Of a stretch of DNA of 32,000 nt, positions 1-32,000 are shown one piece after another. How positions within the stretch are numbered: position 1 is the first letter of the stretch; the number at the start of each line of letters is the position of its first letter. The position numbers and the translations under genes are program-made. Below the pieces are notes generated by a model, which was not told the origin of the DNA, did not search any database, and worked only from the letters and a program-made list of their open reading frames with translations. The stretch lies in the NCBI RefSeq assembly GCF_049819085.1, contig NZ_CP187419.1, positions 3,345,884-3,377,883 on the forward strand, written 5' to 3'. Origin of the DNA: Anatilimnocola sp. NA78. Lineage in GTDB: Bacteria; Planctomycetota; Planctomycetia; Pirellulales; Pirellulaceae.

Positions 1-175
1 TGGCGACGGCACAGGCGAACTTGACCAGACCGAGCGCGTGGACCAACGCGGGTGGCAATGGCCAGCCGGAGACAGGGAAATTCTCGACGGCCCGCTGTGT
101 CTGGGCGCTGTAATAGGCCTGCGCGGGAACCTGGACCTCGCCCATCGAATCGCGTTCAACACGGAACTGAGTCAT
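1..175 (-). CDS. Class II fumarase/aspartate ammonia-lyase family protein, N-terminal 58 codons only. The gene continues past the left edge.
   Basis: ATG at 175-173. My translation is [58 protein letters not shown]. The RDSMG..VPA.AYYGAQTQRA.ENF pattern is typical of the AspA/FumC N-terminus. It is absent from the ORF track because it is open at the window edge. Confidence 0.6.
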
Positions 176-387
176 TGCAAAAAGACCTGCACGAAAGCTG
201 CGGAAAGGGTGAAAGAGGGAACGATAATCGTAGCGGGGAACGATTCTGGCTGCCACGGCGGCAGCGGCTTTCCGGCACGTTCGCTACGACCGGACCGGGC
301 TGGAAGGCGAAAAAACGAGTCGGCCAAAAATGGTCCGTAGTTCACTTGTCGAAACCTGAACTTCAAGCTAATTTAATGAGTCTCTGA

Positions 388-460
388 TCCCCTCTAGCTC
401 AGTTGGTAGAGCAGGCGGCTGTTAACCGCCGGGTCGCAGGTTCGAGTCCTGCGGGGGGAG
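388..460 (+). tRNA. tRNA-Asn (anticodon GTT)
   Basis: Cloverleaf read by hand. Acceptor stem tcccctc (388-394) pairs with gggggga (453-459). D-arm is tagctcagttggtagagc. Anticodon loop is ctGTTaa within ggcggctgttaaccgcc. T-arm is gcagg-ttcgagt-cctgc. Discriminator is g460 and no CCA is encoded. Confidence 0.9.
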
Positions 461-829
461 CTTTTCTTTTTTACCCGGAAACGGGATACCCTGCGGTTAA
501 CGCAGTTTGCCGGCCAGAGAGTCCCTCTGGCCGCTTGCGTTTACTAGAGAAACCGCAACGGGTTACGACGACGGCACGACTCTCTGACAGTCGTAGAATT
601 GGTCCTCCAATTCTACTTCGACCACTATCCCGCCGCTACCTTTCCGAGAACTCTCTGCGCTCTCTTCCCGCGGGGTCAAACGGGTTAACAACCTGATTGC
701 GTTCGCACCCCGACCGCAACCGGTCGCGAACGCTCGCTTTCGGCCTTCGGGTAACTTTGACCGGAGCGGCTGCCGCGGCTAGGATCGTCCATGTTGTACT
801 GAAGGAGTAATGTAGAAAAAGGGCGTGAA

Positions 830-1474
830 GTGGCGACAATCATAGCGGAATTGGACATGCCAAACGTCCGCGAACACTACCTTACTCGGGAGCGTACGCA
901 TGCCACTCTCTGGCAGTTGTTCGAAACCGGCCGTATCGAGGAGTACGTCAACCTTGCCTTGGGGATCACTGACCCTGCGGGCAACTATAGTGCGGCAGAA
1001 CATGGGCTTGGGCCCCGCATCCTGAACGAGAACACGCATCAGGAAGTTTTCGACCTAGCGACGGATATTCAGGCGTGCCCTAGCACCCACCATCTGCCAG
1101 ACCTGATAAACCGACACCGACTTCCGTACCTCAAAATCAGCGTCGGTTCCGAAATTGCGATGATGCTAAGGCCAAATGTCCACTGGGTCGGCAATGTCCG
1201 CACGATTTGGTCACATCTGCTCATCAAACACGGTGGCAAACGAAGCAAGGCCAACCAGGAGTTTAAGCTTTACAAGGACGGTGAAAGGAACTCGGAGATG
1301 GAATATCAGATTTGGCGCGACATCTACCTCGCGATTGAGCCGAACATCCTAATGGTTGGTCGCTTGGCCTCCGAGGCTGCGGCCGTTCAAGATATCGAAC
1401 CGGGGACACTTCGGTTTATGTGGCCGGACGCCGTGGCTAGTTTCTTGTACGACAAGTTCGCCAATTCTCGGTGA
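830..1474 (+). CDS. Hypothetical protein (214 aa), no motif recognised
   Basis: It is the only long ORF in this interval and has normal-looking composition. The start is GTG 830, with an alternative ATG at 857. It is convergent with the DUF499 gene. Confidence 0.45.
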   Translation: MATIIAELDMPNVREHYLTRERTHATLWQLFETGRIEEYVNLALGITDPAGNYSAAEHGLGPRILNENTHQEVFDLATDIQACPSTHHLPDLINRHRLPYLKISVGSEIAMMLRPNVHWVGNVRTIWSHLLIKHGGKRSKANQEFKLYKDGERNSEMEYQIWRDIYLAIEPNILMVGRLASEAAAVQDIEPGTLRFMWPDAVASFLYDKFANSR

Positions 1475-1612
1475 AAAACTTGACGCTAGTTTATTTGGGA
1501 ACGGTGGCGCGATGTCGAAAGCTGAGGAGAGCCTTCCCGCGTGGACGGAATCTGCGACGGTCGCACTACATGGAAAAAGTGGGTTGAGGGTAAAGTAAAC
1601 AGTTGTCTCTGA

Positions 1613-1918
1613 AGAGCTAGCAAGTGGGCTCAGCAGCGTGGAGCGTCGCCGGCTGACTTACCGACTCCGGCACAGTGGCGGTCGGCCATCTCGGCTTCAA
1701 TTGAGCGTTGCGGCGGCGTTGCTCACTACTCACGACTCGAATTATCGCTTGCACCGCCACGCAAATGCACAGACTGGAACTGGCCATCAATTGAGCACTT
1801 GGAGGGGCCGGGAATCGCAGCCGTCGCACTGGAAACTCGTTTGGTCAATGACATGAAAACTATCATGTCTGAAGCGGAGTTCAAGGAAATGATTGGTCAT
1901 CTGTCCGCCTCGTTATGA
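1613..1918 (+). pseudogene. Protein-like open frame of about 100 codons with no canonical start before codon 63. Possible gene remnant.
   Basis: The frame opens after TGA at 1610-1612 and ends at TGA 1916-1918. It reads ..KWAQQRGASPADLPTPAQWRSAISASIERCGGVAHYSRLELSLAPPRKCTDWNWPSIEHLEGPGIAAVALETRLVNDMKTIMSEAEFKEMIGHLSASL. There is no ATG or GTG before about 1853, and only a TTG near 1799. Confidence 0.25.
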
Positions 1919-2130
1919 GTTGCGGCTACCAGCCTTCCGGTAGGTTGGAATTGTCGCCGGTCATTTGCGGCTGAACAGCCTGACGAAGAGCCACCTCTCC
2001 CAGGGTAGGCCGGTGCCGCCGAGGATGTGCATCGAACCGGATAAGAGTCGGTGCGAAAATACATGCCTTCCTATCGTACGCGAAACGATCTGCACTTTTC
2101 AGCCGAGAGACACACGATGAATCAATCTGG

Positions 2131-4971
2131 CTAGTACTCCCAATCCTTAACCTTGAACCCCAAGCTCGTCGCGTTCTCGCTGACGGCGCGTTTTGTGGTG
2201 TCGCTCGCGCCGTTCGGGAAATCGGCGGCGATCTCCAGCGTGACCTTCACCGTGGCGTTCGGGTCGGCCGTCAGCAACGCGATGATTTCTTCCGCGATGG
2301 TGTTAAGCCGCGACTTCGCCAGCGTCGGATTGATCTCCACACTGCCGTGGAAAGACTTGGCCTTGGCGGCCGCGACGGTCGGGCCAGGGCCGGTCGGCTT
2401 GATTCCTGTGTCTGGCGTCGGCGTGACTGTGCCGGTCTCCATTGTCGGCTTGGTTTGGTCGCGCATCTCGCCCGCTTCCAGCGGTTTGGGCTCGATGCTC
2501 GCCATGATCTTCAGGACGTACTGTTTGGCAGCTTCCGGTTCGATCAGGAGCAGCGTTCCGTTGAACGACACGTCACCGTCACCGAACTTGAAGCCTTCGT
2601 ACTTATCGTCCTTGAAGCCATACGCCGTACCGAAGAAGTCCCGGCTCGCGGCTCCGTTGCGTATCACACCAGCAAGTACGTCGCGCGACTTCAAACGGGG
2701 CAGGTACAAGTAGCGCAGTGAATCCTCCCAGAACGCCATCGCCCCCACCGTGGGCTTCTCCGGCTTCCAGTAAAGCTCTTTCAGTTTGGCCCGTAGGTGG
2801 ATCGGCGACCACGCCTCGATCACCAGTTCGTTCTCTTTGCTCACTCGCTCCAGTTCGCCACTAGCCGTGCCGCTCGTGGTGTTGAGCGGGAACGGCTCGA
2901 CGTTTGGCTTCGTCGCCGTCGGATCATCCTGCACCGGGCAGAGCAGCCACTTGAAGCATTCGCGGGCCGCCTTCGGCAAGACCGCGTTCGCACTGGCCAA
3001 CTCCTTCTCGGCCTGATCCTGACGTGGTTGATCGATGACGAGCAATTTCGCTTTGATATCCGCGACGATACTTTCCCACGCTAGTGCCGTTCGCGTGGTA
3101 TCGCGCAGGCGGGTCAATACGGGGTAGTCGGGCGCGAGGAAGATAAGTCGGTTGGCCCGGTGCCGGGGTTGGCTGCCGTGTAGTTTCAAGTGCTCGAGAA
3201 CCGCGTCCGTTGCGGCCCGCGGGTCGTCCTTCGTGAAACCCTGCTCCAGCCCGAGGATCACGAGCCGCAAAGCGCTGTCGTCCGGCACGTCGCCATGAGC
3301 GGTGAAGACGTGGACGCCATCGAACGGTTGCACGCTGGCGAATAGCTTCTTTACCACCTCTTCGATCTTCTTCCGCACGTCGGTTTTGGGGTCGAACCGC
3401 TGCTTGCGGTCTTCCATCTCTCGCCGCAGGTTGGCCCGCGTGTCGAACCAGAAACGGGTCGTGTCGGCCGCCTTGTCGCCGCTGGAGTTCAGATAGTGCA
3501 GGCGATCGGCCAGGCGGTTGAGGGCGTCCGAGTAGACCGCCGAGGTTTGGCCCGGTTGCAGGCAGCCGAGCAGGATGCGTCCGCGATCCAATCCGCGGGT
3601 GCCGGGCTTGGTCGCCACGCTGCTGGGTGCGGTGCCGAGGAACAGCGTCCGCGCTACGCGGCGGGCCGCGTTCACCTGGCCGAAGCGGGGTTCCTTGCCT
3701 TCGAGTTCCGTCGTCTCGGCCCGGTCGCCGTCGATGTCCCCTTCGATCACCGGGTCCCAGCCCGCCGGCAGCAGGTAGGTCATCTCGTTGCGAACATCAC
3801 CACTCGCCAGCGGAATGCTCCCCGGCAGAATCACCAAGTCCTTGTTGTCGTTCTGCCACAGTCGGTAGATCACCTTGGCCATCAGCTTCAGCACGCCGCG
3901 GGTGCGCTGGAAGCCGTCGATGGTCGTCCAGTCCTCGTAGAGCCGGTCGAACACTTCCGGGTGAATCGGGTACGCCTGGCACAGCCGGTCGTAGTACCGC
4001 CCCTCGTGCGTCTCGCTCGGCAGCTTCGCCCCTTCGCTGACATACGCATCGGCGAACGCCCGGCAGACCGCGTCGCGGGTCTTCAAATCCTTGATCGGCT
4101 CGAACAACCGCCGCCGCACGATCTCGAACGCTTCCTCCGTGGCGACCGGCTTCCACAGCGCCTGCACGCGGCCAAAACGCTTCTCCAAAGCCTTGAGCGC
4201 CGCCGCGCCGCGGGTGCCGCCTACTTCGGTGTTGCTCTCCGGCAAGCTCGCCAGCACCACCGCTGTCGGCACCAGCTTCACCGCTTCGGTGAGGGCTTGA
4301 ATGAACGACAGGTTGCTGTCGTAGGTGCCGCCGGTGAGAGTCTTTCCTTCCTCGAACTGGCCGATGTACGCGACCAGTTCGTCCATCAGCACCACGCACG
4401 GGGCCGCGTTCTCCAGGAGCGTCTTCAGCACTTCCTTGCCGGGCGAGGTGCCGTTGCCGTCGGCTTCCTTCACGAGGTCGAACGCTTCGCCCTTGCCGAG
4501 CTGCCAGGCGAGTTCGCCCCACAGTGTCTTGATCGTGGTGCGGCCGCGTTTCCAGCCTTGCCCCGGCGAATGGGCCGTGCCGTCGAGTACGGCCACGGTC
4601 GCCTTGGGTACGTCCATCAGCCCGGCCTTCTCCACCAGCGTGGGGATGCCGTGCAGGTCGTTGAGGGCGCCCTGCCGGCTGGCGAGGTGCAGCACGGCCA
4701 GCATCGTATGCGTCTTGCCGCCGCCGAACGCCGTCTGCAACTGGATGACCGGCTCGCCCCCCTGGCCGCTGAGCCGCTGGGCGACCTGCGTCAGCAGCAA
4801 CCGCATCCCTTCGGTGATGTACGTCCGCTCGAAGAATGCGGCCGCGTCCTGGTATTCCTGCGGGGCTTTGCCCGAATGCACAGCGGAAATGTCCGCGGCA
4901 AACTCGGCCTGCTGGAAGGTTCCTTTGAGCACGTCCGCATGCGGGACGGCGATCTCGCGCCAGGGCTTCAT
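2131..4971 (-). CDS. DUF499-type P-loop ATPase (946 aa), third gene of the helicase/methylase/ATPase operon
   Basis: Start reassigned to ATG 4971 ([31 protein letters not shown]...). It overlaps the upstream stop in an ATGA. Walker A is [11 protein letters not shown] and Walker B-like is [11 protein letters not shown]. The N-terminal wording is what I recall for DUF499 (COG1483). The 147-codon Arg-rich extension in the ORF track lies inside the methylase gene and is rejected. Confidence 0.85.
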
Positions 4972-7892
4972 GATGTCTCCTCGCCGTCGAACAGCGTGCC
5001 TTGTTTCGGTTGGGGAATCTTCGCGGCGGTGCTTTCGATGCCGCTCCAACCTGTGACCAGTTCGTTGTACCGCCGGGCGTCCTCGGCGCGGTTGGCCCGC
5101 TCGCAGAGGGTGTAAAGACGGTACGCCAACTGCCGGGCGGCTTCCGTCTTGCCGGCGGTCCTGGGGTGAGCGTAGATGCGGGCCGTGAGGGTGTCCCCGC
5201 CGACGCGCTGGGCCGCGATCATCTCGTGCAGCACCTGCCAGACGGGGATGCGCGGGTCGGCGTCGATGTCCCAGTCGGCTTCCAATTCTGCCGGGGAATA
5301 GAGCTGCACGTTGCCGCCGCCGCTTTTCAGTACACCGGCCTGCCGCACGCCCTCCACGCTCGTCCCCTTGGACCGGGCGAGCACGTCGGCCTCGCCGAAC
5401 TTGCCCGCTTCCCAAGCGTGCTGCTCGAACCAGTGCAGGCAGAACTGCGTATCGGCGTCGAAGTCGTCCTCGGCCAGGAAGCGGTTGATGAGTTGCAGGG
5501 CGGTCTTCACCGTCATTGGCGTGCCGTCGGCTTCCAGCACGGCATCGTAACGGCTGAAGATCGCCATGCCGGGGCCGATGATCGCCTGCGACAAGTCCAC
5601 TGGGGCGACCGGCGAGTGCAGCCCTTCGCTCTCGCGGGTCATGGCGTCGAGGGCAAACGGCAAGGCTTCGTTGAGAAGACGAATGAACTTGCGGCGGTCG
5701 ATGGTGCCCGCTTTTTTCAGTCGCGGGCGACAGACGAGGATGATGGAAGAAGCAAGGGCATTAGACTCAAGATCACGTGAGCGCCCTGATCGCTCAGTTC
5801 GCATTGGCCAAGTGCCAGAAATGGCCAAGCCGGACTTCAGCACCGCTTCGAGAAATGTTTCCCAACCGGTTGAGGAAGTGCCTTCCGTGGTGCCCGATTC
5901 GGATTGCTTGAAGGCGTAGTAGATAGTGAGGGGGGCGGCCGGATGGGCCTGCACAGCAATGTTGTGCATCGTCTGCGTCATGCCGTCAAGGAAGAATTTT
6001 TCGGCCTTCTCTTGGCTTCCATGACGGTACGCGGTGGCTACGAGTTCCTCCGCTTTCGGCACCGCGATAGTTGCAAGCAGGTAGGGAAAAACCGGGCGCA
6101 GTGTCTGCCGCAACCAGACATAGAAGAAGTCAGACAAATCCGCGTAGGCAATATTGTCGTAGTACGGAGGATCGCAGGAAACGAAGCGATTCTGGCTTAA
6201 GACCTGACGTTGCGCGTCGGCCTGTGTGACTGTTGAAGCAATAGCAGCTGGTAGCGCTCCCAAGACGACTTTCACAACTGCGTCGATAATCTTCGTGAAA
6301 CTCCCACTTGAGTCAGCGAACGGGTTCGACTCGCCAAAATCCCACGTCATCGGTAGTGCCTGTCGCCGGAATGTGCTGACCACGAGTTCATTCTTCGGAG
6401 AGTTACTCCATGTGCATATCGAACTGTGACATTCGGTGAACTTGTCAACTGCACACGCGAGATACACGCTTACCGCTTCGGCATATGCCTTGGCCCCGGT
6501 CCCGCAGGCGTCGAGCCCTCGTTCGTCGGACATAACTCCAGCCGCTACCGCGTCACACCGAATCCGCTCTGTGACCTCGCCGAGCAAATCCACACATGTT
6601 GAGAGGATTACGAGTTGCCGTCGAGTAAACAGGCTTGCCCAAGTGTTGAGTCCAAATCTATGGGCTTGTGCTCCACCGCCTGTCAACTGCGGGGGTGTCT
6701 CGCCCTCCGGTTGCCAAGCAGGCAGTGCTTCCCGTGCAACCACCTCATGCTCAGTCGTCGGTGCCAGATACACTCTGCCTTTGGTTCCCTCGGCGACTAT
6801 CGCCATTAACTTCTGGCCGAGCCCTGGTGGCTGAGTATTTCCTTCGCCGAGGATGTAGTCGTAGTCGATTGGCACATTTGACATTAGGCAACGGAAAGCA
6901 GCGCGTTTCCCGGCTGAGGTTCCGGCCTTTGCCTCGGCGGGGGGCTTGCCGACCTTCACCGTGAAGGTGTAGCCAGACTTGCCGACGACCGGCTGCACAT
7001 ACGCTTCCTTGCCGTCCTTGCTGCTGAGGATGAACGTGCTGGCCAGCGGCACCTCGACAGTGCTGAATGCCGGGTTCGGGCTTTTCACCGTTCGCGTCCA
7101 AAGCCAGGCAATCACCGTGAGCTTCTCGCCTTCGTATTGCTTCAGGTCGGGCCGCTCCTTTACCACTGCCTTCGTGATCTCAATCGGCGGGTAGAGATGG
7201 CCGATGCGTTTGAAGGCTTCATCCCGCATCCACTGGCCGTAGCGGCGCACGTCCGCGGCCAGCCCGGCCGCGCCGTTCCAACTCGTGAGGGCCGTGTTCG
7301 CACCGGGAAACACCGGCGGCTGGCCCGCGAACTTCGGCGGAATCTCGATCATCGCTTTGTTGATAAGCACCGCGACGGGGTTCAGGTCGCTGGCGAACGC
7401 CTCCAATCCGAGACGCTGGGCTTCGAGCGGGATCGTCCCACCGCCAGCGAACGGGTCGTGCAAGCCGGGCATCTTCTCCGGGTCGAAGAGCGTCTTGGCG
7501 TCCGGGTGGTTCTTGTTCAGTTCGCAGGTGTCGCGCCAGCTTTGGCGGATCGCCTCGCGGGCCGGCTTCAGCACCGCTTCGTTCGTGGTGTTCTCCCAGA
7601 GCACCAGGTCTTCGATGATCTTGAAGAGCGTTGCCCGAGCTTTCGTCCAGTGCCCCTTGTGCTGTTTGTTCGGTTCCTTACCGGGGTTCTGGCACTTCCA
7701 GAGGTCTTCGGGGTCGTTGACGAGTTGCGAGAAGATGACGGCCCGCGCCGCCGCGAGCGGACGCCGGGCCCACCAGAGGTGCAGCGTGGACGGGTGCCCG
7801 TGGCGAATCGACTTCTCCCGCGCCGACGCGACGTTGATGGCATCCAGCGGCAGCGCCACTTCGATGAGCTTCTTCGGAGAGATGATGGTCAC
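4968..7892 (-). CDS. DUF1156-type DNA methyltransferase (974 aa), N6-adenine/N4-cytosine class
   Basis: The N-terminus [44 protein letters not shown] is the DUF1156 signature. The SAM motif I is [17 protein letters not shown] and the catalytic motif IV is [13 protein letters not shown] start at 7892 overlaps the helicase stop as GTGA. Confidence 0.9.
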
Positions 7893-10800
7893 GCGTTCCC
7901 CTTCGCCCGCTTGAGCAGTTCGGCAATCTTGTAGTTGACGCTGGCGATGCCGAACTCCGGCTCACGCTGGAAGGGGTTGCCGAGGTAGTGCGGTCCCTGC
8001 ACGCTATCGTCCGGGTTCACGAAGACGAGGGCCAACTCGAACTTCGCCGCCTGGTTGAAGGCGTAGAGCAGTTCGTTGTGCGTGACGCAGATCGTGTCCG
8101 CCCCGGCGAAGCGGCCTTTCACCTCGATGTGCTTCGGGTCCGGCTGGATGGTATTGACCACCGGCGGGTAGCTTGTGACATCCCAGCCACATTTTTCCTT
8201 GCTCACATCGACGACGCGGTGCCCCTTGGCCGCCTCCGCGTCCATCACCGCCTTCATGGCCAGGTCTTCGACACGCTTGCGGTCGGCGGCCTCGGCGGGC
8301 GTGATCGCGGAGCCATCGCCCTTGGCCTGCCGCAATAGCCCTGCCGGCACGACGAGCGCGCCGCCGAGGATCACGGGGGTTCCGTTCTGCACCTGCCGCA
8401 TCGCTTGCAGGTCCTTTTTGCGGCCGTCGAGCCGGCTTTGCAGGTCGTCGAGCGTCTTCTTGACGTTGTCGATCTTGAGCCGCATATCCCGCCCCGCCGC
8501 GAGGTCGTCCTTGAACTTGATTTCGCGGTCGGTCCAGAAGGCGATTTCCTTGGTCAGTCGTTCGTGGACGGCGGCGAGGGTTTTATCGACGTGCTCGATG
8601 CGACGTCCGGCGACTTCCGCGAAGTGCTCCGGCACCAGCGACCCGGCCGCAAGGGCGATGGCCTTCTGCTCCTGGTCGGTGCGAATCCAGTCGGCGTTGA
8701 GCAGATCGGTGATGCGGGGCCGGTCGGCGTCTGGGAGCGGTTCGAGATCGAGGTGCGGTGCCCAACCGGCGAACGCGGCGGAGCCGTCCGGGTTCACGCG
8801 GATGAACTGCATCCGCTTGGAGAGGACGACGCCATCGCCCCCTTTGACCTCGTGCGTGAGCAGGAAGAGAAGCCAGGGGGTCGCACCGTCGTCGGCAGGA
8901 TCGAGCAGCACCGTACCGCGACGGAGCAGGTTGGCGTTCTGCTCGAGGATCATGTCCGTCAGCGACAGCATGAGCGGATGGCCGGGGTGCATGAGCATGG
9001 CGCGGGCGAGGCCGGGCTTGTCGCTCGGCTGGATCGCCTCGCGGGTGAAGGCGACGCGGTCGTATCGCTTGAGAACGGGCTCGTTCTCGCGGCGGTTGCG
9101 GCCGGTGAGGCGGCGGTCTCGTTCCCGAATCGCGGCGGGAACGTGCGTGATCTCCCAGCGTTCGGATTCTCGCTTGTGGATGGTGCCGCCGAGGCTGTCG
9201 AAGGCCTTGAGGAAGAACGACCGGACGAAGAATGGCTGGAGCCGCCGGGCCTCGGCCTTCTCCATCTCTTCCTTCACCTTGAAGAGCCGATCGGCGGACA
9301 TGGTTTCCTGAGCCAGCGCACTGCGGTTGAGCAGATTCTTCAAGTGCTCGTGGTCGAAGGCGTGTTCGATGGTCTGCGAGAGCTTGGCCCGGATTTCCGG
9401 TCTGTCGCCGTAGCGAATGGCTTCGATCAGCAATTCCTTCAGGCTCTTCTCCTCGAAGACGTCGCCGAGGATGTTGAATACCTTGCCTTTGAGCGCCTCG
9501 CACTCGACCGCGAGCTTTTCGAGCAGCCGGTGCCAGACGTCGCCTTCGCGGGTCTCCTTGGCGACGAGGCTCCAGAGGTGGCAGACTTCGGTTTGGCCAA
9601 TGCGGTGGATGCGGCCGAACCGCTGTTCAAGGCGGTTAGGGTTCCAGGGCAGGTCGTAGTTCACCATCAGGTGGGCACACTGGAGGTTCACGCCTTCGCC
9701 CGCGGCGTCGGTGGCGATCAGTACGCGGGTATCGGGGTCCGAACGGAACAGGGCCTGCGACTTCTTGCGTTCGTCTTTGTTCGTGCCGCCGTGGATGGTG
9801 ATGATACTGTCGGCCGAGCCGAGCACACCGGCGATCTTGGCGTGCAGGTAATTAAGCGTGTCGCGGTGCTCGGAAAAAATGATGATCTTGTGCAGGCGAC
9901 CGCTGGCGTCGTGCATCTCGGGGTTGTTTTGTAGGATCTTCGAGAGCTCATCCCACTTACGATCCATGCCCGACACGACCACCTCCTTTGCCTGCTTCTC
10001 CAAGTCCGCGAGGATGAGGATTTCCGCTTCGAGTTCGGCGATGGTCTTCGCAGCCGTTGCCTGATCGACCAGCTTCTCTTCGAGGTTCTCCTGCTCGTCG
10101 GCATTCAGGTCGTCGTCGTCCTCGGGAACGTAGTCCACGGTTTCTGCGAGGAGTTGCTTGCCCCGGTCGCCGAGCTTCTCGGCCCGGAGACGCTCGCTCA
10201 GGCGGTCCTTCCGGCGGCGAAGCGACTGGTAGATGGCCTCCGGGCTGGAGGCGAGACGACGTTGCAGTGTGGTGAGCGCGAAGCCGACCGAGCCTTTGCG
10301 GGAGCCGCCGAGTTGATCGGCCTTGCCCATTTCCGTGCGGACGTAGTTCGTGACAGTCTCGTACAGCTTGGCTTCGGCATCCGAGAGCTTGTAGTTGGCG
10401 GTGTAGGCTTTGCGTTCAGGAAACAGAGGGGTGTTGTCGAACTTGACCAGTTCCTCTTTGACCATGCGACGCATGAGATCACTGGTATCGACCTTGTGGG
10501 TACCATCGCGGGGCTTGCCGTAGAAGCGATCCGAATCGAGCAACGAGAGGAAGAGTTGAAAGTCTTCCTCTTTGCCATTGTGCGGCGTGGCGGTCATCAA
10601 CAGCAGGTGACGGGTATCCCCGCCCAGCCGCTCGGCGAACCGGAATCGCGCGGTCTTGTCGATCTTCGACCCGAAAAAGTGGGCGGCGAGCTTGTGCGCT
10701 TCGTCGAAGACGACCAGATCCCATCCGGCGGAACAGAGCTTGGCCTGGAGCAGGCTCGGCTTTTTTTCGTTGCCGTCGTCCTCTTCGCCACGTGAGAACT

Positions 10801-11416
10801 GGTCGAGCCGAACGATCAACAGGTTGTGATCCTCGAAGACATTTCCGCTGGGCGACGATGCGTCGCCGCCGGCGAAGACTTGGAACGTCAGACCAAACTT
10901 CTCGAACAGCTCGTCCTTCCACTGATCGACCAGGCTGCCGGGCGCGACGATGAGCACGCGACGAGCGTCCGCCCGCATGATCAGTTCGCGGATATAGAGC
11001 CCGGCCATGATCGTCTTGCCAGCCCCGGGATCGTCGGCGAGGACATACCGGAGCGGTTGGCGGGGCAGCATCGATTCGTAAACGGCGGTGATTTGGTGCG
11101 GAAGAGGATCGACGTTGGAGGTGTGGACGGCCATCATCGGATCGAAGAGGAACGCGAGGTCAATCCGCTTGGCTTCGCAGGCCAGTTGTAACGCGGCCGC
11201 GTCACCGTCAAACGCCCATGGCCGCTCGACCGTGGCGACGGAGATGCTCGCTTCGTCGGCGGGGCCGAGGAGACGTTCCTTGAAACTCCCGTCAGGCAGC
11301 TTATAGAAGACCTGAACAGCGTTGTGTGCGTACGGCGTGACTTGGATGATGATGCACACACGATCCGGCTCCAGGCCGACGAGGGCGAGACCGGGTTTGA
11401 GGTCGGCCAATTTCAT
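7889..11416 (-). CDS. SNF2/superfamily-2 helicase with a C-terminal PD-(D/E)xK-like (DUF3883-like) nuclease domain (1175 aa)
   Basis: Start set to ATG 11416 (MKLADLKPG), preceded by AAGGGAGA. Helicase motifs are [13 protein letters not shown] (I), VFDEAHKL (II), [10 protein letters not shown] (III) and [11 protein letters not shown] (VI). The C-terminus [10 protein letters not shown]...HIEVKG...THNE fits a restriction-endonuclease fold. Confidence 0.85.
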
Positions 11417-11659
11417 GAAGTCTCCCTTCGCCGGACTTTCCGCGCTTGTCTTGGTGCCTCCGGCCCCTTGGCAGACTGGTCGCTGAGTTTCGGACAAGAA
11501 ACGGACGGATAGCTTACCGGACCTACTCGCTTCCGCACAGGTCGGTAGCGTTTACCGGAGCTTGCCCGAGCGATCGATTAACAGCAGCACAATCCCTGCT
11601 ACCCCGGCAACGTGACCAGAGACCCCTTACGCAAACCGTCTCGTTCACGGGGCCCACAT

Positions 11660-12004
11660 TTACCGCTGCATTCGCCAGTCCAGCGTATCCACAATCGGAC
11701 GGAGTTGCCTTTCCGTGAGTGGGTTGCGGCCGCGTTTGATGGCCGGCAACAAAAGAACCTGCTCCTAAATGTCCGGCGCACGACAAAGCAGGTTTATGAT
11801 CTGGGTCAGACGTGCACGTGTTAAGTGGCTCAAACGCGCGAGCTCCGCCTGATTGGTCACCACCGCGTTATGCGGATGGGTCGGTTCGAGTTTGGGTCGG
11901 CAGTGATGTGCGAGATTCGCAACAAAACAGAGAGGGCGTAGTGAGCGCAGAGAACTGCCCAGCAACTTTGCTTTTAGAACGCGTGCCTTAAAATGCCAGC
12001 GCAT
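11660..12004 (-). pseudogene. ParB-like HTH small protein, copy 1, interrupted by an in-frame TAG
   Basis: It reads ..TNQAELARLSHLTRARLTQIINLLCRAPDI*EQVLLLPAIKRGRNPLTERQLRPIVDTLDWRMQR*. The TAG at 11765-11767 sits where copy 3 has CAG (PDIQEQILL). Homology to copies 2 and 3 continues past the stop. Confidence 0.6.
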
Positions 12005-12128
12005 CGTGAATTTAAATGGCGCGATGAAATGGCTACTTGAACAGATCGGGAAAACAACTTGAGTGAACTTCGGGCGCGCTGTGCCTGATCATGGAGCGAT
12101 GGTGATCTCAACGTCTGCAAACTAAGCT

Positions 12129-13253
12129 CTATTCGAAAAAGTAAATTCGCTGCAAAGCACGTCGGCACTCTCCCTCATGCTTCGGCAGTCCCTTCATTTT
12201 GCGGAAAAAGCCCAAAATGCTATCGTCTGTAGTGCTTGGAAAAAGGTAACGCGAAAAATCAGCCGGTAGTTGATCGTACATCTGCGGCGTGAGGCGAAAC
12301 CCGCACATCAGATAACTGCCCATTTGATTAGTAGCAGCCCCCCACCCCACATGCGCAAACCACGCACTTTGCCTATCCGGACGCCCGACAGGAAACTGCT
12401 TCGGCCGCACGTATCGATAATCAAAAATGGTTTCAAGTGGACATCGAAAGACAAACACTGTTGGTTCTGCGTCGTCCGGCAATATGCTGCACGCAGCATG
12501 TCCGTTTCCATCAGTAGAAATTGTATAAAGGGCAAACCAAGCAGCTACGTTAATATCGTCGGTCAGGTCGAGGCCTACACTGGGAAGGCCATAATGCTGC
12601 GCTATTCCCAGCGAGAATCCATCAAAGTCTGGTGATCGTCGCAGCGCTGCCACGTCGTCTGCATAAGCTTGCATGCTGCTCTCAGACAGCGTCTTGCGGT
12701 AGTCGCAACCAACGTCATGTAGCAATACCGCCGCCTGATTATGCCAAATCGATTGAAGTGTCAAGTCGTCAAAATCGGCCCTCAAAAAGCTCGGCAAAAA
12801 CGACGGTTCGTTGACCGTCGCTCCGTAAAGCAAATTGCTGTCTGCACTATTTCGATTAAGCATATACGTCCTTGACTGCCCGCGAAGTAGCAGTTTATGA
12901 CTCTGATTTGCAGAGGTGAGCCTGTCAATTGCCGACATGATTTCTTGAAGGCTACTCACAGCAAATATGGGGATTCGGCGATAGGGAACTCGCAACTCCT
13001 CGACGATTGCGAGCCCGTCAAGCTTGACGTAATGCTCCATTTTTTCCGTGCGTCCATATACGGCGCGTCTTACTATACGGTTGCGTGTAAATACGCGACC
13101 GTACTTGTGATCTAAAAACGCCTCGGGTGCGCCGAACCCACCATCACCGTCGGCGTCTCCGCTTGGGTGGGCCTCGTTGAACAACGGGTATACATTGTGC
13201 AGTGCTGGCAGTCGCAAACGAGGATCTTCTAGTTCAATAGCTTCAATCGTCAT
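12129..13253 (-). CDS. FRG-domain protein (374 aa)
   Basis: The motifs KLLLRGQSRTYMLNR...LPSFLR and GIAQHYGLPSVGLDLTDDINVAAWFAL match the (F/Y)RGQ and AQHYGLPTxLLDxT signatures of the FRG domain as I recall them. ATG 13253 overlaps the upstream stop as ATGA. Confidence 0.75.
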   Translation of the reverse strand: MTIEAIELEDPRLRLPALHNVYPLFNEAHPSGDADGDGGFGAPEAFLDHKYGRVFTRNRIVRRAVYGRTEKMEHYVKLDGLAIVEELRVPYRRIPIFAVSSLQEIMSAIDRLTSANQSHKLLLRGQSRTYMLNRNSADSNLLYGATVNEPSFLPSFLRADFDDLTLQSIWHNQAAVLLHDVGCDYRKTLSESSMQAYADDVAALRRSPDFDGFSLGIAQHYGLPSVGLDLTDDINVAAWFALYTISTDGNGHAACSILPDDAEPTVFVFRCPLETIFDYRYVRPKQFPVGRPDRQSAWFAHVGWGAATNQMGSYLMCGFRLTPQMYDQLPADFSRYLFPSTTDDSILGFFRKMKGLPKHEGECRRALQRIYFFE

Positions 13254-13870
13254 ATGACCATCACATTTGCATTGTGGTCACCAAAGCGAAGCGGCACGCT
13301 CATGCGATTGGCGACCCAGGTAAGGATAAACATTGAGAATGCAGATGATGCGCGCGCGTTGAGAAAAATGCGAGCTGCATTCCCACCGCGAGCGGCAATC
13401 ATTTCAGCAAAGTGACAGCACTGGGCCACCACAGCGGTATGCATCTGGGAAAGGGCAGGCAGAATCAAATCAGAAAGGAAATCAGGGAGTGCCACTACAT
13501 ACGCATGCCGCGCTGGATCGGCGATTACCGAGACCCGAGTTCGTTGCACACTAATTGCTTCGATAAAAAAACTGACCGTTTCATCGTCCAGCTCAGACCT
13601 AAACGCATCAAGGGAATGCGAACTGATTGTGACTCGGTTGCATACGGCCTGAATAAGTGCTGCATAGTCACTTTCAAATAATGGTGTTAATGCGGGGGCT
13701 TGGTTGATGGGGAGAATAAGTGTGGCTGGCGCGTGGGGATTGTAGCCTGGCACTTGCAATTCGCGAAACTTGTATATGAAGTCAATTACGCAAAGCCGAC
13801 TGTTAATGTGGTCGCAAAAGAGCGCAAACTCCGGCTGGTCAAAAGCAACACATGGGACATATGTAGGCAT
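13250..13870 (-). CDS. Hypothetical protein (206 aa), translationally coupled to the FRG-domain gene
   Basis: A clean ORF with a 4-nt ATGA overlap onto the downstream gene. No motif recognised. Composition is AT-richer than the flanks. Confidence 0.6.
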   Translation of the reverse strand: MPTYVPCVAFDQPEFALFCDHINSRLCVIDFIYKFRELQVPGYNPHAPATLILPINQAPALTPLFESDYAALIQAVCNRVTISSHSLDAFRSELDDETVSFFIEAISVQRTRVSVIADPARHAYVVALPDFLSDLILPALSQMHTAVVAQCCHFAEMIAARGGNAARIFLNARASSAFSMFILTWVANRMSVPLRFGDHNANVMVI

Positions 13871-14718
13871 TCGAAGCTCACAGTACGCGATAAATAATGA
13901 TCAACAGAGTGCTTATGCGTGGGTGCTAACCACGCTGATATGACGTGATGAAGAATGCTTCGCCAAAGAGGTCATTCACCGGCTTCAACACGATAATCCG
14001 TAAGTTCATGCGTACCAGATCCTGTTGACGAGTTGATTGCCACGCAGCGATGGTGCAGTTTAACTTCCTTGACTGCGTACTCTAACGGGGCTAAACTTGA
14101 ATAAACAGTCGTCGTCGCGTGAATTCGCTCAGCAGAGAAGCTGGAATCAGACCGGCCCCAAATTGTGCTGACCGGCTTCGACGGTCTGAATCACGCGGCC
14201 ATCAGAAGCTCACTGCGGCGTTTGTTGATTTCGTATTTGATGGAACAGGCGCAGCCTAAGGGCCCGGCAGTCAACTTCAATCCGTGGCAGGGCGGTGATC
14301 GCTACTCGAAAAGGATTGGCCTCGGGCTCGAGAGGCGGGCGAGCCGGCTGAGGCCATCAAGACGACAACTGCACGATCGAAGGTTGGAATGCCAACCTAC
14401 CGTCGGATTCGTTTTTCGAATATTCCGCGATATTGCTCACCATGCTTGCCCTGATCTTGATCTGCCGCTGATGTTCCTGTTGCTCGACGGCTCGCTCGTG
14501 AATTCCACGGTGGAAGCATAACTTTCGGCCAGGGTACGCTTCGGATCCGCCAGTTGCAGAGCGACAATGCCCCGGGGCTGTGGTATCCAACCTATCACTA
14601 GCTGAAGCGGCACCGGGATCATCGCAGTTTGATCCGAAGCTGTGTGCCGCAGTAAAGCGAGGTGCCAACCCGTTCTAGTGCAAGCTCCGTCCCGCGGCCT
14701 GGCCTTAACCTGTGCATC

Positions 14719-15069
14719 TCACTTTGTGATCTCGACCCACATCTCACAATGTTTCTTCCAGCATAACGTGGCGCAAATCGATCGCAACTTCTTTTCCATA
14801 AGCGCGGTTCGGCCAAGTTTAGCTTTTTGAAACTGTAAAGTATGTTCCTGAATAACAGGCGCAAGAAATAATAGATTCATGATTTGCGTCAATATGGCCC
14901 GCTTAACATGTCCAAATCGTGCCAATTCCGCCTGGTTGGTCACCAAGCCATCGCGGATTAACTGGTCGAGCCGAATTGGCAGTGCCATGAGTTTCGACAT
15001 TCGCGGGACGGTGCTCCCGCCAGACGCAGATTTCTCCCGCGTGTACTGCCGTTTCCGAAAATGCACCAT
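14719..15069 (-). CDS. ParB-like HTH small protein, copy 2 (116 aa if started at ATG 15069)
   Basis: MVHFRKRQYT...LVTNQAELARFGHVKRAILTQIMNLLFLAPVIQEHTL...LRSICATLCWKKHCEMW aligns along its length with copy 3. The ATGATG start of copy 3 is ATTATC here, so a downstream ATG is used if the gene is still expressed. Confidence 0.55.
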   Translation of the reverse strand: MVHFRKRQYTREKSASGGSTVPRMSKLMALPIRLDQLIRDGLVTNQAELARFGHVKRAILTQIMNLLFLAPVIQEHTLQFQKAKLGRTALMEKKLRSICATLCWKKHCEMWVEITK

Positions 15070-15080
15070 TCGTTCGATGA

Positions 15081-15262
15081 TAATGCTGAATCGTCCTTTC
15101 GTTTCGCGATTTCGCTGCCCAGCGTCTGGGTCCCGCACGAGTGGAATGTGATCGATATTTTCCCAACATCGCAGTCGTAGGCCGCGCATTTAACCAGGAG
15201 ATCAACAATGCGAGCCTGTTCACGCTGCGCCAGACAATCCCAAAGAGATTCGAACTCGATCG
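15081..15262 (-). pseudogene. Relic of the 3' end of a large serine recombinase gene (about 60 codons)
   Basis: My translation IEFESLWDCLAQREQARIVDLLVKCAAYDCDVGKISITFHSCGTQTLGSEIAKRKDDS aligns with the intact recombinase C-terminus AEFEGVWECLAPREQARMVELIVERVSYDGHAGSVAIIFRSSGLQAIGSEVSKRKDDAA. A TGA lies immediately upstream in frame and the normal stop is lost. Confidence 0.6.
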
Positions 15263-15448
15263 GCCCTTTCTCAGATCACCATTGAGGACGGTTTTAGGCG
15301 AAACATCAAGGTCCTGGCGTGGATTCCCGAGCGCGTTGCGTTTCTGCAGATGCGGGATGCCCGCGGCAAGGATGCTGACAATTTCACGGCGATGCTCATC
15401 GGGTGTCTTGGCATCCGGTCGATCGTGGCTTCGGCATGGTATGGCCAT
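15263..15448 (-). pseudogene. Relic of the small ORF that heads the recombinase module (homologue of 21764-22012)
   Basis: TPDEHRREIVSILAAGIPHLQKRNALGNPRQDLDVSPKTVLNG aligns with SPEERRHELANILARGVLRLVQRQRSASDAGALKPTKTLLDS. It abuts the recombinase 3' relic directly, which implies deletion of the DUF2924 gene and most of the recombinase gene. Confidence 0.4.
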
Positions 15449-15818
15449 AGGTGAAGGGTTGACGTTGAAACGCGCACAGCGTTCCTCCCTTACTTAAGCT
15501 ACGCGATGGACATGGTCCCTCGTCGAAATGCCGCAAAGAATTGTGCACAGGGAGCCGCATTTCCTCCCGCCATGTCTCGCGGGATGGTCACGGCTGCATC
15601 GAATTCTGGCATCATCCGCGGCCGATCTCGCGCAGTAAGTGTCCCAGTCAGTGCTCCTTAGCGGTAGATGATCCTATGGTGCAGTGTGATTTACGACCGT
15701 GTCGCACCTGCTACAATCATTATTGGAAGTTAACGCCTAGAAGAGCATTTAAGATGCCAGATAGTGAGCGACGGTACCCGGCGCCGCTCAACTAGAGGAC
15801 TATTGCACAGGAACCGCC

Positions 15819-16610
15819 ATGTATAAAGGCTTCGACCTTAGAGGCTTTTCCGAACGTTTTATTAAGCCTCAATTCCGGAATAGCCTTCGCGAACATGGCC
15901 GCGCTGTGACCGCGTCTAACCACGACGATGTTCGGCGCCGTTTAGCGGCAATCGCGACCGAAAATGCCGTACTCAACGGAGCGGAGATTCAAGACAGCTG
16001 GTTTCCGCAGGTAAACGCTGACGTGTTCCTTTCTCACTCGCATCGTAACGAAGATTTGGTGTTAATGCTTGCCGGGTGGCTCCACGACCGATTCGGACTC
16101 AAAGCATTTATTGATTCTTCCATTTGGGGCTACGCCGGCGAGTTGCTTCAGATTATTGACAAGGCGTATTGCTGGCAGCCGGAAAGTAAGACGTATAATT
16201 ACCAGCTGCGCAATGAGTCAACCAGTCATGTGCATATGATGTTGACGACAGCATTGGGCATGATGATCCATAGAACGGAATGCTTGATTTTTGTCAACAC
16301 TCCAGATTCCATCGAGGCGGAGAGAGTAATAAAATCGCAGACTTACTCTCCATGGATATACGTCGAACTCACGATTGCGGGCATAGTGGGCGAGGTTGAG
16401 CCCAAAAGACTAAAAGAGAAACGCGCGATGCTGAAAGCTGCTGCTTCTCGAGAACTCTTGGAACGTCGCAAATTGCAGGTACTTCATACGATCGAGCATC
16501 TTGATCGTCTGCGCCCGATCGAGAAGGAAACTCTGTTGACGTGGGCCAAAGACTGCAAAACAAAAGGCGTTGACGCATTAGACATGCTTTACGAAGTCGC
16601 GGCCTGGTGA
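15819..16610 (+). CDS. TIR-domain protein (263 aa), candidate second ThsB-type sensor
   Basis: NADVFLSHSHRNEDLVLMLAGWLHDRFGLKAFIDS gives the TIR betaA/alphaA region. ECLIFVNTPDS...SPWIYVELTIA gives the S.W...EL region with the conserved Glu. The gene is convergent with thsB. Confidence 0.6.
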   Translation: MYKGFDLRGFSERFIKPQFRNSLREHGRAVTASNHDDVRRRLAAIATENAVLNGAEIQDSWFPQVNADVFLSHSHRNEDLVLMLAGWLHDRFGLKAFIDSSIWGYAGELLQIIDKAYCWQPESKTYNYQLRNESTSHVHMMLTTALGMMIHRTECLIFVNTPDSIEAERVIKSQTYSPWIYVELTIAGIVGEVEPKRLKEKRAMLKAAASRELLERRKLQVLHTIEHLDRLRPIEKETLLTWAKDCKTKGVDALDMLYEVAAW

Positions 16611-16704
16611 ACCGGAAGGCGTAATGCAAATATGAAAAATTGCGCCGCAACTAATGCGTCAGTTGTATCGAGCGTGACGTCGCTTGACAGTTGATGCCAC
16701 CGAC

Positions 16705-17196
16705 TCAATACCTCGCACGTATTGCCAGCGACTGATCGAACCACTCCGCCAGGTTGTCGGTGATGTACTTGTAAACTTCTTTACTGTCCCAGAAGGGAGG
16801 GTCATAGGTCTGCACAATTGAAGATAACGGAGTGCTACCTATGTTGAAGCTGGAGAACGGATTGGTACCTTTACTCGATTGATCTCCCTTCGAGTCCTTC
16901 AAATTGTGGATGTATATCCCAAGGAGTCCCTTCTTTTCACGCCAAGCCTTTTCGATCTCGTAGTTTATCCATTTTCGTCCGGCGGTATTGGCGCCAATGA
17001 GAACTACGGCGCACGACTTCCCAAATAACTGCCCGTCGATCCAACTTTGAATCGCCGCATCGCCGCCCTTCTTGATGGACTCCCAGTCGTTGTCTTCTGC
17101 GGGCCTGTTGCCTTCAATACTGCCGATGCTGCGGACGGTAGCTGCCCGCCAGCAATCGGGTTGGTAGTGGAAGCTGTAAAACGCACGTCGCGACAT
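16705..17196 (-). CDS. thsB: Thoeris ThsB, TIR-like (DUF1863-type) protein (163 aa)
   Basis: MSRRAFYSFHYQPD...AVVLIGANTAGRKWINYEIEKA...GIYIHNLKD closely parallels Bacillus cereus ThsB (RVFFSFHYQ...CVLIGSQTFNRRWVRYEI...GIHINAFKD). It lies 9 nt downstream of thsA. Confidence 0.85.
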   Translation of the reverse strand: MSRRAFYSFHYQPDCWRAATVRSIGSIEGNRPAEDNDWESIKKGGDAAIQSWIDGQLFGKSCAVVLIGANTAGRKWINYEIEKAWREKKGLLGIYIHNLKDSKGDQSSKGTNPFSSFNIGSTPLSSIVQTYDPPFWDSKEVYKYITDNLAEWFDQSLAIRARY

Positions 17197-17205
17197 CGAT
17201 GCATC

Positions 17206-18615
17206 CTATTTGTTGAGTGCCTTCAAGATTTCGGTGACTGCTTTCACGAGCTCGTCGACCGGTGCGGTCTCATCACCGAGGATCGCAAACGGCTTAGCGA
17301 CATCAGCAGAGCCAAAAAACTTGGGAAGATCCTCGCTTACTTCATCCCACAATTCACGAGCAACATGGCCCGTGGCGCCTATTGGCAGCACAATCTTGCC
17401 TTCAGCCAGAGTGAGTCTAGCTTCCTCTCTAACGCCTTGGGCGCGATCAATACGATCATCTGCTCGCTTGTTTCCGCTGATTACAACGCAAATGCCAGCT
17501 TCAGCGATCATGCGCTTCCGATATTCAGTCCAGAACGCTGCGCGGTCTTGTATATCGGGGATCTCCTGGGGAAATGGCCAAAGCTTTAAGCGTTGGTCGT
17601 CGTTTCGAGGCAGGGACTGCAAAGCACCCGTGATGACATCGCCACCGATACCGTGGCCAAAACCGGAAATGACATTGAAGTCTTCTTTAACGAGTACGCG
17701 GCCTAACTCACGACATATCGCACGAAGTTTTTCCTCGCCGAGGGGCATAAAATCGGCCGCACTCCCGGATATCAGCACATCGCGCAGATGACTGCGTCGG
17801 TTTAGTTCGTTCAAAATCTCCGGGATTTCATTATAAGAATCGAGCAAAACCGGTTTGATGTTGTATCGTTCTAAGTCGACGAGAAAGTGCTTGAATCGCT
17901 GCACGTCGTAGCCAGCACCCTTGTAATCTTCCGGACGCGGTTGCCTGAGCAGGCAGAAATGCTTACGTCCCTGCGCGTCTACCAGTTGCCGCACGCGGTT
18001 AAGAATGTAGGCAAGGTTAGGGTCAGTGAAGCTCACGCCAATGAAGAGGAACGTCTTCTGAGTGAGGTCGCCCTTCAACGCAATGGAAAAAAGCTCTCGC
18101 TTGGGGTGATAGGTTTCGTAATCATCCTTTGCCAGAACAGCTTCAGCAATCGCCGTTTTGTCCCCGTGCATCTTGTAGATAGTGACGTCCGTTCGACGAC
18201 GTGTGAAGTTAATGTCATCTTTGTGCCGCTTCACATCGACCCGCTTACCGGCCAATTCAAATGCCTTCTCAAGCAAGTCATCGTAGTTGGTTGTCCATAT
18301 TGTTCCCAAAGGGAGCGAAGCGATAAGCTTGTGTGCCCTCGTTGGTTCGTGTGTTTCGAGAAACTCATCGACCAAAATCTGGTTGAGCTTATCCCGCCCC
18401 TTTCGCTCGTTTAGATGGAATTGCGCAAGCGTGATAAGATCGGATTCACGCTCGACGTCGAGTCCCAGATCCTCAGCAATTTCCTTCAGCAACCCCTTCC
18501 AGTCGACATATCCCGCTGCCTTCGAGACGCCAGCGCCGACGAACATTGCTGCGGAGCCGTTCCGCATAGCTTCCGAATACTCGCGAATAAAGATCTTGCG
18601 ATCTATTGCGGCCAT
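17206..18615 (-). CDS. thsA: Thoeris ThsA, SIR2 NADase plus SLOG domain (469 aa)
   Basis: Collinear with B. cereus ThsA from memory. SIR2 motifs are AAMFVGAGVS, IWTTNYDDLLEKA (catalytic Asn), IYKMHGD (catalytic His) and TFLFIGVSFTDPNLAYIL. SLOG motifs are LISGSA, FNVISGFGHGIGG, WPFPQ and VLPIGATGHVARELWDEV. GGAGGA sits upstream of ATG 18615. Confidence 0.9.
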   Translation of the reverse strand: MAAIDRKIFIREYSEAMRNGSAAMFVGAGVSKAAGYVDWKGLLKEIAEDLGLDVERESDLITLAQFHLNERKGRDKLNQILVDEFLETHEPTRAHKLIASLPLGTIWTTNYDDLLEKAFELAGKRVDVKRHKDDINFTRRRTDVTIYKMHGDKTAIAEAVLAKDDYETYHPKRELFSIALKGDLTQKTFLFIGVSFTDPNLAYILNRVRQLVDAQGRKHFCLLRQPRPEDYKGAGYDVQRFKHFLVDLERYNIKPVLLDSYNEIPEILNELNRRSHLRDVLISGSAADFMPLGEEKLRAICRELGRVLVKEDFNVISGFGHGIGGDVITGALQSLPRNDDQRLKLWPFPQEIPDIQDRAAFWTEYRKRMIAEAGICVVISGNKRADDRIDRAQGVREEARLTLAEGKIVLPIGATGHVARELWDEVSEDLPKFFGSADVAKPFAILGDETAPVDELVKAVTEILKALNK

Positions 18616-18931
18616 AAGTCCTCCGATTACGAATGCTTAAATCAAGCCTTAGATCCCTTCGGCAGTCCCGTTTGAAAGACACGTTTGGTCTTATCGGCAG
18701 AATCCGATTTGTGATCGCCGCCTGATTGTAACGATCGAAACACAGTCAGTTCAACATCTTCCGCTGACATTTCCGAACAATTACATCTACAAGCTGAGAT
18801 GGCGTTCTGGGGCGCGGCACTGCGATTGTTTCATTCACACTGTAATCCTCCTGGATCACTGGAGCGCGATTCCGCAGGTTCACGGATTTACGTCACGTGC
18901 GGCGGCGAAAACATGCTTCAACTCCGAATTC

Positions 18932-19270
18932 TCATTTTCGCCTTCCTAAGCTATCAACTAACTCGGAAACGAAGGCGTTTGTACGTCCCTCCAGCTTCCC
19001 ACCAAGGGCCGCCCATTGGGTCTGAAATCCCAATTCGCGTGCTTCTGCCAAGCCAAGCAAGCTATTCGTACAAACTTCTTCCGAAACGTCATGGTCTGCC
19101 ATCGTAGAAAGCAGGCATCGCATCACCCAAAGCGTCGTTGACCCGGCGTCAATGCCCATATGACCAAAGCCGGGCTTCTCAATCCATTCTTCCTCGGTGC
19201 GGCCGGCAAAGGATTTTGCATCGCTCTTAGCAGGGCTAGACAATTGAAATCCACGAGGAACTATTCGCAA
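18932..19270 (-). CDS. Possible small hypothetical protein between HTH copy 3 and thsA. Start uncertain.
   Basis: This is the only co-directional ORF in a 720-bp gap. Internal Met candidates are MGIDAGS.. and MADHDVSEEV... No motif recognised. Confidence 0.25.
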   Translation of the reverse strand: MRIVPRGFQLSSPAKSDAKSFAGRTEEEWIEKPGFGHMGIDAGSTTLWVMRCLLSTMADHDVSEEVCTNSLLGLAEARELGFQTQWAALGGKLEGRTNAFVSELVDSLGRRK

Positions 19271-19333
19271 CCAAAGCTCTACGAGGAGCCAAAAAGCCGA
19301 AACAAGAACAGCGTAAGTCGTTTTTGCACCAAA

Positions 19334-19711
19334 TCACTTTGTTAAAACGTTCCACATCTGTCGCTGTTTCTTCCAACAGAACGTTGCGTAGATTGGGCGC
19401 AACTGCTTCTCAGTAACTGGGGCCCGCCCCGGCCCGGTCTGTTGAATTAAAAGAATCTGTTCCTGAATATCCGGAGCGAGAGTCAACAGGTTCATGATCT
19501 GTGTCAGCCGCGCGCGCGTAACATGGCCGAGCCGCGCCAATTCCGCTTGATCGGTCATCAATCCTTCGCGAATCAATTGCTCAAGTCGAATCGCGAGCGC
19601 CATTAGCCGCGAGACACGTGGAACACGACCGCCTCCCGATGCCAAATGAGATGTTGATTCTTGGCTTGCGCTTTGTTTCCGCTGAAAATGGACCTTACGT
19701 TCGATCATCAT
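19334..19711 (-). CDS. ParB-like HTH small protein, copy 3 (125 aa), intact, last gene of the recombinase module
   Basis: LMTDQAELARLGHVTRARLTQIMNLLTLAPDIQEQILL resembles the ParB/KorB HTH plus LP..VQ..L element. Its ATG overlaps the recombinase stop as ATGA. Confidence 0.7.
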   Translation of the reverse strand: MMIERKVHFQRKQSASQESTSHLASGGGRVPRVSRLMALAIRLEQLIREGLMTDQAELARLGHVTRARLTQIMNLLTLAPDIQEQILLIQQTGPGRAPVTEKQLRPIYATFCWKKQRQMWNVLTK

Positions 19712-21264
19712 GCTGCATCGTCCTTTCGTTTCGAAACTTCACTTCCAATCGCTTGCAAACCGCTGGAGCGGAAGATGATGGCAACGCTACCGGCGTGTCC
19801 GTCATAGGACACCCGTTCGACGATTAGCTCTACCATGCGGGCTTGCTCGCGCGGCGCCAGGCACTCCCAGACTCCTTCAAACTCGGCAAGCGCGCTTGGC
19901 ACGTCATCGCCATTCAGAACTTCTTTGTCGAGTGCCGCGAGTTCACAGTTGATCAGAGACATACGCTGCTCAGCGTTCTGGATGCGTTCGTGGGTGGTTG
20001 AAAGTCTCGCGGCGTCGATCTCGGTGCTGGTCGCCATTTGTGCCAATTCAGAATGGTCGTTCCGCAGCCGAGTAAACAAATTCCCTCGCTCTGCTTGCAG
20101 ATTGTGAACCTGCGAATCACGCTGACGGCAAGCTTGTTGCAACGAGTCACGTACAAGCTGTGGATCACGGCAAAGCGATTTCATTTCGGTGATGACGAAA
20201 CGCTCGATCTCAGCCGCGGGAATTGATGGTGCGGGACACGTTTGCCAGCCGCGCTTCTGAGCACGGTTGCAAATGTAATAGCGATATTCTCGTTTTCCGC
20301 GTGTCGTGTACGAATGGCTCATCCCGCACTTGCAAGGCTTGCACTGGAGCAGTCCGCGTAGCAACGCACCATGCTTGTTCCGAACACCGCGCCCACCGCT
20401 GCGGCCATTTCGCTCGAGCAGCGATTGAACGCGGTTAAATTCGTCCTCTGGCACGATCGCCTGGTGTTCGCCCGCGTGGACTTCCTCCTTGTACCGGACC
20501 TTGCCGATATAGGTTGGATTCGTGAGCAGCTGATGCAGCGAGCTCTTGTCGAATGTTCGACCGCCCCGGACCGACCCTTTGCGCGTATTCCACCGCTTGG
20601 TTCGCCAGCCTCGCAAGTTCAATTCGTCGCTAACCGCGAGCAGGGACTGGCGTTCTAGGTACATTTGGAAGATCTGCCGAACCATCCCGGCTTCCCCAGG
20701 ATCGACCACGAGCTTCGTGTCGACCACGTTGTAGCCCAGAACTGGCATGCCCCCGGACCACTTCCCCTTCCGCCGGGCCGCGGCGATCTTGTCGCGCGTT
20801 CGCTCGCTGATCATTTCCCGTTCGAACTGAGCGAACGAAAGCAGTACGTTCAGAATGAGCCGGCCCATCGACGTCGCCGTGTTGAACGCCTGCGTTACGC
20901 TGACAAACGAAACCTTGTGCCGTTCGAAGACCTCGATGATCTTGCCGAAGTCGAGGAGGCTGCGGCTCAAGCGATCAACTTTGTAGACGACCACGCAGTC
21001 GATCTTGCCCGCTTCGATATCGGCAATCAGTTGACGCAAGCCGGGGCGATCCATGTTGGCGCCCGTAAAGCCACCGTCGTCGTACTGCGTCGGCGAACAA
21101 ACCCAGCCCTCGTGTAACTGGCTCTTGATGTACGCTTCGCCGGCCTCGCGCTGCGCGTCGAGCGAGTTGAACTCTTGCTGCAATCCTTCCTCGGTCGACT
21201 TCCGCGTGTAGATCGCGCAGCGAACGCTCTTCGGCGCTGGTGTTTTGATTTGTTGGCGTTTCAT
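19708..21264 (-). CDS. Large serine recombinase/integrase (518 aa)
   Basis: Start set to ATG 21264 (MKRQQIKTPAPKSVRCAIYTRKSTEE, with the catalytic Ser in YTRKST). The resolvase core shows VVYKVDRLSRS and FAQFERE. The recombinase domain and zinc ribbon show CKPCKCGMSHSY..YRYYICN..CP, followed by a C-terminal coiled-coil-like region. The start overlaps the DUF2924 stop as ATGA. Confidence 0.9.
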   Translation of the reverse strand: MKRQQIKTPAPKSVRCAIYTRKSTEEGLQQEFNSLDAQREAGEAYIKSQLHEGWVCSPTQYDDGGFTGANMDRPGLRQLIADIEAGKIDCVVVYKVDRLSRSLLDFGKIIEVFERHKVSFVSVTQAFNTATSMGRLILNVLLSFAQFEREMISERTRDKIAAARRKGKWSGGMPVLGYNVVDTKLVVDPGEAGMVRQIFQMYLERQSLLAVSDELNLRGWRTKRWNTRKGSVRGGRTFDKSSLHQLLTNPTYIGKVRYKEEVHAGEHQAIVPEDEFNRVQSLLERNGRSGGRGVRNKHGALLRGLLQCKPCKCGMSHSYTTRGKREYRYYICNRAQKRGWQTCPAPSIPAAEIERFVITEMKSLCRDPQLVRDSLQQACRQRDSQVHNLQAERGNLFTRLRNDHSELAQMATSTEIDAARLSTTHERIQNAEQRMSLINCELAALDKEVLNGDDVPSALAEFEGVWECLAPREQARMVELIVERVSYDGHAGSVAIIFRSSGLQAIGSEVSKRKDDAA

Positions 21265-21755
21265 TTCGCACCTGCCTTCTCGCGCAGGCCGAAGAAATGA
21301 AATCCGTTCCAGTGTTTGCCAGTGATCGCTTTGGCCACCGCGGTCAGCGACTTGTACCGCTCGCCTTCGCATTCGAAGCCGTCGTCGAGCACGATCACGC
21401 TAATGGTCCGCCCCTTGTAATCGCGCTTAAGCCTCGTGCCCGGCAGCAAGTGCGTGGATGCGGTGATCTTTGCTGGCACAGTCTTCGTGCGTTCGTCGGC
21501 ACCGTCGGTGGATCGCCGTGGACGCGGTGCGGTGACGCGGAGGTCGGCATCGTTGGCCAGCTCCATCGCCCGCCGGCGAGCTCGTTCCGACAATCCGCCC
21601 TCCGCGTTCGCCTGCATTCGCCAGGCAATTCGCTTGATCAGCCATTCCTTGTTGCGGCCGGTGGTCGCTTCGCCGAAAACCTCGGCGAACTTCCCCCGCA
21701 ATTCGTCGACGGTCATCCGCTGCATCGCGGTGACCTGTTTGTCAATGTTCAGCAT
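21261..21755 (-). CDS. DUF2924-type protein (164 aa), usual partner of this recombinase class
   Basis: The N-terminus MTVDELRGKFAEVFGE and C-terminus LLPGTRLKRDYKGRTISVIVLDDGFECEGERYKSLTAVAKAITGKHWNGFHFFGL match what I recall of DUF2924. GGAG lies 5 nt upstream of the ATG. Confidence 0.8.
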   Translation of the reverse strand: MLNIDKQVTAMQRMTVDELRGKFAEVFGEATTGRNKEWLIKRIAWRMQANAEGGLSERARRRAMELANDADLRVTAPRPRRSTDGADERTKTVPAKITASTHLLPGTRLKRDYKGRTISVIVLDDGFECEGERYKSLTAVAKAITGKHWNGFHFFGLREKAGAK

Positions 21756-21763
21756 ATCTACTC

Positions 21764-22012
21764 CTAGGTTGAGTGACTCTCGGGACCGTTAACCCGTGTG
21801 GACACTGAGCACGGTTTCCTTCCGAAGCTCAAGGCCTCCGGCTGAGAATCGAGGAGAGTTTTTGTAGGTTTCAGTGCCCCGGCGTCGCTTGCCGAACGCT
21901 GACGCTGAACCAGCCGTAACACGCCCCGCGCCAGGATGTTAGCGAGTTCGTGCCGGCGTTCTTCAGGTGATAGATCGTCGGAGTTGGCGGCGTTACGCAT
22001 GGGCTTTCTCAC
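21764..22012 (-). CDS. Small hypothetical protein (78-82 aa) heading the recombinase module
   Basis: Start is GTG 22012 or ATG 22000. A decayed homologue exists at 15263-15448. It ends 8 nt upstream of the DUF2924 gene. Confidence 0.5.
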   Translation of the reverse strand: MRKPMRNAANSDDLSPEERRHELANILARGVLRLVQRQRSASDAGALKPTKTLLDSQPEALSFGRKPCSVSTRVNGPESHST

Positions 22013-22169
22013 AAGCAGTTCTCGGGATCCCGCGAAGCAATTCCACGGACGTTTGAATGCTTGTTAACAACCCGGTCGACGGCTGAACTGACGAATTTGT
22101 CCAACGAGAATTCTGCGGCTAAATGACGTATCTCTAAGCCAGCAAGGCACTTAAAAATGCTAGCAAAAA

Positions 22170-22233
22170 TCTGCTTGCGTTAACCCGTCAGTCTCGATAT
22201 AAATCCCGTCAGTGGTATTCTTAGTCCGTTAGC
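22170..22233 (+). promoter_or_regulatory. Phased direct repeats (candidate operator) in the divergent recombinase-module/lexA intergenic region
   Basis: CCCGTCAGT occurs at 22184-22192 and 22205-22213, and TCCGTTAGC at 22225-22233. The spacings are 21 and 20 bp, and the last repeat ends 18 nt before ATG 22251. A related tgcttg-ttaac-cccg-tc element lies at 22057-22078. Confidence 0.4.
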
Positions 22234-22250
22234 GCTAATTGGAATTGCTC

Positions 22251-22907
22251 ATGGCCAAACGTAAGCGACCTGGTCGGCCCTTCGTGGAGAAGATCACGGA
22301 CGCCCAGCGAACAACGCTGCAGGCGATCCGCGATTTCATCACGCAGCACGAGTTTCCGCCGACGATGCAGGAGCTCGGTCAGAAGCTGAAGATCAGCGGC
22401 GCCAGCGCTCATCAGCTGGTGCGGCAGCTCGAGCGTAAGGGATACGTCAGTCGTATCCCGAAGCAAGCTCGCAGCCTCAAAGTCCTGCGGGAGATCGAAC
22501 AGCAGCCCGCTTCGCTCGTCTCGGTTGAACTGCTCGGGATGGTGGCTGCCGGCCAAGAGCTGTGGGCCGACGAAAACAGGCTCGGCGAGGTCATGGTGGA
22601 AAGCAGCCTCATTGGTCGTGGCAAGCACTATGCCTTGCGGGTGAAGGGCCAGAGCATGATCAACGCCGGCATCCGGGAAGGCGACATCGTGATCGTCAGG
22701 CAGCAGCCAGTAGCCGAGAGCGGCGAAATCGTTGTGGCGTCAACCAGTAAGGGGACCACGGTGAAGCGGCTGTTCATGCAAGGGGATCAGATTGAGCTGC
22801 GCCCAGAGAACAAGCTGTTCAAGCCGATTCTCGTGTCCGAAGAATCGGATCTCAGAATTCTAGGAAAGGTGATTGGTATTAGACACTCAGCAGAAAGGGA
22901 AGGATGA
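22251..22907 (+). CDS. lexA: LexA-type repressor: winged HTH plus S24 self-cleaving peptidase (218 aa)
   Basis: TLQAIRDFITQHEFPPTMQELGQKLKISGASAHQLVRQLERKGYV is a LexA N-terminal domain. VAAGQ carries an Ala-Gly cleavage site. VKGQSM carries the catalytic Ser and TTVKRL the Lys. ATG 22251 is preferred over the TTG at 22239. Confidence 0.85.
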   Translation: MAKRKRPGRPFVEKITDAQRTTLQAIRDFITQHEFPPTMQELGQKLKISGASAHQLVRQLERKGYVSRIPKQARSLKVLREIEQQPASLVSVELLGMVAAGQELWADENRLGEVMVESSLIGRGKHYALRVKGQSMINAGIREGDIVIVRQQPVAESGEIVVASTSKGTTVKRLFMQGDQIELRPENKLFKPILVSEESDLRILGKVIGIRHSAEREG

Positions 22908-22908
22908 C

Positions 22909-24132
22909 ATGACTGTGCGACCGTTTTCAGTTCCGACCGTACTTCGTTCGACACCCAATGAATTGCTCCAACAGTGCTTCCAGGAATTGGGACACGGCGA
23001 CAGCAGGATTCCCTGGTTGTGGCTGAAGCATAAGGAAATCGACCCCATTCAAAACTATCTCGACAGCTTGCCCCTCGAGGAGCGGAACGCGATCGAGGGT
23101 GTGCTCCGCAATGTCTTCGAGCTCGCCAACGAGCCTGGTTACCGTGCCATCTTGGAAGCGGCTCCGCATTGCGCCGTGTACAACTTGCCGGCCCTGGTGC
23201 CGGAAGACTTGAGCATCTCCGGCCGAGTGATGTGGGTTTGGCTGCACCAGCGGCCAACCTTCGAGAAAGCGCTCATCATTAACCAGGTGGAACAGTTGTC
23301 CTGGTGGCGTAAGCGAAATGATCTTCCCAAGGAGGAGCCGGATACCAGTCCCAGCGCGAAACGTGCCCTGGCCAACGACATCTCGCATCTGTTCAAAGAT
23401 CAGGGACGGGGGAAAGACTGTAGCGTCGAGGTCATGTCGCGCGACTGCATCGATTACTTCTTCGTGCATCCCGATGATTTCGTGAAGAACGTGACCGTTC
23501 ACGATCAACACGGCAAGCTCACCGACGAACCCATTCGTCAGACGTTCCTGGTCGTGTTTGCCTACAATCGTTCGCAAGGCACCCTCGAGACGTTCGCCAG
23601 ACTGCCGAAAAAAGAGAAAGAACGGCTCGAATGGATCTTTGCCAGCAACATTCTGGGTGTAAATCTCCCGCCGCATGAGCCCGAGCCGGCCTATGAACTG
23701 GACCACCTCAAAGATCCGATGTTCCTGCTCGAAACAGACGCTGCGGACTTACTGAGTGTCCACATTCGCAAGATGCGGCTCGAACCGCCGAATGGCCGTC
23801 GGACCTTGATCGAAATCAACGACCAGGACTCCGAGGACAGCATCCACTGCGCCATCCATGACTGCTTGAATCTGGAATACATTCCGCTCGAGCGGTGGGC
23901 CGTTTCGATGGTCACCATTTGCTTTGAATTTCGATTCAAGGATGGCCGTAAACCGGGTCAGGTGAGCGTTGACATCAGCTATCCGCACTCGGCTGGCCTA
24001 CGAGGCATTCGGCCTGAACGTCTCGAACTCATCCAAAAGTATCTGAAGCGCTGGGGAATCGAACGTGTCGCAGACGCTGATGAGGATGATGATGACCTGG
24101 GAGATCAATCACCCAGTTCTAAGTGCGCATGA
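22909..24132 (+). CDS. Hypothetical protein (407 aa) immediately downstream of lexA
   Basis: ATG 22909 lies 1 nt after the lexA stop. The lexA 3' end GAAAGGGAAGGA serves as the RBS. The C-terminal tail is acidic (DADEDDDDLGD). No motif recognised. Confidence 0.65.
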   Translation: MTVRPFSVPTVLRSTPNELLQQCFQELGHGDSRIPWLWLKHKEIDPIQNYLDSLPLEERNAIEGVLRNVFELANEPGYRAILEAAPHCAVYNLPALVPEDLSISGRVMWVWLHQRPTFEKALIINQVEQLSWWRKRNDLPKEEPDTSPSAKRALANDISHLFKDQGRGKDCSVEVMSRDCIDYFFVHPDDFVKNVTVHDQHGKLTDEPIRQTFLVVFAYNRSQGTLETFARLPKKEKERLEWIFASNILGVNLPPHEPEPAYELDHLKDPMFLLETDAADLLSVHIRKMRLEPPNGRRTLIEINDQDSEDSIHCAIHDCLNLEYIPLERWAVSMVTICFEFRFKDGRKPGQVSVDISYPHSAGLRGIRPERLELIQKYLKRWGIERVADADEDDDDLGDQSPSSKCA

Positions 24133-25018
24133 GGTCGTCGGCGATCTCGCAGCGCTCGTTACGACGCTGCAGAAGCAAGGGATCTTGCTTCCCACGACGC
24201 CCGCGGCAGCGTTCACTTGCACGGAATGCGGTGAACGCCAGCGGTTGATCTACATCACCGGTCAGAAAGATACGACGCACGCTTACATCAACTGCCGTGA
24301 CTGCGGGCCGTCGAAAATCGACGATTCGCTCCTCTTACGCTGGCAAATCGACTCTCGCAAGTTCATTGGCGCGATCTTTCAATCGCTCGACCTGTCGGTT
24401 CGCGAGCACCTGCCGCGGCAACTTTGGCATTTGGGCCGGGCCAACCTGGCGGGCCGCAGCCGCGACGTCTGGTTCGTTCGGAACTATCAGCCCTCACTGG
24501 TGGATGCTGTTGTTACCACGTTGAAAACACGCCCGAAGTCGATCCTGTTTGCTCCGCTGGAATCGAGCGTCTTACGTTGGCAGGCGAAGCTGCCCAATCT
24601 GGTCTTCGCGCTGGAATCCAGTTTTGGCAGCGACGGAATCAGTCTCGATATCGAAGCTATCGAATCGCGAATTGCCGAGCTTGAGCCAAACACCAAGGTG
24701 AGTAAAACGACAGACAAGGTCTCCGCCAGGCGAGCGCTGCGTCTCTCGCACATTGAGTTACTTCGCAACGAACTGATCAAACATCTGCGCTCTGCCCGCG
24801 ATCACGCGTATGCCCAAAAGGAGTTAACGGGCAAGTCGAAGCTGCTCAAGCGACCGTCCAAAAAGAAGCTCGGCGAGTTGGTTGGCTTACGAAGTGACAC
24901 GGTTACTCGCTGCTTTCAAGATCACTCTGCCAAGGAACTCGGCCTCCTCTGGAAATTGGCCGTCGATCTTCCTCGTCTGATCAAGTGGACCGGCTCGATT
25001 TCGAAAGTGAGGACCTAG
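24080..25018 (+). CDS. Hypothetical protein with a CxxC...CxxC zinc ribbon and a C-terminal HTH-like segment (about 312 aa)
   Basis: The zinc ribbon is FTCTECGERQRL...INCRDCGPSK. The C-terminus is KKKLGELVGLRSDTVTRCFQD. Candidate starts are 24065 to 24092, overlapping the upstream gene by 40-68 nt. Confidence 0.55.
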   Translation: MRMMMTWEINHPVLSAHEVVGDLAALVTTLQKQGILLPTTPAAAFTCTECGERQRLIYITGQKDTTHAYINCRDCGPSKIDDSLLLRWQIDSRKFIGAIFQSLDLSVREHLPRQLWHLGRANLAGRSRDVWFVRNYQPSLVDAVVTTLKTRPKSILFAPLESSVLRWQAKLPNLVFALESSFGSDGISLDIEAIESRIAELEPNTKVSKTTDKVSARRALRLSHIELLRNELIKHLRSARDHAYAQKELTGKSKLLKRPSKKKLGELVGLRSDTVTRCFQDHSAKELGLLWKLAVDLPRLIKWTGSISKVRT

Positions 25019-25202
25019 CGTTTTTGCAGTTGCACTGATTTGCTGCAACGGACGATCTGCAATTTGATGCTGCCAACAGCCTGTGGCCCAACGACTTGCG
25101 TTGAGCCACAGGTTTTTTCGTGCGCCGGGCTGCAATTCGGCCGGCGGGTGTTGCTGTGCCCAGTCGTGCACAGCGGGTTCAGCACCCGTCGGAGTCGCGC
25201 AC

Positions 25203-25820
25203 ATGGATCGTTCGGAGAAGTCACAAGGGCCGCTAGGCCCATCAAGCACCTCAGCAGATCAACTGGATTCATTCACTCAGGGATTCGTGCGCAAGTGTGC
25301 GCGCAATCTCATCGGCAAATTCGGATTTCGACACCAAGACCGTGATGACATCGAGCAGCGGCTCTATCTGAAGCTGGCCAAGCACTTACCTGCTGCTCAA
25401 CCCGATGATCCGAAGTGGAAGGCCTTCGTATCCCTCACGGTCAAACGGCACATCGTCAATATGATCCGGGACCGTGAGGCGGCGAAGCGCGATGATCGAG
25501 GGACCTGTTCCATTTACGTGCGAATCGGAGCTCCCAACGATGCCGTCGAACTATCGGCGACGCTGATCCATCGAGAGATCCCATCCCGTCGCGGTCGGAG
25601 CAATCGCACGGAGCAGGAACTCTTGGAACTGCTCATCGACGTAGCAGACAGTATCTCCGCTGTCGCGGACGACAAGCAGCGCGAGTTGTTGAAGCGGTTA
25701 GAGAGCACCTCGATCGCGCAGATTGCCCGGGAAATGGGCATCCCGCGCACCACTCTCAACTCGTGGTTACCGAGACTTCGGGAGCACTTCGAAAAACGCA
25801 GTCTCAAGGAATATTTGTAA
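25203..25820 (+). CDS. Sigma-70 family, ECF-like sigma factor (205 aa)
   Basis: Region 2-like segments are DRDDIEQRLYLKLAKHL and FVSLTVKRHIVNMIRDREAAKR. The region 4 HTH is ELLKRLESTSIAQIAREMGIPRTTLNSWLPRLREHF. ATG 25203 is preferred over the CG-rich N-terminal extension. Confidence 0.55.
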   Translation: MDRSEKSQGPLGPSSTSADQLDSFTQGFVRKCARNLIGKFGFRHQDRDDIEQRLYLKLAKHLPAAQPDDPKWKAFVSLTVKRHIVNMIRDREAAKRDDRGTCSIYVRIGAPNDAVELSATLIHREIPSRRGRSNRTEQELLELLIDVADSISAVADDKQRELLKRLESTSIAQIAREMGIPRTTLNSWLPRLREHFEKRSLKEYL

Positions 25821-25890
25821 TTGGTTTCGTCAGTTCGTTCCCGAACCGGGTTTTTAATAGGTATCTACTGCTCGTTTCAAGGAGTTCACT

Positions 25891-26193
25891 GTGGTCATGA
25901 ATATTTATCGGTATCGGTTCAACGAGTCGGTTCCCGCCGAGGAGATCGAGGCGGCTATCTTGCTGGCGATTTGGGGCTGCGAAGCGCTACATGGCGAATC
26001 CCAGACGCGTCTCGATGCAGCACATTTCTTCGATCTGGAATCAAGGACTTGCATCATTGATGCAGGCACCGACGTCGGCCGGGACTTCTGCCGGTTGTTC
26101 GTGAATTTTGTTCGCCGCGAATGCGGAGATGACTCGTTCGAAGTAGAGCGGGCGACAACCGCTGACGCATTAGCACCTTCGAAACCTTCGTGA
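25891..26193 (+). CDS. Small hypothetical protein (100 aa)
   Basis: AAGGAG lies 6 nt upstream of GTG 25891, with an ATG at 25897. No motif recognised. Confidence 0.45.
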   Translation: MVMNIYRYRFNESVPAEEIEAAILLAIWGCEALHGESQTRLDAAHFFDLESRTCIIDAGTDVGRDFCRLFVNFVRRECGDDSFEVERATTADALAPSKPS

Positions 26194-26271
26194 TGTCGTC
26201 GAGCCCTGTACCGATTCTTTCCCAGACGGAATGAACTGCGGAAGTAATCTATCAAGCCTCTGGGGGCCATC

Positions 26272-27888
26272 GTGAATTCTCAAACTGCGAAAGCTCGACG
26301 CCAGGCGAATCCGCTGCCTGCGGATGGCTACGCGAAAGGAGTGACCGCGCAGCCGCCATTCGACCGACGGGCGGAGATGGGGTATATCGGGACGTTGATG
26401 ATGGCAGGTTACGACCCCGCCTATCAGTCGCTCATCGACGATATGCTCGCGGTCGTCCGCTCGGATGACTGTTACGACGACGCGCATGTCACGTTAGTCG
26501 AACACATTCGAAATCTGCATGCGAACGCGAAGATCGATCCGACGTTACTCGTTGACCGACTTAAAGTTGCTGGTGACTACGAGGCAGTTGGCGGCAGTGC
26601 CTATCTCAGCAAGATTATCAACTCCGTGCCGAACGTCGCGAACGGCATGTACTACGCCGAGATCATTCGCGACCACCGGCGGCGGCGCGACTTGCAAACG
26701 GCGGCCCTACAGCTGCTGGAGGCAGGAGAGCATATCGATCTTGCACTGGCGGATCAATTGCTTCGCTCGTGCCTTGATGCTGAGACTTCCAACCGTGGAG
26801 TCGTATTCCGCGCGATGACGGGGACACAGCTTGCCGCCGCCTCCTTCACGACAACCTACCTGGTGCAAGACGTCTATGTCGAACGGCAACCGTTGATCTT
26901 TGGCGGCGGCAAGAAGAACCTCAAGACAAACTCGCTATTGGACTTCGGAATATCGGGCACAACGGGCAGCCCCTTCCTGGGACAATTCGCCGTCAATCGA
27001 CGTTTCCGAGTCGCGATCATGACAGGCGAGTCCGGCGAAGCGACGGTGAAAGAATCCTGCGAGCGCATCGCTCGAGCGAAGGGCGTCGACCTCAATGACG
27101 ATCTGATCATTTCACCTGACCTGCCGCGGATCGAAGAGCCGGCTCACCAACGAGCCTTGCGGAGATTTATTCGGGACTGGAAGCCAGAGGTAATCGCCAT
27201 TGATCCGGCCTACCTTTGCATGTCCGGTGACGATGCCTCGAGCGTCTTTAAGAATGGCAACATTCTCCGCACGTTGGCCGAAATCTGCCGTGAGGAAAGT
27301 GCCGGGCTGATCTTGGCGCACCACACAAAAAAGAAGTCGTCCGGCAAGGGCGGCGACATGTTCGCTCCTCCGGAGCTCGAGGATTTGAGCTGGGCAGGCT
27401 TTCAAGAGTTTGCACGACAGTGGGTGCTATTCAGCCGCAGCCAGAAGTATGACCCCGAGCAGGCTGGCCATCACGAACTGTGGATGAGCATTGGCGGAAG
27501 TGCCGGTCATTCATCGCTCTGGGCGGTCACCATCGATGAAGGCTCGCCAAAGGACGCTGGTGGTCGGCGCTGGGATGTGGCGGTCAACACACCATCCGAC
27601 GCACGCCAGACAGCTCAGCAGCAGCAGGAAGAAGCAAAACAAGCAAAGCAAAGCGAGGCTCATCGCAGCAAGGTCGAGAAAGCGAAGGACGGGATCACGA
27701 ACGCGCTGCGAACCATGCCGAATAACTCGGGGTCGAAGAGCAGCATTCAAGATCGAGCGGGCATGAAGGGAAATGCCTTTGACGATGCACTCGGGATCAT
27801 GCTGCGTGAAGGCAAGCTGGTGGAGTGCGAGATTACCCTTTCCAACAAACAGAAATACCCAGGTTTTCGATATGTATTCCAACACTAA
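26272..27888 (+). CDS. Replication protein: DnaB-N-terminal-like domain plus RecA-fold AAA_25/RepA-like ATPase (538 aa)
   Basis: PPFDRRAEMGYIGTLMMAGYDP and VGGSAYLSKIINSVP..ANGMYYAEIIRDHRRRRDL resemble the DnaB N-terminal domain. The P-loop-like segment is LIFGGGKKNLKT. The Walker B-like segment is PEVIAIDPAY. LILAHHTKKKSS resembles the RepA/AAA_25 HHxxK segment. Confidence 0.65.
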   Translation: MNSQTAKARRQANPLPADGYAKGVTAQPPFDRRAEMGYIGTLMMAGYDPAYQSLIDDMLAVVRSDDCYDDAHVTLVEHIRNLHANAKIDPTLLVDRLKVAGDYEAVGGSAYLSKIINSVPNVANGMYYAEIIRDHRRRRDLQTAALQLLEAGEHIDLALADQLLRSCLDAETSNRGVVFRAMTGTQLAAASFTTTYLVQDVYVERQPLIFGGGKKNLKTNSLLDFGISGTTGSPFLGQFAVNRRFRVAIMTGESGEATVKESCERIARAKGVDLNDDLIISPDLPRIEEPAHQRALRRFIRDWKPEVIAIDPAYLCMSGDDASSVFKNGNILRTLAEICREESAGLILAHHTKKKSSGKGGDMFAPPELEDLSWAGFQEFARQWVLFSRSQKYDPEQAGHHELWMSIGGSAGHSSLWAVTIDEGSPKDAGGRRWDVAVNTPSDARQTAQQQQEEAKQAKQSEAHRSKVEKAKDGITNALRTMPNNSGSKSSIQDRAGMKGNAFDDALGIMLREGKLVECEITLSNKQKYPGFRYVFQH

Positions 27889-27889
27889 A

Positions 27890-28025
27890 CACTCCGCCAC
27901 TCCGCCGATTCATTCAGCAGCCGACTCGCCGAGTGCCACTCCGCCACTCCGCCGCCGCCCCCCTTCTATAAGAAGGGGGCGGAGGAGTGGTGTGGTGTGG
28001 CAGAGTGATGACGATCGGCGGAGTG
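27890..28025 (+). repeat. Iteron-like repeat cluster around a GC-rich hairpin, directly after the replication gene
   Basis: CACTCCGCC occurs at 27890, 27898, 27937 and 27945 as two tandem overlapping pairs 47 bp apart. Its reverse complement GGCGGAGTG lies at 28017-28025, with a degenerate copy at 27979-27990. Hairpin arms 27959-27967 and 27971-27979 pair perfectly over 9 bp with loop ata, extendable to 12 bp with one bulge. Confidence 0.5.
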
Positions 28026-28437
28026 ATCGGGACAGCATGCGATCAAGCGAAAGTGATCCGGATACTCAAGGCACAACGGATCCTCGAAGAGAACGTATCG
28101 TTATTCGTGCTGCCCCGGTTTGCCAACACGTCGACCACGTTCGCATTACGGGCGTCGCACGAATGATCGGGAACAACCACGCCGCTCGCGCACGGGCCCG
28201 CACGTGGGCCACACGGTGCGTCGATGGCCGGCACGCCTACCCCCGGGGGCTTTAGGTACTTCCTGGCGACTTCACGGTCAGGTTTCCCACCCCCACCTCG
28301 GCCACCATAGACATACTCCCGCGCGGCGCACGTGCGATCCCGATAAAGCCAAGGACATCAGCAGTTTATGTCATTCCGTTTGTTAACCCAAAGTTGGTTG
28401 CGCGGACATTTGCGTCACAAACCGAAGCAAGCACACC

Positions 28438-28647
28438 ATGGCTGAAGATACCCCGAAACCGAAGCCCACGCCTTTCAGCCGGCACCTCCGCGAGGAGACC
28501 GTCGGCATCAATGGCGCGACGGTTGTCTTCTTTCGGGATCGAAAAAAACGCCGTTGGTGCTGGCGTGTCGTCGATGGGCAAGTCACATTTCCCTCCCCTC
28601 CCAATTCGGGTAGTACGAGCGAGGGCACGCGCGATGGCTCCGAATGA
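28438..28647 (+). CDS. Small basic hypothetical protein (69 aa)
   Basis: MAEDTPKPKPTPFSRHLREETVGINGATVVFFRDRKKRRWCWRVVDGQ looks more protein-like than the overlapping Arg/Ser-rich frame. Its end overlaps the next ATG. Confidence 0.4.
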   Translation: MAEDTPKPKPTPFSRHLREETVGINGATVVFFRDRKKRRWCWRVVDGQVTFPSPPNSGSTSEGTRDGSE

Positions 28648-29044
28648 TCAAGTCGCTCACCAACCGAACCAAACTGGCTTCCTGGCGCGACTCCATGTGC
28701 CGTTCACAATCCAACGGCCAGACGACGATATGCCGCTTGACGATTCCTGGCTACGGTCGGAAGGGCATTTGGTACACATCACCAACGGTGTGATTGTCTC
28801 GTTGGACAATGAGGACCCGCAGTATGGCGCAGTGCTCGTTCGTACCGATGACGGCTGGATATTCGAGAGCCCGTGGCCGGAGTACGAGTCGGTGTTAATC
28901 GTTCCTCAGCCGAAAACGCGTGGCGACCTTCGGCCAGTAATTGCCCGCTTCAAAGCGATGCGACGGCACATTCAGTCGCTTGACATTTTTGATGCTCTTC
29001 GCCTAGGATTCATCACACACGGAGACCAGTCTCCGTTTCTCTAG
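28634..29044 (+). CDS. Hypothetical protein (136 aa)
   Basis: ATG 28634 (MAPNDQVAHQ...) is chosen within track ORF 28394-29044, because the upstream 80 codons look like an off-frame artefact. Confidence 0.5.
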   Translation: MAPNDQVAHQPNQTGFLARLHVPFTIQRPDDDMPLDDSWLRSEGHLVHITNGVIVSLDNEDPQYGAVLVRTDDGWIFESPWPEYESVLIVPQPKTRGDLRPVIARFKAMRRHIQSLDIFDALRLGFITHGDQSPFL

Positions 29045-29247
29045 CGCCGGGTTTTCTGGCGCACGTCAACAGCTACAGCTGCGCGTGCGCTTCTTCGTGA
29101 AACTGGCCACGCCGCAGCTCTTACCGCGAGCGTTTCCCTGTGAATATCCGAAATCGGATTAGCGAAAAGCGCACCACGCGCGTGCGGACCACGCTCTCGT
29201 GCGAGCCTTGGAGGAACCGGGATGGATGCAGCAGCACTGAGGCGAGG

Positions 29248-29469
29248 TTACTCGCCTTCCGCCGCAACCATCTGGTTGTGCCAGCGCTGCAGCTGAATCT
29301 CGTCGGCGGTCGCGGGCCGGATGGTGCAGATCCTGATCGTCACCTGTTTGCCCAAGCGTGCCGCGTACATCGCCTGCAGGGCAGCTTTCCCAAGCTTGCT
29401 TGCTTCAGTTTCATTGGCTGCTTCGACCAAGACATATTGAGCGCGGGTGGCGACGTAGAAAGTGGTCAT
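29248..29469 (-). CDS. Small hypothetical protein (73 aa)
   Basis: ATG 29469 (MTTFYVATRAQYVLVEAANETEA...) has GGAG 7 nt upstream. The longer track ORF extension is Arg-rich. Confidence 0.5.
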   Translation of the reverse strand: MTTFYVATRAQYVLVEAANETEASKLGKAALQAMYAARLGKQVTIRICTIRPATADEIQLQRWHNQMVAAEGE

Positions 29470-29495
29470 CGTGAAGCTCCGGGCGTAGGCGGTTG

Positions 29496-29567
29496 CGATA
29501 ACACACATAAGCCAGCAATCTCTGCGAACTTCAATAGCCGGCCCCCAGAATCCAGCAGGTTTTCGCC
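29496..29567 (-). promoter_or_regulatory. Conserved upstream element, copy A, ahead of the 29469 gene
   Basis: Two boxes are shared with 30564-30648. On the plus strand these are cgataacacacataagcca (29496-29514) and gaatccagcaggttttcgcc (29548-29567). Confidence 0.35.
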
Positions 29568-29688
29568 GGCCCAACCAGTCGTCCGACGTGACGAAGCTCG
29601 CCTCAGGTCCGCCTCTTGGGCCAAGAAACGCAAAACGCCCCAGCGTGGCGAACGTGGGGCGTCGTGGGGCCAAAACTGCCGGGGTGTG

Positions 29689-30195
29689 CTACCCGTTGAA
29701 GGCGAAGTTCCCCCGGTCCGTCTTCTTGAACCGGGCTTCGTGGCCCTTGGTGTTGATCTCCCGCAGGATCGCGCTGTAGAGCGTGGCGTGCGGCGTCTTG
29801 CCGCCAGGGCTCGACCAGTAGCCCTTGGCTGCGATGGTTTCGATCATCGTCTTCGTATTCATCGGTTCCTTGATCTCGCCGAGCAGCTTGGCGGCGGCAT
29901 CGAGGGCCGACATCTTCTTGTCGGTTGTTGCCTTGGTGGCCTTGGCCTTCTTCGTCCGTTTGCCTTTCGCCACCTCGGGTTCTTTGCACTTCGCGCAGAA
30001 CCGTTCGACGCCTTCGTCGGTCCATTCGTGATCGCCACCCTTCGGGCAGGTACCGGCGGGCTTCGTCTCGAGTGCTTCGGGAATGGGCTGGGGCGCATCG
30101 GGCTTTGCCAATGCTGCTTGGGTCTTCGCCTTCTTCGCGGGTTTAGCCTTGGCGGTCTTCGAGGCAGGTTTCTTCGTGCTGGTCTTCTTGGACAT
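29689..30195 (-). CDS. HARE-HTH domain protein with a lysine/alanine-rich N-terminal tail (168 aa)
   Basis: ATG 30195 (MSKKTSTKKPASKTAKAKPAKKAKTQ) has GGAGAA upstream. The C-terminus MSALDAAAKLLGEIKEPMNTKTMIETIAAKGYWSSPGGKTPHATLYSAILREINTKGHEARFKKTDRGNFAFN matches the HARE-HTH pattern as I recall it. The middle segment has C..H..C..C. Confidence 0.6.
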   Translation of the reverse strand: MSKKTSTKKPASKTAKAKPAKKAKTQAALAKPDAPQPIPEALETKPAGTCPKGGDHEWTDEGVERFCAKCKEPEVAKGKRTKKAKATKATTDKKMSALDAAAKLLGEIKEPMNTKTMIETIAAKGYWSSPGGKTPHATLYSAILREINTKGHEARFKKTDRGNFAFNG

Positions 30196-30285
30196 GATCG
30201 TTCTCCGGGTTCGCAATGGATTGGCTGCCATCCTCAGGCCCGGCGAACCACCGCCGAGCGACGCAGGCGGAACCTGCGTTTCGGC

Positions 30286-30528
30286 TTAGAACCCCAGCTC
30301 ATCCATCTGCCGGTTGAAAGTCTCGACTCCGATCATGTCGAGCAGCGTGTGGCGAAACCACAGCACCTGCTGCAAAGCCTGCTCGCCTTCCGGTGTGCTG
30401 GCGGGAAAGGAACCCACGGGCTGCAGGGCCATCACCAGGGCTGCGACTCCTTCTGGCGAAAGGTTGTCGCGAATCACCTTCTCAAAGGCGGCTTGATCCA
30501 CCGCGCCGCTCATTCGGTCTGCGCTCAT
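30286..30528 (-). CDS. Small hypothetical protein (80 aa)
   Basis: ATG 30528 has AGGAAA upstream. It is preceded by conserved upstream element copy B. Confidence 0.5.
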   Translation of the reverse strand: MSADRMSGAVDQAAFEKVIRDNLSPEGVAALVMALQPVGSFPASTPEGEQALQQVLWFRHTLLDMIGVETFNRQMDELGF

Positions 30529-30563
30529 CGTTCGTTTCCTGTTGTGGTTGGGAAGTTGTCATT

Positions 30564-30648
30564 CGACAGACACACATCAGCCATGCGCCGGCCAACAGCT
30601 CAAGCCAGGCAGGCCGAATCTCAGCCGGAATTCAGCAGGTTTTCACGC
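30564..30648 (-). promoter_or_regulatory. Conserved upstream element, copy B, ahead of the 30528 gene and divergent from the terminase gene
   Basis: On the plus strand the boxes are cgacagacacacatcagcca (30564-30583) and gaattcagcaggttttcacg (30628-30647). The second box matches copy A at 17 of 20 positions, and both are preceded by agccgg. Confidence 0.35.
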
Positions 30649-30711
30649 GCCGAGATTTAGGTCGACCGAAATCGTGCCGATTCGCACGCCCCAACAACGG
30701 ATGAACTAGCT

Positions 30712-32000
30712 GTGGAGAAGATTCCCGAACTACGCAACAAGGCCAAGAAGCTGCGGCACCTGCTGCAGCAGGTGGAATCGGTCCCGGGCGTGGGCAACGT
30801 CGCGGAACGTGACCGCGATATTCGCCGTAAGCGCGAACGGAGCGCCTCCAGCAAAACCGTCGTCGTTCCTTCTTGTGCCGATCTGGAGCGACGCACGTGT
30901 CTCGAGGCCGACGATGAAGCCTGGTTGCGCTGGTACTTTGCAATCGAGAGTGGCTCGGAGAACCCCTTCTGGTATGACTTCACCGATCAGCAGAAGGAAA
31001 TGATCGCAGCGATTCGCAACGCCATTCTGCACGGCGGTGATCAGTCGATCGCAGCCAGCCGTGGCGAAGGAAAAACCACGTACTTCGAACGGATGCTGCT
31101 CAAGTACACCCTGCAGGGATTGATTCGCTTCGCCGTGCTATTCGCGGCTACCGGTAGCGCCGCCCAGGATTCGCTGGAATCGATCAAGCTGGAGATCGAG
31201 AACAACGATCGGCTGTGTGCCGATTATCCGGAAGTCTGTGTGCCGGTCCGCGCCCTGGAAAACACTCCTCAGCGTGCGCACTTTCAGCTGGTCACCGGCA
31301 ACCGCCCTGACGATGGCGAGCAGTACCTACCGACCTCCAGCCGCTTCTCCTGGTGTGGCCAGGAAATCTACCTGCCGAAAGTGCCCGGTTCGCCCTCGGC
31401 CGGAGCGATCATTGCCACGCGGGGTCTCGATGCTGCCATCCGCGGTGTGAAGAAGAAGGGCCGCCGCGTCGACGTTGCTTGCATTGACGATCCGGACACC
31501 GAAGAGACTGCTCGGAGCCCCGAGCAGGCTGCCAAGCTTGAAGATCGCATCGATCGAGCGATCGCCGGCCTCGGTTCCCAGCAGCGACGACTCGCGCGGG
31601 TCATGCTGACGACTATTCAGAATCGCACGTGCGTGTCCTACAAGTACACCGATCCCGATCAAAAGCCTAGCTGGAAGCCGAAACGGTTCCGCTTCCTCGT
31701 GAAGAAACCCGACCGAGCTGATCTCTGGCAGGAGTTTGTTGCCCTTAAGCAGGCCGACTGGGTGAACGGCACGAACAAGGCCCATGAAATGTACCTGGCG
31801 AACCGTGAGTTGATGGATGCCGGCGCCAGCGTGGCGAATCCCCATCGTCACACTCCGGCGGAGGCCTCGGCGCTCGAGTTCTACTATTCGGAAGTCGCAC
31901 GCTTGGGCGCTGACGCGGTGGCGACCGAGTACGACAACGATCCACCGGCAGACGAGTCGACGCAGAGGATCGTGCTCACCCCTTACCATATCCAGAACAA
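30712..32000 (+). CDS. Phage terminase large subunit, 5' part. It continues past the right edge.
   Basis: The frame is open from 30661 to the window end and is not in the track. Walker A is SIAASRGEGKTT and Walker B-like is VDVACIDDPDT, with the overall layout of a terminase ATPase domain. There is no in-frame ATG near the 5' end. GVG 30712 is read as GTG 30712 and is provisional. Confidence 0.75.
   Translation, partial: MEKIPELRNKAKKLRHLLQQVESVPGVGNVAERDRDIRRKRERSASSKTVVVPSCADLERRTCLEADDEAWLRWYFAIESGSENPFWYDFTDQQKEMIAAIRNAILHGGDQSIAASRGEGKTTYFERMLLKYTLQGLIRFAVLFAATGSAAQDSLESIKLEIENNDRLCADYPEVCVPVRALENTPQRAHFQLVTGNRPDDGEQYLPTSSRFSWCGQEIYLPKVPGSPSAGAIIATRGLDAAIRGVKKKGRRVDVACIDDPDTEETARSPEQAAKLEDRIDRAIAGLGSQQRRLARVMLTTIQNRTCVSYKYTDPDQKPSWKPKRFRFLVKKPDRADLWQEFVALKQADWVNGTNKAHEMYLANRELMDAGASVANPHRHTPAEASALEFYYSEVARLGADAVATEYDNDPPADESTQRIVLTPYHIQN

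What the first reader, a model, noticed from the sequence alone, without database searches (positions are those of the whole stretch)
11660..22012. Three copies of one serine-recombinase module, in graded decay, partition the island into cargo modules
The intact module (22012->19334) has four genes: small ORF, DUF2924, large serine recombinase, ParB-like HTH gene.

At 15448->14719 the same order survives as three pieces:
- a relic of the small ORF;
- fused directly to it, the last roughly 60 codons of a recombinase (IEFESLWDCLAQREQARIVDLL... versus AEFEGVWECLAPREQARMVELI...);
- a full-length HTH gene whose ATGATG start has mutated to ATTATC.

At 12004->11660 only the HTH gene remains, broken by CAG->TAG at 11765-11767, with homology continuing beyond the stop.

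All three copies are on the same strand. Each is followed on its downstream side by a different co-directional defence-type cargo: Thoeris, the FRG operon, and the helicase/MTase/ATPase operon.

This fits repeated arrival of related integrative elements at one locus, with the older integrase modules decaying and the integrase-proximal cargo being retained. It would mark the region downstream of the HTH gene as a variable defence hotspot of this element family.
Basis: partly seen in the sequence, partly recalled or inferred. Interest (0 to 1): 0.7.

Follow-up and report, generated by a model that had tools for sequence, protein, structure and literature searches.

The report
Prophage defence bay with integrase relics
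Next to a tRNA-Asn gene of a planctomycete sits a prophage whose integration genes are followed by three anti-phage defence systems, separated by two decayed copies of the same integration genes from related phages, which makes it a clear example of how defence islands build up, though the process itself is already known.

Summary
Window = Anatilimnocola sp. NA78.

- **Module A (22012->19334):** an intact operon of small ORF, DUF2924, large serine recombinase (LSR) and HTH gene.
- **Relic B (15454->14719):** a near-complete small ORF fused to the last ~58 LSR codons, plus an HTH gene that has lost its start codon.
- **Relic C (11869->11660):** only the C-terminal ~60% of the HTH gene, with TAG at 11765-11767.
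- **Cargo:** each copy is followed by a different defence locus, namely Thoeris, an FRG operon and Hma.

What it is: the module is the integration module of a widespread temperate-phage family of Planctomycetota.
- tRNA-Asn lies near the module in 45 of 161 loci.
- A conserved ~120-bp "arm" follows the tRNA and always faces the module.
- The stretch between the HTH stop and the arm is a variable cargo bay, 448 bp when empty. Elsewhere it holds SIR2-HerA, Gabija, PDC-S37 or restriction-modification systems. Iet, Mza and another Hma lie directly after the HTH gene in loci where no arm was found.
- Here the bay is 18.7 kb, the largest of 12 measured, and it is compound.

B and C belong to other lineages of the family, so they came from separate relatives. 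There is only one arm and no tRNA fragment between modules. Build-up by recombination with resident prophages therefore fits better than separate tandem integrations.

Verdict: a new member of a known kind, with moderate interest.

The parts
388..461 (+). tRNA-Asn (GTT). Its 3' end faces the island. It is the likely attachment gene of the phage family.
   Evidence: ARAGORN and Rfam. 45 of 161 related loci carry tRNA-Asn, and 45 of the 49 tRNAs found are Asn.
463..591 (+). Conserved 'arm' next to the tRNA: a hairpin, GGTTAACGC, then a terminator-like hairpin at 511-533. It is inferred to be the phage-derived side of the attachment junction and the outer limit of the cargo bay.
   Evidence: An nhmmer profile hits here with E 4.5e-19, and this is the only copy in the window. 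The motif occurs in 31 loci, always with its tRNA side pointing away from the module.
830..1474 (+). 214-aa ORF of unknown function between the arm and Hma.
   Evidence: No Pfam or PADLOC match.
2131..11497 (-). Hma defence operon: HmaA 7889-11497, HmaB 4968-7892, HmaC 2131 to ~4971. This is the cargo next to relic C.
   Evidence: PADLOC HmaA 1920 bits, HmaB 1562 bits, HmaC 1408 bits. Pfam finds SNF2/NOV_C, DUF1156 and DUF499.
11660..11869 (-). Relic C: the C-terminal ~60% of an HTH gene. It has TAG at 11765-11767 and a premature stop at 11660-11662.
   Evidence: Family profile positions 53-86 and 88-121, E 2e-12 and 6e-10. 60% identical to A over 77 aa. 5 of 20 conserved columns are changed.
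12129..13870 (-). FRG-domain protein (12129-13253) plus a 206-aa partner (13250-13870). This is a candidate defence cargo next to relic B.
   Evidence: Pfam FRG E 2.9e-6 and PADLOC PDC-S15 E 1e-7. The partner has no match.
14719..15096 (-). Relic B, HTH gene. It is full length with an open frame, but the start codon is lost (ATGATG -> ATTATC).
   Evidence: Profile E 1e-44. Alignment. 4 of 29 conserved columns are changed.
15084..15258 (-). Relic B, last ~58 codons of a large serine recombinase. The stop codon is lost.
   Evidence: The L003 recombinase hits with E 7e-18.
15263..15454 (-). Relic B, near-complete small ORF fused to the recombinase tail. DUF2924 and LSR residues 1 to ~496 are deleted.
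   Evidence: A small-ORF family profile built without the window hits with E 7.5e-10, positions 18-89 of 109.
15819..18615 (.). Thoeris type I: ThsB 15819-16610 (+), ThsB 16705-17196 (-), ThsA 17206-18615 (-). This is the cargo next to module A.
   Evidence: PADLOC ThsA E 1.5e-165; ThsB E 7e-68 and 1.4e-74. Pfam finds SIR2_2, STALD and ThsB_TIR.
19334..22012 (-). Intact integration module A: small ORF 21764-22012, DUF2924 21261-21755, LSR 19708-21264, HTH 19334-19711. Stops and starts overlap.
   Evidence: Pfam DUF2924, Resolvase, Recombinase and Zn_ribbon_recom. The same operon occurs in nearly all of 160 related loci.
20195..20215 (.). Recombination breakpoint inside the LSR gene (residue ~387), seen against the A. 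aggregata relative. To the right identity is 84-97%; to the left it is 46-63%.
22239..32000 (+). Body of prophage A: LexA-like repressor 22239-22907, 419-aa and 317-aa genes, sigma-like 25083-25820, DnaB-like 26272-27888, and a terminase-large-subunit-like gene from 30967 to the window end.
   Evidence: Pfam and PHROGs. Homology to phage backbone clusters, including the GpA-type terminase. 94.7% nt identity to A. aggregata L162.

Best explanation
The window shows one end of a temperate prophage sitting at the 3' end of tRNA-Asn.

- **Integration operon.** The operon (small ORF, DUF2924/RAMA-type DNA binder, large serine recombinase, small HTH protein) is transcribed toward the tRNA.
- **Cargo bay.** The stretch between the HTH stop codon and a conserved arm next to the tRNA is a cargo bay. 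In this phage family it is filled with ever-changing genes, mostly anti-phage defence.
- **Compound bay here.** The order is Thoeris, module relic B, FRG operon, HTH relic C, Hma, arm, tRNA-Asn.

The most likely history runs as follows.
1. Related phages of the family occupied this site one after another.
2. Each newcomer joined the resident by recombination rather than by a fresh, separate integration. This placed its own module and cargo on the phage-body side.
3. The resident's now redundant integration genes decayed. B lost DUF2924, most of the recombinase and its HTH start codon. C was reduced to a stop-ridden HTH tail.
4. The adjacent defence operons were kept by selection.

**Shown:** the homology and graded decay; the distinct lineage of each copy; the identity of the cargo; the variability of the bay across the family; the tRNA-Asn and arm association; the single arm in the window; and a recombination breakpoint inside the recombinase gene between two very close relatives.

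**Inferred:** that the recombinase is what integrates at tRNA-Asn; that the arm is the phage side of the junction; the order of arrival (C, then B, then A); and the recombinational route.
For: **Homology and decay:**

**Independent lineages:**

**Phage nature**
- 167 stretches in IMG/VR viral contigs encode a relative of the HTH protein.
- The backbone has Prim-Pol, helicase, ParB-methylase and GpA terminase genes.
- The window has a terminase-like gene at 30967+.

**tRNA-Asn and arm**
- 45 of 161 loci carry tRNA-Asn, and 45 of 49 tRNAs found are Asn.
- The arm has a strict orientation. The distance from HTH stop to arm is 448 bp (L031, empty), then 2.5-9.8 kb, then 18.7 kb in the window.
- Where no full tRNA precedes the arm, a partial tRNA-Asn 3' part does.

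**Bay contents elsewhere**
- SIR2-HerA (L003), PDC-S37 (L028, L052) and type I restriction-modification (L149).
- Gabija (L119) and a methyltransferase (L023).
- PtuA-like ATPase plus type I restriction-modification (L004).
- Iet, then an HTH relic, then type I restriction-modification (L002).

**Cargo inside viral contigs,** between the HTH gene and the XRE/ImmA regulators
- Hma (L104).
- Methyltransferase plus Mza, and type IIG restriction-modification plus a Snf2 helicase (L143, L147).
- L142 and L145 are empty at this position.

**Close relatives carry different bays**
- A. aggregata L162 is 94.7% nt identical to the window up to LSR residue ~387, then about 60%. Its bay holds a DUF4132 protein, two HTH relics and type I restriction-modification.
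- L163 has an LSR 87% identical to A's and another bay again.

**Against separate integrations:** one arm only, and no tRNA fragments between modules.
Against: - The far end of prophage A lies outside the window, and the NA78 genome could not be fetched. Neither att site is demonstrated.
- No recombination or excision was observed. The role of the recombinase at tRNA-Asn is circumstantial, and tRNA targets are typical of tyrosine integrases, not serine ones (PMC10654092).
- Whether the arm is phage or host DNA is inferred. In L119 the gene beyond the arm looks host-like.
- The proposed route needs an illegitimate join at each step.
- The age order rests only on the degree of decay.
- Relic-bearing arrays are few: the window plus L002, L021, L069, L161 and L162.
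- FRG is only a candidate defence gene, and some bays hold non-defence genes.
Confidence: 0.62

Rival explanations
1. The compound bay, relics included, was assembled earlier in the phage lineage. It arrived at this tRNA-Asn in a single integration of phage A, so nothing accreted at this chromosomal site.
For: - Cargo lies inside viral contigs in the family.
- The closest relative of phage A, in another species, also carries HTH relics in its bay.
- There is one arm only in the window.
Against: - None of 80 IMG/VR contigs carries a downstream HTH relic.
- 18.7 kb is about twice the next largest bay and would strain packaging.
- The relics and cargo of L162 are unrelated to those here.
Confidence: 0.17
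2. One reading: three independent site-specific integrations in tandem at one attB, each with its own att pair, followed by decay of the older two.
For: - All copies have the same orientation.
- The family is linked to tRNA-Asn, and a tRNA rebuilt by integration could be targeted again.
- Tandem SCC-type cassettes driven by serine recombinases are a precedent (PMC11470126).
Against: - No arm and no partial tRNA-Asn lies at the A/B or B/C junctions.
- No shared repeats bound the modules.
- Re-targeting the tRNA would put the newest element next to the tRNA, whereas the most decayed copy is there.
Confidence: 0.12
3. The extra HTH copies are not relics. They are working regulators that travel with each defence operon.
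For: - Each operon is preceded by an HTH copy on the same strand.
- B's reading frame is still open, with an internal ATG five codons in.
Against: - C has two in-frame stops and lacks the N-terminal 40%.
- B has lost its start codons and 4 of 29 conserved residues.
- B carries recombinase and small-ORF debris.
- In most other loci the cargo has no HTH of its own.
Confidence: 0.04
4. The three copies arose by local duplication of module A within this genome.
For: Same strand and same gene order.
Against: - Copies are only 53-63% identical in protein.
- C is closer to proteins from other metagenomes (74%) than to A, with A ranked 122nd.
- The flanking cargo is unrelated.
Confidence: 0.02

Closest known systems
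Tandem SCC / SCCmec-like cassettes of staphylococci, mobilised by Ccr large serine recombinases (PMC11470126)
   Same: - Large serine recombinase modules sit next to a conserved chromosomal gene end.
- Neighbouring cassettes are rich in diverse defence systems.
- Composite arrays contain cassettes that lack a working recombinase.
   Different: - SCC cassettes are each bounded by repeated att sequences and are not phages.
- Here no repeated att sequence bounds the modules.
- Here the carrier is a temperate phage, the anchor is tRNA-Asn rather than rlmH, and the recombinase comes with DUF2924 and an HTH gene.
Defence hotspots in temperate phages and satellites (P2/P4-type variable loci flanked by conserved phage genes; from my own knowledge of Rousset et al. 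2022)
   Same: - A fixed position in a phage genome is bounded by conserved features: the HTH gene on one side and the att arm or XRE/ImmA regulators on the other.
- It is occupied by a different defence system in each relative, and empty states also exist.
   Different: - A different phage family, host phylum and integration enzyme.
- Here the hotspot is adjacent to the integrase and keeps scars of earlier integration modules.
- The last third of the recombinase gene is exchanged together with the cargo.
Defence islands at tRNA-linked integration hotspots, built from degraded mobile elements (general model; my own knowledge, e.g. Hochhauser et al. 2023 and Rocha & Bikard 2022)
   Same: - An island next to a tRNA gene.
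- Several defence systems interleaved with decayed integrase genes of related elements.
   Different: - The integrases are serine, not tyrosine, recombinases.
- There are no repeated tRNA fragments between modules.
- The newest element is the one farthest from the tRNA.

Membership tests
Large serine recombinase (phage-type serine integrase) module | N-terminal resolvase catalytic domain with the catalytic serine | tested here: met
   PF00239 E 1e-39. The motif AIYTRKST is present.
Large serine recombinase (phage-type serine integrase) module | Recombinase domain plus zinc-ribbon domain, followed by a C-terminal coiled-coil region | tested here: met
   PF07508 E 2.4e-17 and PF13408 E 2e-13. 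The coiled-coil-like stretch at 411-485 is supported only by a weak match.
Large serine recombinase (phage-type serine integrase) module | Demonstrated attP x attB recombination | not testable with these tools
   Only positional evidence is available: the arm and tRNA-Asn lie next to the module in many loci.
Thoeris type I | ThsA with SIR2 and SLOG/STALD domains, plus at least one TIR-type ThsB alongside | tested here: met
Hma (helicase-methylase-ATPase) system | HmaA SNF2 helicase, HmaB DUF1156 methylase and HmaC DUF499 ATPase in one operon | tested here: met
   Near full-length PADLOC matches for all three.
Tandem SCC-like composite island | Each cassette is bounded by repeated att (direct-repeat) sequences recognised by the recombinase | tested here: not met
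   No shared repeats at the module junctions, only one arm, and no tRNA fragments.
Tandem array of tRNA-targeting integrative elements | A displaced partial tRNA copy at each inter-element junction, with the newest element next to the intact tRNA | tested here: not met
   No partial tRNA-Asn anywhere else in the window. The most decayed copy is the one nearest the tRNA.
Phage-borne defence hotspot | A variable locus between conserved phage features, with different defence systems in relatives and an empty state | tested here: met
   Empty states are L031 (448 bp), L142 and L145.
Phage-borne defence hotspot | The carrier is a phage, with packaging and structural genes | tested here: inconclusive
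   The family backbone has a GpA terminase and the window has a terminase-like gene at 30967+. The rest of prophage A lies outside the window.
   The family profile matches the ParB structure 4umk with E 0.046 over 40 residues. Pfam HTH_3 scores below its cut-off. PHROG 14161 matches with E 3e-15.

The most novel reading that the evidence does not exclude
- The bay is a heritable defence archive that passes from one prophage occupant of tRNA-Asn to the next. A newcomer takes it over by recombining inside the serine-recombinase gene, so that the recombinase C-terminus, the HTH gene and the cargo move as one block.
- The HTH remnants left in front of each operon then act as homology handles that let related phages pick up or drop single defence cassettes.
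- The family would also be a serine-integrase lineage that targets a tRNA gene, with an attP that carries the tRNA 3' part. That would be unusual for this enzyme class.
Probability: 0.25. Interest if true: 0.7.

Novelty: new member of a known kind. Interest (0 to 1): 0.5.

Why it matters
- **A legible record of island growth.** Each defence operon still carries the scar of the integration module it came with.
- **A new hotspot to mine.** It defines a conserved hotspot, from the HTH gene to the att arm, in a widespread and little-studied phage family of Planctomycetota. The hotspot can be mined for new defence systems by position alone. Candidates seen here:
  - the FRG operon;
  - a DUF4132 protein;
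  - STAND-like giants of 1604 to 1924 aa;
  - an unannotated three-gene operon in L163.
- **A possible new integrase target.** If the tRNA-Asn targeting by a serine recombinase holds, it adds an unusual target class to enzymes that are used as genome-engineering tools.

Tried and rejected
1. **att-like repeats at module borders.** I looked for repeats bounding each module, using window-wide repeats and pairwise short-word comparison of eight junction segments. Nothing rose above chance.
2. **Partial tRNA-Asn copies** at the junctions: none found.
3. **The arm profile** at the A/B and B/C junctions: no hit. A lone GTTAACGC at 15729 has no accompanying hairpin.
4. **A GGGTTAACGC-type motif** shared by the arm and the small-ORF/LexA intergenic region: not enriched in the window, with 29 matches against 25 expected.
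5. **A fixed crossover point inside the HTH gene.** Rejected, because relic boundaries differ (profile positions 25, 34, 53 and 81).
6. **Co-inheritance of Hma with its HTH.** Rejected, because C's HTH is not close to that of the Hma-bearing L104.
7. **Remains of phage body genes inside the island:** none found.
8. **Extending the window.** Exact-protein look-ups failed three times because the NA78 genome is not indexed.
9. **'Phage genes on both sides of the arm' in L115 and L119.** Not upheld, because the L119 neighbour is a PEP-CTERM protein.
10. **A recurrent tyrosine integrase near the att region.** None appeared among the families listed for 89 ORFs from 37 loci. Only 25 of 66 families were shown, so a single weak case cannot be excluded.
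Full report
**Origin and gene map**

The HTH protein of the intact module is identical to NA78x_002729 of Anatilimnocola sp. NA78, a planctomycete. From left to right the window holds the following:

| Window coordinates | Strand | Feature |
|---|---|---|
| 388-461 | + | tRNA-Asn |
| 830-1474 | + | unknown 214-aa ORF |
| 2131-11497 | - | Hma defence operon |
| 11660-11869 | - | relic C |
| 12129-13870 | - | FRG-domain gene and a 206-aa partner |
| 14719-15454 | - | relic B |
| 15819-18615 | mixed | Thoeris (ThsB on +, ThsB and ThsA on -) |
| 19334-22012 | - | intact module A |
| 22239 onward | + | LexA-like repressor, two unknown genes, sigma-like factor, DnaB-like helicase, terminase-like gene running off the window end |

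The terminase-like gene is supported.

**Checking the observation**

- **B against A.** B (15258..14719) aligns with A (19885..19334) at 67% nucleotide identity, E 5e-39. C (11862..11751) aligns with A at 73%, E 8e-15.
- **Protein level.** The B HTH is 65% identical to A. The recombinase tail is clearly homologous. C is 60% identical over 77 residues, with in-frame stops.
- **Small-ORF relic.** It was the weakest claim. A profile built from 85 other loci, without the window, finds it at 15454-15263 with E 7.5e-10, over almost the same profile range as the intact copy.
  - B therefore once had a whole module. It then lost DUF2924 and recombinase residues 1 to ~496 in one internal deletion.
- **Mutations.** The ATGATG to ATTATC change and the loss of the recombinase stop are as described. 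So is the TAG at 11765-11767.
- **Two corrections.** Only 11869->11660 of C is homologous, and one ThsB gene is on the opposite strand.
- **Decay is graded.** A has 1 change in 29 columns that are at least 95% conserved. B has 4 of 29. C has 5 of 20 plus two stops. Only 2 of 265 family members reach 4.

**What the module is**

- The HTH family is very large: the protein search saturated at about 8000 hits.
- In 160 loci fetched from genomes and IMG/VR viral contigs, DUF2924, the recombinase and the HTH gene are almost always together, usually with the small ORF in front.
- In A. aggregata the genes overlap by four bases.
- DUF2924 partly matches the RAMA DNA-binding domain (PMC11342252).
- The HTH protein resembles the ParB HTH only weakly, E 0.046.
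- The surrounding conserved genes are those of a temperate phage:
  - LexA-type or XRE/ImmA-type regulators;
  - a sigma factor;
  - helicases and primase-polymerases;
  - a ParB-methylase;
  - a GpA-type terminase.
- Two arrangements occur.
  - In one, as in the window, the module is divergent from the regulator and points outward.
  - In the other, the module is followed co-directionally by the regulators and the phage body.

**The tRNA-Asn link**

- ARAGORN finds tRNA-Asn in 45 of 161 loci, and 45 of the 49 tRNAs found are Asn. Two are Met.
- Directly after the tRNA comes a conserved stretch of about 120 bp: a hairpin, GGTTAACGC, then a terminator-like hairpin.
- A profile of this stretch finds 31 loci. 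It lies either downstream of the HTH gene on the opposite strand, or 313-600 bp upstream of the small ORF on the same strand. The tRNA side always points away from the module.
- Where no whole tRNA precedes the arm, a partial tRNA-Asn 3' part does. In L023, L135 and L061 it runs from the anticodon loop onward. In others it is only ..TCGGGGAGC. That is what an attP carrying the end of its target tRNA looks like.
- No tyrosine integrase appeared among the families listed for 89 non-redundant ORFs from 37 such loci.
- I therefore infer, but have not shown, that the serine recombinase integrates these phages at tRNA-Asn. That would be unusual, because tRNA targets are typical of tyrosine integrases (PMC10654092).

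**The cargo bay**

In the outward-pointing arrangement, the distance from the HTH stop to the arm is:

| Locus | Distance (bp) |
|---|---|
| L031 (empty) | 448 |
| ten other loci | 2451 to 9819 |
| window | 18746 |

The contents differ in nearly every locus.

| Locus | Contents after the HTH gene |
|---|---|
| L003 | SIR2-HerA, then tRNA-Asn |
| L028, L052 | PDC-S37-type giant helicases |
| L149 | type I restriction-modification |
| L018 | 1924-aa STAND-like protein |
| L119 | Gabija |
| L023 | cytosine methyltransferase and a PDC-M30A-like gene |
| L004 | PtuA-like ATPase with type I restriction-modification |

In the other arrangement the cargo sits between the HTH gene and the XRE/ImmA regulators, inside viral contigs.
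- L104 carries Hma.
- L143 carries a methyltransferase plus MzaB/C/E, and L147 carries type IIG restriction-modification plus an HKD-Snf2 helicase.
- L142 and L145 are the empty state.

Not everything in the bay is defence. The second A. aggregata element carries sulfatase, SASA, GDSL and esterase genes.

**Close relatives**

- A. aggregata L162 is 94.7% identical in DNA to window 26341-20195. That block runs from downstream of the sigma-like gene through LexA, the small ORF and DUF2924 into the recombinase.
- At about 20210 (recombinase residue ~387, the end of the zinc-ribbon domain) identity drops abruptly to 46-63%.
- Its bay is wholly different: a DUF4132 protein, two HTH relics and a type I system.
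- L163, with a recombinase 87% identical to A's, has yet another bay.
- Other pairs with recombinase N-terminal identity of 94% or more keep 78-100% in the C-terminus and the HTH. The L162 drop is therefore a true recombination joint.
- The recombinase C-terminus, the HTH gene and the bay are exchanged as a block.

**Relics elsewhere**

- Extra HTH or recombinase fragments lie downstream of an intact module, on the same strand, in five other loci:
  - L002 (Iet, then relic, then type I restriction-modification);
  - L021;
  - L069;
  - L161;
  - L162.
- None lies upstream, apart from one marginal opposite-strand hit in L137.
- None was found in 80 viral contigs.

**How the island was probably built**

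- B and C are from other branches of the family and did not co-travel with their present kind of cargo. At least three separate donors contributed.
- The window has one arm only. It has no tRNA fragments, no shared repeats and no phage-body debris between modules.
- The most decayed copy is nearest the tRNA.
- Together these points argue against three independent site-specific insertions into the tRNA.
- They fit a newcomer joining the resident prophage by recombination: homologous on the body or recombinase side, illegitimate on the other. The resident's redundant module then decays while its defence operon is retained.
- A pre-assembled bay delivered in one integration remains possible.

**Comparison and verdict**

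- The closest described cases are:
  - tandem SCC-like cassettes with defence genes mobilised by Ccr serine recombinases (PMC11470126);
  - defence hotspots of P2/P4-type phages and satellites;
  - the general model of defence islands as degraded mobile elements at tRNA hotspots.
- The present case shares the logic of all three. It fails the defining tests for SCC-type arrays and for tRNA-repeat arrays, because no att or tRNA repeats separate the modules.
- It is a new member of a known kind: an unusually readable example, in an under-studied phylum.
- Its practical value is a hotspot for finding new defence genes.
- It also leaves an unconfirmed side-lead, a serine integrase family tied to tRNA-Asn.

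Noticed in passing
window 388-591; loci L003, L018, L023, L031, L046, L052, L061, L135 and others: The serine-recombinase phage family is tied to tRNA-Asn: 45 of the 49 tRNAs found near the module are Asn, and 2 are Met. A conserved ~120-bp arm follows the tRNA. Some copies have only a partial tRNA 3' part, which looks like an attP. tRNA targeting would be unusual for a serine integrase.
   Followed up: partly
window ~20195-20215, against L162 9517: There is an abrupt drop from about 92% to about 58% nucleotide identity inside the recombinase gene (residue ~387, the end of the zinc-ribbon domain) between two Anatilimnocola prophages. The recombinase C-terminus, the HTH gene and the cargo are swapped as one block.
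   Followed up: yes
loci L017, L018, L021, L023, L109, L114 versus L121-L126, L144, L157, L159: The four-gene module occurs in either orientation relative to the same neighbouring phage genes (LexA or 419-aa, 317-aa, sigma) and to the tRNA arm. It looks as if the module alone had been inverted.
   Followed up: partly
window 22873-25018; loci such as L083, L091, L117, L145: Between the regulator and the sigma-like gene the family carries alternative, unrelated gene cassettes of unknown function, mostly pairs. In the window these are the 419-aa and 317-aa genes. This is a second variable slot.
   Followed up: no
window 22057-22095 and 25826-25864; also 494-503, 682-694, 22177-22186: A 39-nt imperfect inverted repeat links the small-ORF/LexA intergenic region with the region after the sigma-like gene. 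GTTAAC-containing words recur there and in the tRNA arm. The word itself is not enriched in the window (29 matches against 25 expected).
   Followed up: partly
L161 10471-16747 (A. aggregata): A second element in A. aggregata has Sel1, sulfatase, SASA, GDSL-lipase and esterase genes after its HTH gene, followed by a 144-aa recombinase zinc-ribbon relic. The bay can therefore hold non-defence genes, or the element sits against host genes.
   Followed up: no
L072 3249-3442, L074 3456-3647: In two loci the same arm motif follows a tRNA-Met instead of tRNA-Asn. In L074 an HmaA-like helicase follows the HTH gene.
   Followed up: no
window 12001-19000 versus 2001-11000: The Thoeris and FRG regions have 48-53% G+C, whereas the Hma operon has 57-67%. 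This suggests the cargo came from different sources.
   Followed up: no
window 830-1474: A 214-aa ORF with no match in Pfam or PADLOC lies between the arm and Hma, on the opposite strand to the rest of the island.
   Followed up: partly
L001 9459-10378, L054 9471-10384: These loci hold only the recombinase C-terminus (from residue ~375-380) plus the HTH gene, with no DUF2924 or N-terminal part. That is close to the breakpoint seen in the window.
   Followed up: no

Follow-up and report, generated by a model that had tools for sequence, protein, structure and literature searches.

Two overlapping genes on the minus strand of the window (here the whole 32-kb stretch of DNA that was analysed) were found to form a credible, unnamed candidate phage-defence or toxin–antitoxin (TA) module. 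The reading that we prefer, and to which we give about an even chance, is that the pair constitutes a self-contained mobile conflict module of the TA or abortive-infection type, in which a FRG-domain protein would act as effector and a smaller partner protein as its inhibitor or sensor. The features of the pair are as follows.

13250..13870, minus strand: partner gene, 206 aa (from the ORF list)
12129..13253, minus strand: long-form FRG-domain gene, 374 aa (from the ORF list)
13250..13253, minus strand: ATGA stop/start overlap of the partner and FRG genes, 4 nt (read from the sequence)

The initial annotation had described two minus-strand genes joined by an ATGA, and both ORFs and the 4-nt overlap are indeed present. 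The junction reads ...GTC ATA TGA, with the ATG of the FRG gene beginning at the last A of ATA, and this overlap implies translational coupling of the two genes, which together occupy ~1.7 kb. Both ORFs are real genes, given their conservation as proteins across phyla. Neither product has a transmembrane segment. Scans for promoter and terminator consensus sequences at the pair gave nothing above chance level, and an Rfam search of the pair and nearby DNA returned no match.

The G+C content of the pair is 0.50–0.51, whereas that of the neighbouring Hma genes is 0.63 and that of both the recombinase module and the right flank is 0.58. The corresponding GC3 values are 0.49–0.51 for the pair, 0.82 for HmaA, 0.67 for the recombinase and 0.66–0.73 for genes of the right flank. 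With a GC3 of ~0.50 the pair is therefore foreign in composition relative to the surrounding DNA. The earlier statement that it is AT-richer than its flanks holds against these three regions but not against the Thoeris genes, which are similarly low (G+C content 0.51, with a GC3 of 0.57 for ThsA), so that the pair is not the only AT-rich cargo in the window.

The association of the two genes was found to be strict. At every one of the 25 other loci identified (26 with the window), the FRG gene is directly preceded by a same-strand partner homologue, and these loci come from Planctomycetota, Bacteroidota, Verrucomicrobiota, Gamma- and Betaproteobacteria and Bacillota; the pair is thus present across at least five bacterial phyla, with a patchy distribution among them. 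All 14 genome loci of the FRG clade to which the window belongs (clade 1) have the upstream homologue, as do all further metagenomic and genomic contig loci, including a Firmicute locus, and at one paired locus the partner had been overlooked by the gene caller. Conservation as neighbours, on which the initial annotation had made its proposal depend, was found whichever gene was used as the starting point. Searches begun from the partner led to a downstream FRG gene in loci L041, L042, L043 and L029, the first of these being the single locus returned by a metagenome pattern scan. The junction between partner and FRG genes is 17 nt or shorter in all 20 homologous loci measured, and is an ATGA overlap in half of them (10/20). 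Adjacent, co-oriented small genes with implied translational coupling, an arrangement expected of type II TA modules, were found in the window and at these 20 loci.

The two proteins also co-evolve, as their pairwise identities are strongly correlated (Pearson r = 0.92), a value reached by none of 2000 permutations in a Mantel test. The partner diverges faster, with a mean identity of 28 % compared with 45 % for the FRG protein. Beyond these loci, a sister clade of FRG proteins (clade 2; 30–33 % identity over nearly the full length) has genes which are preceded by a mutually homologous family of ~250 aa, the gene of which overlaps the FRG gene. This family is unrelated in sequence to the 206-aa partner family (hhalign probability 0.3 %), indicating that the enzyme-like FRG component has been kept while its partners have been exchanged. 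A possible partner–FRG fusion in locus L016 was considered and rejected, since no match to the profile of the clade-2 partners was found at its N-terminus.

The 374-aa protein matches the Pfam FRG family (PF08867) at 28.5 bits against a gathering threshold of 25, and the LLRGQ and AQHYGLPSVGLDLT motifs on which the domain had initially been recognized are present. The alignment takes in residues 196–244 only, covering model positions 42–88 of 94, because an insert separates the RGQ and QHYG motifs. In the AlphaFold2 model (pLDDT 90.2, pTM 0.90, with high confidence along nearly the whole chain) this insert is a three-helix segment of ~45 aa that follows the RGQ strand and precedes the QHYG helix. 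The same Pfam family was matched by 26 of 26 aligned homologues. The full-length family (~365–385 aa) comprises at least 179 clusters at 90 % identity, with members in Planctomycetota, Bacteroidota, Vibrio, Pseudoalteromonas, Marinobacter, Noviherbaspirillum, Prosthecobacter and Butyrivibrio, and the N-terminal (~118 aa) and C-terminal (~130 aa) extensions are conserved family-wide. Across 21 loci some 60 residues do not vary, including R124-G125-Q126, E149-P150-S151, S155, R158, Q219-H220-Y221-G222, P224-S225, D229, R291-P292-D293, Q295 and W304, so that the (F/Y/L)RGQ and QHYG-P(S/T)..LD.T motifs characteristic of the domain are represented. To judge from the alignment, this conservation is enzyme-like.

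The initial annotation knew of no established function for the FRG domain. This stands with regard to experiment, as the literature searched yielded no FRG-domain protein with a tested biochemical activity or defence phenotype and no experimental study of an FRG protein in defence, but a published prediction and a published candidacy do exist. Two sources list Frg as a member of the ADP-ribosyltransferase (ART) superfamily that is potentially an antiviral effector and possibly a NADase, and credit the ART placement to Burroughs and Aravind (2020, J Bacteriol) (PMC9503650; bioRxiv 10.1101/2024.07.30.605764), and the same classification is repeated in a survey of Legionella ARTs. The candidacy comes from the PDC systems, 145 untested "guilt-by-embedding" candidates, among which PDC-S15 denotes single-gene FRG-domain proteins (bioRxiv 10.1101/2024.01.29.577857); a 2025 paper still describes PDC-S15 as uncharacterized.

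The ART/NADase assignment is purely computational. An ART enzyme is characterized by a split beta-sheet fold with an NAD+ pocket and by a catalytic triad (R-S-E, H-Y-E or a variant) located on strands 1, 2 and 5, for which R124 (at a strand end in the predicted model) and S151 are candidate residues. A Foldseek search of the FRG model against PDB and BFVD gave a best match of only E = 0.18 with no ADP-ribosyltransferase named among the matches, PDB sequences searched with a profile of the FRG alignment yielded no match, and a permissive Pfam scan for ART-clan families in the 26 homologues recovered FRG only. The basis for NAD+-directed chemistry is the published superfamily assignment, which our own structural and profile searches neither support nor oppose.

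The partner, in which nothing had been recognizable at first, gave no match in Pfam, PADLOC, NCBIfam or PHROGs. When 1.84 billion cluster representatives were searched exhaustively by profile, relatives were recovered in just 62 clusters, all of ≤220 aa and never fused to another domain, while only eight proteins were retrieved with the partner profile through a word index. The partner therefore represents a small, standalone and previously undescribed protein family. Its AlphaFold2 model is an α/β structure (pLDDT 84.6) for which Foldseek found no significant fold match in PDB; the best match, a nicotinate phosphoribosyltransferase (E = 0.34, TM ~0.35), was dismissed as noise. Three residues (Y69, S92 and H144) are invariant, and a further three (D88, N171 and S179) are almost invariant. 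Classical type II antitoxins carry a DNA-binding domain for autoregulation. No HTH, RHH or AbrB match was obtained for the partner in Pfam or NCBIfam and no such fold with Foldseek, and in this respect the protein differs from a type II antitoxin.

The pair had been placed between a Thoeris locus and an RM-like operon, and PADLOC identified these as type I Thoeris (E-values of 1e-68 to 1e-165) and Hma (HmaA, HmaB and HmaC), respectively. The surrounding features of the window are listed below.

388-461: tRNA-Asn
2131-5415: HmaC (PADLOC, E = 0)
4968-7892: HmaB (PADLOC, E = 0)
7889-11497: HmaA (PADLOC, E = 0)
11640..12004, minus strand: decayed third HTH copy with an in-frame stop (HTH at ~11700-12004), between the FRG gene and the Hma operon
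14630..15448, minus strand: what deletion has left of a second serine-recombinase module, lying upstream of the pair
15819-16610, plus strand: ThsB of type I Thoeris (PADLOC)
16705-17196, minus strand: second ThsB of type I Thoeris (PADLOC)
17206-18615, minus strand: ThsA (SIR2-STALD; PADLOC)
19334-19711: intact 125-aa HTH gene, adjoining the large serine recombinase and the DUF2924 gene
19708-21372: large serine recombinase
21261-21755: DUF2924 gene
21764-22012: 82-aa leader ORF of the recombinase module

The right side of the window additionally encodes a LexA/S24 repressor, a sigma-70-like protein and a DnaB-like helicase.

An HTH copy associated with the recombinase had also been reported upstream of the pair. 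It is located at 14719-15189, shares 59 % identity with the intact copy, and is preceded by ~60 nt which align to the 3′ end of the recombinase gene and by an ORF with an N-terminus like that of the 82-aa leader ORF (E = 1e-5). The same layout had been claimed for the two recognizable defence modules, and it is borne out by the intact HTH/recombinase module before Thoeris and the decayed HTH copy before Hma. On the minus strand the order is thus recombinase module followed by Thoeris, recombinase-module remnant followed by the partner and FRG genes, and HTH remnant followed by Hma, so that the pair holds the same slot as the two established defence systems. Directly beyond the stop codon of the HTH gene the similarity among the three units stops; the spacers before the three cargos are homologous neither to one another nor to the corresponding upstream sequence at homologous loci. 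The tandem layout fits serial integration of sister serine-recombinase elements with one defence cargo each, the older recombinases having been lost. The module would then have arrived here as the single cargo of one such integrative element, which would have integrated in tandem beside its Thoeris- and Hma-bearing sisters and later lost its recombinase. The window illustrates how a defence island may be built, by serine-recombinase elements accreting in tandem with one cargo each.

The initial annotation had further asked whether homologues are enriched in defence islands, and many of the neighbourhoods proved to be such islands or mobile elements. Defence, TA or mobile-element genes were found, as in the window itself, in seven of the 11 homologue neighbourhoods annotated with Pfam, a raw count without background control, but the other four (L035, L036, L037 and L040) are housekeeping-like. 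Genes found at individual loci were as follows.

L028: prophage-like genes and an adjacent HNH gene
L030 (Paludibacter): AIPR and a CAP12-type TIR
L032 (Vibrio chagasii): HNH, AbiH and SIR2-HerA
L034: relaxase, SocA, HEPN, an RM pair, GmrSD and an integrase
L038: type I RM, a reverse transcriptase and a PIN-domain TA pair
L039 (Segetibacter): SIR2-TPR, a transposase and conjugation genes
L042: DUF2326 and a resolvase

At eight further genome loci, PADLOC and Pfam annotation of 63 neighbour ORFs identified SIR2-HerA, SoFic, three HipA kinases, Fic and mad8, together with PDC-S04/S24, methyltransferases and ordinary metabolic genes. Plasmids and phages frequently carry defence and TA genes, yet relatives of the pair were absent from 72,556 plasmids and 50,697 phage records searched by tblastn, and none was found in a scan of IMG/VR. 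Taken together, this is what a small mobile conflict module would show that is often, though not always, located in defence islands, and no statistical enrichment is claimed.

The initial proposal of a compact two-component defence or abortive-infection module is accordingly sustained by the pairing, the co-evolution and the defence or mobile neighbourhoods, and weakened by the housekeeping-like ones; the role itself is a matter of interpretation. On the preferred reading, the 374-aa FRG protein would be the enzymatic effector, an ART-superfamily enzyme which, following the published prediction, may consume NAD+ or ADP-ribosylate a target. The 206-aa partner, made in fixed proportion to the effector through translational coupling, would bind the FRG protein and keep it inactive until a phage cue removes the partner, in the manner of an antitoxin; alternatively, it may sense the phage and then switch the effector on. 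In either case the activated effector would arrest or kill the infected cell.

Much of the same evidence could describe a pure addiction module, i.e., a TA pair which stabilizes its integrative elements by post-segregational killing and has no phage role. The upstream position of the partner gene and the gene overlap are as such a module would have them, and integrative or conjugative carriage (in the window, L034, L039 and L042) and TA neighbours such as HipA, Fic and SocA point the same way. However, an addiction module would hardly be expected to be missing from all of the plasmids searched, to have a partner without a DNA-binding domain, or to occur as several copies alone in apparently non-mobile chromosomal DNA, and we consider this explanation unlikely. 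Many TA modules are now known to protect against phages, and for this reason it is not cleanly separable from the conflict module that we favour.

The assignment of roles within the pair may also be questioned. It is possible that the roles are reversed or shared, the partner being catalytic or toxic and the FRG protein its sensor or regulator, or that the partner reverses a modification made by the FRG protein as DarG does. The few invariant polar residues which the partner keeps despite its low mean identity would, in that case, represent a putative active site (Y69, S92 and H144, with the near-invariant D88, N171 and S179), and there is precedent in the enzymatic antidotes of ART toxins, as in DarTG, where DarG reverses DarT. 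This is nevertheless decidedly improbable, as invariant polar residues are far more numerous in the FRG protein, which also diverges more slowly, as expected of the enzyme, it is the partner and not the FRG protein that is replaced by an unrelated family in the sister clade, and the fold search with the partner matched no macro, NADAR or ARH hydrolase. A function outside conflict altogether, with the genes encoding a two-subunit metabolic or regulatory enzyme that is horizontally mobile by chance, would agree with the housekeeping-like neighbourhoods and with the lack of detectable similarity to proven defence proteins beyond the FRG core, but is very improbable given the patchy distribution across phyla, the foreign composition, the recurrence of the pair in defence islands and mobile elements, the absence of conserved metabolic neighbours and the swapping of the partner between clades.

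Within the preferred reading, a more far-reaching proposal is made tentatively, its chances lying somewhat below even: that the pair is an unnamed anti-phage system dispersed by horizontal transfer across at least five phyla, consisting of the first FRG enzyme to which an activity could be assigned (NAD+ cleavage, ADP-ribosylation or a novel one) and a new-fold sensor or inhibitor partner, with interchangeable specificity partners from at least two families. That the pair belongs to no named anti-phage system, as first suspected, agrees with the lack of a confident match to any named system or housekeeping family in PADLOC, Pfam, NCBIfam and PHROGs. Compact (1.7 kb), strictly conserved and phylogenetically broad, the pair offers a test case for the FRG domain, with R124, Q126, S151, H220, Y221 and D229 of the FRG protein and Y69, S92 and H144 of the partner as targets for mutagenesis. 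If it proves active, the defence catalogue would gain a two-gene system, the FRG domain would gain a function, a new partner fold would be introduced and effector–partner modularity would be demonstrated within the long-FRG superfamily.

Among known systems and candidates, the closest in domain content is PDC-S15, with which the FRG core is shared and which, like this pair, has been implicated solely through genomic association with defence systems. Nine PDC-S15 models of PADLOC match the FRG protein at residues ~204–279 (best E = 1.1e-7), the best match aligning model positions 111–162 of 276 with residues 206–258. Since ~50 residues are aligned of models 254–422 positions long, the protein is not a full-length PDC-S15 member, and the near-full-length match that a single-gene system of this type would give was not obtained. 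It differs further in its N- and C-terminal extensions and helical insert, and in being obligately paired with a partner for which PADLOC has no model.

In organization the pair resembles RES–Xre, MbcT–MbcA and DarT–DarG, each of which consists of two small co-transcribed genes. DarTG is an established anti-phage system, and in RES–Xre and MbcTA the neutralizer gene lies upstream of and overlaps the enzyme gene, as the putative neutralizer gene does here. RES and MbcT, which target NAD+, and DarT are placed in the ART superfamily, and published work puts the FRG effector there too (PMC9503650). In contrast, no sequence or Foldseek similarity was detected between the FRG protein and RES, MbcT or DarT, and the 206-aa partner has neither the Xre HTH nor the macrodomain of the known neutralizers, nor any fold match. 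The lactococcal AbiG system (AbiGi and AbiGii) is likewise a two-gene abortive-infection module, and AbiGi is listed as ART-like in bioRxiv 10.1101/2024.07.30.605764. The pair nevertheless has no similarity to the PADLOC AbiG models. Gene sizes and gene order differ as well.

Finally, the proposed outcome, loss of NAD+ after phage sensing, would be that of Thoeris, SIR2-HerA and DSR. The catalytic SIR2 and TIR domains of those systems are unrelated to FRG, and no signalling-nucleotide component is evident in the pair, but such NAD+-depleting systems are its direct neighbours in the window, in L032 and L039 and at further loci. The pair is a two-gene, long-form variant of kinds already suspected, namely the FRG candidate effectors and the ART-type TA pairs.

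The serine-recombinase module of the window consists of an 82-aa ORF, a DUF2924 gene, the recombinase and a 125-aa HTH gene, and is present in three tandem copies, of which one is intact and two are decayed. Behind each copy lies its own defence cargo: Thoeris, the FRG pair (the gene of a 206-aa partner and that of a long-form FRG protein) and the Hma operon, respectively different for the three copies. The defence island looks like the product of sister elements that integrated one after another, with subsequent loss of the older recombinases. The module copies and the genes beyond them are as follows:

11640-12004, 14630-15448 and 19334-22012: serine-recombinase module copies
22239-22907: LexA/S24-type repressor, directly beyond the recombinase module
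25083-25820: sigma-70-like protein, beyond the module
26272-27888: DnaB-like helicase with an AAA_25 domain, beyond the module

The gene set at 22239-27888 may be what forms the core of a prophage or of some larger integrative element. Further into the right flank, among ORFs without Pfam matches, lies a type II hammerhead ribozyme (30219-30286, minus strand; Rfam RF02276, E = 4e-9, with a score of 55.7 bits where the gathering threshold is 37). At the opposite edge, a tRNA-Asn (GTT) gene was found at 388-461 on the plus strand, with approximately 1.7 kb separating it from the Hma operon's end; it may mark a boundary of the entire island or a site of integration.

In the Thoeris locus, ThsB (TIR) is encoded by two distinct genes (15819-17196) that lie on opposite strands and converge at their 3' ends, and next to them is a single ThsA. 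Within the Hma operon, HmaC and HmaB overlap by ~450 nt (4968-5415) when called as longest ORFs. The PADLOC alignment of HmaC begins only at residue 149, and translation therefore probably starts considerably further downstream than the listed TTG.

Long-form FRG proteins of a sister clade (30-33 % identity; loci L015-L027, e.g., L017:9226-11059) were found in Verrucomicrobiota, cyanobacteria, Acidobacteriota, Pseudomonas, Herbaspirillum, Sphingobium and others. Upstream of these is a conserved partner of ~250 aa which is unrelated to the 206-aa partner and gave no family match, with upstream genes of yet other kinds at L018 and L024. In a 951-aa ORF (L015:9977-12832), a second FRG domain comes after a long-form FRG region (Pfam, two stretches, E = 1e-16); this may reflect either the fusion of two FRG units in tandem or an artefact of ORF calling.

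In one planctomycete lineage, an HNH_2 endonuclease gene is located ~30-40 nt upstream of the 206-aa-type partner gene:

L028:8523-9284, L029:59-820 and L043:1893-2654: HNH_2 endonuclease gene, planctomycete loci

Another HNH_2 gene occurs ~630 nt upstream of the FRG pair in Vibrio chagasii (L032:7898-8797). The HNH_2 gene may be an optional third component of the pair or merely a neighbouring restriction gene; the planctomycete endonuclease weakly matches the NCBIfam model for a phosphorothioated-DNA-binding restriction endonuclease.
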